A DNA stretch of 62,981 bases, counting the filler. It is 4 parts of 4 records of this genome, joined end to end, with 100 filler letters (N's around TTAATTAATTAA, not from the genome) between each part and the next. Parts side by side here need not be neighbours in the genome. Positions count along the whole stretch, not along the records: positions 1 to 28,076 come from SRR22947727_783; 3 more parts are not named here. The stretch is one strand, 5' to 3'. The stretch's first letter is position 1; each line of letters starts with the position of its first letter. Both the position numbers and the translations under genes were made by a program. This document shows, piece by piece, positions 1-62,981 of this stretch. Under the pieces are notes generated by a model that was not told the origin of the DNA, searched no databases, and saw only the letters and a program-made list of their open reading frames with translations.

Positions 1-278
1 GCATAAAAATAATTTTTTCGATCAAAAACTGAATAATTATTTATTTTTGCATTTAACCCTATTCCAGTTTTTATCGCTTGATCTATACAATATTTATTAA
101 TAACAGGTAGCATACCTGGCATAGCTGCATCTACTAAAGAAACTTGGCTGTTAGGTTTAGAGCCAAAAACTGTAGAGGAACTGCTAAATAATTTTGAATT
201 TGATTTTACTTGAGCGTGAATCTCAAGGCCAATAACTGTTTCCCAGTCATGATTTTTTCCCTTAATTAAATTACTCAT
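1..278 (-). CDS. gatB: Asp-tRNA(Asn)/Glu-tRNA(Gln) amidotransferase subunit B (5' part; runs off window edge)
   Basis: Manual translation from ATG 278: [24 protein letters not shown]...[15 protein letters not shown] (GLEIHAQ and PGxLP motifs); follows gatA. Confidence 0.95.
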
Positions 279-1695
279 AATCTTTCTCTAATGCAAAAGC
301 TGCATTAAAAATTTCTTGCTCGTTATAATGTTTAGATAAAAGCTGAATTCCTAGAGGTAAACCATTTTTATCATTACCGTATGGAATTGAAATTCCAGGT
401 ATACCTGCAAGAGAAGCTGGTACTGTAAAAACATCATTTAAATACATTTTGATAGGATCATCCTGTTTCTCATTCAAAGGAAATGCAGCACTTGGAGCAG
501 TTGGAGTTAATATAAAATCACAATCTGAAAATACTTCAATAAAATCATTTGCTATTAACTTTCTTACTTTTTGCGCTTTTAAATAATAAGCATCATAATA
601 GCCTGCTGATAAAACATATGTTCCAATCAATATCCTTCTCTTTACTTCTTTTCCAAACCCCTCACTTCTAGTTAACTCATACATATCATCTAAGCTTTTT
701 GGATCTTTTGCTCTGTAACCATACTTAACACCGTCGTATCGGGCTAAGTTTGATGATGCTTCAGCTGGCGCAATTATATAGTAAGTAGGTAAAGCATATT
801 TAGTATGAGGTAATGATATTTGCTTTATTTTAGCACCTTTTTTTTCTAGAGATTTAATTGCATCATTCCAAACCTCATTAATTTCATCAGAAATGCCATC
901 AACTGTGTACTCTTTAGGTATTCCAACAACTTTTCCTTCCATATTAGAATCTAGATTTTTTGAAAAAGCTGGTATTGTCACATCAGAGCTTGTGCTATCT
1001 CTTTGATCATATCCTGCTATTTCTTCTAATAATATTGAGGCATCAGTTACATTTTTTGAAAAAACACCTGCTTGATCAAGACTGGATGCAAAGGCTGCAA
1101 TACCCCACCTAGAACATAAACCATATGTTGGTTTAATTCCTACAACTCCACAAAAACTTGCCGGTTGTCTTATTGACCCGCCTGTATCTGTTCCAGTAGC
1201 TCCTAAACATAAATCTGCAGCTACTGCAGCAGCTGATCCGCCTGATGAACCTCCTGGTGCCAATGGATTATTATCTTTTGATAGAGGGTTGATAGTATCT
1301 CCAAAATAACTTGTGTTAGTAGCGGATCCCATTGCAAATTCATCTAAATTTGTTTTACCAACAAAGATTGATCCTTGATTAAGTAGTTTTTGAGTAACAA
1401 AAGATTCATAAGTAGGTTTGAAATTTTCTAATATTTTTGATGCCGCTGTAGTAGGCATATTTTTTGTACAAAAAAGATCTTTAACAGCAATTGGAATACC
1501 TTTTAATATTTTATCATTGGATAAATTATCTATTTCTTTCACTTGATCATAAATTTTATCTTCATTAAAATAAATAAAAATATTTAAATCTTTTTTTTCA
1601 TTTATTTTTTTTATGTAGGTTTCAGCAATTTCTTTAATTGATATTTTGTTTTCATCTAATAAAGATTTTAATTGAGAGATTGATTTAAATTCCAC
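271..1695 (-). CDS. gatA: Glu-tRNA(Gln) amidotransferase subunit A
   Basis: Amidase signature [11 protein letters not shown]...[12 protein letters not shown]; between gatC and gatB. Confidence 0.97.
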
Positions 1696-1982
1696 TATTC
1701 TACTACCTTTGGTACAGCAAAATATCCTTCTAGTTTATCAGGGCTGTTTTGTAAAATTTCATCACTAGAATTAATATCTTTTGACTCATCATTTCTTTGG
1801 GGAAGAGTTGACGATGAGATATTCGCTAGTGGCTCAATTGAGTCTGTATTAACCTCGTTGAGTTGCTCCACCCAATCTAAAATTGAGTTCATATCTTTAA
1901 GCAAATCTTTAGCCTCATCATCAGATAGTTTAATTCTGGCAAGTTTTGCAATTTTATTTATTGTATTTGTGTCTAACTTCAA
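1695..1982 (-). CDS. gatC: Amidotransferase subunit C
   Basis: 95 aa, IAKLARI N-terminus, [10 protein letters not shown]-terminus; TTG start; upstream of gatA. Confidence 0.93.
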
Positions 1983-1987
1983 TTTAT

Positions 1988-2461
1988 ATGTCTCCAGTGA
2001 TTGAAAAAACTAATAATTTAATTGAGCGACTTCTTACATCACAAATTCTTGTAGGTCTAGATATAGGTTACAAAACAATTGGAATAGCCGTATCAGACAG
2101 ATCATTTACAATAGCCACACCATTCAATACAGTTTCCAGAAAAGGAACTAAAAAAGATTTACCAAAAATCAAGGAATTTTTAAATGAATATAAAATTGGA
2201 GGATTTATTCTTGGACTCCCCCTAAGTTTAGATGGTAATGAAAATGAGCAAACAAATAAGATAAGAAAATTTAGTAATGAATTACAATCATTTTTTTCAA
2301 TACCAATTGAATTTTGGGATGAAAGATATTCATCCGATATTATATTTAAGGAATTAAGAAAATCTGATTTTAGCTCTACAAAAATTAAAAAAAAATTAGA
2401 TCAACAATCAGCAGCTTATATTTTGCAAGGATATTTAGATAAGTATAGAAATACTCTATAA
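1988..2461 (+). CDS. ruvX: Holliday junction resolvase-like / pre-16S rRNA nuclease RuvX (YqgF)
   Basis: GLDIGYKTIGIAVSD, GLPLSLDG, WDERYSS, DQQSAAYILQ motifs; start moved to ATG 1988 to avoid overlap with gatC. Confidence 0.9.
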   Translation: MSPVIEKTNNLIERLLTSQILVGLDIGYKTIGIAVSDRSFTIATPFNTVSRKGTKKDLPKIKEFLNEYKIGGFILGLPLSLDGNENEQTNKIRKFSNELQSFFSIPIEFWDERYSSDIIFKELRKSDFSSTKIKKKLDQQSAAYILQGYLDKYRNTL

Positions 2462-2466
2462 ATTAG

Positions 2467-2496
2467 TTTACACATATTTACACAATTTTAACACAT
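2467..2496 (+). repeat. Three 10-bp-period direct repeats (TTTACACATA TTTACACAAT TTTAACACAT) abutting the pyrB ATG
   Basis: Read directly from the sequence; they fill almost the whole ruvX-pyrB spacer. Confidence 0.7.
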
Positions 2497-3639
2497 ATGA
2501 AATCAATATATCTAGAATCAGGCCATATTAAATTATACAAAAGAGAAAACTCTCAATATTGGCAAATGAAATTAAAATTACCAAAACAGAAAGCCATTCG
2601 TTCATCAACAGGTTCAAAAATATTAAATGAAGCAAAAAAAATAGCCTCAAAAAACTATTTATCATTTGGAATTAGTAACAAAATTAAAAAAACATCAAAA
2701 AATATATATAAAAAGATTCATCTAGTTGAAACTGCTGATTTAAATAAGAAGGAAATAGAATTCATTTTATTTGAAGCAAAAAAATTTATTAATTTTAATA
2801 AAAAAAGAGTAAAAAAAAGTAACCTACTAGAAGGAAGAATGATATTTAATTTATTTTTTGAAGACTCAACAAGAACACGTACAAGTTTTGAAGTAGCGGC
2901 TAAAAGATTAGGTGCGGATCTGATTAATGTTGCCGTAAAAGATAGCTCTATAAATAAAGGTGAAACACTCTTAGATACTATGACAACTATTAATTCAATG
3001 AATCCAGACGTTTTAATAGTAAGGCATCCAGAAGAAGGTATTAGTAAAAGGATTTCAAATAATGTAGATGCTTGCGTTATAAATGCAGGTGACGGAAGTC
3101 ATGAGCACCCTACTCAAGCCCTTTTAGATGCTCTAACTATAAAGAATAGATTTAATAATTTTTCAAAATTACAAATAGCTATTTGTGGTGATATTCTTCA
3201 TAGTCGAGTTGCAAGATCTAATATAATTATCTTATCTAAGCTAGGCGCTAAAGTAAATGTTATTGGCCCCAAACAATGGTTGCCAAAAAATATCAACAAA
3301 CTTCCTGTAGAAGTTCATACAGATATGAAAAAAGGTCTTAAAAATTGTGATATTGTAATGATGCTAAGAATTCAAAAAGAGAGAATTGTTGGAAAAATTA
3401 TGCCAAATCAAAAAACTTATTTTACTAAATATGGATTAGATTACAATAAACTTAAATATGCAAAAAAAAATGCTTTTGTGATGCATCCTGGCCCAATGAA
3501 CAGAGGGGTTGAAATAGACTCTAAATTAGCAGATGATATTACAAGAAGCTTGATTCAAGAACAAGTTGCAATGGGTGTTGCAATACGTATGGCTTGTTTA
3601 GATATACTAATTAAAAACAGAGATAATGTCCTTAGTTAA
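2497..3639 (+). CDS. pyrB: Aspartate carbamoyltransferase catalytic subunit with ~70-aa N-terminal extension resembling an integrase arm-type DNA-binding domain
   Basis: FFEDSTRTRTSFE, KGETLLDT, HEHPTQALLD, HSRVARSN, HPGPMNRGVEI motifs; ATCase core starts near HLVETADL (~aa 75). Confidence 0.95.
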   Translation: MKSIYLESGHIKLYKRENSQYWQMKLKLPKQKAIRSSTGSKILNEAKKIASKNYLSFGISNKIKKTSKNIYKKIHLVETADLNKKEIEFILFEAKKFINFNKKRVKKSNLLEGRMIFNLFFEDSTRTRTSFEVAAKRLGADLINVAVKDSSINKGETLLDTMTTINSMNPDVLIVRHPEEGISKRISNNVDACVINAGDGSHEHPTQALLDALTIKNRFNNFSKLQIAICGDILHSRVARSNIIILSKLGAKVNVIGPKQWLPKNINKLPVEVHTDMKKGLKNCDIVMMLRIQKERIVGKIMPNQKTYFTKYGLDYNKLKYAKKNAFVMHPGPMNRGVEIDSKLADDITRSLIQEQVAMGVAIRMACLDILIKNRDNVLS

Positions 3640-4228
3640 TAATTTTTTATTTATAACTATGTTCTATCTTATTGGGTCAATCCCTTTTGCATTAATACTT
3701 ACAAAGTTATTAGGGCATGGAGATATTAGAGATATTGGCTCAGGTAATGTGGGGGCAACAAACGTTCTTCGTACTGGAAATAAGCATTTGGCATTTGCAG
3801 TACTATGTTTGGATATTGCTAAAGGAATTCTACCTTTCCTTATATTAAAATTTTTTTATGATACTAATACTTTGCATTCAATATTTCTATGTCACTTTGC
3901 AATACTTGGTCATATTTTTCCTATTTGGTTAAAATTTAAAGGTGGCAAAGGTGTAGCTACGTATATTGGTTTCTTAATTGGTTTAAATTTCCTTATTGGA
4001 CTGTTTTTTTTATTAACTTGGATTATTGTTGCTTGGATTTCTAGATACTCATCGTTAAGCTCATTTGTAGCATCTTTAGTGGCTCCACTCTATTTTTTTT
4101 TCGTAAATCCGAATAATTTTGTTGGTATTTTTTTACTGTATTTATTTTTTATAATATCACTAAAACACCATGAAAATATAAAAAGATTAATAAATGGTTC
4201 AGAAAATAAAATAAAATTATCTAAGTAG
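3626..4228 (+). CDS. plsY: Glycerol-3-phosphate acyltransferase PlsY
   Basis: GSIPF, GSGNVGATNVLR, GHIFP, GGKGVAT, HHENIKRL motifs. Confidence 0.95.
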   Translation: MSLVNNFLFITMFYLIGSIPFALILTKLLGHGDIRDIGSGNVGATNVLRTGNKHLAFAVLCLDIAKGILPFLILKFFYDTNTLHSIFLCHFAILGHIFPIWLKFKGGKGVATYIGFLIGLNFLIGLFFLLTWIIVAWISRYSSLSSFVASLVAPLYFFFVNPNNFVGIFLLYLFFIISLKHHENIKRLINGSENKIKLSK

Positions 4229-4294
4229 TATTCTATATTTTTTAAAAAATTCTTGACGAAGCAAGTTTAAACTGAAATTTGGACTAAAATTTAT

Positions 4295-6808
4295 ATGAAT
4301 GTATTAATTGTTGAATCTCCTTCCAAAGCAAAATCTATAAATAAATATTTAGGTTCTGGCTTTAAAGTTCTTGCAAGCGTAGGTCATGTCCGCGATCTAT
4401 CTGCTAGAAATGACGCCATAGACACCGAAAATGATTTTCAAATGCAATGGGAAACAAGTGATAGAGGGAAAAAAGTTATTAAAGAAATAACTGATGCTGC
4501 TAAAAAATCTGAAAATCTATATCTAGCCACTGATCCTGATCGTGAAGGAGAAGCGATAGCTTGGCATGTTGAAAAGCTTTTAAGAGATAATGCCTCTCTA
4601 TCAAAATTAAATATTCATCGAGTCACTTTTAACGAAATTACTAAAAATGCAGTTTTAGAAAGTTTGAAAGAGCCACGCCAAATAGATGAAAATTTAGTGA
4701 ATGCTTATTTAGCTAGACGTGCATTAGATTTTTTAGTTGGCTTTACCCTTTCTCCTGTGCTTTGGCGAAAACTCCCTGGGTCAAAATCTGCTGGTAGAGT
4801 TCAATCTGTCGCTTTAAGAATTATAAGTGAAAGAGAGTTAGAAATAGAAAAGTTTAATCCTCAAGAATATTGGTCTATTCAAGGACATTTTTTAAATAAA
4901 GATGATAAAGATATTAACGCACGTTTAACATTATTTGATGGAAATAAAATTGATAAGCTAGATATTAAAGATGAAAAACAAGCTAGTGAAATTTATGATA
5001 CAATTAAAAAATCAAATTTTAATGTTGGAAATATTACAAAAAAAGAAGCAAAAAGAAATCCTTATCCTGCTTTTACAACTTCTACCATGCAAATTGAGTC
5101 AAGTCGCAAATTAGGTTTAAGTGCTAGTCAAACCATGCGTACAGCACAAAAGCTATATGAAGGCACAGAAATTGATGGAGAGACAACAGGATTAATTACT
5201 TACATGAGAACTGACAGTGTGGTTATGTCAAATGAAGCTATTAATCAGGTTAGAAACTTTGTTGGTGAGAATTATGGAAACGAATATCTCCCTGACGCAC
5301 CAAGAGAATATAAGTCTAAAGCAAAAAATGCACAGGAAGCTCATGAATGCATACGTCCAACAAATGTTAATTTAACTCCAAAAAATATTAAGCAATATAT
5401 TACTGGTGAAGAATATAAGTTATATGAAATTATTTGGCAGAGAGCAGTTTCTTCACAAATGGCTAGTGCCATTCTTGATCAAGTAGCAATAGACATCACA
5501 AGTGAAGATAAACAGGTAAGTTTGCGTGCTAATGGTTCAACTATTAAATTTCCTGGGATGTATAAAGTTTATCAAGAAGCAAAAGATGATGATAAAGATG
5601 AAGAAAAAGAAACTATCCTTCCAATAATGAATGAGGGAGACAAATTAAATCTTAAAGAGGTAATTAAAAATCAACATTTTACCATGCCACCTCCTCGTTA
5701 TACGGAAGCTAGTTTAGTCAAAAAATTAGAGGAACTAGGTATTGGTAGGCCTTCCACTTACGCATCAATAATAAAAGTTTTGCAAGATAGAGATTATGTT
5801 ATTTTGGATAAAAAACGTTTTAACCCTCATGATAGAGGTCGTATTGTTTCTATTTTTCTTGAAAAATATTTTAACCAATATGTAGAGTATGACTTTACGG
5901 CAGATTTAGAAAATCAATTAGATGAAATATCTGATGGTAAATTAGATTGGAAAGAGGTTTTAAGAAATTTTTGGGAAACTTTTAAACAACTATGCGATGA
6001 TACAATAGGTAAATCTAATAGAGAAGTAATTGATGTACTTGATGATGCCTTAGGTGCTCATTTCTTCCCTCCAGAGGGAAAAGATGAAAGTAGAAAATGT
6101 CCAACCTGTGAAAATGGAAGGTTAGGAATTAAAGTTGGAAAATTTGGTGGGTTTATCGGTTGCTCTAATTATCCTGATTGCAAATACACTGTTCAGTTCA
6201 ATCAGTTAAATGACAAAGACGGTAAATCATTAAGTGGACCAAAAGAAATTGGTATTTATCCAGAAACAAATGAAATGATTACGCTTAGAAAAGGACCATA
6301 TGGATTTTATATGCAAGTTGGTGAAGGAACGCCTGAAAAAAAACCAAAAAGAGTATCAATTCCTAAAAATTTTGAACCTGATGAGATAGGCTTGAATACA
6401 GCCATACAATTATTAGGATTGCCAAGGAAGCTTGGCTTTAATCCTGAAAATAATAAAACTGTTAGTGCTGGAATTGGGATGTACGGTCCATACATTCTGC
6501 ATGATAAAAAATATAAAGCTCTGGAAAAAACTGATAATATTCTTGATATAGAATTAGAAAGAGCTCTTGAATTAATTGCAAAACCTACTCAAAGAGGTAA
6601 TGCAACATTAAAAAGCTTTGGCGAACACCCAACAGATAAAAAAAATATAACTGCCCATGATGGTAAGTATGGACCTTATGTAAAATGTGGAAAAATTAAT
6701 GCTTCTCTTCTGGGTGATCAAACAATTGATAGCTTATCATTAGAAGATGCAGTCAAATTAATTGATGATAGGAAGCAAAAAATAGGTTTAAAAAAAAAGA
6801 AAAAATAG
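4295..6808 (+). CDS. topA: DNA topoisomerase I
   Basis: IVESPSKAK, ATDPDREGEAIAWH, SAGRVQS, ITYMRTD, Zn ribbon, C-terminal GxYGPY repeats. Confidence 0.97.
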   Translation: MNVLIVESPSKAKSINKYLGSGFKVLASVGHVRDLSARNDAIDTENDFQMQWETSDRGKKVIKEITDAAKKSENLYLATDPDREGEAIAWHVEKLLRDNASLSKLNIHRVTFNEITKNAVLESLKEPRQIDENLVNAYLARRALDFLVGFTLSPVLWRKLPGSKSAGRVQSVALRIISERELEIEKFNPQEYWSIQGHFLNKDDKDINARLTLFDGNKIDKLDIKDEKQASEIYDTIKKSNFNVGNITKKEAKRNPYPAFTTSTMQIESSRKLGLSASQTMRTAQKLYEGTEIDGETTGLITYMRTDSVVMSNEAINQVRNFVGENYGNEYLPDAPREYKSKAKNAQEAHECIRPTNVNLTPKNIKQYITGEEYKLYEIIWQRAVSSQMASAILDQVAIDITSEDKQVSLRANGSTIKFPGMYKVYQEAKDDDKDEEKETILPIMNEGDKLNLKEVIKNQHFTMPPPRYTEASLVKKLEELGIGRPSTYASIIKVLQDRDYVILDKKRFNPHDRGRIVSIFLEKYFNQYVEYDFTADLENQLDEISDGKLDWKEVLRNFWETFKQLCDDTIGKSNREVIDVLDDALGAHFFPPEGKDESRKCPTCENGRLGIKVGKFGGFIGCSNYPDCKYTVQFNQLNDKDGKSLSGPKEIGIYPETNEMITLRKGPYGFYMQVGEGTPEKKPKRVSIPKNFEPDEIGLNTAIQLLGLPRKLGFNPENNKTVSAGIGMYGPYILHDKKYKALEKTDNILDIELERALELIAKPTQRGNATLKSFGEHPTDKKNITAHDGKYGPYVKCGKINASLLGDQTIDSLSLEDAVKLIDDRKQKIGLKKKKK

Positions 6809-6849
6809 AATCAATTTGATTTAAGCTAAAATATTCTTAAATATATATC

Positions 6850-8172
6850 ATGGCTAAATATATATCTCTTAATGACGTTAAAAAATTCAAAAATAAATTT
6901 CTTAAAAATAATAAAAATACTGCATCGAGAAATGCATTAATAAAAAATGACTTAAATACTGTCGCCCTTAATTGGGAAAATTTTAGTCAAATTAATCATC
7001 ATTTTTCACATTTAATTGAGAAAGAGCTACCAGCTACCAATCAAATGGCATCTGGAAGATGTTGGGGTTTTGCAGGATTAAATTTAATGCGTCTCGAAGT
7101 TGTCAAACAGCTAGACTTAACAAATTTTGAATTTTCTCAAAACTATTTTATGTTTTGGGATAAGTTAGAAAAAGCAAATTATTTTCTAGAAAATATTATC
7201 AACACAAGAGATGAAGATTATGACAGTAGATTGATTATGCATCTTGTCAAAGCGCCAGTGCAAGATGGTGGTCAGTGGGATATGTTTGTAAATCTTATAG
7301 AAAAATACGGCGCTGTTCCAAAAGATGTCATGCCAGAGACAAATCATAGCAGTAAATCAATGGCAATGAATTATATACTTACTCATAAGCTAAGAGAGTT
7401 TGCATCTATTCTGAGAAAAAAACCTGCAAAACAATCGGCAACGTTAAAAAAAGACATGATGGAAACTATTTATAATATATTAGCTATGTTTCTTGGACAG
7501 CCTCCGGAAGTAGTTAACTGGTCTACAAGAGATAAAGATAATAAATACATATCAATTTCAGATATGACACCTAAAGATTTTTATAAAAAATATGCAGATA
7601 TCAACATCAAAAATAAAGTTTGCCTAATTCATGCGCCAATGAGTAATAAAGAATTTAACACAACTTATACTGTTGAATATTTAGGTAATGTTGTTGAGGG
7701 ACAAGATATAAGATATCTTAATGTAGAGATAGCTGAACTAAAAAAATCAGCTATGCAATCAATTAAAAATAATGAAGCTGTTTGGTTTGGATGTGATGTT
7801 GGTAAGAGGTTTAGTAGAGATATGGGTGTTCTTGATATGGGTATCTTTGATTACGAAAATGTTTTTCAAACTTCTTTTAAAATGAATAAACAAACCAGAC
7901 TAGAATATGGAGATAGTGAAATGACACATGCCATGTTGTTAACAGGAGTAGATGTTAAAAACAGAAAATTAGCTAAATGGAAAATTGAAAACAGTTGGGG
8001 CACTAAAAGTGGCAACAAGGGGTATATGATGATGACTGATGAGTGGTTTGACGAATATACCTATGAAGTTGTTGTAGATAAAAAATACTTAAGCAAAAAG
8101 TTACTAAAATATCTCGATACAGATCCTATAACTCTTGCTCCATGGGATCCCATGGGAGCTTTAGCACAATAA
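6850..8172 (+). CDS. pepC: Cysteine aminopeptidase C / bleomycin hydrolase (peptidase C1B)
   Basis: NQMASGRCWGFAGLN (Cys), MTHAMLLTGVD (His), WKIENSWG (Asn), C-terminal PWDPMGALA. Confidence 0.92.
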   Translation: MAKYISLNDVKKFKNKFLKNNKNTASRNALIKNDLNTVALNWENFSQINHHFSHLIEKELPATNQMASGRCWGFAGLNLMRLEVVKQLDLTNFEFSQNYFMFWDKLEKANYFLENIINTRDEDYDSRLIMHLVKAPVQDGGQWDMFVNLIEKYGAVPKDVMPETNHSSKSMAMNYILTHKLREFASILRKKPAKQSATLKKDMMETIYNILAMFLGQPPEVVNWSTRDKDNKYISISDMTPKDFYKKYADINIKNKVCLIHAPMSNKEFNTTYTVEYLGNVVEGQDIRYLNVEIAELKKSAMQSIKNNEAVWFGCDVGKRFSRDMGVLDMGIFDYENVFQTSFKMNKQTRLEYGDSEMTHAMLLTGVDVKNRKLAKWKIENSWGTKSGNKGYMMMTDEWFDEYTYEVVVDKKYLSKKLLKYLDTDPITLAPWDPMGALAQ

Positions 8173-8174
8173 TT

Positions 8175-8402
8175 TTGAATAAAGAAAACGCCAGTAAAAT
8201 TTGGAGATTAATTCAACAAACTGGTGATGAATTGTTAGGAAAACTTCCTAACCACCCTAATCATCCAAAGGGTCGTAATCCTTATGCTCACGTTACTCTT
8301 GAGGTAAAAAATCATTTTCAAATGACATACAAAGATATTCCTGATGAAAAATTTGATGGAGTTGTTAATTATCTAGAATTTTTGAAACAAAATCCTAGTT
8401 AA
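8175..8402 (+). CDS. Small hypothetical protein, C-terminus reminiscent of ORF6C-type domain
   Basis: TTG start just after pepC stop; HPNHPKGRNPYAHV...YKDIPDEKFDGVVNYL; fills gap before convergent msrB. Confidence 0.7.
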   Translation: MNKENASKIWRLIQQTGDELLGKLPNHPNHPKGRNPYAHVTLEVKNHFQMTYKDIPDEKFDGVVNYLEFLKQNPS

Positions 8403-8404
8403 AT

Positions 8405-8800
8405 TTATTTAAATTCTTGATATTGAATAGATAGAGAGTTAACGCAATAACGCTGCCCTGTTGGCTCTGGACCATCATCAAATACATGTCCTAAATGTGC
8501 ATCACAATTGGCACACATGATTTCAGTTCTAATCATCCCATGTGAAGTATCTTGTTCTGTTTTAATTGCATCATTTGAAATACCCTTAAAAAAACTAGGC
8601 CAACCACATCCTGACTCATATTTAGAAGTTCTCTCAAATAATTCAGCACCACAACATCTGCATTTGAACACACCATCCTTGGTAACATCAAAAGCTTTGC
8701 CAGAGAATGCAGGCTCAGTACCTTTTTGTCTGGTAACATAATATTCTTCTTCGGAGAGTATTTCCTTCCATTTTTCCTCAGATTTAATAATTTTTTTCAT
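8405..8800 (-). CDS. msrB: Peptide methionine-R-sulfoxide reductase
   Basis: GTEPAFSG, CxxC, GCGWPSF, HLGHVFDDGP, RYCVNS. Confidence 0.96.
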   Translation of the reverse strand: MKKIIKSEEKWKEILSEEEYYVTRQKGTEPAFSGKAFDVTKDGVFKCRCCGAELFERTSKYESGCGWPSFFKGISNDAIKTEQDTSHGMIRTEIMCANCDAHLGHVFDDGPEPTGQRYCVNSLSIQYQEFK

Positions 8801-9705
8801 ATTACTTTTCTATTAACATTAGATAGAACAATTCCCAAAATAATAAAGACTGCTCCAAGCAAATGAAAGAAAGAGAATATTTCACCTAAAAACAGAATTG
8901 CCCACATAGAACTAAAAACAGGTATCAGATGAAGGAACAGACTAGCTTTATTTGCTCCAATAATAGATACACCTTTATTCCAGGCAAAAAAAGAGGTGAT
9001 ACTTGCAAATATTGCCACGTAAGTAATCATTAATATTTCATTATAATCTTTTGGTAAAAACGAGTTATTTAAAGACTCAAAAAAATAGAATGGGAAAATA
9101 AAAATCAAACCAATAAATATCATTACTTCCAAAGTAGCAAGTTGAGACAAAGTACTATCAATTTTTTTTAATAGAACAGAATATAAACCCCATGAAAAAA
9201 CAGCAGCAAGCATCCACAAATCACCAATGGTAAAATCTAAATTAATTAAATTATTTAAATTAGCTTTGGAGATAATAAGAAGCGCTCCTATAATTGATAA
9301 TATTATACCAAAAAATTGCATAAAATATGTGTGAGTTTTAAAAATTAACCATGAAAAAAGTATTATCAATAGCGGTGTAATAGAAGCCATTATTGAAGAG
9401 TTAATAACCATTGATGTTTGTAGAGATAAATAGGTAAAGGAATTAAAAATTGTGACTCCTAGTATTGAAGTGATTATCAAATATGGAAGATTCTTTTTAT
9501 ATTTATTTAAATCTAATATTATTCTTTTATAAGTAAAAGGTAGTAATAAAAGAAAAGCTAATGACCATCTTAAAAAACTCAATTTAAAAGGAGTCAAATC
9601 ATAAAGAGAAGCAATCTTGCCAGTAAAAAAATTACCAGACCAAAACAAAGATGAAGAAATTAATAAAACAAAAGCAAATAAGATACTTTTATTATTTATC
9701 ATCAA
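8797..9705 (-). CDS. DMT/EamA family transporter
   Basis: ~10 hydrophobic segments, WSGNF, GDLWML, FLGE motifs. Confidence 0.88.
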   Translation of the reverse strand: MMINNKSILFAFVLLISSSLFWSGNFFTGKIASLYDLTPFKLSFLRWSLAFLLLLPFTYKRIILDLNKYKKNLPYLIITSILGVTIFNSFTYLSLQTSMVINSSIMASITPLLIILFSWLIFKTHTYFMQFFGIILSIIGALLIISKANLNNLINLDFTIGDLWMLAAVFSWGLYSVLLKKIDSTLSQLATLEVMIFIGLIFIFPFYFFESLNNSFLPKDYNEILMITYVAIFASITSFFAWNKGVSIIGANKASLFLHLIPVFSSMWAILFLGEIFSFFHLLGAVFIILGIVLSNVNRKVI

Positions 9706-10582
9706 TTAAAGTCATCAAAGATGAAGTATCATATCGTGATCCTCCATTATTTTGAACTTCTTCGTAATATTTATCAACTATTTTAGTGACTGGAAGTGAT
9801 GCTCCGTTCTTTTCAGCTTCATTAAAACAAATAGAAAGATCTTTACGCATCCAATCAACAGCAAAACCAAATTCATATTCACCCTTTAACATAGTTTTGT
9901 AACGATTTTCCATTTGCCATGATTGAGCAGCCCCTTTTGAAATAACTTGTAAAACTTTTTCCATATCTAAATTGGCTTTTTTACCAAAAGCCATTGCTTC
10001 TGATAAACCTTGCACTAATCCGGCGATACAAATTTGATTGATCATTTTTGCTAATTGCCCAGAGCCAGCGTTGCCAATTAATTCAATTGTTTTTCCATAA
10101 GCACTTATAACAGATTTTACATTATCGAATTGATCTTGATCACCGCCAACCATGACAGATAGAATTCCGTTTTCTGCTCCAGCCTGACCTCCTGATACAG
10201 GTGCATCAAGAAAAGAAAAATTACTTTCTTTTCCTAGCTGATAGTACTTTCTAGCAATATCAGCAGAGGCTGTTGTATGATCAATAATGATAGTATTATC
10301 TTTTATATTACTAATTACTCCATCATTTCCTTCCATGATAGAAATTAAATCTTCATCTCGTCCAACACATATACACACAATGTCAGCATTCGAAGAGGCC
10401 TCTCCTGGAGTTGTTTTTGATTCTCCTCCAAATTCATTGACCCATTTTTCAGATACTGATGATGTACGATTATAGACAGTAGTGTTAAAATTATTTTTTA
10501 TTAGATGTCCCGCCATATTATAACCCATTACACCAAGGCCTATAAATGTTACGTTTTGTATTTCCATATTATCCTCCTTCAA
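9692..10582 (-). CDS. NAD(P)-dependent 3-hydroxyisobutyrate/tartronate semialdehyde reductase family oxidoreductase
   Basis: FIGLGVMG, DAPVSGGQAGA, KMINQI motifs. Confidence 0.9.
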   Translation of the reverse strand: MKEDNMEIQNVTFIGLGVMGYNMAGHLIKNNFNTTVYNRTSSVSEKWVNEFGGESKTTPGEASSNADIVCICVGRDEDLISIMEGNDGVISNIKDNTIIIDHTTASADIARKYYQLGKESNFSFLDAPVSGGQAGAENGILSVMVGGDQDQFDNVKSVISAYGKTIELIGNAGSGQLAKMINQICIAGLVQGLSEAMAFGKKANLDMEKVLQVISKGAAQSWQMENRYKTMLKGEYEFGFAVDWMRKDLSICFNEAEKNGASLPVTKIVDKYYEEVQNNGGSRYDTSSLMTLIDDK

Positions 10583-11363
10583 TTAAATTTAAAATATCAT
10601 AGTTTAAGCTCTTTGAATTACTTACAATTAAATTTCTTGAATCTTTATAAAATTTATATTCTTTTTTATCAAAATGACAATCATGCCCTCCAGACTTTCT
10701 TACAATAAAAACTCCAGGAATATGATCCCAAGGATATAACCTTGATAACAGTGCAAAATCTCTCTTTCCCAAAGCAATATCAAAATATTCACAGCCTATA
10801 GATCCATAAGAATTAATATTTGCAAATTTATTTTTAATTGAAATTAATTTTTCATTTTTAATTTCATCCCAATATTTTGTGCTTATTGAACCTGTCGCAT
10901 TTTCTATATTTATTTTATTATTCAAATTAATTTTATTATTATTTAAATATGCACCTGAATGATCAGCATGCATAAAATCCTCATTTAAAGGTTTATAAAT
11001 AAAAGACTGGATAATTTCTGTACTTTTGGTCAATGCTACCATAACTGCAAATCTATCTTTAGATTTTGCAAAATTACTTGTTCCGTCAATAGGGTCTACT
11101 GTCCAGCAATACTCTTCAGATAAATAATAATTCAGAATATTGTTATTTTTTGCATAACTTTCTTCACCAATAAAATTTGAATTCTGGATTAATTTAGGAA
11201 GGATATTATTCAATTCTTTTTCTACAGAAATATCAATATCTGTAACAATATCCTTACCATCTTTATATGAAATTTGATTTTTTTTTAAATTGCCAAAACT
11301 GGGCAGAATAATATCTTTACTAATATTAAATAAAATTTCTCTTAAGTCATTAGGGTTTATCAC
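10569..11363 (-). CDS. Inositol monophosphatase family protein
   Basis: IGEE, WTVDPIDGTSNF, PWDH motifs. Confidence 0.9.
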   Translation of the reverse strand: MINPNDLREILFNISKDIILPSFGNLKKNQISYKDGKDIVTDIDISVEKELNNILPKLIQNSNFIGEESYAKNNNILNYYLSEEYCWTVDPIDGTSNFAKSKDRFAVMVALTKSTEIIQSFIYKPLNEDFMHADHSGAYLNNNKINLNNKINIENATGSISTKYWDEIKNEKLISIKNKFANINSYGSIGCEYFDIALGKRDFALLSRLYPWDHIPGVFIVRKSGGHDCHFDKKEYKFYKDSRNLIVSNSKSLNYDILNLIEGG

Positions 11364-11368
11364 GAATA

Positions 11369-12208
11369 TTAAATAATAGACTTATAGAAATTTAAAGCAA
11401 GACTCTTGGTTATTTTTCCTATTTTTTTATTGTTTATTTTTATGCTATCAATTTGAATAATAGGCGTAACTAAAGCACCCGAACTAGTAATAAAAACCTC
11501 ATCAGATTTATATAATTCTTTTAATGAAAATTCTTTTTCAGTTAATTTAAGACCTAAAGAATGTATTATATTTATTAAAACAGTTCTTGTTACACCTTTT
11601 AAAATTTTCTTATTAGCTGGATGAGTAATAATTTTATTACCTTTAACAATCCAGACATTTGAATGAGCTGCTTCTGTAATCTTTTTTCCCTTTACTAAAA
11701 TTGTTTCATAAGCTCCCTTTTTACTAGCTTCTGTAGCAGCAATAATATTAGCTAAAAGAGAAGTGGTTTTGATATCAGGTCTACCCCAACGAATATCAGG
11801 GTAAGTAATAGCTTTAAAACCTTTGTAATTTTTATTTGGAAAGTTAAATTTTTTTTTAGCTGTATAAGCGACTACATTTGGTTTAAGATTTTTTTTATAA
11901 GCGTGCTCACGTGACTGAACACCCCTTGTAATCTGCAAATAAATTATTCCATTAGATAATTTGTTCTTAATTATTAAATTTTGAAAAATTTTTTTTAATA
12001 ATTTACTATTAACTTTAAAATTAAAATTAAGTTCTGTAGTTGAGTATTTTAATCTTCTCATATGAAAATCAAAATCAAGTATTTTTTTATTTATTATTTT
12101 TACTACTTCATAAACACTATCGGAAAATTGAAATCCTCTATCTTCAATAGGTATCTTTGCGTCTTTAAATGGAATATATTTGTTATTTAAAAAAACTAAA
12201 TTTGGCAT
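11369..12208 (-). CDS. dat: Class IV PLP aminotransferase (D-amino-acid transaminase-like)
   Basis: EDRGFQFSDSVYEV, YLQITRG, DIKTTSLLAN, ILKGVTR; usual neighbour of ntrX/trkA. Confidence 0.85.
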   Translation of the reverse strand: MPNLVFLNNKYIPFKDAKIPIEDRGFQFSDSVYEVVKIINKKILDFDFHMRRLKYSTTELNFNFKVNSKLLKKIFQNLIIKNKLSNGIIYLQITRGVQSREHAYKKNLKPNVVAYTAKKKFNFPNKNYKGFKAITYPDIRWGRPDIKTTSLLANIIAATEASKKGAYETILVKGKKITEAAHSNVWIVKGNKIITHPANKKILKGVTRTVLINIIHSLGLKLTEKEFSLKELYKSDEVFITSSGALVTPIIQIDSIKINNKKIGKITKSLALNFYKSII

Positions 12209-12211
12209 AAA

Positions 12212-13576
12212 TTAATAAGTAGATAATAATTTTTCTAATTTATTAATATATTGAGTTTCTGCAAAAAAAACTACATCATCATTTTCTTTAAAAATGGTGC
12301 TGCTGTTAGGTATAATTATTTTATTGTCTCTTAATATTGATGCTATTCTTATACTTTTTGGTAAATTTAGTTCTTTTAAATTTTTGTTACAAAGTGGAGA
12401 TTGTTTTTTTATCATCGCTTCAATAACTTCTCCAAAACCATCACCTATGGAATAATCACTCATTATACCTCCGCCTCTAACTTTTTCTAAAATTTTTGAA
12501 ATTGTAATCAATTTTGGATCAATAGTAATATCAATACCTATATTTGAAAGTAAAGATGTGTAAGAACTATTATTTATTAAAGCCATACATTGATTTGTGC
12601 CAGCTCTTTTAGCAAGAAGAGAGGCTAACACATTAACTTCGTCATCTTCAGTTACAGCTAAGCAATAACCAGCTTCAGCAATGTTAACTTCATCAAGTAT
12701 TTGATTATCCAAACCATCACCGTTAGTGACAGTAACGTTATTTAAGTTAGAAGCTACAAATTCAGCTCTTTCTTTATTTATTTCAATTAATTCAGTTGAA
12801 ATACTTTTGTCATCTTTTTCTATTAATTCAGCTAAGGAAAAACCGATATTTCCTCCTCCAATAATGACAATTTTTTGAGCTTGAACTTCTTTATGACCAA
12901 ACTCTCTCAAAACATCTTTTAAATTCTGAGTTTCAACAACCATATAAATCAAATCATCTTTTTCAATCTTAGTCGATGAGTTAACAATAAATTTTTTATC
13001 TCCTCTGAAAATAAATAATATATTAGCAAGATAATCAGGAAATTTTGCAGATAGTTCCCTTACAGACAAACCAATATGGTGACAATTGTTGTCACAATTA
13101 AAACCAATTAATTTTAACTGTTTTTCAGACAGCTCAACCATATCGATAGTGCCTGGAGAAATTATTCTACGGTGAAAAGCATTAGCAACTTCTTGTTCGG
13201 GTGAAATTATTGCATCAATTGGTAGATCATTTTTAGTATATAAATTTTGCCATTCTCCTCTGAGATAATCTTGTTGACGAATTCTAGCAATTTTTTTTGG
13301 TATTTCAAATAGTGAATGTCCAATTTGGCATGCTATCATATTAGTTTCATCACTTTTTGTAACGGCAATTAAAATTTCACACTCTTTAGCACCTGCACTC
13401 ATTAGCACTGAAGGAAGACTAGGTAAGCCTTTAACTACTTTAACATCTAAATTATCTGAAATTTTATTAAGCTTCTCAGATGGCTCGTCTACAACAGTTA
13501 CTTCAAATTTTTCTTTAGATAATTTATCAGCAATGCTATAACCAACATCGCCAGATCCACATATTATAGTCTTCAT
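12212..13576 (-). CDS. trkA: Trk potassium uptake NAD-binding subunit
   Basis: Two RCK_N/RCK_C pairs (IICGSGDVG, IIGGGNIG), 454 aa. Confidence 0.93.
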   Translation of the reverse strand: MKTIICGSGDVGYSIADKLSKEKFEVTVVDEPSEKLNKISDNLDVKVVKGLPSLPSVLMSAGAKECEILIAVTKSDETNMIACQIGHSLFEIPKKIARIRQQDYLRGEWQNLYTKNDLPIDAIISPEQEVANAFHRRIISPGTIDMVELSEKQLKLIGFNCDNNCHHIGLSVRELSAKFPDYLANILFIFRGDKKFIVNSSTKIEKDDLIYMVVETQNLKDVLREFGHKEVQAQKIVIIGGGNIGFSLAELIEKDDKSISTELIEINKERAEFVASNLNNVTVTNGDGLDNQILDEVNIAEAGYCLAVTEDDEVNVLASLLAKRAGTNQCMALINNSSYTSLLSNIGIDITIDPKLITISKILEKVRGGGIMSDYSIGDGFGEVIEAMIKKQSPLCNKNLKELNLPKSIRIASILRDNKIIIPNSSTIFKENDDVVFFAETQYINKLEKLLSTY

Positions 13577-13581
13577 ATAAG

Positions 13582-14916
13582 TTAATTAATTGAAATTTTT
13601 AATGATTTAAGCTTTCTATAAAGAGCGGTTCTTTCCATACCAGTAAATTCTGATACTTTAGTTATGTTACCACTAAATCGCTTTATTTGCGATAACAAAT
13701 ATTCTTTTTCGAATTCTATTCTGGCTTCTTTTAAAGATAAATCATAATTATTTAATGATATATCGTCATTATTATAATCACCCATATCGAGAGCCAAACT
13801 ATCAACATCAAGAATGAGGTCTTTTGCAACGGATTGATTCAAAATAACAGTTTTTTCAACATAATTAACTAATTGAGAAATATTTCCAGGCCAATTATAC
13901 ATTTCTAATTTAGAAATAGCAGATTTAGAAAAAGATAAATTAACATTTCTAGTATTAAATTTCGAAATATAATAATTTAATATTGGTTGAATATCAGGAA
14001 TTCTATCAGATAAACTTGGACATATTAAATGATCTACCTTCAAACGATGATAAAGCCTAGCCAGAACATTACCATTCTCCACTTCTTTATCTAATTTTTT
14101 TTCAGAAATAGTGATAATTTTATGATCCAATTTAATTTTAGATGATTTAAAAAATTCAGGATTTTCAATAAAAAATAAAAATTGTTTTTGAAATTTCAGT
14201 GGCATTTGATCCAAATTTGATAAAATAAGAGTATTTTCATTAGATCTTATAAAAAGATTATCACTTAGATTTTTTACATCTTCAGAAAATAAATCCTCTA
14301 AATTATTTTCGTTTAAACTCGCAAAATCTATTTTTAAAGGTATTTTATCTTTATATTTTGAGTTTTGATGAATTTTATCAGCTATTAATGATTTTCCAAC
14401 ACCAAATTGACCCTCAATTAATAAGCGAGAATTTGATTTAGAATAATTTAAAATATTTTTTTTTGTATTATTTATAAATATTGACTGACCAATTAAAGAA
14501 ACATTAGGTGCTATAAGCTCTTTTAAATCTTGATTTTCATTTTTTAATCTTGAACTTTCAATTGCCCTGTTTGATAAAATTATTAATTTATCACTATTAA
14601 AAGGTTTTTCTAAAAAATCATATGCACCATTTTTAATTGCACTTACAGCAAGATCTACAGTTCCGTGACCACTAATAATAATGACAGGAATGTTTTTATT
14701 AGTATTTTTAAATTCTTTTAATATTTCAATTCCATCTAACTTACTATTAGATAGCCATACATCAAGGATTACTAAATTAGGTTTATTTTTGTTAAATTTA
14801 GCAATAGCTTCATCAGAATTCTGAGCAGTATATGTGGTAAATTTTTCATCTTTTAATATCTCCGAAATTAAATAGCAAATATCCTTTTCATCATCGATAA
14901 TTAAAACTTTATACAT
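13582..14916 (-). CDS. ntrX: NtrX response regulator (REC, degenerate AAA+, Fis-type HTH)
   Basis: VLIIDDE, LDVWL, ISGHG, FLEKPF, GMERTALYRKLK; downstream of ntrY; ATG 14916 preferred. Confidence 0.9.
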   Translation of the reverse strand: MYKVLIIDDEKDICYLISEILKDEKFTTYTAQNSDEAIAKFNKNKPNLVILDVWLSNSKLDGIEILKEFKNTNKNIPVIIISGHGTVDLAVSAIKNGAYDFLEKPFNSDKLIILSNRAIESSRLKNENQDLKELIAPNVSLIGQSIFINNTKKNILNYSKSNSRLLIEGQFGVGKSLIADKIHQNSKYKDKIPLKIDFASLNENNLEDLFSEDVKNLSDNLFIRSNENTLILSNLDQMPLKFQKQFLFFIENPEFFKSSKIKLDHKIITISEKKLDKEVENGNVLARLYHRLKVDHLICPSLSDRIPDIQPILNYYISKFNTRNVNLSFSKSAISKLEMYNWPGNISQLVNYVEKTVILNQSVAKDLILDVDSLALDMGDYNNDDISLNNYDLSLKEARIEFEKEYLLSQIKRFSGNITKVSEFTGMERTALYRKLKSLKISIN

Positions 14917-17056
14917 TCGTATTTTCAAAAATAATTAAACTTGTTGTGCCTGCCATCTGCCTATTTTTGTCTATTTTAATTTTACCATTGTGATCTTCTA
15001 TTATTTTTTTAACAATAGATAATCCAAGACCAGTACCTTTACTTTTTGTTGTAAAATATGGCTCAAATATTTTACCTATCTTTTCTTTTGATATACCAAT
15101 TCCATTATCAATAATCTCAATAAAAATATAATTTTTATCTGTTTTTAAATTAATAGATATCAACGGATTTGGAATCATTTCTACAGCCTCAACTGCATTT
15201 TTAATAAGATTATTAAAGCATTGAGATATTTGAAATTTATCAAATTGAAAATATAAATCTCCATGAGTATTATTAATATTAAAGTTGATATTTTTATGAG
15301 AATTTGAAAACAATAAATATGACTCTTTTAAACATTTTGATAAATTATCAAGTTTAATTTCAGGTTCCGGCATTCTGGCAAATGAGGAAAATTCATCAAT
15401 TAATTTACCAATATCATCTACTTGTCTTGATATAGTGTTTGTTAAAATTTTAATGTCATCACTACCAAATTCTTTATTTTGATATTTTTTTTCAATTCTT
15501 TCAGCTGATAATTTAATAGGAGTTAATGGATTCTTAACTTCATGTGCTATCTTTCTAGCAATGTCAGACCAAGCAGCATGCTTTTCAGCTAATATAAATG
15601 ATGTTGTGTCATCAATTGAAACTATATAACCATTTATTTTTTCATCCTTAAATTCTTTAATAATTCTTACGTTAAAATTTCTAAGATCATCTTTTATCAA
15701 AATTTCTGTTTGAAAATTTTCAAGAATTTTTTTTGATTTTTTAAAGTCATTAAAAATTGTAGACCAATCAGAAAAATAAGATAAAAAACTAGTATTGTTT
15801 TCTAGTTTTTTTGTTCCTCTAAAGAGTGTGTTCGTGGTTTGATTGTAAAATATAATATTAAAGTTTTCATCTAATGATATAACTCCAATGGTTAACAAAC
15901 TTAATATTGCTTCAATAAATAATCTTTTTTCTTCATCTTCAACACTTTTTGCTTTTAACTGATTCTGCTTATTTTCAATTTCGCCTATCATTTTATTATA
16001 CGAGGTAATTAAAACCCTTATTTCCTCAAATTGATCTATTTCTGAAACCTTAGAGTCAAAATTACCTTTTGAAATTTCATTAGCTGATTCAATCAAATTT
16101 GAAATTGGTTTAGACAATCTTCTAGCTAAATTAAAGCCAACTAAAACTGCCGCCAAAATAAACCCTATTGAAAATAAAACAAATATCATTGAATATGTAA
16201 TTTGAATTCCTGCGCTCTCACTTTCTTTCGTGGTATAAATTTTATAGGCATCTTTTGTAGCAGTTATATGATCCCAAATATTAGTATTTAGCTCTCTATT
16301 AACTTGCATAAATACATCACCTAAAAAATTAATTTTTTTATAAGCTGAAATGGAATTTTTATTTAGTTGAAAGATATAAACTCTATTTTGATCTAGTATT
16401 TCAAAAACATCATCCGAAGGTAAAACATAATTTTTATTTTCTTGATCCTTAAAGTTTGAATAAATATCACCTGATCTATTGAAAAGATAAATATTTGATA
16501 TTGTTCTTAAATTAATAAATTCACTTAAACCTTGATTAATAGCATTTATATTAACTTCATTATTCCTCGAAACTTTTACAATTTCTCTCATAATTAATTG
16601 GGTATCAGAAATTATCTCAGCCTGTATTTCATTCTCATAATCTCTAGCAACGATATTTGAATTAATTACAGCTTTTTTTACTGCACCACCATACCACGTT
16701 CTAAGTTCCAAATTGAAGAAAAGAGATGTAATTACTACAAGACCCAAAGTTGGACCAACAGCCATAGCAGCAAATAAATTTACAAATTTAATGTATAATT
16801 TGGACTCGTCTTTTTGATTTTTTCTATAAATAATTATTAAAATTAATTGTCTGATTATAAGAGCTAGTAAAATTATAACAAAAAATACATCTGCTAATAA
16901 AAAATATTGCAATTGTAGAGGATTTTTAACCAAATCATTATTTGGCAACATTAAATAGAAAGTGATTGAAAAGCTTAATAAGATTAGAGTCAGTAATAAG
17001 TAGAACGAAAACTTGGTTAAATATAATTTATTTAATATTTTTGTTAAACTAATCAC
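14909..17056 (-). CDS. ntrY: NtrY sensor histidine kinase
   Basis: TM segments, HAMP, AWSDIARKIAHEVKNPLTPI H-box, FEPYFTTK, GTGLGL. Confidence 0.92.
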   Translation of the reverse strand: MISLTKILNKLYLTKFSFYLLLTLILLSFSITFYLMLPNNDLVKNPLQLQYFLLADVFFVIILLALIIRQLILIIIYRKNQKDESKLYIKFVNLFAAMAVGPTLGLVVITSLFFNLELRTWYGGAVKKAVINSNIVARDYENEIQAEIISDTQLIMREIVKVSRNNEVNINAINQGLSEFINLRTISNIYLFNRSGDIYSNFKDQENKNYVLPSDDVFEILDQNRVYIFQLNKNSISAYKKINFLGDVFMQVNRELNTNIWDHITATKDAYKIYTTKESESAGIQITYSMIFVLFSIGFILAAVLVGFNLARRLSKPISNLIESANEISKGNFDSKVSEIDQFEEIRVLITSYNKMIGEIENKQNQLKAKSVEDEEKRLFIEAILSLLTIGVISLDENFNIIFYNQTTNTLFRGTKKLENNTSFLSYFSDWSTIFNDFKKSKKILENFQTEILIKDDLRNFNVRIIKEFKDEKINGYIVSIDDTTSFILAEKHAAWSDIARKIAHEVKNPLTPIKLSAERIEKKYQNKEFGSDDIKILTNTISRQVDDIGKLIDEFSSFARMPEPEIKLDNLSKCLKESYLLFSNSHKNINFNINNTHGDLYFQFDKFQISQCFNNLIKNAVEAVEMIPNPLISINLKTDKNYIFIEIIDNGIGISKEKIGKIFEPYFTTKSKGTGLGLSIVKKIIEDHNGKIKIDKNRQMAGTTSLIIFENTNV

Positions 17057-17120
17057 TACAGCAGACTTTAATTATTTTTATGATTCTATAATAAACTTAT
17101 ATAATATAAATTACATATAA

Positions 17121-18260
17121 ATGAAAAACACAAAAAATGCACTTGTTATCCTAGCCGGAGGCAATGGGTCAAGATTTGGTAAAAAAGTACCTAAACAATT
17201 TACACAAATAAACGGTGAAAATCTCATACATTTTTTTTTAAAACGCATAGACGTCAATAATTTTGATAGAATAGTTGTGGTTTATAAAATTTCATATTTT
17301 AAATATTTAAAAAACCTTAAACTCAGTTTCCCCTCTGTAAAATTTATTTTTACAAAAGCTGGTAAAAATCGACAATCATCATCTTATAATGCACTAAAAA
17401 GTTTAAAGAGTTTTAATCCTAATAACGTACTAATTCACGATGCTGCAAGACCATTTTGTTCTAATGATTTGATTATAAAAATTATTAAGAAATTAGAAGA
17501 AAATTCTTCAGCTATCCCCTATATTGTCAATACAGATAAAAAAATGATTTTAAAAAAAGATTTTAATAAAAATATAAAATTTATTCAAACTCCTCAAGGA
17601 TTTAAATTTCAAAATATATTTGAAGCTCATAAAAATACATTAATTAAAAACGCAAGGGATGACTCAAGCTTAATAAAAGAAAAAAAAATCAATTTTGTAA
17701 AAGGGGAAAAATTTAATTATAAAATTACTTATGCTGAAGATTTAAATTATTTTAAGTTATTTCTAAAGCCTATTTTTAAATCTGGAATTGGTTATGACAT
17801 ACATCAAATTGATACTAAAATAAAAAAAGGCTTAAAACTATGTGGTGTTAACATAAATTATAATAAACTAATTGGTCATTCTGATGCTGATGTAGGAATT
17901 CATGCAATATGTGATAGTATTTTTGGAGCATTATCAATGAAAGACATCGGATATTATTTCTCAAATTCAGATCCAAAATGGAAAAATAAAAACTCAATTT
18001 ATTTTCTTAAATTTGCAAAAGAACAGCTAAAGGATAAAAAATTTAATATAGTAAATTTAGATATTAATTTTATTTGTGAAAAACCAAATATAAGTAAATA
18101 TAGAAAGCAAATGATTACAAAAATATCGTCAGTTTTACAAGTTCCAGAAAAGATCATTTCTATCAAAGCAACTTCTAATGAAAAAATAGGATTTATTGGC
18201 GATGGATTAGGTATTGCAGCGGAATCAATAGTTCAAATTAGCAATGAAAATATTTACTAA
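17121..18260 (+). CDS. ispDF: Bifunctional IspD/IspF (MEP pathway)
   Basis: LAGGNGSRF..PKQF, IHDAARP, QTPQGF; GIGYDIH, GHSDADV. Confidence 0.93.
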   Translation: MKNTKNALVILAGGNGSRFGKKVPKQFTQINGENLIHFFLKRIDVNNFDRIVVVYKISYFKYLKNLKLSFPSVKFIFTKAGKNRQSSSYNALKSLKSFNPNNVLIHDAARPFCSNDLIIKIIKKLEENSSAIPYIVNTDKKMILKKDFNKNIKFIQTPQGFKFQNIFEAHKNTLIKNARDDSSLIKEKKINFVKGEKFNYKITYAEDLNYFKLFLKPIFKSGIGYDIHQIDTKIKKGLKLCGVNINYNKLIGHSDADVGIHAICDSIFGALSMKDIGYYFSNSDPKWKNKNSIYFLKFAKEQLKDKKFNIVNLDINFICEKPNISKYRKQMITKISSVLQVPEKIISIKATSNEKIGFIGDGLGIAAESIVQISNENIY

Positions 18261-18717
18261 ACTTTTTGTATCAATTTTTTATATAGGATACATAAAATTT
18301 GCTCCAGGAACATGGGGTAGTTTCGCTGCTTTACTCATATTATATCCATTTATTAAATTTACCGTTTTATCATTTGAGGCATTACTAATTATATTTATAA
18401 TTTTATTTTTTATTTCTAATTTATTTATTAATTATTTCTCAAATTTTACTAATTCAAATGACTCAAAACATATAGTGATAGATGAATTACTGGGTATTTT
18501 TATTATTCTAATTTTTTATGATTTTATATTTATCTATAATGATTTTATAACTCTAATATTAATATTTTTTTTATTTAGACTATTTGATATAATTAAAATA
18601 TTTCCTGCAAACTACATTGATAAAAATTTTAAGAATGGTTATGGTGTTATGATGGATGATATTGTGGCTGGTTTTTATACAATTTTTACTTTGATTATAT
18701 TAAATGTACTTATCTAA
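18244..18717 (+). CDS. pgpA: Phosphatidylglycerophosphatase A
   Basis: APGTWGS, IVIDE, FRLFDI, GVMMDDIVAG. Confidence 0.92.
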   Translation: MKIFTKLFVSIFYIGYIKFAPGTWGSFAALLILYPFIKFTVLSFEALLIIFIILFFISNLFINYFSNFTNSNDSKHIVIDELLGIFIILIFYDFIFIYNDFITLILIFFLFRLFDIIKIFPANYIDKNFKNGYGVMMDDIVAGFYTIFTLIILNVLI

Positions 18718-19168
18718 AAAGATTCTCAATAAATTGATAGTAAGAAATGTTTCTGTTTCAACTGCTGAGTCCTGTACTGGTGGCTTACTGGCATATAGTT
18801 TTATAAAAAATAAAGACTCATCTAAGGTTTTTAAAGGGGGATACATAACCTATTCAAATGAAATGAAAATAAAAGAGCTAAAAGTTAAAAAAATATCCTT
18901 GAAAAAAAACGGAGCAGTTAGTTATCAAGTTGCAAAAGAAATGATAGAAGGATTGTATAAAAAAAATAAAACAAAAATATGCATATCAACATCTGGAATT
19001 GCAGGGCCAGGTGGTTCAACCCCAAGTAAACCTGTTGGATTAGTATATATAGGAATACGTATTAATAAAAAAAATATTATTTTAAAAAAAAATTTTAAGG
19101 GAACTAGAATACAAATACAAAAAAAATGTGTAAATTTTATTTTAAAATACTTGGATAAATTAATCTAA
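18704..19168 (+). CDS. cinA: CinA C-terminal domain / NMN deamidase PncC
   Basis: TAESCTGG, GAVS, SGIAGPGG, KPVGLVYIG. Confidence 0.9.
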   Translation: MYLSKKILNKLIVRNVSVSTAESCTGGLLAYSFIKNKDSSKVFKGGYITYSNEMKIKELKVKKISLKKNGAVSYQVAKEMIEGLYKKNKTKICISTSGIAGPGGSTPSKPVGLVYIGIRINKKNIILKKNFKGTRIQIQKKCVNFILKYLDKLI

Positions 19169-19596
19169 AAACTATCTGCTCTTTCTTTAAATGAATTAAT
19201 CATTTTATTTTCAATTAAAGGATAAAAGGTTTCGGCAACTTTTTGATGAATAAAGTTTTTGAATTCAAAATTAACATTAAATATAATTTTTGATTTATTA
19301 CTATTGATTTCTTCAAATTTCCAATTTGTAGTTAAATCTTTTAAAGGACCTTCAATATACTTTGTTTCAATAGTTAATTCATTTGAATTATATTTTACAT
19401 ACGAGCCAAATTTTTGTGCTAAAATAAATTTATATTGCACATACATATCCGCATAAATTTCAGTATCTTTTCTTTCATTAACAACCATTCGTGTACACCA
19501 CGGAATATATTCAGGATAGCTTTCAATATCAATTACGATATCAAATAATTTTTTTGCAGGGTGATTTACAAACATCTCCCTAATTGATTTTTTCAT
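19165..19596 (-). CDS. START/Coq10-RatA family protein
   Basis: DIESYPEYIPWC, GPLKDLTTNWKF; follows lipA as in other alphaproteobacteria. Confidence 0.88.
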   Translation of the reverse strand: MKKSIREMFVNHPAKKLFDIVIDIESYPEYIPWCTRMVVNERKDTEIYADMYVQYKFILAQKFGSYVKYNSNELTIETKYIEGPLKDLTTNWKFEEINSNKSKIIFNVNFEFKNFIHQKVAETFYPLIENKMINSFKERADSF

Positions 19597-20522
19597 TAAT
19601 GATTTTTAGAAGCTCTGTTATCTTGCATAATTTTGAAATCTTCAGAAGCATGATAACTAGAGCGGGTAAGAGGAGAAGATGAAACCATTAAAAAACCTTT
19701 TGCAATTGCCATCAGCTTATACTCTTCAAATTCTTTTGGGGTAATAAATCTTTCAAGTTTTGCATGCTGTGTTGTTGGAGGTAAATATTGACCAATAGTA
19801 ATAAAATCAACATCAGCTGCACGTAAATCATCCATTACTTGATAGATCTCTTCTTTTGTTTCGCCTAAACCAACCATTAATCCAGATTTTGTAAATATAT
19901 TTGGATTAAAATTTTTTATATCAGATAATAACTTTAAGCTTACAAAATATCTTGAGCCTGGCCTTATACTTAAATAAAGTCGTGGAACTGTCTCAAGATT
20001 ATGATTAAATACATCAGGAAGGTTGTTTGACAGAATACTTAAGGCCTCCGGTTTTTTATGAAAATCAGGAGTTAATACTTCAATTGTACAACTCTTATTT
20101 AACTCTCGTATTCCTTTTATAACATTCGTGAAGTGATTAGCACCACCATCAATAAGATCATCTCTATCAACACTCGTTATAACCACATGTTCAAGTCCTA
20201 ATTCATTAACAGCTTCAGCAATTTTTTTAGGTTCCTCAAGATCAATAAAACCTGGTTTACCTGTTTTTATATTACAAAAAGCACATGCTCTTGTACAAAT
20301 ATCACCAAGTATCATAAAAGTAGCGTGTTTTTTTTGCCAACATTCTGCAATATTTGGACATGCTGCCTCCTCACAAACTGTAACAATTTTTTTATCTTTT
20401 ATAATTTTATTTGTAGATTTAAAAAATTTTGATGTTGGTGCCTTTACTCTTATCCAAGGAGGTTTTTTTGGGATAGGATTTGAAACTCTATTTATTTTTT
20501 CAGGATGTCTTATGTCACTCAT
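19596..20522 (-). CDS. lipA: Lipoyl synthase
   Basis: [29 protein letters not shown]. Confidence 0.97.
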
Positions 20523-20524
20523 AT

Positions 20525-21751
20525 TTATAGAATCTCCATATCACTACTTTTTATCCAAATTTCAAATGGATCTTCAATTATATCATTAAAATCTTTTAAC
20601 AATTTGCCTGCTACTGCGCCGTCTAAAACCCTATGATCTGCAGAAAGGGTAGATTTGAGGGTATTTCCTACAATAACTTCATCATCGACAACAATAGGCT
20701 TTTTAATAATTTTACCTACAGCCAAAATAGAAGATTGAGGTGGGCTGATGATTGCGGCAAATTCACTGATACCATACATACCTAAATTAGATACTGTGAT
20801 CGAACCACCCGTATATTGCTCAGGTGTTAATGAGTTAGTTTTAGCTAATTTAGCAAGTTCTCTAATTTCACCTGATATTACATTAAGACCTTTCGAGTCA
20901 GCATTTTTAATTATAGGTGTAATCAAGCCTTCATCTATCGCCACAGCAACTGATACATCAATATCATTTAATTTATAAATTTTATCGTTTAGCCAATAAA
21001 CATTTGTGTTAGGATTTTTTTTCATCGCTAAACTTATAGCCTTAACTATTAAATCATTAAACGATACTTTAATTGAATTATTTTCATTAATTTTTTTTCT
21101 CAAATTAATTAGTTTATCAACATTTGACTCAACTGTTAGATAGAAATGAGGAATCTGTTGTTTTGCTTCCAGTGTGCGCTTAGCTATCACCTTTCTCATT
21201 GTGCTAGGGGTAGATATGTCTCCATTAAATGGAGTATTTTGAATTTCTTCAGCAATATTATTAGAGTCAATATCTCTTTTAATAATTCTGCCATCAGGTC
21301 CGGTACCATTAAATTTGCTTAAATCTAGATTATTTTCTTTAGCTATTTTTTTTACTAAAGGTGATGCCTTTAATCTATCATCATAATTTTGGGATTTACT
21401 ATTTTGAGAAATTTTAGCATCTAAGAATTGTTTAGGGTTTTTAATTTCTTCATCTTTTTTGTCTTCACTAGTGTTTTCAATCTTTTTTTTATTTTCTATA
21501 GATTCACTTTCTTCCCCATCAATGATTGCAATAACACTATTCACAGGTATTTGTTTATTTGCAGTATCTTCGAGTATATGTGTTATTTTACCTTCATCAA
21601 CTGCTTCAACTTCCATAGTCGCTTTGTCAGTTTCAATTTCTGCTATAATATCACCTGCCTTTACGGTATCACCAACTTTTACTAACCACTGGTTAATAAT
21701 ACCATCTGTCATAGTTGGCGATAAAGCCGGCATTAGTATTTTTGAAGACAT
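20525..21751 (-). CDS. pdhC: Pyruvate dehydrogenase E2, dihydrolipoamide acetyltransferase
   Basis: Lipoyl ETDKA, peripheral subunit-binding domain GTGPDGRI, catalytic DHRVLDGA. Confidence 0.95.
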
Positions 21752-21757
21752 AATATA

Positions 21758-23104
21758 TTAAATATAATTAACTTCTTTAACAGCTTTTACAATATCATCT
21801 ATTTGTGGGAGATATAACTTTTCTAATGAACTTGAATATGGCATGGGCACATCTGCACTATTTACCTTGATTATCGGAGCATCCAAATAATCAAAAGCAT
21901 TTTTTTGAACAATGTTTACTACTTCTGAGCCAATACTTGCGACTGGCCAAGACTCTTCGACAGTAACAATGCGATTAGTTTTTTTAACTGAATTTATGAT
22001 AGTTTCTGAGTCTAAAGGCCTTAAACTCTGAAGATCAATTACTTCTACATCTAAATCATACTCATTTTTCAAAATCTTTGCAGCTTCGAGTGATTTTTGA
22101 AGCATTATAGAATAAGTTACAACCGTTGTATCACTTCCTTCTTTGGCAATATTTGCCTTACCAAATGGTATCGTGAAATCATTATCAGATGAAACTTCTC
22201 CTTTAAGGCCGTAAAGAATTTCATTTTCAAGAAATATGACTGGATTTGGATCTCTTATTGCAGAACGTAATAAGCCCTTAGCATTTAATGGCGTTGATGG
22301 AGCCAGAACTTTTAATCCAGGGACTTGAGCATACCAAGATGAAAAATCTTGACTGTGTTGAGCTGCTACTTGAGATGCTGCACCATTTGGTCCTCGAAAA
22401 ACAATTGGGCAATTAATTTGACCTCCCGACATGTACAATGTTTTGGCAGCAGAGTTAATAATCTGATCAATTGCTTGCATAGAAAAATTAAAAGTCATAA
22501 ACTCTACAATAGGAGTCAATCCTTTAAAGGCGGCACCAACTGCCAGTCCTGTAAAGCCTTGCTCAGAGATAGGTGTATCGATTACTCTTTTTTCTCCAAA
22601 TTCTTCTAATAAGCCTTGAGTAACTTTATATGCTCCTTGATATTCAGCGACCTCCTCACCTAAAATAAATACTTTTTTATCTTTTCGCATTTCTTCTGCA
22701 ATAGTATCTCTAATAGCCTCTCTCATGGTAATATGTTCGTCATCAAGAACAACATCTTCTATTGGAGGTTGATTTTCATTTTGTTTAATCTCTTTTTTTT
22801 GTGTAGTTTTTTTTTCTTCAATAGAAACCTCAATTTGCTTTGTCCATTTTGATTTTGAACCTTGTTCATCTGAGATTAGGGCTATTGGTTTGTTAACGGG
22901 TATATTAACATCGCCTTCTTTGAATAATAATTTTTCAACAAATCCTTCATCAACTGCTTCAACCTCCATCGTTGCTTTATCAGTTTCAATTTCTGCTATT
23001 ACATCTCCTGCTTTCACCTGCTGACCTTCAGTTACTAGCCACTTAGTGAGGTTTCCCTCTGTCATAGTTGGAGACAGTGCTGGCATTAAAATCTCAATAC
23101 TCAT
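21758..23104 (-). CDS. pdhB: Pyruvate dehydrogenase E1 beta with N-terminal lipoyl domain
   Basis: ETDKA lipoyl domain, [26 protein letters not shown]. Confidence 0.96.
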
Positions 23105-24066
23105 TAAAGATAGACGTCCGTATATAATTCATTATTATCAGGAAAATTACTTTCCAATGCAAAATCTGCAGCTGATTTAACTTCTTCAATTATTTCTTTT
23201 CCAATTTTATCCAACTCTTTATTTGATGCTATCTTCTTTTTTATTATTTCATCTTTTACAACTTCTATTGGATCAGAATTTTTGTATTCTTCTAACTCAG
23301 CTTTAGTTCTATATTTTGCGGGATCAGACATTGAATGACCTCTATAACGATAAGTTTGGACTTCAAGAATATAGGGGCCATTACCTGTTCTTACATAATC
23401 TCCTGCTTTCTCAGCAGCTTTAATGACCGAATACACATTCATGCCATCAACAATCTCACCCTTAATACCAAAAGCCTCACCTCTTTTATATAGATCAGAA
23501 CCAGCAGCAGCTCTTTCAACGGAGGTACCCATCCCATATTTATTATTTTCAATTATGTAAAGTGCAGGAAGTTTCCATAAAGAGGCTAAATTAAAAGCCT
23601 CAAATACTTGACCATTATTCATTGCCCCGTCACCAATATAAGTTCGGCAGATATTTTTATCTCCATTATATTTATGTGTAAAAGCTATGCCAGTTCCTAT
23701 TGGCACTTGCGCACCAACAATACCGTGACCTCCATAAAAATTATTTTCTTTAGAAAACATGTGCATAGAACCGCCTTTACCAGCAGAGTAACCATCTGCC
23801 CTTCCAGTTAATTCTGCCATGATTTTTTTGGGATCCAATCCTCTTGCTATCATATGACCATGATCTCTGTATGTAGTAACTACAGAGTCATTTTTTTTAA
23901 TTGTCATAAGAACACCTACGACTACTGCTTCTTGACCAATATATAAGTGACAAAAACCACCAATATGACCCATACCGTATAGCTGAGCTGAGCGTTCCTC
24001 AAAACGTCTAATTTTCAACATATAGGAATATATTTTTAAATGATCAGATTTAGTTAATTTTTTCAT
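23104..24066 (-). CDS. pdhA: Pyruvate dehydrogenase E1 alpha
   Basis: [16 protein letters not shown] ThDP motif, YRGHSMSDP. Confidence 0.96.
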
Positions 24067-24117
24067 TTGTAAATTTTTGTAAATTTTTTAATATTAGTTT
24101 GTAAATTTTTGTCAATT
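24066..24117 (-). promoter_or_regulatory. Two tandem pairs of a 10-bp repeat (AATTTACAAA, first copy AATTGACAAA containing a TTGACA -35-like hexamer) upstream of pdhA
   Basis: Plus strand TTTGTAAATT at 24066, 24076, 24098 and TTTGTCAATT at 24108. Confidence 0.6.
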
Positions 24118-24122
24118 ATTTA

Positions 24123-24434
24123 TTAATCTAAAATAATAACAATTTCATTTTTATCAATCAAACCAAGCTTTTTTCTTACTTGTTCATCCAAAAAATCTAG
24201 ATCTACAGTATTAGGCTGCAATTTCTTTATTCGACTGCTCATATATTTATTTTCCGAAGTTAATTGGGCAAGTTTCTCGTTATATTCATGATTTTGCTGT
24301 GAGAGATAGAAGTATTGAAGAAGCCCTCTTTGACCATAAACTAAAAAATAAACTAGATATAAGAAAATAAAAAAAGTAATTAAAAAAGTAAAGTATAAAA
24401 TTATCCTATTCTTTAAAATTACAGATTTATTCAT
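24123..24434 (-). CDS. ftsB: Septum formation initiator FtsB/DivIC
   Basis: TM helix, GQRGL, coiled coil, DLDFLDEQVRKKLG; eno-ftsB-pdhA synteny. Confidence 0.85.
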   Translation of the reverse strand: MNKSVILKNRIILYFTFLITFFIFLYLVYFLVYGQRGLLQYFYLSQQNHEYNEKLAQLTSENKYMSSRIKKLQPNTVDLDFLDEQVRKKLGLIDKNEIVIILD

Positions 24435-24469
24435 ATTAAATTTATTTATTCAGAAATTGATCGTATGTG

Positions 24470-25747
24470 TCAATATTTAAGAATCGACTTACCAGCATAC
24501 TTGGCGCTGGATCCAAGTTTTTCTTCAATTCTTAATAATTGATTATATTTAGCTGTTCTGTCTGTTCTTGACAAAGATCCTGTTTTTATCTGTCCTGCAG
24601 AAACAGCAACAGACAAATCTGCTATAGTTGTATCTTCTGTTTCACCAGATCGATGAGAAATAATTGAGGAAAAATTATTTTCTTTTCCAAGATTTATTGC
24701 ATCAATCGTTTCGGATAAGGTTCCTATTTGATTTAATTTTACTAAAATTGCGTTTCCTGCTTTTTTATCAATACCAGTTTGTAACCTTTTTATATTTGTC
24801 ACAAAAAGATCATCTCCTACTAGTTGAAGTTTATTGCCAATTTTTTTTGTTAACTCTATCCAACCCTCCCAATCATCTTCTGACATTCCGTCCTCAATAG
24901 AATAAATAGGAAAATTACTCGATAAGTTTTCTAAATATTCAACCATTTCTTTGGAAGATAGAGTTTTACCTTCACCTTTTAACTCATATTTATTATCTCT
25001 ATAAAATTCTGTTGATGCTACATCTAAAGATAAAAGAATATCATCATTAATTTTTAAGCCAGCTTTTTCAACAGCACTTATAATTATTTCAATAACTTCA
25101 GCTGAACTATTTATATTGGGAGCAAATCCACCTTCATCACCTACATTAGTATTTAAATTTTTTGATTTTAAAATTGATTTTAATGAATGAAAAATTTCAC
25201 AACCGTAGCGCAAGGCTTCAGAAAAATTAGGAGCACCAACAGGAGCAATCATAAATTCCTGAATATCAACGTCATTATCAGCATGTGAACCTCCATTAAC
25301 AATATTCATCATAGGAACAGGCAATATATATTCTTCACTTTCTGATATAAATTCGAAAAAATCTTTTGTGGAATGACTAGATAAACTTTTTGCAAAGGCT
25401 AAACTTACCGCAAGAGTTGCATTAGCGCCAATTTTGGATTTATTTTCTGTATTATCCAATTCTATGATAGCTTTATCAAAAGCTCTATAACCCTCAAATT
25501 GCTTGTTAATAATTTCTTTATTAACTAATTCATTAATATTTTGGATAGCTTTTTTGACACCCTTACCTAGATACCGATTTTTATTACCGTCTCTCAACTC
25601 CAAAGCTTCATGAATACCAGTAGAAGCTCCACTTGGCACAGCCGCTCTACCAAAAGACCCATCTTCTAAAACAACATCACATTCAACTGTTGGATTTCCT
25701 CTGCTATCTAAAATTTCTCTTGCATGAATTTTTTTTATCTTTTCCAT
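24470..25747 (-). CDS. eno: Enolase
   Basis: [34 protein letters not shown]. Confidence 0.98.
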
Positions 25748-25784
25748 TACTACCTTTCTATATTAATAAACTTTTTATAAAAAA

Positions 25785-26609
25785 TTATTTTTTTGTAATA
25801 TTGTCAAATTCAATTAAATCTGAAATTAAATTTTCCAAATTTTCTATATTTAACATATTTGGACCATCACTAGGTGCGTTGTCAGGATCATTATGTGTTT
25901 CAATAAAAATACCAGCAACACCTACTGCTGCTGCGGCTTTTGATAGAGTGGACACAAATTCTCTTTTTCCACCACTTGTTTCACCCAATCCTCCTGGCTC
26001 CTGAACCGAATGAGTAGCATCAAAAATAACAGGGTAGGAAAAACTTTTCATCACATCTAAAGATTTAAAATCATTTATTAAGTTATTGTAACCAAAAGAA
26101 GTTCCTCTTTCAGTAATCATAATTTTATTATTACCTTCGCTTTCAATTTTTTTAAATATATTAGGTACTTCATACGGTGATAAAAACTGACCTTTTTTTA
26201 CATTAATAATTTTATTAGTTTTTGCTGCTGATACTAATAAATCAGTTTGCCTGCATAAAAAAGCTGGTATTTGAAGCACATCAACATTCTCAGATTTTGC
26301 AAAAAACTTACACTGAGCTTCGTTATGCACATCTGTGAGTATTGGACAATTAAATGAAGATTTTATTTTTTCAAAAATTTTATCTGCTTCACTTATTGAG
26401 ATTCCCCTTTTACTATTTATGCTTGATCTATTGGCTTTATCAAAACTAGATTTATAAATAAATTTAATTTTAAGTTTTAGACAAATATTTGTAATTTTTT
26501 CTGCCATCATTAGAGAATGTTGTTCACTTTCAATAACACATGGGCCAGCAATTAATATTAATTGATTATTATTTGAGATTTGAAAATCTGCTAGGTTAAT
26601 TATTTTCAT
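25785..26609 (-). CDS. kdsA: KDO8P synthase
   Basis: AGPCVIES, FDKANRSS, QIPAFLCRQTDL, DATHSVQ. Confidence 0.96.
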   Translation of the reverse strand: MKIINLADFQISNNNQLILIAGPCVIESEQHSLMMAEKITNICLKLKIKFIYKSSFDKANRSSINSKRGISISEADKIFEKIKSSFNCPILTDVHNEAQCKFFAKSENVDVLQIPAFLCRQTDLLVSAAKTNKIINVKKGQFLSPYEVPNIFKKIESEGNNKIMITERGTSFGYNNLINDFKSLDVMKSFSYPVIFDATHSVQEPGGLGETSGGKREFVSTLSKAAAAVGVAGIFIETHNDPDNAPSDGPNMLNIENLENLISDLIEFDNITKK

Positions 26610-28076
26610 TTAATACAATGTTTAATAAATGAAGAAAATAAAGGATGGGGAGCTAAAGGTCTAGATTTTAATTCTGGATGAAATTGAACTCCAATAAACC
26701 ATTTGTGATTAAAACTTTCTAATACCTCAGGGAGAATATTATCTGGGGACATTCCAGAAAAATAGAAACCTTTTTGTTCAAAATCCTTTGTATATGATAG
26801 GTCTACTTCATATCTATGTCTGTGCCTTTCAGAGATTTCATCTGAATTATAGATATTATGTATTTTAGATCCTTTTTTTAATATGGCCATATAAGAACCT
26901 AATCTCATAGTGCCCCCCTTATCACTTGTAAGATCTCTTTTTTCAGTTTTATTTTCATTATTCCATTCCGTCATTAGACTTACAACAGGATTGTTAGATG
27001 CTTTAAACTCTGTAGAATTAGAGTCTTGTTTACCCATTAAATTTCTTGCTATCTCAATTACACTTAATTGCATACCTAAACATATTCCAAAAAAGGGAAT
27101 ATTGTTTTCTCTAGCAAACTTAATAGCTTGTATTTTCCCCTCAACGCCTCTGTACCCAAATCCACCAGGAATAAGAATGCCATCAACATTTTTCAATTCA
27201 TTTATGAGTTGATCGGTTTCAATTTTTTCAGCATTGATCCATTCAATTTTTACTTTTACGTTATTCTCAATACCTCCATGAGTTAATGCCTCAATTAAAG
27301 ACTTATAACTATCTTTGAGATTTGTGTATTTTCCAACAACACCTATTGTAACTTCTTTTTGTAACTTATTAATTTTATTAATTAAATTTTCCCATGCCTC
27401 TAAATTAAGTGGGTATTCACTTGGGTTATATCCTAAATGTTCAAGTAATACTCTATCAAGACCTACTTTTGAATATATAGAAGGCACTTCATAAATAGAT
27501 TTTGCATTTAAAGCAGGAATAACAGAGTCTTTTTTAACATTACAAAATTGTGATATTTTTTCAAGAGACTCTTCATTTATGTCTTTTTCACATCTACACA
27601 TTATCATATCAGGCTGTATTCCTGAGTTAAGTAATTCTTTAACAGAATGCTGAGTTGGTTTAGTCTTTAATTCGCCTGCGGATGATAGGAATGGTACATA
27701 GGTCATATGAATTAAAGCAGAAGAAATATTTTTATCATTTCTAATTTGCCTAATAGCTTCTAAAAAAGGGAGAGATTCTATATCTCCAACTGTTCCCCCT
27801 ATTTCATATATAATAATATCTTCATCTTCTTTTCCACTATTTATAAAAAGTTTAATTTCATCAGTTACATGAGGTATGACTTGAATAGTGGCTCCTAAAT
27901 AATCACCTTTTCTCTCCTTTTTTAAAACATTTGAATATATTCTTCCTGATGAAGTGCTATCAGTTTTCTTAGCAGACCTATTAGTAAATCTTTCGTAATG
28001 ACCAAGATCAAGGTCAGTTTCAGCACCATCATCAGTTACAAAAACCTCACCGTGTTGATATGGACTCATTGTTCCA
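26606..28076 (-). CDS. pyrG: CTP synthase (5' truncated at contig end)
   Basis: MSPYQHGEVFVTDDGAETDLDLGHYERF, GICLGMQ, QFHPE; N-terminus missing. Confidence 0.96.
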
Positions 28077-28176
28077 NNNNNNNNNNNNNNNNNNNNNNNN
28101 NNNNNNNNNNNNNNNNNNNNTTAATTAATTAANNNNNNNNNNNNNNNNNNNNNNNNNNNNNNNNNNNNNNNNNNNN
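28077..28176. other. Artificial contig linker
   Basis: N44-TTAATTAATTAA-N44; genes on both sides are truncated. Confidence 0.98.
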
Positions 28177-28744
28177 CTTCTTGCCAAGACTCCATTGCTT
28201 TACTATGTTTTTCCCAAAAATTTTCAGGTAACTCATATATTCCTGTATGAAGTAATTCCGCATCAGCCATTACTTTGTCATTAAAATAATCTTGAGCGGG
28301 GATTCCTAAAGCACGTGCTTTTATTCGTATATTGAAATCTTTTGAAACTAAAATAACGTCTGTATTTTTTAAATTATTTTTTAAATTAACAACAACACTT
28401 AAAATTTGGTTATCTGCTTTTACTCCTGCCAGGATTGGCAAATCATAGCTAATGGTTTCTGTTTGTAAAAATAGATTCCCATCAACGTGTGGATTTGTTT
28501 TTGATTTCAAAGTACAACCATTTTTAAGATCTGAAGCAGGACCGATAATTTCCTCTAAAAGCCGATGAGTTTGTCTGGCATTTCTGGCCACTTCAGAGCT
28601 ACCTTTTTTATTATTATCTAGTTCTTCAATCGTAACCATAGGCAGATAAATATCATGTTCCTCAAAACGAAATAGACTCGATGGGTCATGGAGAAGGACA
28701 TTAGTGTCTAGGACAAAAACTTTTTTGGTATTCTTTATAGCCAT
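28177..28744 (-). CDS. PIN-domain PhoH family protein (3' truncated)
   Basis: FVLDTNVLLHDP, EELD, ADNQIL, VSKDFNIRIKARALG PIN motifs. Confidence 0.88.
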
Positions 28745-28757
28745 TTAAACTTTTTAC

Positions 28758-29219
28758 TTATGAAATTGAGCTTAAAACTTCGTCAGCATGACCAGGGACT
28801 TTAAGGCCACGCCATTCTTTTATAAGGATGCCTTCTGGATCAATTAGAAAAGTACTTCTTTCAATACCCTGAACTTGTTTACCGTACATATTTTTCATTT
28901 TTATAACATCAAATAAAGCACATGCGACTTCTTCAGAATCACTTAATAGCTCAAAAGGAAAACTATATTTTTTTTTAAATTTTTCATGTGAATTTATACT
29001 ATCTCTTGAAATACCAAAAATTTCTACATTCTTTTTTTGAAAATCTCCATACAGGTTTGTGAAATCGATACCTTCATTTGTGCAACCAGGAGTAGAATCT
29101 CTTGGATAAAAATATAAAACAACGGTCTTTCCTAAAAAATTGCTTAAAGAAAATTCAGTTCCACCTGTTCCAGGAAGACTAAAATTTGTCACTGATTTAT
29201 TAATTTCTACTTTACTCAT
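28758..29219 (-). CDS. bcp: Peroxiredoxin Bcp/PrxQ
   Basis: YFYPRDSTPGCTNE, ERSTFLID. Confidence 0.92.
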   Translation of the reverse strand: MSKVEINKSVTNFSLPGTGGTEFSLSNFLGKTVVLYFYPRDSTPGCTNEGIDFTNLYGDFQKKNVEIFGISRDSINSHEKFKKKYSFPFELLSDSEEVACALFDVIKMKNMYGKQVQGIERSTFLIDPEGILIKEWRGLKVPGHADEVLSSIS

Positions 29220-29297
29220 ATTTATCTGACCTTTTAATTTTTTTGAAGTTTAAAAAATGATTAAACATTAACTTGATTATATCCTAGAGATGTTTTC

Positions 29298-30572
29298 TTA
29301 GACTAGACCTTCCATTAATTGAATATTAACAAAATCATCAACCTTAATTGATTTTTGGTTGATATCTAAAACTATTAAGCAATTTGCCTTGCTCATTGAA
29401 CTAAGAATCGCTGATCCTTGATATGGAGTAGGTTTGACAGATAATTCTCCATTTTTAGAGGTATAAAAACCTCTTTGGAATTCCATTCTTCCGGCTCTTT
29501 TTGTAATAGGTGAGATACATTTAGCTTTTAATAATATGGGAAGTTTGTAATTATCTTGACCCATTAGATATTTAAGGGCGGGTTGAACTAATTGGTAAAA
29601 TGTAATCATTGCAGCAACTGGATTTCCAGGCAGACCAAAATAAGGAGTGTTTTTAAATGCGCCATAAGCCATGGGCCTTCCTGGTTTTATGGATAGCTTC
29701 CAAAATAATACTTTTCCTATTTTTTTTAAAATATCTTTCATATAATCTGCTTTTCCCACAGAAACTCCTCCTGTAGTAATGATGGCATCAGATAATTTTT
29801 CAGCAGCTTTCAATGTTTTTTCTATTATTTTTTTTTCATCAGGAATTATGCCTAAATCAATATATTGAACATTTATTCTTTTTAACATGGATTGAATTGT
29901 AAAGTGATTACTATCGTATACTTGTCCAATTTTAATTGAAGATCCAGCTTTTACTACTTCATCGCCTGTTGAAAAAAAAGCAACTCTTAGTTTTTTAAAA
30001 ACTTTGACTTTGCTAATACCAATAGAAGCAATTAGTCCAACTTCAGCAGGTCTTAAGAATGATCCTTTTTTAAGAACCTCACCATTCTTTTTTATATCCT
30101 CTCCTAATTTTCGAATATTTGCTCCTTTTTTTGGAATTTCGTTCACAAAAATAGTATTATTTTCTTGCTTAACAAGCTCGAATGGTAAAACTGTATCTGT
30201 GCCTTCAGGAATTTTAGATCCTGTCATTACTTGAGCTGCAAAACCTGGTTTAATTTTTTGTTTTGATAAATTACCAGCTAAAATTGTTGAAGCAATTTTA
30301 AGGTTATTATCTTTTTTTAAGGAACTTAAATTAAAGGCAAAACCATCCATCGCTGAATTATTGTAATTAGGAACATTGATTTTAGATATTAAGGTTTCAG
30401 CTAAGATTCTATCAAGTGCATCTTCAGTTTTTACATATTCTGTTTTTAAACTTACTTTCAAAAATTGACGTATATATTTTCTTGCTTTATCGATAGTCAT
30501 TGCATTAGGATCATATTCTGATAAACATCCGGGATCTTTGGCTAAGCTTTCTAAAGAAATTATTTTTTTCAT
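29298..30572 (-). CDS. moeA: Molybdopterin molybdotransferase
   Basis: SAMDGFA, FSTGDE, TGGVSVG, KPGRP, LPGNPVA. Confidence 0.95.
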   Translation of the reverse strand: MKKIISLESLAKDPGCLSEYDPNAMTIDKARKYIRQFLKVSLKTEYVKTEDALDRILAETLISKINVPNYNNSAMDGFAFNLSSLKKDNNLKIASTILAGNLSKQKIKPGFAAQVMTGSKIPEGTDTVLPFELVKQENNTIFVNEIPKKGANIRKLGEDIKKNGEVLKKGSFLRPAEVGLIASIGISKVKVFKKLRVAFFSTGDEVVKAGSSIKIGQVYDSNHFTIQSMLKRINVQYIDLGIIPDEKKIIEKTLKAAEKLSDAIITTGGVSVGKADYMKDILKKIGKVLFWKLSIKPGRPMAYGAFKNTPYFGLPGNPVAAMITFYQLVQPALKYLMGQDNYKLPILLKAKCISPITKRAGRMEFQRGFYTSKNGELSVKPTPYQGSAILSSMSKANCLIVLDINQKSIKVDDFVNIQLMEGLV

Positions 30573-31075
30573 TTTTTTATCAATTTAATTACAAACTCAC
30601 TAATCTTATCTAAATCATTAAAACTAAATGATGGAATATTATATTTAACATCCTCATCGGAGATAACACCAATTATATTAGTGTCATTCATAAATAATTG
30701 AATTTTAGATACTTGTTTCCGAAAAACTTCAATTTTTGGTATTTGCATGTTTTTTAATCCTTCAACCAAAATTATATCTGTGGGTTCATTAATTTGCCTA
30801 AGAACATTTTCCAAATTAAAATTTTTTTCTTTACTTTCAGTAATTAAAGCTGCTCGCTCATGATTAAAAATTAAAGTTTGTTTTGCACCCGATTCTCTTA
30901 TTCTGAAGCTATCTTTTCCTGGCTTATCAATATCAAAATTATGATGTGCATGTTTGATAGCAGAAACCGAATATCCTTTTTTTTTCAGTTTAGGGATAAG
31001 CTTTTCAATGACATATGTTTTTCCAGAACCACTGTTTGCTGCACAAATTCCAAGAACAAATGGTTTACTATGCAT
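30569..31075 (-). CDS. mobB: Molybdopterin-guanine dinucleotide biosynthesis protein B
   Basis: SGSGKT, IKHAHHNFDID.PGKDS, ILVEG. Confidence 0.92.
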   Translation of the reverse strand: MHSKPFVLGICAANSGSGKTYVIEKLIPKLKKKGYSVSAIKHAHHNFDIDKPGKDSFRIRESGAKQTLIFNHERAALITESKEKNFNLENVLRQINEPTDIILVEGLKNMQIPKIEVFRKQVSKIQLFMNDTNIIGVISDEDVKYNIPSFSFNDLDKISEFVIKLIKK

Positions 31076-31643
31076 AATTTTGCCTATATTTTTGTAAATC
31101 AGTCATTTTGTTAATATTAATAAATGCATCTTTTTCATTAAAATCAATGGTTTTGAAACTATTTGATCTTATCCATAACTCAAGCTTTCTTTCTCCCGAA
31201 GAAATGAAGTCCTTAAGACTATTTAACATCTCTTTATGACAAAGTAAAAAAACAGGTTCTAATTTTCCGTTTGATGATGGAAGTATTATCTTAGGATTTG
31301 TTTTTCCGATACAGGTGCTTAATTTTGTCACTAAGTTTTCTGGAAAAAAAGGAGTATCATTTGGACAAAATTGAACCCAGTCATATTTTGATTGACTTAA
31401 TCCTGAATATATTCCAGCTGCAGGACCTAATTGACCTGGAAGAATATCACCAAACTGAATAGTTTCAGGAAAAATGCTCAGAATTTCATTTGAGTTGATA
31501 CTCAATTTTTTTACTTGTTTTTTCAATCTATTAAAAACATGTTCAATTAAAGGTTTTTTATTTAACAAAACAAGTGATTTATTTTGTCCCATGCGAGAGG
31601 ATTTTCCACCAGCTAAAATGACTCCCTCTATCTCTATGTTCAA
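31068..31643 (-). CDS. mobA: Molybdenum cofactor guanylyltransferase
   Basis: VILAGGKSSRMG, GPAAGI, DTPF, FININ. Confidence 0.92.
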   Translation of the reverse strand: MNIEIEGVILAGGKSSRMGQNKSLVLLNKKPLIEHVFNRLKKQVKKLSINSNEILSIFPETIQFGDILPGQLGPAAGIYSGLSQSKYDWVQFCPNDTPFFPENLVTKLSTCIGKTNPKIILPSSNGKLEPVFLLCHKEMLNSLKDFISSGERKLELWIRSNSFKTIDFNEKDAFININKMTDLQKYRQNYA

Positions 31644-32636
31644 TTATCCACCTGTATGAGACATAAATCTTACAACGGCAGGTTGCGCATCAGCTAAGTC
31701 GAAATTGTGAGATTTTGGCTTAATTGACATACTATTTAGTATAGCTTCTTTAAGTGGCTCATCGTTATTTGGAAAAGATCTAATCAGAGGCATTAGATCA
31801 ATTTTTGTATCATGCCCTAGGCAAAGAAAAAGCTCTCCCTTGCACGAGATTCTTACACGATTACAATTTTCGCAAAAATTATGACTATGGGGAGAAATTA
31901 AACCAATTTTTGTTTGTGTGTTTTTAATACTGAAGTATTCTGCAGGCCCACTTGTCGATATATTTGATTTTGATAGTAAATATTTTTCTTTTAATTTTAA
32001 TAAAATATCATCATTATTAACTGAAGTTGATTTTCTATCATATGCCGTATGACCAAGCGGCATTTCTTCGATAAATGAAATATCAAGATAATATTTAATT
32101 GCATAATCAACTAAACTATAAATCTCTTCCTCATTAAGATTTTTCATTAGAACTGTATTTAACTTTATTTTATCAAAACCAACATCTATTGCAGCATGAA
32201 TACCATCAAGAACTTTTTGTAAGTCACCTGTTCTTGTCAGTTTTTTAAATGTAATGGGATTGAGACTATCTAGACTTATATTTATTCTTTTAACGCCAGC
32301 CTTTTTTAGCATCATTGACTTACTCTTAAGCTGGCTTCCATTAGTAGTCAATGTAATTTCATCAAGCGCATCTATTCTTCCTATTGATTTGAATAATTTA
32401 TCAATATCTTTTCGAACAAGAGGCTCTCCTCCAGTGATCCTGACTTTTTTTACACCTAATTCAGTAAAAACTTTGATCACTCTCTCTATTTCTTCAAGCG
32501 AAAGTACAGTTGACCTGGGTAGGAAGGTCATTTTTTCTGACATACAATATACACATCTAAAATCACATCTATCTGTGACTGATACTCTTATGTAATCTAT
32601 CTTTCTATTGAACTGATCTATAAGTTGCATTGTCAC
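31644..32636 (-). CDS. moaA: GTP 3',8-cyclase
   Basis: CDFRCVYC radical SAM motif, FCENCNRVR..C, C-terminal GG. Confidence 0.96.
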   Translation of the reverse strand: MTMQLIDQFNRKIDYIRVSVTDRCDFRCVYCMSEKMTFLPRSTVLSLEEIERVIKVFTELGVKKVRITGGEPLVRKDIDKLFKSIGRIDALDEITLTTNGSQLKSKSMMLKKAGVKRINISLDSLNPITFKKLTRTGDLQKVLDGIHAAIDVGFDKIKLNTVLMKNLNEEEIYSLVDYAIKYYLDISFIEEMPLGHTAYDRKSTSVNNDDILLKLKEKYLLSKSNISTSGPAEYFSIKNTQTKIGLISPHSHNFCENCNRVRISCKGELFLCLGHDTKIDLMPLIRSFPNNDEPLKEAILNSMSIKPKSHNFDLADAQPAVVRFMSHTGG

Positions 32637-32740
32637 AATATTATATTAAAACTAAAACAATTTTTAGAATTTTATAAAAATTTAAAACTTAAAGTATAAT
32701 GAGACAGTCAATTTTAAGATTTCCAATAAAAATTTATTAA

Positions 32741-33208
32741 ATGTTAGCTGAAAACAAAATAGAGAAAATTGAGCAGCACTTAAATCTGCTTAAAGACAAA
32801 CCGGGGGCACTTCTTCCTTTGATGCATGCAATACAAGACGATTTGGGGTACATTCCTGAAGAATCTTATGGGCCTATATCAAAGGCGCTTAGACTTTCAG
32901 TAGCAGAGGTTCATGGGTTTGTAACTTTCTATCACCATTTTAGAACAAAACCGGCAGGAAAACATATTTTACAGATATGTAGAGCCGAGTCATGCCAGTC
33001 TATGGGGAGTGAAAACATTGAGTCTTATTGTAAAGAAAAACTTGGCATAGACTATCACGAGACCACTAAAGACCAAACAATAACCTTAGAGCCTGTCTAT
33101 TGTTTAGGTAATTGTGCGTGTTCTCCTGCTGTTATGATTGATGATGAAGTCGTTGGAAGAGTTGATAAAGAAAAAATTGATGAATTAATAGAAGAAGCTA
33201 AGAAATGA
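32741..33208 (+). CDS. fdsG: NAD-dependent formate dehydrogenase gamma subunit (NuoE-like)
   Basis: [25 protein letters not shown] [2Fe-2S]. Confidence 0.9.
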
Positions 33209-34755
33209 CATCCTACAAGATATATGTTCCTAGAGATTCAAGTGCGCTCTCTTTGGGGGCTGAAAAAGTACTTAAGACAATTGAGAGTGAAGCATTAAAA
33301 CGCGGAATTAAACTCGAAATAATCAGAAATGGTTCTCGTGGTCTGTTTTGGCTAGAAACAATGGTAGAGGTTGAAACTCCAAAAGGAAGAGTTGCTTATG
33401 GACCAGTTAATCCTGCTGATGTTTCTTCACTGTTTGATAAAGAATTTTTCTTAGGTAAAAAGCATCCCCTATCTTTAGGAATTACAGAGGAAATCCAGTG
33501 GCTGAAAAACCAAGAAAGATTAACCTACGCCAGGGTAGGTATTACAGATCCTGTATCTTTAGAAGATTATGAATCTCATGATGGATTTAAAGGTTTAAGA
33601 AAGGCCTTAGATCTAAAGCCTCAAGCAATTGTAGATGAGGTGACTGAATCAGGTCTTCGAGGTCGAGGTGGTGCAGCATTTCCAACTGGCATTAAATGGC
33701 AAACTGTTTTAAATGCCCCATCAGATAAAAAATATATAGTTTGTAATGCAGATGAGGGGGATTCAGGAACGTTTTCTGACCGAATGATCATGGAAAATGA
33801 TCCGTTTGTTTTAATCGAGGGAATGATTATTGCTGGTTTAGCTGTGGGTGCTGATCAAGGTTATATATATTTAAGGTCAGAATATCCTCACGCACAAGCC
33901 ATATTGAATGAGGCTATTGAGATTGCTAAAAATAATGGTTTTTTAGGTAAAAATATTTTAGGCAGTCAATTTACGTTTAATCTTGAAGTTACTAGGGCGG
34001 CCGGGGCATATATTTGTGGAGAAGAAACATCATTATTAGAAAGCCTTGAAGGTAAGCGAGGTTTAGTAAGATATAAACCGCCACTTCCAGCAATTGAAGG
34101 GTTATATGGTAAACCAACAGTCGTTAATAATGTCATTTCACTAGCAACAATTCCGATTATTTTAGACAAAGGTGCAAAATTTTATGCAGATTTTGGAATG
34201 GGCCGGTCTAAAGGAACGCTTCCAATCCAGTTAGCTGGCAATCTCAAACAAACGGGTTTGATTGAAAAGGCTTTTGGAATTACTTTAAGAGAATTGCTTT
34301 ATGATTTTGGCGGAGGCTCAGCAACAGGAAAGAATATTAAAGCTGTTCAGGTAGGTGGACCATTAGGTGCTTTTTTACCAGAACATCAATTTGATACACC
34401 GCTTGATTACGAAAAATTTTCTGAAATTAATGCTGTAGTTGGTCATGGTGGTATTGTTGCTTTTGATGATACGATCGATATGTCAAAACTAGCCAGATAT
34501 TCATTTGAATTTTGTGCGATTGAGTCGTGTGGAAAGTGTACACCTTGTAGGATAGGATCCACTCGGGGTATGGAAGTAATTGATAAAATTAAAGATGGTG
34601 TTGATCAGGAAAAAAATGTGGAAGTACTCAGAGATCTTGGAGAGACAATGGTACATGGATCATTATGTGCTATGGGTGGAATGACCCCTTTCCCTGTTAT
34701 TAGTGCTTTAAATTTTTTTCCAAAAGATTTTGGACTTGAAAAATCCGAAACTTAA
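33205..34755 (+). CDS. fdsB: NAD-dependent formate dehydrogenase beta subunit (NuoF-like)
   Basis: [35 protein letters not shown]. Confidence 0.92.
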
Positions 34756-34856
34756 GCATAAAATCACTGCTAAAGTTAATAAAATTAATAACTTAATAAA
34801 ATTTTTAAACGATTGGAACAAAATTTCAATCATAATTATGCCAAAAGCAAAAAAAT

Positions 34857-37700
34857 ATGGATGATTCAAAAGATTTCGGAACGCCTTCAGTAAATTCTGA
34901 GAAACTTGTAACCCTAAACATTGACGGTGTTGATGTAACTGTGCCTGAAGGAACATCTTTAATGCGAGCAGCCTCAGTTGCAGGCTTTAGTGTGCCCAAG
35001 TTATGTGCAACTGACAGTTTAGAGCCATTTGGCTCATGTCGCCTTTGTTTGGTAGAAATCGAAGGTAAAAGAGGCTATCCTGCTTCTTGTACTACTCCAG
35101 TTGCAGATGGCTTAGTGGTATCCACACAATCCCCCAAACTTGCTGAATTAAGAAAAGGTGTTATGGAATTATATATTTCTGACCATCCACTTGACTGTTT
35201 AACGTGTGCAACAAACGGTGATTGTGAATTACAAGATATGGCAGGCGCTGTTGGCTTAAGAGATGTTCGTTACGGCTACGAAGGAGAAAATCATCTAGAT
35301 TCTAAAAAAGATGAATCGAATCCATATTTCACTTTCGATCCATCAAAATGTATTGTTTGTTCAAGATGCGTAAGAGCTTGCGAAGAAACTCAAGGTACTT
35401 TTGCTTTAACGATTGATGGCCGAGGTTTTGAGTCAAAAGTTTCAGCTGGAAATAAAGACTTTATTGACTCTGAATGTGTTTCTTGTGGTGCATGTGTTCA
35501 AGCTTGCCCTACAGCTACATTAATTGAAAAAAGTATCGAAGAGCATGGTACACCAGAGAAAGAAGTAACAACGACTTGTGCTTATTGTGGTGTTGGATGC
35601 TCCTTTAATGCTGAATTGCAAGGTGATAAAGTGGTCAGAATGACTCCAAATAAAAATGGGGGTGCAAATCATGGACACTCATGTGTGAAAGGAAGGTTTG
35701 CGTGGGGATATACCACTCATAAAGATAGAATCACGACCCCAATGATTAGGAAAAGTATCAAAGACCCTTGGCAAAAAGTTTCTTGGGATGAGGCTATAAG
35801 TTATGCTGCATCTGAAATAAAGAGAATTCAAAAAAAATATGGTGCTAATTCAGTTGGGGCTATTTCTTCTTCTAGGTGCACAAATGAAGAAGTTTACTTA
35901 ATGCAAAAAATAGTAAGAGCTAGTTTTGGGAATAATAATATTGATACATGTGCAAGAGTTTGTCATTCACCAACAGGTTATGGCCTAAAACAAACCATTG
36001 GGGAATCTGCAGGTACACAAAATTTTGACTCAGTGATGAAATCTGATGTGATTATGATTATAGGTGCAAATCCAACTGATGGGCACCCAGTGTTTGCATC
36101 TCAGATGAAAAGAAGATTAAGAGAAGGTGCCAAGTTAATTATTGTCGATCCTAGAGAAATAGATTTAGTTGATAATACGCCTCACATTAAAGCTGATTAT
36201 CATCTTAAACTTCAACCTGGTACCAATGTGGCTACGATCAACTCCATCGCGCACGTTATTGTTGAAGAGAACTTGGGTGACAGTAAATTTGTAAAAGAAC
36301 GATGTGAAGATGAGTCATTTAAAATTTGGTTAGATTTTATTAAGGATCCCAAAAATTCTCCCGAATCAATGGAAACTGAGACAGGGATTCCTGCAGACTT
36401 ATTAAGAAAGGCAGCTAGATTATTTGCAAATGAAAAAAATGGATCTATTTATTATGGCTTAGGCGTCACAGAACATAGCCAAGGTTCAACAATGGTTATG
36501 GGTATCGCAAACTTAGCTATGATAACTGGAAATGTAGGTAGAGAGGGTGTTGGGATAAACCCACTAAGAGGTCAAAATAATGTACAAGGTGCATGTGATA
36601 TGGGGTCATTCCCACATGAACTTCCAGGGTATAGACACGTTTCAGATTTAGCAACCCGCGCTTTATTTGAGTCAGCATGGAATGCTAAAATTTATGAAGA
36701 ACCCGGACTAAGAATTCCAAATATGCTTGATGAAGCTATATCAGGTAAATTTAAATCTCTTTATTGCGAAGGTGAAGATATAGCCCAATCAGACCCTGAT
36801 ACCCAACATGTTACTCAAGCGCTTGAGTCTATGGAATGCGTAATTGTTCAAGACTTGTTTTTAAATGAAACCGCTATGTATGCTCATGTTTTCTTTCCTG
36901 GGTCTTCATTTTTAGAGAAGAATGGAACTTTTACTAATGCAGAAAGAAGAATTTCGAGAGTAAGAAAAGTAATGGCTCCGAAAAATGGCTACGAAGATTG
37001 GGAAATTACTCAGATGTTATCTAATAAATTGGGATACCCAATGAATTATAAACATGCAAGTGAAATAATGGATGAAGTCGCACAGTTAACACCTACATTC
37101 AAAGGTGTGAGTTATGAAAAATTAGATAAACTTGGAAGCATTCAATGGCCATGTAATGATGAGCACCCAGAAGGAACGCCCACAATGCATATAGATGAAT
37201 TTGTTAGAGGTAAGGGTAAATTCTTTATTACGGAATACGTTCCAACAGCTGAGAAAGTAAATAGTAAATTCCCTTTAATAATGACTACTGGAAGAATTCT
37301 GGCTCATTATAATGTTGGCGCGCAAACAAGAAGAACCAAAAATACTGAATGGCACGATGAGGACTTAATTGAAATTCATCCGCATGATGCAGAAGAAAGA
37401 GGTATAAATGAAAGAGATTGGGTTGGTATTAATAGTCGATCAGGCGATACTGTCCTCCGAGCTAAAATAACAAATAGAGTTCAACCAGGTGTTGTTTATA
37501 CAACATTTCATCACCCTGTTTCAGGAGCAAACGTAATTACTACAGATAATTCTGATTGGGCAACAAACTGTCCTGAATTTAAGGTTACAGCTGTGCAGGT
37601 AACTAAAGTAACCCAGCCATCAAATTGGCAATCAAAATATCAAAAATTTAGTGAAAAACAAATTGATTTTGTAAAAAATGGTGAGGAAAAAGTTAGTTAA
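34857..37700 (+). CDS. fdsA: NAD-dependent formate dehydrogenase alpha subunit (Mo-bisPGD, Cys ligand)
   Basis: N-terminal Fe-S motifs, CAYCGVGC, CARVCH, PLRGQNNVQG. Confidence 0.95.
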   Translation: MDDSKDFGTPSVNSEKLVTLNIDGVDVTVPEGTSLMRAASVAGFSVPKLCATDSLEPFGSCRLCLVEIEGKRGYPASCTTPVADGLVVSTQSPKLAELRKGVMELYISDHPLDCLTCATNGDCELQDMAGAVGLRDVRYGYEGENHLDSKKDESNPYFTFDPSKCIVCSRCVRACEETQGTFALTIDGRGFESKVSAGNKDFIDSECVSCGACVQACPTATLIEKSIEEHGTPEKEVTTTCAYCGVGCSFNAELQGDKVVRMTPNKNGGANHGHSCVKGRFAWGYTTHKDRITTPMIRKSIKDPWQKVSWDEAISYAASEIKRIQKKYGANSVGAISSSRCTNEEVYLMQKIVRASFGNNNIDTCARVCHSPTGYGLKQTIGESAGTQNFDSVMKSDVIMIIGANPTDGHPVFASQMKRRLREGAKLIIVDPREIDLVDNTPHIKADYHLKLQPGTNVATINSIAHVIVEENLGDSKFVKERCEDESFKIWLDFIKDPKNSPESMETETGIPADLLRKAARLFANEKNGSIYYGLGVTEHSQGSTMVMGIANLAMITGNVGREGVGINPLRGQNNVQGACDMGSFPHELPGYRHVSDLATRALFESAWNAKIYEEPGLRIPNMLDEAISGKFKSLYCEGEDIAQSDPDTQHVTQALESMECVIVQDLFLNETAMYAHVFFPGSSFLEKNGTFTNAERRISRVRKVMAPKNGYEDWEITQMLSNKLGYPMNYKHASEIMDEVAQLTPTFKGVSYEKLDKLGSIQWPCNDEHPEGTPTMHIDEFVRGKGKFFITEYVPTAEKVNSKFPLIMTTGRILAHYNVGAQTRRTKNTEWHDEDLIEIHPHDAEERGINERDWVGINSRSGDTVLRAKITNRVQPGVVYTTFHHPVSGANVITTDNSDWATNCPEFKVTAVQVTKVTQPSNWQSKYQKFSEKQIDFVKNGEEKVS

Positions 37701-37706
37701 GTTCAA

Positions 37707-38519
37707 GTGACTAAAGAAAAATTAATTCATTCTAGTCGCTATTTTCAAGCAGTATCAATCCAAAAAAATAATAAATCTGAAACAACTGAGGATATTTTAG
37801 CTGAAGAGACACCTGTGGCAATTGTATATAACGGTGTTTCACATGTTGTTATGATGGCAAGTCCATGTGATTTAGAAGATTTTGCAAAAGGTTTTTCTAT
37901 TACAGAGGGCATTATAGAAAATGTTTCAGATATTTATTCTATCGAGGTGTTAAAAAAAGAGAATGGAATTGAGATTAATGTTGAAATTTCTTCTGAAAAA
38001 TTCACAAGGCTTAAAGAATTAAGAAGAAATCTAACTGGCAGAACAGGCTGTGGTCTTTGTGGTGCTGAATCTCTTGATCATGTTTTAAAGATACCAAATT
38101 TAAAAAAAAATTCATCAACTTTTTTATCGACTAGCATATTAAACGCACTTAAAAATTTCTCAACCGAGCAAGTAATACAGAAAAAAACTGGCGCAACTCA
38201 TGCTTCTGGATTGTTTGACTCAGACGGTAATTTAATAAAACTTAAGGAGGATGTAGGAAGGCATAACGCACTTGATAAATTAATTGGAGCAGCAAGCAAT
38301 TTGAATGTTTTGGATAATTATTTTGTTATTACTTCTAGTAGAGCTAGCTATGAGATGGTTCAGAAAATAGCATATATGAATCTAAAGTTATTAGTAGCCA
38401 TTTCAGCTCCGACAGCACTAGCAACAAGACTCGCAAAAGAACTTGAGATTACTTTAGTAGGGTTTGCGAGGAACAATCGATATAATTGTTATACCCATTC
38501 AGAGCGAATAATCGGTTAA
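37707..38519 (+). CDS. fdhD: FDH sulfurtransferase FdsC/FdhD
   Basis: GRTGCGLCG, EDVGRHNALDKLIG, SSRAS. Confidence 0.94.
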   Translation: MTKEKLIHSSRYFQAVSIQKNNKSETTEDILAEETPVAIVYNGVSHVVMMASPCDLEDFAKGFSITEGIIENVSDIYSIEVLKKENGIEINVEISSEKFTRLKELRRNLTGRTGCGLCGAESLDHVLKIPNLKKNSSTFLSTSILNALKNFSTEQVIQKKTGATHASGLFDSDGNLIKLKEDVGRHNALDKLIGAASNLNVLDNYFVITSSRASYEMVQKIAYMNLKLLVAISAPTALATRLAKELEITLVGFARNNRYNCYTHSERIIG

Positions 38520-38528
38520 AATTACAAC

Positions 38529-38753
38529 ATGGAAATTAAAACCCTTATCAGAATGGCAAATGATATTGGGAGCTTTTTTAAAAGTTACCCAGATCAAGAT
38601 CAAGCAAAAGAAGACACTGCATCTCATATACATAAGTTTTGGGATCGTAGTATGAGAGTGACAATAAAAAAACATGTAACTGAAACCTCTCTAAAAGAAA
38701 GTCAATTAGATCAGTTTGTTTTTGAAGCGATTAATAAGTATCTCAAAGATTGA
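38529..38753 (+). CDS. fdsD: Formate dehydrogenase delta subunit
   Basis: LIRMANDIGSFF...HIHKFWDRSMR; last gene of the fds operon. Confidence 0.88.
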   Translation: MEIKTLIRMANDIGSFFKSYPDQDQAKEDTASHIHKFWDRSMRVTIKKHVTETSLKESQLDQFVFEAINKYLKD

Positions 38754-38758
38754 AATTA

Positions 38759-40393
38759 TTATTTTGTAAGTAAAATATAATATGTCTTATCACGCTCAAT
38801 TCTTTTACCAGACCAAATTTGACTCCATGACTCATATTCAGAAGGCATTTTTGAGTCTTGGTTAAGTGATAACAATACCATTCTACATTGAACTGCCTTA
38901 TTCGAATCTATGCCTCTAATACCAGAGTAATAATGAAGTAAGTTTATTTCATTCGGGCTAAAATTATATGTATACAAACAACTTGAGCTCTGAGAAAGAT
39001 GTTGTTTTACATCCTGAAAAACAGCAGCATAACTTTTTCTATTTTCAATTAATGGGCTTACAAGCATAATAAAAGCAACCCAAACCATTGTAATGCCAAT
39101 TGCCCAATTTGAAATTGCTGAACGATTTGAGATTTTTATTTTAAAGATAATATAAAGCCAAAATCCAGTAATTAAAAGGGCAAATATAAAGCTTAAGAAT
39201 TCAAATTTAACTTCATAATTTCCTGATAGAAAGTAAATACGATTTGATATTATTTCAGGGAAGCCCACCATAACCGCTAGCCAAAAAAACCAGATAATAA
39301 AGCCAAAAAAACCAAATATTAATATCCCAAACCAGTTGAGCGCGCTAGCAGATCCTCTTCTTAATAAATCAATACCCCCTGCCGCAGCAACTGAGAAAGG
39401 TAAAAGAAGTGGCATAAGTTTTATTTGATCTTCATTGCCACTAATTGAAAGGGTAATTAAAATTGAAATTGAGAATATCAGTGGTAAATGAATTTTTTTG
39501 AGCTTAGTTATGCTATTAAAATTTTTAACTAAAACAAAAATAAAAAGGGGCAGTGAAGGCCAAGTAAACCACAAAATATTTTTTATATAAAAATAAAATT
39601 CTGCACTATTCGGTGAGTTAACTTTACTTACCCAAGAAAAAAAAATATCAGGATTGGAATGATATAAAAGATAAACCCAAGGACTAATGACACTTAATGC
39701 TACTAATGTAGAAATCAAACAAAATAAATAATAACGGTTATTTCTCCATTGTTTGAAAGCTAGTAATAATAGTGCAGTTAAAAAAATACTTAAAAGGGAT
39801 AAAATTCCATTAGATAAAAAAATTATTGAAATTCCGAAACCCAAAACTAAACTAGCTCTGAAAGGCCTTCTTTGATATAAAGCAAAACCATATAACGCTA
39901 GCGCAAATCCAAGAAGAGCTGCTACTTCAGGACGAATAGTATGAATATTAAATATAAGCCCAATGGATGCAATAAAAATCAAACCGGCTTGTCTTCCAAA
40001 ACCGGCGCCCCATAATTCCCTTGTCATTAAGCCAATACTCAACAAAGTTAAGCTTAACCATATAAAATTTGATAATCTAATTGCATCGTGTGGCGAAAGT
40101 ATTGATGAAAAAATTTTGACAAATGTAGCGCCTATGAAGGGGTATAAAGGAGGGTTATTAATTGAATCTTGACTGGCAGCTAAAGGAGCAATGATAGAAT
40201 TGTTTAAAACAATATCCATGACCATACTTACATTTTCAGATTCTGCAGGAATCCAAGGTGAATTTCCAATAAGTCCGGTAAAGATCCAAATTGCGGAGAG
40301 TATTATAAATAAGTGTATTTTTGTTTTTTCACCAAGTGTTGAACGTGGTGAAGACATATTACCTTGCCAATCATGATCTAATTCAAATTTCAT
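38759..40393 (-). CDS. ArnT/PMT-like (GT-C) membrane glycosyltransferase
   Basis: Multi-TM protein, PW.PAE and NPPLY near N-terminus, WFTWP motif. Confidence 0.7.
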   Translation of the reverse strand: MKFELDHDWQGNMSSPRSTLGEKTKIHLFIILSAIWIFTGLIGNSPWIPAESENVSMVMDIVLNNSIIAPLAASQDSINNPPLYPFIGATFVKIFSSILSPHDAIRLSNFIWLSLTLLSIGLMTRELWGAGFGRQAGLIFIASIGLIFNIHTIRPEVAALLGFALALYGFALYQRRPFRASLVLGFGISIIFLSNGILSLLSIFLTALLLLAFKQWRNNRYYLFCLISTLVALSVISPWVYLLYHSNPDIFFSWVSKVNSPNSAEFYFYIKNILWFTWPSLPLFIFVLVKNFNSITKLKKIHLPLIFSISILITLSISGNEDQIKLMPLLLPFSVAAAGGIDLLRRGSASALNWFGILIFGFFGFIIWFFWLAVMVGFPEIISNRIYFLSGNYEVKFEFLSFIFALLITGFWLYIIFKIKISNRSAISNWAIGITMVWVAFIMLVSPLIENRKSYAAVFQDVKQHLSQSSSCLYTYNFSPNEINLLHYYSGIRGIDSNKAVQCRMVLLSLNQDSKMPSEYESWSQIWSGKRIERDKTYYILLTK

Positions 40394-40411
40394 ATTTATA
40401 AATTATGACAT

Positions 40412-40437
40412 AAAAAAAAAGGCAGATAACTGCCTTT
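40412..40437 (-). terminator. Rho-independent terminator after rpmE
   Basis: AAAGGCAG-ATAA-CTGCCTTT hairpin with A9 tract (U tract on minus strand). Confidence 0.8.
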
Positions 40438-40460
40438 ATATTGAATCAAATTAAAAGTGA

Positions 40461-40661
40461 TTACATCCCATATTTTTGTTTAAATTTTTCGACACGCCCA
40501 GCTGTATCAAGTATTTTCTGTTTACCAGTATAAAAAGGATGGCATTTAGAACAAACTTCAATGTTTGTATCTTTGGCCATGGTAGACTGTGTCTTAAAAC
40601 TGTTACCACAGCTACAAGTAACTGTTATTTCTGGGTATTTTGGATGTAAATCTTTTTTCAT
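40461..40661 (-). CDS. rpmE: 50S ribosomal protein L31 (Zn-binding type)
   Basis: [26 protein letters not shown]; true ATG at 40661. Confidence 0.96.
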
Positions 40662-40735
40662 AATTTTAAATTTTAACAATAATATCACGTGTATTCTATA
40701 GAAAAGTATATAAAAATCAATATTTAATTGATTTC

Positions 40736-41139
40736 TTAACTTCTTCGCATACTATCAAAAAAATCTGAGTTATTTTTGGTTGAACGCACTTTGTCTAAGA
40801 GAAATTCCATCGCTTCAAGATCATCCATAGGGTAAAGTAATTTTCTTAAAACCCAAATCTTCTGAAGAACATCTGAAGGAATAAGTAATTCCTCCCTTCG
40901 GGTACTTGATTTATTGACATTAATTGCTGGATATATTCTTTTCTCTGCCATTTTTCTTTCAAGGTGAATTTCCATATTACCAGTACCTTTAAATTCTTCA
41001 TAAATTACATCATCCATTCTTGAGCCAGTTTCAACAAGTGCTGTAGCAAGAATTGTAAGTGATCCGCCTTCCTCAACATTTCTAGCTGCACCAAAAAAAC
41101 GTTTTGGTTTTTGAAGTGCATTAGCATCAACACCACCAG
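40736..41139 (-). CDS. rho: Transcription termination factor Rho (5' truncated)
   Basis: [29 protein letters not shown]...[13 protein letters not shown]. Confidence 0.96.
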
Positions 41140-41239
41140 NNNNNNNNNNNNNNNNNNNNNNNNNNNNNNNNNNNNNNNNNNNNTTAATTAATTAANNNNN
41201 NNNNNNNNNNNNNNNNNNNNNNNNNNNNNNNNNNNNNNN
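41140..41239. other. Artificial contig linker
   Basis: N-run with TTAATTAATTAA; GC content rises shortly afterwards. Confidence 0.98.
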
Positions 41240-41323
41240 ATTTAAACTTCAAAATTTACCTTTTAAAATCAAAGAACCAGCGCTCCCACTTCGCCTTTCA
41301 ACACCTCAAACCTAGAGATTTAT

Positions 41324-42829
41324 TCAAATCTCCGGAATTGGATCATTCGGTTTGATAACCTCGCCTTGCCAGGTCACGGTTCCGTCTTCATCCAAAGTCA
41401 GAATCCGGTGCGCGCTTTTCGGCGCGGGCTTCTTATTCACACTTGGGATGTGCTTCCGATGCTCCGCGATTACCGCGTCAAACGCCCCGCGATCATTTCC
41501 GGGAGCGATTAAATTCGTCCACTCGTTGGGATCTTTCACCATGTCGTAGAGCTCTTCCGAACCGTCTGCGTAAGTGATGTAACGCCATTTTTCCGACCGA
41601 ACTCCATGGTTGTCGTGATTGTGAGTCGTCACCGCAAAACGCTCTCGAGCTGCCGAAGCATCCTTCAACTGCGGCATCAGCGACAGCCCTTCCAAATCAT
41701 CACGCTTCGGTAATCTGCACAGATCAATCAGGGTCGGATACATATCCAAAAGCTCCGCAGGTCTTGCGCACATTTGGTTTGGCGTCACGCCAGGTCCGGC
41801 AAAAACCAGCGGGACTCGTGTTCCGTCGTCCCACAGTGTGTTTTTTCCAGTGATCGCTTTTTCGCCGATGTGCCAACCGTGGTCTGACCACAATACAATG
41901 ATCGTGTTATCCGCTTTGCCACTTGCCTCAAGCGCATCAAGCACCCGCTTCAGCTGGGCATCAACAAACGTCGTGCAGGCCAAATACGAACGCGTCAAAT
42001 TCATCCACTCATTCGAGTCTTCCAAAAACTTCAGGCGAGGCTCCGGCAACTTCCAGTGCGTATACCACGAAAAGCGCGGCGTATCATCGCGGTCCCCTCG
42101 CTGAATCAACGGCAGTTTTGTCTCGGATTCAGGATGCATATCAAACCACTTTTGGGTCGCGTAACACGGCACGTGCGGCAGAAAAAATCCGCACGCGAGG
42201 AAGAACGGTTTGTCCTCCGGCATATTTTCAAGCTGATCAACCGCCCACGAAGCGCATTTGTAATCGCCTTTATCCTCGTCTTTATGCGGAAACACTCCCC
42301 AGTCCACCAACCGATGTGGTTGCGGCGTATTCACCATTTTTTCCTTCGGAAACGGCTTCCCGCTCGCTCCAGGTCCAACAACATCCCACTCTTTGATTTT
42401 TGAACCGTTTCCTTTTGGTCCGACTTTTCCGATGCTCCGGCCGCTGGCTCCGTGATAAATTTTTCCAGTGTAAAAAGTGCGGTAGCCGTTCGCCATGAAA
42501 TGCTGCGGAAGCGACACCGCATCTTTCACTTCCTCGACATCACGAAAAAATGGAGCCAATCCGTAAATCCCCGTTGTCGAAGGGCGCTTGCTGATCATCA
42601 AACTCGAGCGCGATGAATTGCATAGCGGCGAATTGCAGTGCGCATTCGTGAAAGCAGTCCCGCGTTTTGCAAGGGCATCAATGTTCGGAGTCAGCGAATT
42701 TGGATGCCCGCCGAGATGGCCGATCCAATCATTCTGGTCATCAATCGCGATGAACAAAACATTTGGTTTATCCGCCGAAAAGAGCGCGGTTGAAACGAAG
42801 AGAGAAAAAAGAACAAAAAGCGTTTTCAC
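41324..42829 (-). CDS. Secreted sulfatase (iduronate-2-sulfatase/choline-sulfatase-like)
   Basis: Signal peptide, PNVLFIAIDD, CNSSR, GKIYH, PHVP, SDHGWH, ELYD. Confidence 0.9.
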   Translation of the reverse strand: MKTLFVLFSLFVSTALFSADKPNVLFIAIDDQNDWIGHLGGHPNSLTPNIDALAKRGTAFTNAHCNSPLCNSSRSSLMISKRPSTTGIYGLAPFFRDVEEVKDAVSLPQHFMANGYRTFYTGKIYHGASGRSIGKVGPKGNGSKIKEWDVVGPGASGKPFPKEKMVNTPQPHRLVDWGVFPHKDEDKGDYKCASWAVDQLENMPEDKPFFLACGFFLPHVPCYATQKWFDMHPESETKLPLIQRGDRDDTPRFSWYTHWKLPEPRLKFLEDSNEWMNLTRSYLACTTFVDAQLKRVLDALEASGKADNTIIVLWSDHGWHIGEKAITGKNTLWDDGTRVPLVFAGPGVTPNQMCARPAELLDMYPTLIDLCRLPKRDDLEGLSLMPQLKDASAARERFAVTTHNHDNHGVRSEKWRYITYADGSEELYDMVKDPNEWTNLIAPGNDRGAFDAVIAEHRKHIPSVNKKPAPKSAHRILTLDEDGTVTWQGEVIKPNDPIPEI

Positions 42830-43031
42830 GAGTCAATAGGGTATGTTTGGCGAACAGATAGGATTGCTTCGAAAAGACTTTTCGAAACAACAGGGCGATG
42901 AGCTGGCTTGCCAGCGATCTGAGGACAGCCGGGCAACGGTTCCGCAGGATAGCCCAGTTTCAAAAAAAGGTATGTTTGATTAACCAACAGTATTGGATCG
43001 TAATGCGGCTTGGCGAGTGCTTTAATCGGGC

Positions 43032-43778
43032 GTGATGAAGTGGTTTCTAATTTTTACAGCAGCAGCCCTAACGGTCTCTAATTTCGCCGGAGAAAATGAA
43101 ACGCCAACCGTGGCGACATTTTCGATCGTCGCCGTGGACAAATCCACTGGAGAAATTGGGGTGGCCGTTCAATCCAAGATCGTTGGCGTCGGTTCGATCG
43201 TTCCCTTTGCCGAAGCCGGTGTCGGTGCAGTGGCGACTCAGGCATACGCCAACGTTCGTTACGGCCCGATTGGATTGCTGATGCTGAAAACAGGAGCGAC
43301 GCCGGAACAAACTATCGACATGCTGACGAAGAACGACCCCGAAAAAGCACATCGCCAAGTCGGGATTGTTTCTGCTGGTGGAGAGGTCGCTACTTTTACC
43401 GGAGAGAAATGCAGCGATTGGGCGGGCGGAATTTCAGGAGATGGATTTGTTGTTCAGGGAAATATTTTGGCGGGCGAATCAGTCATAACAGCCATGGCCG
43501 AAGCATTCAAAAAAACTGAAGGGCTTCTCGCCGAACGTTTGATCGCAGCGCTCGAAGCGGGACAAGCTGAAGGTGGCGACAAACGCGGGCGGCAATCGGC
43601 TGCGCTCCTTGTGGTTCGGGAAGGCTGGGGATACGCGGGATTAAATGATCGCTTTCGAGATATCCGCGTCGACGAACACGAAACACCGATCAAAGAATTG
43701 CGCCGTGTTTATGAAAAGCACCGCGCGCTTTTCTCTCGTCCGAAGGCTGTGGTTGAGGAAGTTGAAGAAAAAGAATAA
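43032..43778 (+). CDS. DUF1028 family (Ntn-hydrolase-like) exported protein
   Basis: Signal peptide then TFSIVA, GAVATQA, QGNIL, GGDKRGRQSAAL, IRVDEH. Confidence 0.85.
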   Translation: MMKWFLIFTAAALTVSNFAGENETPTVATFSIVAVDKSTGEIGVAVQSKIVGVGSIVPFAEAGVGAVATQAYANVRYGPIGLLMLKTGATPEQTIDMLTKNDPEKAHRQVGIVSAGGEVATFTGEKCSDWAGGISGDGFVVQGNILAGESVITAMAEAFKKTEGLLAERLIAALEAGQAEGGDKRGRQSAALLVVREGWGYAGLNDRFRDIRVDEHETPIKELRRVYEKHRALFSRPKAVVEEVEEKE

Positions 43779-43790
43779 ACTCCTGCACCT

Positions 43791-45038
43791 ATGCTCGATT
43801 TTTCGGATGCCCCTTACCAGTTTTTTCCAGCGAAACCCAACCGGTTTATGATGGCGTTGGGGAAGTTTGCGAACCGCCGTTTCATTCTGAAAGGTAAGAA
43901 CCACCGGATCACTCAATTTGATTTGTGCGGTGAAATCGAAAAGGTGAGAGCGCTCCACAAATCAGGCGCACAGCTCGTCATCGTGGCGAACCATCCCACT
44001 CACAGCGACCCACAGGTCATGACGGAGGTTCACCGTCGACTCGGAATCAAATCGTGCTTCATGGCAGCCTACGACGTTTTTTTGCGAGGGAAATTTTCGG
44101 GATGGGTCATGCAAAATATCGGCTGTTTTTCAATTGATCGTGAAGGCAGCGATCGAAAGGCCATGGCGGAAGCCGCGCGGATTTTGAAGGCCGGCGAATT
44201 TGCGCTGACGATTTTTCCTGAAGGAAACGTCTATCTAGCGAACGATAAAGTGACTCCGTTTCTTGATGGTGCTTCCTTCTTGGCGCTGAAAGCTCAAAAA
44301 GACATCGGAGACGATCGACCAATTTATGTCGTCCCGATGGCCTTCAAATATTCGCACCTGACTGATGTGCGATCGAAAATCGGCGCACAACTTGATGACG
44401 TGGCTATTGGCCTCGGCACGAATTTTGATCACGACGCGGAACCGGTTTCAGAACTGAAACGCATTGGCCGCGAAGTGTTGATCAAAAATTTGAAGCAGCG
44501 GGGTTGCATCGATCCTGAAGATATCGCCGCGGAAAAACCGATGTCCGAACTGCTGGTTTCCGGTGCTGAAAAAATTCTCAGTGGCCTCGAATCGAAAATC
44601 GATTTACCTGACGGAGCCGGAAATGATCCCACCACTCGGATCCGAAAAATCCGCAGCGCGATTCATAATGTGCTGACCGACGATGATTTAGAGAACGATC
44701 ATCGCGTCGCCACGTCATGGGCGGACGAAGCAATTCTTGCCTTCCGGATTTTACAGTACGCGACGCCTTACGCTCTTGAAAAACCAACGGTGGATCGGAT
44801 TGCTGAAACCGTTGAACGTGTGCGCGAAGATCTGACGTCAAAATGGCAGGCGCCCACCGGCCCTCGTCACGTCGAGGTTCAAGTTCGCGAACCGATTCTG
44901 CTGGCCGACATTCTAAATGCGCACCCCAAGCTGAGAAATGCCGTCACGGAGCTCACTGGGCGGATGGAATCCGAAATTCAGGCTGGGCTCGATGAAGCCA
45001 ACGCCGGGCTCGAAACACCGGGCTCCGAGCTGTTTTAA
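43791..45038 (+). CDS. PlsC-like phospholipid/glycerol acyltransferase with long C-terminal extension
   Basis: NHPTHSD (HX4D), FSIDRE, IFPEG. Confidence 0.85.
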   Translation: MLDFSDAPYQFFPAKPNRFMMALGKFANRRFILKGKNHRITQFDLCGEIEKVRALHKSGAQLVIVANHPTHSDPQVMTEVHRRLGIKSCFMAAYDVFLRGKFSGWVMQNIGCFSIDREGSDRKAMAEAARILKAGEFALTIFPEGNVYLANDKVTPFLDGASFLALKAQKDIGDDRPIYVVPMAFKYSHLTDVRSKIGAQLDDVAIGLGTNFDHDAEPVSELKRIGREVLIKNLKQRGCIDPEDIAAEKPMSELLVSGAEKILSGLESKIDLPDGAGNDPTTRIRKIRSAIHNVLTDDDLENDHRVATSWADEAILAFRILQYATPYALEKPTVDRIAETVERVREDLTSKWQAPTGPRHVEVQVREPILLADILNAHPKLRNAVTELTGRMESEIQAGLDEANAGLETPGSELF

Positions 45039-46342
45039 TGACTGCTCCGGTCGCGAAAATCTCTCTGTTCACAGCAATCACGGTAGTTGTCGCGAATATG
45101 GTCGGCACGGGGATTTTTGGAAGCCTCGGGTTTCAAGTTCTCGGTTTGCCGAGCGGATTTCCAATTTTGCTTTTGTGGATCATCGGCGGTGTCCTCGCAT
45201 TTTGCGGAGCGGTTTGCTACGCTGAATTGGGTTCGATGATGCCACGATCCGGCGGCGAATATCATCTCCTGCGCGAAACCTATCACCCGCTGGTCGGATT
45301 TCTCGCCGGCTGGGTTTCTGTGACTATTGGATTTGCCGCGCCCATCGCATTGAACGCAAGTTTGCTCGGCGGCTACATGAGCCAAATAACGGAGTTCGAT
45401 TCGCGGCTTTTCTCCGTTCCGGTCGTCATCCTAGTCACAGCTATTCATCTCGCGAGTCTTTCAAAAATCAGCCGATTTCAAATCGTTCTAACGACCGCAA
45501 AAATCGTGCTGATTCTCGTTCTCGCCGCAGCTGCCTTTGTCATCGGAACTGCTCAGCCTGTTTCATTTCTTCCAAAAAGCGGAGATGGCGAATTGATTGC
45601 TTCCAGCGCTTTCGCGACGTCTCTCGTTTATGTTCTGTATGCTTACACTGGTTGGAATGCGGCGGTTTATATTGTTGGCGAGATGAAAGACCCGCAGCGA
45701 AATCTTCCACTCGCAATGCTGATCGGCGCGGGATTTGTCACCGTAATTTATGTGCTGTTGAACGCCGCATTTCTCTACGCCACGCCGATTTCAGAAATGG
45801 CCGGCGAAGCCGAAGTTGGGCTTGTTGCAGCGCGTTCGATTTTTGGCGATCGCGGCGGCATGTGGATGGGGGTTCTCATCAGTTTCGGATTAATCTCAAC
45901 GATCAGCTCGATGACATGGGCGGGGCCGCGCGCAACCGCGACCATCGGAGAGGACTACGGAGCGTTTTCCTTTTTCAAAAAACGGAACTCGAACGGAATT
46001 CCCGCGCGCGCCGTGTTGCTTCAGGGTGTGATCGTTTTGGTGCTGTTGCTGGTTTCCGATTTTGAATCGCTGATTCATTACACCCAAGCGGTTCTAACCA
46101 TTTCAGCAACGATGGTCGTCCTCGGTGTTATTTGGATGCGAATCAAAAAGCCAAATGCCACTCGAACTTATCGCGCGTGGGGCTATCCCGTAACGCCGCT
46201 GATTTTCATCGTGTTCAGCATTTACGTTTTGTTCTTCCAGATTCAAGAAAAACCAAAGGAGTTTTTCCTCGGATTGGGGACTTTGGCAATTGGAGCGGTC
46301 GTTTATTTTTTGGTGAGGCGTGGTAAATCTTCGAATTCTTGA
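45038..46342 (+). CDS. APC family amino acid permease
   Basis: NMVGTGIF, YAELGSMMPRSGGEY, YAYTGWN, ~12 TM. Confidence 0.9.
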   Translation: MTAPVAKISLFTAITVVVANMVGTGIFGSLGFQVLGLPSGFPILLLWIIGGVLAFCGAVCYAELGSMMPRSGGEYHLLRETYHPLVGFLAGWVSVTIGFAAPIALNASLLGGYMSQITEFDSRLFSVPVVILVTAIHLASLSKISRFQIVLTTAKIVLILVLAAAAFVIGTAQPVSFLPKSGDGELIASSAFATSLVYVLYAYTGWNAAVYIVGEMKDPQRNLPLAMLIGAGFVTVIYVLLNAAFLYATPISEMAGEAEVGLVAARSIFGDRGGMWMGVLISFGLISTISSMTWAGPRATATIGEDYGAFSFFKKRNSNGIPARAVLLQGVIVLVLLLVSDFESLIHYTQAVLTISATMVVLGVIWMRIKKPNATRTYRAWGYPVTPLIFIVFSIYVLFFQIQEKPKEFFLGLGTLAIGAVVYFLVRRGKSSNS

Positions 46343-46417
46343 TTCCCATTTCCAATTTCTTGAACGGGAATTTAAAAGAGTTTTTCGGAATTAATGGGAA
46401 ATTCGAAAAGCACAAAT

Positions 46418-47815
46418 TTATAGAAACGGATCGCCTTTTTCTTTCCGCCACTCATCCAATTGCTTTTCTAAATTAGCCCGTCGCTCCGCGTGCGCGGGAT
46501 CGTCCGCGAGATTTTTCAACTCGAACCGATCAGCATTGAGGTCAAAAAGCTGCCAGTGATCGATCTTGGGATAACGAATCAATTTCCATCCGTCGGCGGA
46601 ACGAATCATGCGCTGCGTATCGGTGAAGTAGCCAAAGGTCGTTTCGTTGTGCTCTGATTTTTCACCGTGCAAAACGGGAGCAAAACTTTTCGCAGTGACG
46701 GTTGCTGGAATTTTTGCACCCGCAATTTCGCAAGTCGTGGGGTACAAATCGCGAAGATAAATCTGCGCATCGGTTTTTGAGCCAGCTTCAATTCCCGGCC
46801 CGGCAGCAATGAACGGGACGTTGATGGTGTGCTCGTATTGATTCTGCTTCCCGCGCAATCCGTGACTTCCGCAAGCCATTCCATGATCAGCGGTGAAAAC
46901 GATGAGCGTGTTCTCGAGCTGTTCCGTTTTTTCTAACATCGCAATAATTCGACCAATCTGCGCATCCATATCGTCGATGACGGAATAATAAACGCGGAGC
47001 AAATCACGAACCGCTTCTTCAGTTCGCGGCCAACTCATCAACGCTTCGTCGCGGCCGCCGTAGTTGCCGTGATTAAACGGATGATCAGGCGCATAATCTT
47101 TTGGCAGCGGGATTTCGGCGGTTTTGTATTTTCCCTCCAAGCCCGGCGGAACAAAAAGCGGATCGTGCGGCGCGGTGAAATTCACGTGACAAAACCACGG
47201 CTTCTCCGGCTTCCGCTCTATCAATGAAATCGCTGCGTTGGCAAATTTCTCGCTGATATCCGGAGTGACACCGACGCCTTCTTCGGGATATTTTATTTTG
47301 CCAGTCGCGTCTTGGAAAATCCAACCGCGGTAGCCTGTGATCGGAAAATTCTTCCAATCGCGCTGGCCTTCCTTCCAAAATTTCGAACCACCTCCTGAAA
47401 AAAGTCCCGCGACATCCGTGGAACCTCGCGTCGTTGGGCGACCTGCAGTGTGCCATTTTCCGACATACCACGTTTCGTAACCTGCGGTTTGCAACGCGTC
47501 ACCCCAACAAATGAGATCAGGCTTAATCTTCACCCCGCGTATTCCGGTGATGCCATTTTCCCAGCCGTGCATGCCCGTCAGAATTTCGGCGCGGCTGACC
47601 ACGCAAATCGGATTCGAACACGTCGCGCGAGTGAACGTCATTCCGCGAGCGACGAGCTTATCGAGATTAGGCGTTTCAATCGCGGGATTTCCCAATGCAG
47701 CAATGCAATCCGGCCGCATGTCATCTGCGAGGAGAAATAAGATGTTCGGCGGGTTCTCAGCACGACACGGAAGCAGAGTGAGAAAAAACAGGACAGGCAA
47801 AATTCGAAAGCACAT
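46418..47815 (-). CDS. Secreted sulfatase
   Basis: PNILFLLADD, CVVSRAEILTG, GKWH, APHDP, ADHG, GKQNQYE. Confidence 0.9.
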   Translation of the reverse strand: MCFRILPVLFFLTLLPCRAENPPNILFLLADDMRPDCIAALGNPAIETPNLDKLVARGMTFTRATCSNPICVVSRAEILTGMHGWENGITGIRGVKIKPDLICWGDALQTAGYETWYVGKWHTAGRPTTRGSTDVAGLFSGGGSKFWKEGQRDWKNFPITGYRGWIFQDATGKIKYPEEGVGVTPDISEKFANAAISLIERKPEKPWFCHVNFTAPHDPLFVPPGLEGKYKTAEIPLPKDYAPDHPFNHGNYGGRDEALMSWPRTEEAVRDLLRVYYSVIDDMDAQIGRIIAMLEKTEQLENTLIVFTADHGMACGSHGLRGKQNQYEHTINVPFIAAGPGIEAGSKTDAQIYLRDLYPTTCEIAGAKIPATVTAKSFAPVLHGEKSEHNETTFGYFTDTQRMIRSADGWKLIRYPKIDHWQLFDLNADRFELKNLADDPAHAERRANLEKQLDEWRKEKGDPFL

Positions 47816-47912
47816 TTGCCAGACTAGGCAGAATTCCCCTTCGATTTACAGATCAAACCTCCCACGTCTTCGTCATTGCATTTCAGCTCAAAATTCGTCA
47901 GGTTTCCTCTTC

Positions 47913-48974
47913 ATGAAAAAACTCTTCACATTGTTCACCCTTCTCGTGTGTTCGATCGCATCGGCCGATCATCATGCGGGGAAAGTTTTGAAGCTCGCCG
48001 GAAAAGAAGGTCCCGGAAAAGGGAAGAAAATCGTTCTCGTCGCGGGGGATGAGGAGTATCGCTCCGAAGAGTCAATGCCGATGCTGGGCAAGATTCTCTC
48101 ACAAAAACATGGTTTCGACTGTGTTGTGGTTTTCTCGTGGGACAAATCTGGCAAATATATCGATCCAAATAATCAGGAAGGCCTCATCGGACTCTCCGAA
48201 CTCGACGACGCGGATTTGATGATCATCGGAACGCGTTTCCGCAAGCCAAACGACAAAGAGGCGGCACACCTCACGACCTTTATGAATGCTGGAAAACCAG
48301 TGATTGGAATTCGCACAGCGACTCACGCTTTCAACGGAGGTCAAAAATTTGGCGACTCTGAAACGGCGATCGGGTTTGGTCAGTGGGGCCGCAAAGTTCT
48401 CGGTGAGCAATGGGTGAGCCATCACGGACGCCACAAGGTTCAAGGCGCTCGCAGCGTTGTTGAAGCTGACAACACAACAAACAACATCCTTCGCGGAGTT
48501 GGTGAAATTTTTGCTCCATCGGACGTTTATGGTGTGAAGCACCTGACTGAAGAGGACACTATTTTGCTTCGCGCAACGGTTACTGAAACGCTTGAGCCGG
48601 ATTCAGCCGATATCGAAGGCGAGAAGAACAATCCTGCACAAGCTTTTGCCTGGCTGCACGAATACACCGGTCCGAATGGTACCGCGAAAGGCATGTCGTT
48701 CTGCACAACTGGCGGAGCTTCGGTTGATTTGATCGATCCAGATTTGCGGCGTCTTCTTGTCAACGCAGCGTATTCGCTGACCGGCCTCGAAGTTCAGGAA
48801 GAAGCCGATGTTGATTACGTCGATCCGTTTTACCCGAGCTTTTACGGTTTTATTAAAGATGCCGCTTGGTGGAAAGATCTCGATTTGCAGACCGAAGAAT
48901 TTGGTCTCGGACAATCCACAAATCTCCCCGATCCAAAAGGTAGCCCCGAGTGGAATCACGAAGACAATCCGTAA
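47913..48974 (+). CDS. Exported ThuA-like domain protein
   Basis: Signal peptide MKKLFTLF..., IVLVAGDEEYRSEESMPML, GIRTATHAF; true start ATG 47913. Confidence 0.75.
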   Translation: MKKLFTLFTLLVCSIASADHHAGKVLKLAGKEGPGKGKKIVLVAGDEEYRSEESMPMLGKILSQKHGFDCVVVFSWDKSGKYIDPNNQEGLIGLSELDDADLMIIGTRFRKPNDKEAAHLTTFMNAGKPVIGIRTATHAFNGGQKFGDSETAIGFGQWGRKVLGEQWVSHHGRHKVQGARSVVEADNTTNNILRGVGEIFAPSDVYGVKHLTEEDTILLRATVTETLEPDSADIEGEKNNPAQAFAWLHEYTGPNGTAKGMSFCTTGGASVDLIDPDLRRLLVNAAYSLTGLEVQEEADVDYVDPFYPSFYGFIKDAAWWKDLDLQTEEFGLGQSTNLPDPKGSPEWNHEDNP

Positions 48975-49043
48975 TTTTCGACTTTAACGAACAGACAGGG
49001 CTTGTTCGACGAACCAACCCTATTGAATCGTGAAACGTGACTT

Positions 49044-49175
49044 TTATTTTTTACCGGCTAACGCCAACACACCGCTGATGATCAAAAAGATAGCGACTAC
49101 CAAAGCCAGCAACGAAGGCTTTATAAGGATTAAAACGCCGGCAACGATGGAGATGAGTGGAGATATGTTTTTCAT
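49044..49175 (-). CDS. Small membrane protein, DUF3096-like (43 aa; absent from ORF track)
   Basis: Manual translation MKNISPLISIVAGVLILIKPSLLALVVAIFLIISGVLALAGKK, two TM helices around a central Pro. Confidence 0.7.
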   Translation of the reverse strand: MKNISPLISIVAGVLILIKPSLLALVVAIFLIISGVLALAGKK

Positions 49176-49258
49176 GACTTCTGTCCGTAAAGCACCTGTG
49201 ACGAAAAAAAACAGGAAAACCGAAGGGCGTTACCGGGTTTTAACTGTTTCCCATTCTT

Positions 49259-50500
49259 ATGCCTTCATTTGCCTACACTGCGATCGACAACACCGGAACT
49301 AAAGTTTCGGGGAGCCTATCGGTGCGGAATAAATCGGAGGCTTACCGCGAATTGGAATCAAAGTCGCTGACGCCGGTTCAAGTTAAGGAGACGGACGAAA
49401 GTGCGGCGGCAAAGGCAAAAGCGAAAGGTTCAGGACTGGCGATCGGAGTGCCGGTTAAACTGAAAAGGCCGCAAATGATCCTTTTCACGGAGGAGTTAGC
49501 CGACCTTCTCGATGCCGGACTGCAGCTGGAACAGGCGCTGCGGGTGCTTTCAGAAAGACAGCAGGACAAGGCTTTGAAAACGGTTGCGGCGACTTTGCGT
49601 GAGGAAATTCGCGAGGGCACCAATTTTTCCACCGCTTTGAAAAAAGCATCCCCATCGTTCGATGATTTGTATCGAAATCTTGTAGCGGCCGGCGAAGCCA
49701 GTGGTGCGTTACCCGAGATTTTGCGGCGTTTGGCAGGAAATCAAAAGCAGATGTATGATTTGCATCGCCGAACGGTCAGCGCGATGATTTATCCGGCGAT
49801 TCTAATTCTCGGCTGTATTGTGTTGCTGTTCGTTTTCAGCACGGTTTTGATGCCGCAGCTGACCAAATTGATTAAAAAAACCGGCGGCGGCGAGCTACCA
49901 TTGATTTCGGAATTGTTGATCAAGTTTTCGAATTTCATGAATAGCTGGTGGTGGCTGGTTTTGACTATCGGCATCGCGATTTTCATTCTATTCAAGGCCT
50001 TCATCCGCACGCCAAAGGGCCATTTTTGGTGGGACAATGCGAAGATGAAAATCCCTGCCTTTGGCCCGGTGGTGGCCGGACGGTTCTACGCTCAGTTTTG
50101 CCACACGATGTCAATTTTGGTGAACAACGGCGTTCCTCTTCTGAATGGTCTCAAACTTGTGACGCGCGGAACGACCAATATTTTTGTGAAGAAGCACCTC
50201 GAAAAAGCGGTCGCTGATGTGGGAGATGGAATTTCGCTGGCGCGGACGATGGATGAGTCAGGGACGTTTCCGCCTCAGTTAGTCGACCGGGTCGCGATCG
50301 GCGAACAGACGGGTGAACTTGGGAAAGCGTTCTCAAAAGCAGCCACGAAATACGATGAAGACCTCGATGTGAGGATTGGCCGCTTAACCAGTCTAATACC
50401 GATGGTGGTTTTGATTGCAATGGCGGTTGTGGTTGGCGTTGTAGCATTTGCGATCATCAACACGATTTTTGGCTCGATGTCGGGTATTGGCAGAAAGTGA
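49259..50500 (+). CDS. gspF: Type II secretion inner-membrane platform protein
   Basis: MPSFAYTAID, LADLLDAGL, AGEASGAL, MIYP, GEQTGEL. Confidence 0.92.
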   Translation: MPSFAYTAIDNTGTKVSGSLSVRNKSEAYRELESKSLTPVQVKETDESAAAKAKAKGSGLAIGVPVKLKRPQMILFTEELADLLDAGLQLEQALRVLSERQQDKALKTVAATLREEIREGTNFSTALKKASPSFDDLYRNLVAAGEASGALPEILRRLAGNQKQMYDLHRRTVSAMIYPAILILGCIVLLFVFSTVLMPQLTKLIKKTGGGELPLISELLIKFSNFMNSWWWLVLTIGIAIFILFKAFIRTPKGHFWWDNAKMKIPAFGPVVAGRFYAQFCHTMSILVNNGVPLLNGLKLVTRGTTNIFVKKHLEKAVADVGDGISLARTMDESGTFPPQLVDRVAIGEQTGELGKAFSKAATKYDEDLDVRIGRLTSLIPMVVLIAMAVVVGVVAFAIINTIFGSMSGIGRK

Positions 50501-50594
50501 AAGAACCGCAACTTTTACCCGTAAACGGGGTTGGATCATCGAACCCATACGATCATGGCGTTGAATCGTAACTGTTTTTAGGCATACTCTTAAA

Positions 50595-51035
50595 ATGAAG
50601 ATCACCATTCAGAATCTTAAAAGAACACGCACGGGAGCATTTTCGCTGGTGGAAATGGTCATCGTGATCACGATTATTGGCATTCTCGCAGCTGCAACGG
50701 TAGTCGGAGTGGGCGGATTCGTTGATGATGCTCGAATGAGCGCTGCTGAACTTGGAATTGAACAACTGGGAACCGCGCTTCTCAGCTATGAAGGCCAGAA
50801 TTACTCACGCCCGCCCACGCAAGAACAGGGGTTGATGGCACTTCATGAAAAGCCGACTTCGGAACCGATGCCGAAACGCTGGCGCGCCTATGTCGAAGAA
50901 AAGGAACAACTTCTCGATCCATGGGGAAACGAATTTCAATATCGGATGCCTTCGCAAAAAAGTAAGAAGCGCTACGATGTGTTTTCACTCGGAAAAGACG
51001 GTGTCGAAAGCGATGACGACATCGGCAACTGGTGA
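50595..51035 (+). CDS. gspG: Type II secretion major pseudopilin
   Basis: AFSLVEMVIV, PTQEQGL.AL, DPWGN, SLGKDG..DDIGNW. Confidence 0.92.
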   Translation: MKITIQNLKRTRTGAFSLVEMVIVITIIGILAAATVVGVGGFVDDARMSAAELGIEQLGTALLSYEGQNYSRPPTQEQGLMALHEKPTSEPMPKRWRAYVEEKEQLLDPWGNEFQYRMPSQKSKKRYDVFSLGKDGVESDDDIGNW

Positions 51036-51691
51036 TGAAAATTCAGCGTCATCACCGCAGGCGTGAATTTGGGTTCTCGCTTGTTGAAATCGTCGTCGCA
51101 CTTGCGATTGTCGGGGTGATGATTGCGATTTCGGTGCCTTCGATTGACTCGATCCGAAAAGAAAAATTGGCGCGAGAGCCGGTTACAGCGCTCGCGAAAA
51201 TGGTTCGCGAAACCCGCAAGCGAGCCATGTCTGAGGGGCGACCGTATCAGATCGCGTTTGATAGCCGCGGGTTTCACACGGCCCGCTTTTTCTCGCCGTA
51301 TGGAAAAAGCGAAGAGTTTGATCAACTCCAACGAGATTTGGAAGTGATCGCTCAGGAACAGGAAATCATCGAAGCATCACGTGCTCGGGGAATTGATTTG
51401 AATGCCGGCGCAGGACCTACCGAAGCCCAGCAGCAGATGGACGTGGCGCGCGAGGGGATGACGTATTTTGAAAAAGTAGAACTGCCCGACACCTATTCTT
51501 ACAAACTCCGTTTTTACGGCGATACCGACTGGGTCGATATGACAACGGGCGAGTTTAAACGCTGGGTATTTCAGCCATCCGGGATGCTTGATCCGATGCA
51601 AATTCAGGTTCAATCAGACAATGCTTTTTTCGAAGTGGAATTTCATCCGCTGACTGGCGATGTAAAATCCGAAAGCGGCTGGGTGGAATAA
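51032..51691 (+). CDS. gspH: Minor pseudopilin GspH-like
   Basis: GFSLVEIVV prepilin motif; position after gspG. Confidence 0.7.
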   Translation: MMKIQRHHRRREFGFSLVEIVVALAIVGVMIAISVPSIDSIRKEKLAREPVTALAKMVRETRKRAMSEGRPYQIAFDSRGFHTARFFSPYGKSEEFDQLQRDLEVIAQEQEIIEASRARGIDLNAGAGPTEAQQQMDVAREGMTYFEKVELPDTYSYKLRFYGDTDWVDMTTGEFKRWVFQPSGMLDPMQIQVQSDNAFFEVEFHPLTGDVKSESGWVE

Positions 51692-51715
51692 TTTAAGAAG
51701 TCACGAAACAAATTC

Positions 51716-52123
51716 ATGAGATTGAAACCGACAAAAACCCGAAGACGACGAGGCTACGCATTGCTTGATGTAATTCTCGCGGTTTCGGTTTTTGCACTTG
51801 TCGGAACGGGAGTAATTCGCTCGCTTCATCAAATTCAGGAAGCATCCACTTTTGGTCGGTTTGATCGACTAGTGCAATATGGACTGGAGTCGGCCCTGAC
51901 TGAAGCCAAATACAAACCCGTTCGCGAAATGCAGAGCGAGATTTTTGACGAAGCACTGGGAGTCACTTACACGACAGCCGTTGAGCAGTTGGATGTAGCA
52001 ACTGGAGATGGCAACGCCCTTCGTGACCTTTATAAACTGACGGCTACGGCGACTTTCTCCGATAGCTCCGGGCAGCAGGAAGAAGTCGCCGAGATTTACG
52101 TTTATCAGCCGGAGCAAAAATGA
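51716..52123 (+). CDS. gspI: Minor pseudopilin GspI-like
   Basis: RRRGYALLDVILAV variant prepilin motif; size and order. Confidence 0.62.
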   Translation: MRLKPTKTRRRRGYALLDVILAVSVFALVGTGVIRSLHQIQEASTFGRFDRLVQYGLESALTEAKYKPVREMQSEIFDEALGVTYTTAVEQLDVATGDGNALRDLYKLTATATFSDSSGQQEEVAEIYVYQPEQK

Positions 52124-53160
52124 CGATTCAGCCCGCGATGCAACATTCAAAAACCACAACGAATTCAAGGAAAATCAGCGCTTTCACGCTGCTGGAAGTT
52201 GTCGTGGCCATGGCAATTCTCGGAGTGCTGGCGAGTTCGGTGTTTGCCATTTTATTTCAAGTAGGCATGACTGCTGGAGAAATCCGCGAAGTCGATCAGC
52301 GGGATGAGGAAGTGTCTCGTTTTATCGCGCTGCTGCGGGATACCATCGAACAAATGCCGCAAGAAGGCCGGATCGAAATTGTTCCGCCTACGGGCACAGA
52401 GTCTGAGTTTTACGAAATCAAAATTGTCGGAGCAACCACGGCCTTTTCATTTGGTGAACGCGGCGTTGGCGAGGGCGACACCACGATTGGAATGCGTCCT
52501 CAACCGATTGATTCGATTCGCCCCGATCTTCCGCTCGACGACGGGCAGCAGTTTTTCCAGGTCGCCATCAGTCGTGAGGATTTTGGCCCTCAGGATGAAG
52601 ACGGCGATGGCATGGTTTTCAATGCAGGCGGAGGCGATGACGGATTTCTCGTTGCTGATGAACAGGGTCGTTACTGGCTCCCAATCTTGGATTACGTCAC
52701 TGCCGTTTCGTTTCGATTTTGGGATGAAGACGCAAAAGATTGGGTGATTGAATGGGAGGACGCTGAGTTGATGCCGCCGCTTTTGGAATTGGCAATCACC
52801 GATCCGTATCGCCCTCTCCCCTTACGCACCGTTTTCGATGTGCCCGATCATTTAACGAAAGAGGCCGTCGAACAAGCTGCGGCAACGACTTCAACCGCAA
52901 ATAGTACGACCACCTCAGCGACGAGGCCACAAGATGGGGGCGGAGGCCGCGGGTCACAAGGCGGCGGTGATCGACGTGGCGGAGATAGGCGGGGTGAAGG
53001 TGGAAAAGGTGGTGACGGCGGCCGCGGAGGTGGCGATCGCGGAGGAAGAGGTGGCGATGGTGGCCCACAGCCTGGGTTTCGCCCACAGCCCGGCGGAGGA
53101 GGAAGACCCACAGGAGGTGGAGATGCCGCACCGACTGGTGGTGGCGGAGGAGGCCGATAG
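52120..53160 (+). CDS. gspJ: Minor pseudopilin GspJ-like with Gly/Arg-rich tail
   Basis: AFTLLEVVVAM prepilin motif; FRFWD..W..EW..PPL C-terminal pattern. Confidence 0.7.
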   Translation: MTIQPAMQHSKTTTNSRKISAFTLLEVVVAMAILGVLASSVFAILFQVGMTAGEIREVDQRDEEVSRFIALLRDTIEQMPQEGRIEIVPPTGTESEFYEIKIVGATTAFSFGERGVGEGDTTIGMRPQPIDSIRPDLPLDDGQQFFQVAISREDFGPQDEDGDGMVFNAGGGDDGFLVADEQGRYWLPILDYVTAVSFRFWDEDAKDWVIEWEDAELMPPLLELAITDPYRPLPLRTVFDVPDHLTKEAVEQAAATTSTANSTTTSATRPQDGGGGRGSQGGGDRRGGDRRGEGGKGGDGGRGGGDRGGRGGDGGPQPGFRPQPGGGGRPTGGGDAAPTGGGGGGR

Positions 53161-53184
53161 AGTTCTCTATTTTACAAAACCGAT

Positions 53185-53682
53185 TTGAAACTGCATTTAC
53201 ATTCCAAAAAACGACAAAACCAGCGTGGCATTGCCCTGTTGCTTGTTCTTGCCGTGATTGCGATTCTCGGAATCATCATCGTTGGATTGTGGGAGGTTTC
53301 CGAATACTCACAGGACGATCGCTCCAAAGAAAAATTTAAATTTCAGGCCAAACAACTCGCCGAATCCGGCGGAGCCATTGCCATGCACCCCGATGTCCCT
53401 CCGGGTGATCCTGTTCTGCGAAAAGACTTCGGTGATGGGCGTTCTTACAGCGTCCGCATCACTACGGAAGGCGGCCGCATCCGAATCAATTCAATCCACG
53501 ATGAAATCATTCGTGCGACCGTCTTGGAGCTTTTTATCCGCTGGGGTGTCGATGCATCAGCTGCTGCCATTGCCACAGATTCGCTCGCAGATTGGATTGA
53601 TACCGACAGCGAACCGAGCCCAAATGGAGCGGAGAAGGTTTTCTACACCAGTCTCGAATACCCCCAATATCCACTGAATCGC
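53185..53682 (+). CDS. gspK: Pseudopilin GspK (3' truncated)
   Basis: QRGIALLLVL, EGGRIRIN, LADWIDTD. Confidence 0.82.
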
Positions 53683-53782
53683 NNNNNNNNNNNNNNNNNN
53701 NNNNNNNNNNNNNNNNNNNNNNNNNNTTAATTAATTAANNNNNNNNNNNNNNNNNNNNNNNNNNNNNNNNNNNNNNNNNNNN
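53683..53782. other. Artificial contig linker
   Basis: N-run with TTAATTAATTAA; GC drops afterwards. Confidence 0.98.
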
Positions 53783-54126
53783 TTTTCAACATGAACAATA
53801 TTATTATCATCAAAACATCTTAAAACATGAATAATGGCATCAGTTTCTCTAATATTTGCTAAAAACTGATTACCCAAACCCTCTCCTTTGCTTGCTCCTT
53901 TAACAAGTCCCGCTATATCTACAATTTCAACATTAGCAGGTATAACTTTTTCTGGGTTAACATAAGATTCGAGTTCTGTTAATCTTTTATCAGGAACATT
54001 AATAATCCCTATGTTTGGTTCAATTGTACAAAACGGAAAATTTGCGCTTTGAGCTTTGGTATTAGACAAACAGTTAAATAAAGTTGATTTTCCGACATTG
54101 GGCAGTCCTACAATTCCAGCTTTCAT
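53783..54126 (-). CDS. ychF: Redox-regulated ATPase YchF (3' truncated)
   Basis: [42 protein letters not shown]. Confidence 0.96.
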
Positions 54127-54129
54127 AAA

Positions 54130-54483
54130 TTAATTATCAGGATGCATGAATCTTTGTTTTGATAACAACTGTTCTTCAGTTTCCACATTTTGTTCGTCAG
54201 GAACGCAACAATCAACTGGACAAACAGCAGCACACTGTGGTTCTTCATGAAAACCTTTACATTCTGTACATTTATCTGGAGAAATAAAATAAAATTCATC
54301 AGAAATAGGCTCTTGTTCTAACTCAGCATTAACATTCTTTCCGTTTGGAAGTACAACATCCCCTCCTAAACTGGTGCCATCAGCATATTTCCATTCGTAT
54401 GCAGCTTCATAAATTGCTGTATTAGGACATTCTGGTTCACAAGCACCACAATTAATACATTCTTCAGTTATTATTATTGCCAT
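54130..54483 (-). CDS. 2[4Fe-4S] ferredoxin (YfhL-like)
   Basis: [12 protein letters not shown] and [12 protein letters not shown]. Confidence 0.92.
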
Positions 54484-54505
54484 TGTAAAATATTGAATCT
54501 TTACT

Positions 54506-54523
54506 TAGATTTGCGCAAAAATA
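54506..54523. promoter_or_regulatory. Bacteroidetes-type -7 promoter elements (TAnnTTTG) on both strands
   Basis: TAGATTTG (+, 54506-13) and TATTTTTG (-, 54516-23) in the divergent spacer. Confidence 0.55.
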
Positions 54524-54548
54524 ATACCAATTAAAATCACAAACAAGT

Positions 54549-55598
54549 TTGACACTAGATTTTAAAGAAAGAATAAAAGCTTTTTCTGAATTAGGAACTC
54601 TTTTTAAAGAGAATATTGACAAAAAAGAAAATAAAAAATTTCCTAAGTGGGATTCACTTTTGGAAGATACCCTTGTTGAATCAAAGACTTACAACTCTTG
54701 GTTTACTATTGATAATCTAAAACTTTCATTAAAAAATTGGTCCGATTCATTACAGGAAAATATTATTTCCGATTGGTTATTTAAATATAACATTGAAGAC
54801 AAATCATCTAAAAGAATTGCAATAATAATGGCTGGAAATATTCCTGCTGTTGGATTTCATGACTTATTATGTTCATTGTTACTTAATTTTGATTGTTTAG
54901 TTAAACTATCCTCTGATGATAAGTTTATAATTCCATTTATTGTCAAGTTTTTAGAATCAAGAAATAAAAAACTTAATAACAAAGTTGTGTTTGAAAGTGA
55001 AAAACTTAAAAATTTTGATGGTGTAATTGCAACTGGAAATAATAATTCTCACAGATATTTTGATTATTATTTTAGTAAATACCCAAATCTGCTAAGAAAA
55101 ACAAGACATTCCATTGCAGTATTAGATGGTAATGAATCTGACAATGACCTTGCTGGTTTATCAAATGATGTATTTAACTATTTTGGTTTAGGATGCAGAA
55201 GTGTATCTAAAGTGTTTTTACCAAGAGGTTATGACTTAGATATACTATTTAATGCGTTTTTTAGTTTTAAAGAAATTATAAATCATAATAAATACGTTAA
55301 TAATTTTGATTATAATAAAGCAGTTTATTTGATGAGTAAAGAAAAATTCATTGAAAATGGGTTTTTAATACTTAAAGAAGAAACAAAGCTTGGATCTCCA
55401 ATAGGTTGTTTGTTTTATGAGTTTTATGATGACAAAAAAGATATTATAAAACTAATGCAAAATAACTCTGATAATATCCAATGTGTGGCAAGTAATATGG
55501 ACCTTAAAACTAATATTCAATTTGGCCAAACACAGTGTCCCACAATTGGAGATTACGCAGACAATAATGATACTATTAAATTTTTGTTGAAAATATGA
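54549..55598 (+). CDS. Acyl-CoA reductase (LuxC family)
   Basis: NSWFT, IMAGNIP.VGFHD, IATG, YFGLGCRSVSK. Confidence 0.85.
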   Translation: MTLDFKERIKAFSELGTLFKENIDKKENKKFPKWDSLLEDTLVESKTYNSWFTIDNLKLSLKNWSDSLQENIISDWLFKYNIEDKSSKRIAIIMAGNIPAVGFHDLLCSLLLNFDCLVKLSSDDKFIIPFIVKFLESRNKKLNNKVVFESEKLKNFDGVIATGNNNSHRYFDYYFSKYPNLLRKTRHSIAVLDGNESDNDLAGLSNDVFNYFGLGCRSVSKVFLPRGYDLDILFNAFFSFKEIINHNKYVNNFDYNKAVYLMSKEKFIENGFLILKEETKLGSPIGCLFYEFYDDKKDIIKLMQNNSDNIQCVASNMDLKTNIQFGQTQCPTIGDYADNNDTIKFLLKI

Positions 55599-55666
55599 TG
55601 ATATCTTAATTTAGGTATCATGTTTGATATGATGTAATTGATTAATTTCGATATTTTTAAAAATAC

Positions 55667-56731
55667 ATGAAAAAACACAATTTTAGCGCAGGACCAAGTA
55701 TACTTCCAAGATCTGTTATTGAAGAAGCTTCAAATGGAATTTTGAATATTAACGACTCTAATCTTTCTCTTATAGAGATTTCACACCGAAGTAAAGATTT
55801 TGTTGAGATTATGGATAGAGCTACGTTCCTAGCCTTAGATCTTTTAAACCTTAACAACAAAGGCTATAAAGCTTTGTTTTTACAAGGAGGAGCTAGTTTG
55901 CAATTTTTGATGACTGCTTACAACTTACTTGAAAATAAAGCTGGATACATTAACACAGGAGCATGGTCTACTAAAGCGTTAAAGGAAGCTAAAAATTTTG
56001 GAGATGCAATTGAAGTTGCTACTTCAAAAGATGCAAATTTTAATTACATTCCTAAAAATTATTCTTTAGATTCAGATTTAGACTATTTACACATCACCAC
56101 TAATAACACAATTTTTGGGACTCAGTTTCATGAGCTCCCAAAAACTAATACAAATTTGATATGTGATATGTCATCTGATATTTTTTCCAGAAATATTGAT
56201 TTTTCCAAGTTCTCCTTAATATATGCTGGTGCTCAAAAAAATATGGGTCCTGCTGGAACAACTTTAGTTATAGTTAAAGAAGAAATACTTGGAAAGGTTT
56301 CAAGAACTATTCCTTCAATGTTGGATTATAAAGTACATATTGATAAAGATAGTATGTTCAATACTCCGCCTGTATTTGCAGTTTACACTTCAATGTTAAC
56401 TTTAGATTGGTTATCAAAAAACGGAGGTATTAAATCAATTGAAGATAAAAATATAGAGAAAGCAAATTTACTATATAACGCAATTGACTCAAGTGATCTT
56501 TTTAATGGGTTTGCTAACAAGGAAGATAGAAGTTTAATGAACGTAACATTTAACCTCAATGATCAAAACCATAAGGAACTTTTCGATAGTTTATGTTTAG
56601 AAGCTAATATAAACGGAGTCAACGGACACAGGTCCGTTGGTGGGTACAGAGCTTCGATTTATAATGCATTAGATATTAACTCAGTTAAAGTATTAATTGA
56701 GGCAATGAATCAACTTAACAAATTAGTTTAA
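55667..56731 (+). CDS. serC: Phosphoserine aminotransferase
   Basis: NFSAGP, EISHRS, YAGAQKNMGPAG, MFNTPP, GHRSVGGYRAS. Confidence 0.96.
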   Translation: MKKHNFSAGPSILPRSVIEEASNGILNINDSNLSLIEISHRSKDFVEIMDRATFLALDLLNLNNKGYKALFLQGGASLQFLMTAYNLLENKAGYINTGAWSTKALKEAKNFGDAIEVATSKDANFNYIPKNYSLDSDLDYLHITTNNTIFGTQFHELPKTNTNLICDMSSDIFSRNIDFSKFSLIYAGAQKNMGPAGTTLVIVKEEILGKVSRTIPSMLDYKVHIDKDSMFNTPPVFAVYTSMLTLDWLSKNGGIKSIEDKNIEKANLLYNAIDSSDLFNGFANKEDRSLMNVTFNLNDQNHKELFDSLCLEANINGVNGHRSVGGYRASIYNALDINSVKVLIEAMNQLNKLV

Positions 56732-56741
56732 AAAAAATTAA

Positions 56742-57695
56742 ATGATAAATATTTTAGCAAACGACGGTATTTCTAACAGCGGAGTTGAAGAATTAAAAAA
56801 ATCAGGTTTTAATATTATTACTACCAATGTTGCTCAAGAGCAGTTAGAGAATTACATTAACAAAGAAGATATTAGTGTAATATTAGTTAGAAGCGCCACG
56901 ACTGTGAGAAAAGAATTGATAGATAAATGTCCAGGTTTGAAAATTATTGGACGTGGTGGTGTTGGAATGGATAATATTGATGTTGAGTATGCTAGAAGTA
57001 AAAATATTAATGTAATAAATACTCCAGCTGCATCCTCCTCTTCTGTGGCTGAATTAGTATTTGCGCATTTATACAGTGGAGTTAGGTTTTTGCATGAATC
57101 TAATCGTTCAATGCCTTTGGATGGTGATTCTAATTTTAAAAAATTAAAAAAAGCATATGCTAAAGGAGTTGAATTGAGAGGAAAAACATTAGGAATTATT
57201 GGTTTTGGAAGAATTGGTAGGGAAACAGCAAAAATTGCTATTGGTGCTGGGATGAATATTCTAGCTTATGATAAATTTATTGAAGACACTACATTAAATT
57301 TAGAATTCATGGGTGGTAAAACTATTGATTTTGATATTAGAATATCAAAACTTGATAATCTTTTAGAAAACTCAGATTTCATCAGTTTACACGTTCCAGC
57401 TCAAAAGAATTATGTTATTGATAAACAACAATTTGAATTAATGAAAGATGGTGTAGGTTTAATAAATGCCGCTAGAGGCGGCGTTGTTAATGAAGTTGAA
57501 TTAGTCAATGCATTAGATTCAGGAAAAGTTTCGTTTGCAGGTTTAGATACATTTGAAAATGAACCAAAACCTGAAATTAAATTATTAATGCATCCAAGGA
57601 TTTCCTTAACTCCCCATATTGGAGCTGCTACTAATGAAGCACAAGACAGAATTGGTGAAGAACTTGCACAACAAATTGCTGATATTTTAAGGTAA
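56742..57695 (+). CDS. serA: D-3-phosphoglycerate dehydrogenase (short form, no ACT domain)
   Basis: VRSAT, GVGMDNID, GFGRIG, INAARGG, TPHIGA; downstream of serC. Confidence 0.82.
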   Translation: MINILANDGISNSGVEELKKSGFNIITTNVAQEQLENYINKEDISVILVRSATTVRKELIDKCPGLKIIGRGGVGMDNIDVEYARSKNINVINTPAASSSSVAELVFAHLYSGVRFLHESNRSMPLDGDSNFKKLKKAYAKGVELRGKTLGIIGFGRIGRETAKIAIGAGMNILAYDKFIEDTTLNLEFMGGKTIDFDIRISKLDNLLENSDFISLHVPAQKNYVIDKQQFELMKDGVGLINAARGGVVNEVELVNALDSGKVSFAGLDTFENEPKPEIKLLMHPRISLTPHIGAATNEAQDRIGEELAQQIADILR

Positions 57696-58049
57696 ATGTT
57701 ACAAAAATTAAAAAATAAGTGGGGCGTTGAAAACAATTTTCAAATTGTTATAATTTTTATTGTTTTCGCTGTTACTGGCTCTGTTGCTGCCAAAATTTCT
57801 GGTCCTATTACTGCTTATTTTGAACTGGATAATGTTCATTCTTTATTATACTGGCCAATAAGATTATTAATTGTATTCCCTGTATATCAATTAATGCTAG
57901 TGTTTTTTGGATTATTAGCAGGTGTGATTTTATATTATTTGCAATTTCAGAAGGATAAATTTTATTTTAATTTTTTTTTAAAAATGTCAATTATGTTTTC
58001 AAAAAAAATGATAAAATTTCTTTCATTTGGAACCTTATTTAAAAATTAA
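57696..58049 (+). CDS. Small membrane protein (DUF6787-like)
   Basis: LKNKWG...IFIVFAVTG...PVYQ pattern of flavobacterial membrane proteins. Confidence 0.65.
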   Translation: MLQKLKNKWGVENNFQIVIIFIVFAVTGSVAAKISGPITAYFELDNVHSLLYWPIRLLIVFPVYQLMLVFFGLLAGVILYYLQFQKDKFYFNFFLKMSIMFSKKMIKFLSFGTLFKN

Positions 58050-58582
58050 TTTTTCTTAATAAAAGAACTTTTAGAATCTAATAGTTTTTTAACTTTTGGA
58101 GCAATAACAAATGAACAATATGGAGCGTTACTGTTTAAATTAAAATAATCGTGATGGTAATTTTCTGCTAAATAAAAAATAGAATCATCTTCAATTGTTG
58201 TCACTATATTATTATCAAAAGTTCTCTTTAAGTTTATCTCTGAAATATAACTTTCTATTATTTGAATCTCGTTTTTATTTTCAGTAAATATTGAAGATCT
58301 GTATTGAGTTCCAACATCATTTCCTTGTCTATTTAAAGTAGTTGGATCATGAGTAGAAAAAAAAACAACCAATAAGTCTTTAAATGAAATTAAAGAAGAA
58401 TCATATTCTATTTTAATAACCTCTGCGTGTCCTGTTGTTCCAGTGCATATTTGCTCATAAGTTGGGTTAATAATATGTCCGCCAATATACCCCGGAGAAA
58501 TAGAGATAACACCATTAATTTTCTTAAAAATAGCTTCAGTACACCAAAAACAACCACCACCAAAAATCGAATATTTAATCAT
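58046..58582 (-). CDS. msrA: Peptide methionine-S-sulfoxide reductase
   Basis: FGGGCFWC, GHAEV, HDPT..NRQGNDVGTQYRS, AENYH. Confidence 0.96.
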   Translation of the reverse strand: MIKYSIFGGGCFWCTEAIFKKINGVISISPGYIGGHIINPTYEQICTGTTGHAEVIKIEYDSSLISFKDLLVVFFSTHDPTTLNRQGNDVGTQYRSSIFTENKNEIQIIESYISEINLKRTFDNNIVTTIEDDSIFYLAENYHHDYFNLNSNAPYCSFVIAPKVKKLLDSKSSFIKKN

Positions 58583-58600
58583 GTTTTTATATTATTTATA

Positions 58601-58624
58601 TAAACTAAATTTAGTTTAAATTTG
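58601..58624. promoter_or_regulatory. 18-bp perfect palindrome overlapping a TAAATTTG -7 element
   Basis: TAAACTAAATTTAGTTTA (58601-18); TAAATTTG at 58617-24. Confidence 0.5.
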
Positions 58625-58655
58625 TTTCGATTAAAATTATATTCAATAATAATTA

Positions 58656-61112
58656 ATGAAAAAATTAATTGTTTTATTTTTTCTATTGATATTAACCTTT
58701 AGTTATTCTCAAATAAGAAAAGAAATTGAAATTAAGAGATTTCAAGCACCTCCTTTGATTGATGGAATCATTGATGAGGATCAATGGAAGAATTTAAAAC
58801 CAGCTACAGGATTTGAAAGGTGGATGCCTAATAATGGTCAAAAGGAAAGAAAAGGCTATGAATCTTTTATTTATTTAGGTTATGATGATAGTGGCATTTA
58901 TGTTGCTGGAAAATTTAATGATCCTAATCCAAATCTAATTCCAAGAGAATTCAGTCAAAGAGATAATATTTGGGAAGTTAATGCTGAATCCTTTTGGTTA
59001 AGTATTAATACAAATGATGACAATTTAAATGATCAAGGTTTTCAGGTAACTAGTGCTGGGACTTTGGGCGATACTTATACTTCTGGTGAATTCAATCCTG
59101 ATGATTTTAATTTTGATACGGTTTTTGAAGCTAAAGTTTCAATTGATGATAAGGGCTGGAACATGGAAATGAAAATTCCTTACAGTGCACTTAGATTCCC
59201 ATCAACTGATGTTCAGTCCTGGGGAATACAATTTTCAAGAAGAATAATAGAGTTTGGTGAGTTTTATACATGGAATTTTATTGACAACAAAACATCTACA
59301 TTTCGAGAGTCATTGGGATTATTAAAAGGTTTAAAAAATATTTCTCCTCCTACTCGACTATTCTTTTACCCTTATTTACAATCTTCAGTGGATTTAAATA
59401 AAGATAATAGACCTTTAAGTGGATATTCTGCAGGAATGGATTTAAAATATGGTATTAGTAATAATTTTACATTAGACGCTACATTAATTCCCGATTTTGG
59501 TCAAGTTGCTTTTGATGAAAAAGAATTAAACCTTAGTCCTTTCGAACAAAAATTTGATGAAAACAGAGCGTTTTTTACCGAAGGATCTCAGTTATTCAAA
59601 AAAGCAGACAGTCAGGGTTACAGGGGAGGTAATTTTTTCTACAGCAGAAGGATTGGTGATGACATTTACTTAGACACAGATGAGGTGATTGAAGATGATG
59701 AAGAACTAATTAGTTATGACACTAAAGCTAAACTGATAAACTCAATAAAATTAACAGGAACTACTAATTCAGGTCTTAGCATTGGAATAATTAATTCAAT
59801 TACAAAAAAAGCATATGCTAATATTAGAGATTTAAACACTAATGAAATTAAAAACAAATTAATAGCTCCACAAACAAACTATAACGTAATTTCTCTTAGC
59901 CAAAAAGCTTTAAATCAATATTCTACATTTTCTTTCATAAATACTAATGTGAACAGAGGAAGTAATTTTAATAATTCTAACAATAGCGCATTAGTTATAG
60001 ATTTATTTGATAATAAAAGAAAGTTTAATTTTAATGCTAGTGTATTTCAAAGTGACTCTAAAGTGTTTTCTGAAATTAAGGGTTTCAGAGGTGGTTTAAG
60101 CTTGAGTGAATTAACAGGTAATCTTAGATTTGCTTTAGGTTGGAATGGTGTAGATTCAAATTACTATCAAAATGACCTTGGCTATTATAATTTGAGGAAT
60201 GATCAGAGAATTTGGTCACGTATTAAATACATGACATTTGAACCAACAAAACTTTATGAAAAACTAGAAGCATATTTATGGATGAGTGAAAGAGGTAGAT
60301 TTTTCCCAAAAGTTTTAAAATCAAGAGGAGCAAGATTCGGAATAGAACTAGTTTCTCTCAAATTAGAAGAAATTAAAGCAAGTTTTGATTATACTTCTAA
60401 GTTTAAAGATTTTGAAGAGACTAGAAAAGAAGATGTATTTATTTATCAACCTGCTGTTTATGAGCTAGAATTTAATTACAGATCTGATACTAGAAAAAAA
60501 CTAGTTTATGGATCAGGTATTGAACATTCTTTTGGGATAAATGAGCAATTTAGTGAGAACTATACTGAGTCTGAAATTCAATTTTATTCAGGATATAGAA
60601 TTTCTAACAAATTTAAAATTGAATTAGGTATTTCAAATGGAATAAGTAAAAATGAAATTGGATATGTTTTTGATGAAGATGACGATTTATATTTTGGTAA
60701 TCGAAAAGTGAAATTTACTGAAAATAATATTTCATTAAACTACAACTTCAATTCTTATAAATCACTAAGTTTAAAATTTAGACAATTTTGGAGTTCAGCA
60801 CTTTACAAGGATGACTTCTTTAAACTAAAATCAGATGGGAATAGATCTGTTTCAGATAAAAACATTTCTGACTATGATCCTAATACAAATTTTAATCTAT
60901 GGAATCTCGATTTAAGTTATGACTGGGAATTTGCACCTGGAAGTAAAATAACATTTCTTTACAGAAATAATATTTTTAATGAAGATAATTTATCAGGTAT
61001 TTCTTACTACAAGAGCACAAAAGAATTATTTGAAAAACCAATAAATCATCAACTTTCGTTAAGAATAAATTACTTTATTGATTTTAATCTATTAAAAAAG
61101 AAAAAGGTTTAA
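58656..61112 (+). CDS. CBM9-like/DUF5916 exported (probable outer-membrane) protein
   Basis: Signal peptide, PLIDG.IDE..W, EMKIPYSALRF, LDATLIPDFGQV, ENRAFF.EG, FYSRRIG. Confidence 0.75.
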   Translation: MKKLIVLFFLLILTFSYSQIRKEIEIKRFQAPPLIDGIIDEDQWKNLKPATGFERWMPNNGQKERKGYESFIYLGYDDSGIYVAGKFNDPNPNLIPREFSQRDNIWEVNAESFWLSINTNDDNLNDQGFQVTSAGTLGDTYTSGEFNPDDFNFDTVFEAKVSIDDKGWNMEMKIPYSALRFPSTDVQSWGIQFSRRIIEFGEFYTWNFIDNKTSTFRESLGLLKGLKNISPPTRLFFYPYLQSSVDLNKDNRPLSGYSAGMDLKYGISNNFTLDATLIPDFGQVAFDEKELNLSPFEQKFDENRAFFTEGSQLFKKADSQGYRGGNFFYSRRIGDDIYLDTDEVIEDDEELISYDTKAKLINSIKLTGTTNSGLSIGIINSITKKAYANIRDLNTNEIKNKLIAPQTNYNVISLSQKALNQYSTFSFINTNVNRGSNFNNSNNSALVIDLFDNKRKFNFNASVFQSDSKVFSEIKGFRGGLSLSELTGNLRFALGWNGVDSNYYQNDLGYYNLRNDQRIWSRIKYMTFEPTKLYEKLEAYLWMSERGRFFPKVLKSRGARFGIELVSLKLEEIKASFDYTSKFKDFEETRKEDVFIYQPAVYELEFNYRSDTRKKLVYGSGIEHSFGINEQFSENYTESEIQFYSGYRISNKFKIELGISNGISKNEIGYVFDEDDDLYFGNRKVKFTENNISLNYNFNSYKSLSLKFRQFWSSALYKDDFFKLKSDGNRSVSDKNISDYDPNTNFNLWNLDLSYDWEFAPGSKITFLYRNNIFNEDNLSGISYYKSTKELFEKPINHQLSLRINYFIDFNLLKKKKV

Positions 61113-61113
61113 A

Positions 61114-61773
61114 ATGATTTTAGTTAAAAACATATCCAAAACTTACAATAACAAAAAAGTTGTAAATGAAATTGATCTTATTGTAAATAAAGGAGAAATT
61201 ATTTCAATAATAGGTCCATCGGGAGCTGGAAAAACTACTCTTCTAAATCTTATAAGCACGCTAGATTCACCAGATAAAAATAATGATTCAATTATTAAAA
61301 TTAATAATATTGATGTATTGAATTTAAATGATAAAAATCTTTCTAAGTTCAGAAATACTCAAATTGGATTTATATTTCAATTTCATGAACTTCTTCCTGA
61401 ATTTACTGCTATAGAAAATGTAATTATACCAGCAATTATTAAAGGAGAAAAGAAAAGTATTTCAATAAAAAAAGCGAAAGATCTATTAGAAACATTAGGT
61501 CTTTCAAATGTAATTAATCAATTTCCTTCTCAACTTTCAGGAGGAGAACAACAAAGAGTTGCTGTCGCCAGAGCATTAATTAACGATCCTAAAGTTATTT
61601 TTGCAGATGAGCCAAGTGGGAACTTAGATTCTAAATCGTCAGATTTATTACACAAACTTTTCTTTGACTTAAGAAAAAAACTAAACATTACATTTATAAT
61701 TGTTACTCACAACAAAGAATTGTCAAATATGACAGATAGAAAACTTAATCTTGTAGATGGTAAATGGGCTTAG
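61114..61773 (+). CDS. LolD-like ABC transporter ATP-binding protein
   Basis: GPSGAGKT, GFIFQFH.LLPEF, LSGGEQQRVA, ADEPSGNLD. Confidence 0.9.
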   Translation: MILVKNISKTYNNKKVVNEIDLIVNKGEIISIIGPSGAGKTTLLNLISTLDSPDKNNDSIIKINNIDVLNLNDKNLSKFRNTQIGFIFQFHELLPEFTAIENVIIPAIIKGEKKSISIKKAKDLLETLGLSNVINQFPSQLSGGEQQRVAVARALINDPKVIFADEPSGNLDSKSSDLLHKLFFDLRKKLNITFIIVTHNKELSNMTDRKLNLVDGKWA

Positions 61774-62530
61774 CGATAACGAATTAAAAGAGTTCTTAGA
61801 CTCTAAATACTTACAGTACAATCAGAAAAAATTTATTGAATCAGATCCTATTCAAGTTCCTCACAATTTTACATTTAAGAAAGATATCGAAATATCCTCT
61901 TTTTTAACTGCAACAATTGCTTGGGGACAGAGAAAAACTATTATTAAAAATTCATTTAAAATGATGAGTTTATTAGATAATTCTCCTTACGATTACATCA
62001 TTAATTCTTCTGAAAAAGAAATTGATAAACTAAATATAAAGCACAGAACTTTTAATGAGATTGATTTCAGATATTTCATAAAAAGACTAAAATATATTTA
62101 TAAAGAATATGGAAATTTAGAAAATATATTTTTTGAAAACGTAAAGAACAATACCTTGCATAATTCAATACACAATTTTAAATCACTTTTTTTTAAAAAT
62201 AATTTCCCATTAAGAACAACTAAACATATAAGCGACCCATATAAAGGTTCAGCATGTAAAAGAATTAATATGTTTTTAAGATGGATGGTCAGAAAAGATT
62301 CCAACGGAGTTGATTTTGGAATATGGAATAAAATATCTCCTTCATATTTGTCCTGTCCCCTTGATGTTCACAGCGGAAGAGTAGCTAGAAAATTAGGCAT
62401 ATTAAATAGAACTCAAAACGATCATAAGGCTGTTCTAGAACTTGATAAAAAACTAAGAATTCTAGATTCAAATGACCCTGTTAAATATGATTTTTCTTTG
62501 TTTGGTTTGGGTGTGTTTGAAGGATTTTAG
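61757..62530 (+). CDS. TIGR02757 (DUF2400) family protein
   Basis: FIESDPIQVPH, IAWGQR, SACKRINMFLRWMVR, PLDVH, DPVKYDF. Confidence 0.88.
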   Translation: MVNGLSDNELKEFLDSKYLQYNQKKFIESDPIQVPHNFTFKKDIEISSFLTATIAWGQRKTIIKNSFKMMSLLDNSPYDYIINSSEKEIDKLNIKHRTFNEIDFRYFIKRLKYIYKEYGNLENIFFENVKNNTLHNSIHNFKSLFFKNNFPLRTTKHISDPYKGSACKRINMFLRWMVRKDSNGVDFGIWNKISPSYLSCPLDVHSGRVARKLGILNRTQNDHKAVLELDKKLRILDSNDPVKYDFSLFGLGVFEGF

Positions 62531-62614
62531 TTATTAATAATCAATAAATTCAAATCAATTCTTATATTTGCCCAGCATTTATTTAAAAAATGTACCAAAG
62601 AGTAACTTGATTGC

Positions 62615-62981
62615 ATGAACATAATTCTTAAATCTGCAAAAGTTATAAATGTCGAAAGTAAACACAACGGCAGTAAGCAAGATATTTTAATTTCCGAAGG
62701 TAAAATAAAGAAAATTGGTAGTTTGATTACTGATAATAATGCCAAAATTATAAATATTAAAAATCTACATGTTTCCACAGGTTGGTTTGACAGTAGTGTT
62801 TCGTTTGGAGAGCCTGGTTATGAGGAAAGAGAAACTCTTTTAAATGGTGCTGATGTTGCTTCAAAAAGTGGGTTTACAGATCTTATTCTAAATTCTTGTA
62901 CAAAACCTGTTCTTGATAATCAAACTGATATTTCATTTATTAAATCAAAATCATCAAATTCCTCTTGTAATATTCATCCCT
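62615..62981 (+). CDS. pyrC: Dihydroorotase family protein (5' part; runs off window; absent from ORF track)
   Basis: Manual translation MNIILKSAKVIN...HVSTGWFDSSVSFGEPGYEERETL...SGFT; TATATTTG -7 element at 62563-70. Confidence 0.8.
   Translation, partial: MNIILKSAKVINVESKHNGSKQDILISEGKIKKIGSLITDNNAKIINIKNLHVSTGWFDSSVSFGEPGYEERETLLNGADVASKSGFTDLILNSCTKPVLDNQTDISFIKSKSSNSSCNIHP

Follow-up and report, generated by a model that had tools for sequence, protein, structure and literature searches.

In the window, i.e., the whole stretch of 62,981 nucleotides that was analysed (filler letters between its joined parts included), pyrB is located between a ruvX/YqgF-like Holliday-junction resolvase gene, which ends 35 nt 5' of the pyrB ATG, and a plsY-like gene, which overlaps the 3' end of pyrB (Table 1). 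This synteny is retained in fused and unfused relatives. An earlier note on this DNA, made from the letters alone, described PyrB as a protein of 380 aa with an ATCase core beginning at about residue 75, and this was confirmed by the domain searches: in Pfam, OTCace_N (PF02729) covers residues 75-216 (144 bits vs. a cut-off of 29.9) and OTCace (PF00185) residues 224-369 (80.3 bits vs. 29.4), and the NCBIfam ATCase equivalog PRK00856/NF002032 matches residues 75-371 with 403.6 bits (cut-off 263). STRTR and HEHPTQ can both be read in the translation and correspond to the carbamoyl-phosphate motif S-T-R-T-R and to the motif H-P-T-Q of PyrB. The extension peptide quoted in the note is present as written, and its statement that no start codon lies between Met24 and the core also holds, since in-frame ATG/GTG/TTG codons occur in pyrB only at codons 1, 24 and 115. 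The closest in-frame stop 5' of the gene is at 2464, and the ATT of codon 74 (2716) is the sole conceivable non-canonical start just 5' of the core. Rfam and tRNA scans of the whole window gave no match, and a promoter and terminator scan of 2200-2800 returned a number of sites not above that of shuffles.

Table 1. Features of the pyrB locus, in positions of the window.
Feature	Position	Strand	Remark or basis
ruvX/YqgF-like Holliday-junction resolvase gene	1946..2461	+	named by reading the translation; context
Three TTACACA-type direct repeats, candidate arm-type sites or operator	2467..2496	+	repeat search, leader conservation
Repeat unit 1, TTTACACAT	2467-2475	+	
Repeat unit 2, TTTACACAA	2477-2485	+	
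Repeat unit 3, TTAACACAT	2488-2496	+	adjoins the pyrB ATG
pyrB ORF	2497..3639	+	380 aa, ATG start
Integrase arm-binding-like domain, PyrB residues 1-57	2497..2667	+	homology, AF2, dN/dS
Lysine-rich variable linker, PyrB residues 58-74	2668..2718	+	pLDDT 60-68, dN/dS 0.28
Canonical aspartate carbamoyltransferase catalytic chain, PyrB residues 75-380 and stop codon	2719..3639	+	Pfam, NCBIfam
plsY-like gene	3626..4228	+	named by reading the translation; context

The extension preceding the core is related to the N-termini of tyrosine integrases. In a phmmer search over 1.84 billion representatives it was matched by the integrase N-termini P0152, P0153, P0154 and P0157 with E-values from 3e-5 to 7e-4, and full-length relatives of P0157 are proteins of 385-420 aa in which PF00589 is accompanied by a SAM-like core-binding domain located at about residues 76-174. 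Three further phmmer candidates were rejected as spurious upon a Pfam check, i.e., P0142, which contains FG-GAP repeats, and P0155 and P0156, which are long proteins. Pairwise BLASTP gave 44% identity over 55 aa with a 413-aa integrase (E 3e-12) and, in a second integrase alignment, 38% over 60 aa. PyrB residues 3-57 align with residues 8-61 of integrases that possess PF00589 and SAM-like domains, N-terminal of the core-binding domain, and the integrase of a viral contig matches the module profile with an hhalign probability of 93% (E 2.8e-7). The gene next to this viral-contig integrase is HTH_17 excisionase-like. The residues common to integrases and extension, Y14, R16, S19, W22, Q23, R35 and G39, are invariant or nearly so. 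The integrase-like pattern recognised in the earlier note thus reflects true homology by phmmer and BLASTP, and the extension very probably descended from the arm-type domain at the N-terminus of a family of tyrosine integrases. This N-domain alone was retained, as Pfam finds neither PF00589 nor a SAM-like domain in the 380-aa PyrB.

Within the classified arm-type (AB) domains the extension is not filed under a named Pfam family, since residues 1-74 match no Pfam family at all, arm-domain families included, even at E<=10 and hhalign aligned them only weakly with a DUF4102/Arm-DNA-bind_3 profile of just three sequences (probability 5.7%, E 0.0067). Similarly, the related integrases have no Pfam AB family (clan CL0081) among their matches at E<=0.1. 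For residues 1-74, the PHROGs scan returned no families and the NCBIfam scan a chance match only (E 0.09). Sequence searches of the PDB, run with the single sequence as well as the module profile, gave nothing meaningful, the best match being a ribosomal protein (E 0.4), and in tblastn none of 50,697 phage records was matched by the module.

The AF2 model of the extension has a pLDDT of 87, with residues 1-50 at 94-97, and predicts strands at residues 2-6, 11-15, 23-26 and 34-37 followed by a helix at residues 43-63, i.e., the helix ends within the linker and is followed by a low-confidence segment, the linker length differing by 1-3 residues among relatives. The single-sequence AF2 model of whole PyrB (pLDDT 36) was not usable. 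In VIA-align the solved arm-type domains of P4-like integrases rank second, third and tenth among the structural matches (3rmp_C, Z 5.8; 3jtz, Z 5.7; 3ju0, Z 5.0), over 58-59 residues with an rmsd of 2.7-2.9; these scores are modest, all being below 8, and a methane-monooxygenase subunit, which is unrelated, ranks first (Z 6.2). Foldseek gave no match to the extension model at E<=1e-3 (E >0.7), and many non-DNA-binding beta-alpha proteins match the fold class as well.

The fusion is not confined to one contig, a possibility that the earlier note had raised. In the relatives survey, which was centred on genome G062, an ATCase core is present in 134 of 187 genomes of its order. Cores at least 62% identical to PyrB occur in 89 genomes, in 82 of which the frame is open over 384-406 aa, and the remaining 45 genomes have cores of at most 54% identity in frames of 295-327 aa. 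Among 80 genome loci, 76 match PyrB from residue 1-6 to past residue 375. The fused clade belongs to one order of AT-rich marine Alphaproteobacteria with genomes of 0.9-1.6 Mb; these are genome-streamlined ocean bacteria with few conventional regulators. Moreover, hundreds of metagenome proteins carry the fusion: a word-indexed search for residues 1-74 yielded 610 matching proteins at E<=1 from 634 candidates, the best 120 of which are all 380-381 aa long, contain both OTCace domains and have an extension 92-100% identical. A module search in genomes of 2-11 Mb, whose likeness to the window is limited to its GC-rich part, gave chance matches only (best E 0.05). Proteins in which the module runs in frame into MazG, DALR or another tail (P0129, P0147, P0122, P0133, P0127) each occur just once, on a single contig of 647-2286 bp, and are therefore interpreted as assembly chimeras, not as evidence for mobility. 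Also rejected was a second "module" in G177, which sits in an unrelated 196-aa frame.

Unfused PyrB orthologues, in a sister group of the same order, are about 302-304 aa long and lack leader, repeats and N-domain; here ruvX overlaps pyrB in the same gatCAB/ruvX-pyrB-plsY-topA context, so that the cassette of repeats and domain is seen as an insertion. In one member of the clade, G176, repeats and domain were both lost while pyrB was kept, hence the module is dispensable for catalysis. The junction itself is supported by single-cell genomes, metagenome-assembled genomes and metagenomes of many sources as well as by contigs from RNA libraries of four studies, which run without indels from ruvX through the leader into the module (2289-2654, 2186-2658) and from the module into the core (2536-2894, 2618-2768). 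This RNA evidence consists of contigs, from which transcript start and strand are not readable and in which DNA carry-over is possible. In the single-cell genome G155 (L079) the linker contains a frameshift.

The extension is under purifying selection. Over 34 disjoint sequence pairs, codons 2-23 have a dN/dS of 0.117, codons 24-57 one of 0.150, the linker codons 58-74 one of 0.279 and the core one of 0.063, and the all-pairs values agree; at high divergence the linker reaches 0.66. We are highly confident that the extension is translated and functional. Together with the clade-wide conservation, the values of 0.12-0.15 for codons 2-57 (core 0.06) decide between the two readings offered in the earlier note in favour of a domesticated domain and not of a decaying fossil.

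Directly in front of the ATG the leader contains three direct repeats, the ACACA cores of which start 10 and 11 bp apart; the three candidate sites together span ~70 Angstrom. Such a triple repeat occurs once in the window vs. 0.04 expected. Across 78 distinct leaders the repeat cores are conserved at 0.94-0.99 and the spacers at 0.54-0.62, and the cores are also better conserved than third codon positions. G062, G063 and G064 each have a single exact copy, in the pyrB leader; in the fused genome G065 an exact match is missing, since unit three of its leader (L020) is a GCACA variant. Neither double nor triple repeats were found elsewhere in these four genomes, which argues against a regulon, and the unfused genome G178 has no triple repeat. 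The leader is A/C-rich and has neither a G between the repeats nor a purine-rich ribosome-binding site; it could thus be a translation or promoter element instead.

The same heptamer is found beside the integrases. Upstream of the closest integrase group TTACACAC occurs twice, 11 bp apart, in 13 of 17 distinct regions, and three more of the 17 have one copy with a single mismatch; a pair of this kind arose in 5 of 200,000 shuffles. The pair lies ~63 nt past a tRNA-Met att region and ~70 nt 5' of the int ATG. The integrase loci thus have two repeats at this distance from the ATG, whereas pyrB has three that adjoin it. TTACACA pairs are absent from a sister group of integrases whose N-domain is similar; this group has other repeats, containing ACACAG, together with GTAGCGCAC. 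Near the integrase of viral contig L128 no phased repeats were found.

Based on these data the following origin is proposed. The first 222 nt of pyrB very probably encode a translated and selectively kept domain derived from the AB N-domain of a tRNA-Met-integrating tyrosine integrase, which might have been captured with, or beside, TTACACA-type direct repeats of the donor integrase family. In the ancestor of the clade of streamlined marine Alphaproteobacteria a cassette of ~260 bp (repeats, AB domain and linker) would have ended up between ruvX and the core of pyrB, probably as the remnant of an integrated element deleted down to the int 5' end. We consider the chances even that domain and repeats are a domesticated integrase arm domain with its cognate arm sites, and equally balanced is the proposal, drawn from the sequence, that the domain binds the leader repeats.

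ATCase catalytic chains trimerise, so that each holoenzyme would have three AB domains, tethered by flexible lysine-rich linkers. These three heads may bind the three helically phased repeats adjoining the start codon, thereby hiding the start region or stopping RNA polymerase arriving from ruvX, which would result in negative autoregulation of ATCase; any dependence on a ligand would add to this. Autoregulation via the leader is a tentative proposal, to which we give slightly less than an even chance. With the same reserve it can be suggested that ATCase exapted the AB domain along with its cognate repeats as an autoregulatory circuit of one gene, with three heads on three phased sites. Its N-domain would then be the first integrase arm domain known to have a task other than recombination, and PyrB itself the first ATCase that binds DNA. 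The role of PyrB as a regulator or "trigger enzyme" put forward in the earlier note is inferred likewise, and the phased TTACACA repeats lend it some support.

Purifying selection proves a function but does not specify which, and the domain might act without binding leader DNA, i.e., by protein-protein contacts or allostery, e.g., as a substitute for the missing PyrI subunit, as an organiser of a higher oligomer or as a nucleotide binder, the ACACA repeats being an independent promoter or Shine-Dalgarno-less initiation element. N-terminal extensions with regulatory roles exist in other ATCases, PyrI was found above the family cut-off in none of the four genomes searched, and both the composition of the leader and the non-DNA-binding proteins of the same fold class are compatible with this explanation. 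However, it leaves unexplained the identical heptamer and 11-bp spacing beside the closest integrase relatives, and the seven near-invariant residues are as expected if an ancestral surface for DNA recognition was kept, so that we regard it as rather unlikely. Less probable still is autoregulation at the RNA level, in which the domain would block initiation at the adjoining AUG by binding ACACAU repeats of a ruvX-pyrB transcript. The RNA-library contigs running from ruvX through the leader into pyrB are consistent with co-transcription, by which the repeats would sit in the mRNA; the last repeat adjoins the start codon, dsRNA-binding and ribosome-binding beta-alpha domains are among the structural neighbours, and in phage P2 the self-control of the integrase is post-transcriptional, through RNA of the att region. 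On the other hand, a phasing of 10-11 nt is a property of the DNA helix with no obvious sense in an unstructured RNA, and arm-binding domains are described as binders of double-stranded DNA (PMC8138268).

A neutral fossil, i.e., an integrase 5' end left by deletion and kept as a functionless peptide only because it supplies the start codon of pyrB, would fit the insertion between ruvX and pyrB, the loss of the module in the G176 lineage and the fast evolution of the linker. It is nevertheless very improbable in view of the low dN/dS in codons 2-57, of a frame that stayed open in 82 of the 89 genomes although stop codons form readily at their ~30% GC, of invariant residues that are the ones common to integrases, and of non-coding repeats conserved beyond third codon positions. 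Finally, a mis-called start, e.g., at the ATT directly 5' of the core, or an assembly error, for which the linker frameshift in the single-cell genome could be adduced, has hardly any probability left, given the lack of any ATG/GTG/TTG between codons 24 and 115, the protein-level selection on codons 2-23 and the recurrence of the junction in genomes, metagenomes and RNA-library contigs.

Enzyme regulation is classically taught on ATCase, and the locus presents a natural, clade-wide fusion of this enzyme with an integrase arm domain, accompanied by matching DNA repeats. If the proposed mechanism is true, mobile-element debris would have been rebuilt as a minimal gene-control device that controls pyrimidine synthesis in abundant and extremely streamlined marine bacteria without PyrI or a dedicated regulator. 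Moreover, a compact protein-DNA pair of ~57 aa and a 10-bp site would be at hand, the specificity of which could be read against the related integrases. To our knowledge, integrase arm domains are known solely as parts of recombinases, and in the literature searched, with most subscription journals outside its scope, no ATCase with an integrase-type or DNA-binding N-domain is described.

Compared to known systems, the core of PyrB is that of canonical bacterial PyrB, as residues 75-380 are a full-length equivalog in the ruvX-pyrB-plsY-topA neighbourhood. The structures 3JTZ, 3RMP and 3JU0 are AB domains of the HPI and HAI7 integrase type, belonging to the P4-like/IntSXT group and to Pfam Arm-DNA-bind_3/DUF4102. 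For this group an "extra strand" variant with a four-stranded sheet and a subsequent helix is described in PMC8138268. The PyrB domain resembles this group in the N-terminal position within homologous integrases, in the predicted four strands plus helix and in short direct repeats adjoining the gene. However, it is followed by ATCase and not by a core-binding or catalytic domain, and the family closest to it in sequence, an N-domain of tRNA-Met integrases, carries no annotation. The N-domain of lambda Int binds clustered arm sites, among them the three adjacent direct repeats P'1-P'3, and these ~10-bp direct repeats, one helical turn apart, organise the recombination complex. The pyrB locus likewise combines three adjacent repeats with a small domain, predicted as a beta-sheet plus helix and flexibly linked, yet this locus has no recombinase and its candidate sites overlap the start of a metabolic gene. 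Trigger enzymes and enzyme-regulators such as PutA, BirA and NadR, and PyrR for pyrimidine genes, rely on ribbon-helix-helix domains, helix-turn-helix domains or the binding of RNA; we know of none with an integrase arm domain and of none that is an ATCase. PyrB would share with them the combination of a metabolic enzyme and a nucleic-acid-binding module as proposed controller of a gene of its own pathway, but differs in having its candidate sites, in the genomes searched, only at its own gene.

The composition of PyrB agrees in every checkable detail with what the earlier note had observed (380 aa, an ATCase core from residue 75, and no in-frame ATG/GTG/TTG between Met24 and the core). Such codons occur in frame at positions 1, 24 and 115 only. 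Residues 75-371 match the NCBI ATCase equivalog model with 403.6 bits (cut-off 263). For residues 1-74 no Pfam family was found at E<=10 and none in PHROGs, and the NCBIfam scan gave a chance match only. This extension is strongly basic, with 19 Lys/Arg versus 3 Asp/Glu, and an in-frame stop lies 33 nt 5' of codon 1.

Features of the pyrB locus and pooled dN/dS of its coding segments
Feature	Position	Strand	Remark
pyrB ORF	2497-3639	+	380-aa protein
Two carbamoyltransferase domains of PyrB	residues 75-216 and 224-369		Pfam
pyrB neighbours		gatB/gatA/gatC opposite	gatB/gatA/gatC, then ruvX-like, pyrB, plsY-like, topA; names from reading translations
Domain, upstream of Met24	codons 2-23		dN/dS 0.117 (34 disjoint pairs)
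Domain	codons 24-57		dN/dS 0.150 (34 disjoint pairs)
Linker	codons 58-74		dN/dS 0.279 (34 disjoint pairs)
ATCase core	codons 75-380		dN/dS 0.063 (34 disjoint pairs)

The likeness of the extension to an integrase arm domain, which the earlier note had pointed out, is borne out by sequence searches. Run exhaustively against 1.84 billion representatives, phmmer yielded 37 matches at E<=1e-3, mostly truncated PyrB N-termini; P0152, P0153, P0154 and P0157 (E 3e-5 to 7e-4) are N-terminal fragments of non-PyrB proteins. Compared with longer proteins, P0157 gave 14 matches, including proteins of 385-420 aa with precomputed PF00589 or SAM-like core-binding domains, and two of these relatives are named 'integrase' by their source. 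In a Pfam scan of the P0157-related integrases, the core-binding domain lies at ~76-174 and the catalytic domain begins at ~211; one of these integrases can be aligned along 87-90% of its sequence with annotated phage/satellite integrases, at ~25% identity. The counterpart of the PyrB extension is the segment that precedes the core-binding domain (integrase residues 8-61), with 44% identity in a pairwise alignment of 55 aa (E 3e-12) and 38% in one of 60 aa. Among 22 PyrB modules and four integrase fragments, Y14, R16, S19, W22 and Q23 do not vary, and R35, G39, A46 and Y54 hardly vary. Moreover, a 355-aa integrase from a scan of viral contigs (PF00589 E 1e-28), with an HTH_17 excisionase-type protein encoded directly upstream, matches the module profile with its residues 11-55 (hhalign probability 93%, E 2.8e-7).

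The predicted fold matches solved arm domains with modest scores. The AlphaFold2 model, built from a 26-sequence alignment, has a mean pLDDT of 87 (94-97 over residues 1-50, 60-68 in the linker) with predicted strands at 2-6, 11-15, 23-26 and 34-37 and a helix at 43-63. Foldseek against the PDB returned nothing at E<=1e-3, its rank 21 being 3rmp_C, the arm domain of a P4-like integrase. In VIA-align against 48,161 representative chains, 3jtz_A ('arm-type binding domain of HPI integrase') came second (Z 5.7, rmsd 2.9, 58 residues) behind a methane-monooxygenase inhibitory subunit (Z 6.2). After re-alignment of the top 1000 Foldseek chains, 3rmp_C, 3jtz and 3ju0 (HAI7 integrase arm domain) rank 2, 3 and 10 with Z 5.8, 5.7 and 5.0, modest values of a kind that the tool warns are common. 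The structural match carries weight through its agreement with the independent sequence evidence. Arm-binding (AB) domains are described as sequence-variable, consisting of three strands and a helix and binding arm sites, with an extra strand in the DUF4102-type domains of the IntSXT/P4 group (PMC8138268). A profile comparison with three DUF4102 sequences aligned the equivalent strands and was statistically weak (probability 5.7%, E 0.0067). We therefore call the extension an AB-like integrase N-domain and place it in no named Pfam AB family.

The fusion of ATCase and extension is real, widespread and old. A word-indexed search with residues 1-74 only yielded 634 candidates, 610 of them with E<=1; the best 120 of these 610 are all 380-381 aa long, carry both OTCace domains, have an extension 92-100% identical and come from NCBI, JGI, ENA, Tara and Logan. 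In contigs from one genome per species, 129 stretches encode relatives and 80 were kept, of which 76 align from residue 1-6 to past residue 375 and the other four are cut at contig ends. In the order around genome G062 (which holds locus L017), 187 genomes were searched. The extension turned up in 87 of them and the ATCase core in 134; as many of these genomes are incomplete, a missing match is no proof of absence. The core is 62-98% identical to that of the window in 89 genomes, and 82 of these have an uninterrupted, fused frame of 384-406 aa, so the fusion is not unique to the window's contig. Five are cut at contig ends (G165, G077, G152, G122, G089), one is frameshifted in the linker (G155) and one is without the module (G176). 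The other 45 genomes have unfused frames of 295-327 aa with 44-54% core identity. In four fused genomes the module was found at pyrB alone, and PF00589 matches gave two recombinase loci each, none with the module.

The frameshift of G155, a single-cell genome, lies in the A-rich linker (L210, G155:C7, ~700-760; also seen in locus L079), leaving an 81-aa module frame and a 321-aa core frame, and may reflect either an error in sequencing or a true disruption of the gene. Separately, five proteins carry the module in frame with a MazG C-terminus, a DALR domain or unrelated tails (P0129, P0147, P0122, P0133, P0127); each is a singleton on one contig of 647-2286 bp, and these joins are probably assembly chimeras at highly conserved sequence.

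Comparison of the loci indicates that the cassette, i.e., leader repeats, AB domain and linker, was inserted into a conserved neighbourhood. The unfused loci L108, L109 and L111 have gatC/gatA and the ruvX-pyrB order as in the window, and plsY-topA too where the locus reaches; ruvX overlaps the start of a pyrB of ~302-304 aa, and in L107 the N-terminal tail comprises 15 residues only. The fused clade has a surplus of ~260 bp, consisting of a 35-nt spacer and 222 nt of coding sequence. In G176 (L208, G176:C34, ~1600-1660, minus strand) repeats, arm-like domain and most of the linker are gone, the core is 79% identical, and PyrB begins directly behind ruvX, ~10 still linker-end-like residues ahead of the core. 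The whole cassette thus looks to have been lost in a natural secondary deletion, which shows that the module is dispensable for catalysis.

Codon-level comparison shows that the extension is under selection and very probably translated. From the window and the loci 79 distinct full-length coding sequences were obtained after duplicate, incomplete and N-containing ones were dropped. Residues 1-57 have an all-pairs Nei-Gojobori dN/dS of 0.11-0.16, compared with 0.20-0.66 in the linker and 0.04-0.07 in the core; the pooled values from 34 disjoint pairs (Table) are to be read as those of a simple counting method applied to related pairs of an AT-rich genome. Selection is purifying over codons 2-57 (0.117-0.150), and the protein-level constraint upstream of Met24 (0.117) favors initiation at codon 1, in line with the earlier note, which held the extension to be very likely translated. 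RNA-library contigs with 90-99% identity to the window, drawn from four libraries that belong to four studies, span ruvX, spacer and module (2289-2654 and 2186-2658), and further ones bridge module and core (2536-2894, 2618-2768). No indels were seen in them across both junctions. They are consistent with transcription of pyrB, and with co-transcription with ruvX, starts and strand not being readable from contigs and DNA carry-over being possible. Within the core, the summed depth of contigs is very high at 2748-2855 and 3288-3395 in individual RNA-library runs (X4 ~2200-2660, X10 ~130-240); short contigs from other organisms, or A-rich sequence of low complexity, probably account for this.

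Elsewhere in the window, the G+C content rises from ~0.30 to ~0.50 over 41300-54000 and then falls back; genes there encode two sulfatases, DUF1028, an acyltransferase, an amino-acid permease, T2SS protein F, pseudopilins and T2SS K. This stretch, either a chimeric/concatenated assembly or a large foreign island, probably explains the 24% of the window's words common to the 6-Mb genome G001 and does not touch the pyrB locus.

In the pyrB leader, the spacer of 35 nt has the sequence TTTACACAT-A-TTTACACAA-TT-TTAACACAT, directly followed by the ATG, and its ACACA cores begin at 2470, 2480 and 2491, i.e., with a spacing of 10 and 11 bp. The triple pattern occurs once in the 63-kb window even with two mismatches (0.04 expected) and exactly once, at the pyrB leader, in G062, G063 and G064. 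It is absent from the unfused complete genome G178, and the exact triple gave no match in the fused G065 (L020), where the third unit is a GCACA variant. The two-repeat pattern was found at the pyrB leader only; there being no further site in the genomes searched, the repeats do not define a regulon. In 78 distinct leaders the core positions are 94-99% conserved and three spacer positions 54-62%, compared with a mean of 81% for third codon positions of the module, and the repeats are kept in the most divergent members (L088, L094, L102-L104).

The leader repeat recurs beside the closest relatives among the integrases, for which 79 metagenome loci of P0160-type integrases were compared. In the P0160 subgroup, whose loci are so closely related that they count as one evolutionary observation, int adjoins a tRNA-Met gene (anticodon CAT) or a copy of its 3' part. 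Two direct repeats TTACACAC, 11 bp apart, are separated by ~63 nt from the end of the tRNA and by ~70 nt from the start codon of int. Among 17 distinct upstream sequences both copies are exact in 13, one has a single mismatch in three and one sequence diverges upstream of that point; the flanking bases vary. Two TACACA 9-12 nt apart arose in 5 of 200,000 mononucleotide shuffles of one 220-nt region. L131 and L134 (1282-1500) and relatives in L129-L207, whose integrases are an unannotated N-domain family of marine integrases, show the order tRNA-Met(CAT), terminator-like hairpin, two TTACACAC, int; in some of the loci the tRNA is represented by its 3' part only, as expected of an att copy. At ~1440 of L198 the sequence upstream of -62, exactly where the TTACACAC repeats would end, is wholly different, which may reflect recombination at this point or chimeric assembly of the contig. 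No TACACA pair is present in the sister subgroup (P0166 type, eight distinct upstream regions); ACACAG-containing repeats lie at a similar position in five of the eight. This subgroup also has two GTAGCGCAC close to the att end, 11 bp apart, and two AACACAGTGTTTG 27 bp apart. Since the repeat sequences differ between subgroups with similar N-domains, the link from domain to repeat is tempered.

In the simplest history, ruvX and pyrB would once have been separated by an element that carried TTACACA-type arm sites and an AB-type integrase; loss of everything from inside int up to the start of pyrB would have fused the AB domain in frame, the cassette would have been retained by selection and the repeats remodelled to three copies abutting the ATG. 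AB domain and likely cognate repeats were kept together throughout the history of the clade. This joint retention, with remodelling up to the ATG, favors putative binding of PyrB to its own leader as the most likely function. ATCase catalytic chains form trimers, and the enzyme would hence offer three AB domains, tethered by basic linkers of 17 residues, to three sites on one helix face. When bound, the enzyme would cover the junction of ruvX and pyrB as well as the start codon of its own gene and would thereby reduce pyrB expression, which overall would constitute a one-component negative feedback loop. PyrI above the family cut-off was found in none of four genomes searched, suggesting that an additional layer of control would be useful to these cells.

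Two rivals to self-binding remain: a domain with a non-DNA role, the repeats serving initiation, and control at the RNA level. The third, that the extension is a neutral fossil of an integrase, as the earlier note had considered besides a domesticated DNA-binding module, is disfavored, the dN/dS values speaking against it.

Database records label the protein merely 'aspartate carbamoyltransferase catalytic subunit'. In line with the earlier note, which knew of no such fusion, the full-text literature searched (with few subscription journals) reports neither an ATCase with a DNA-binding or integrase-derived N-domain nor an AB domain domesticated outside recombinases. The PyrB fusion belongs with known kinds, namely trigger enzymes and the domestication of mobile-element domains, with comparative support that is unusually coherent.
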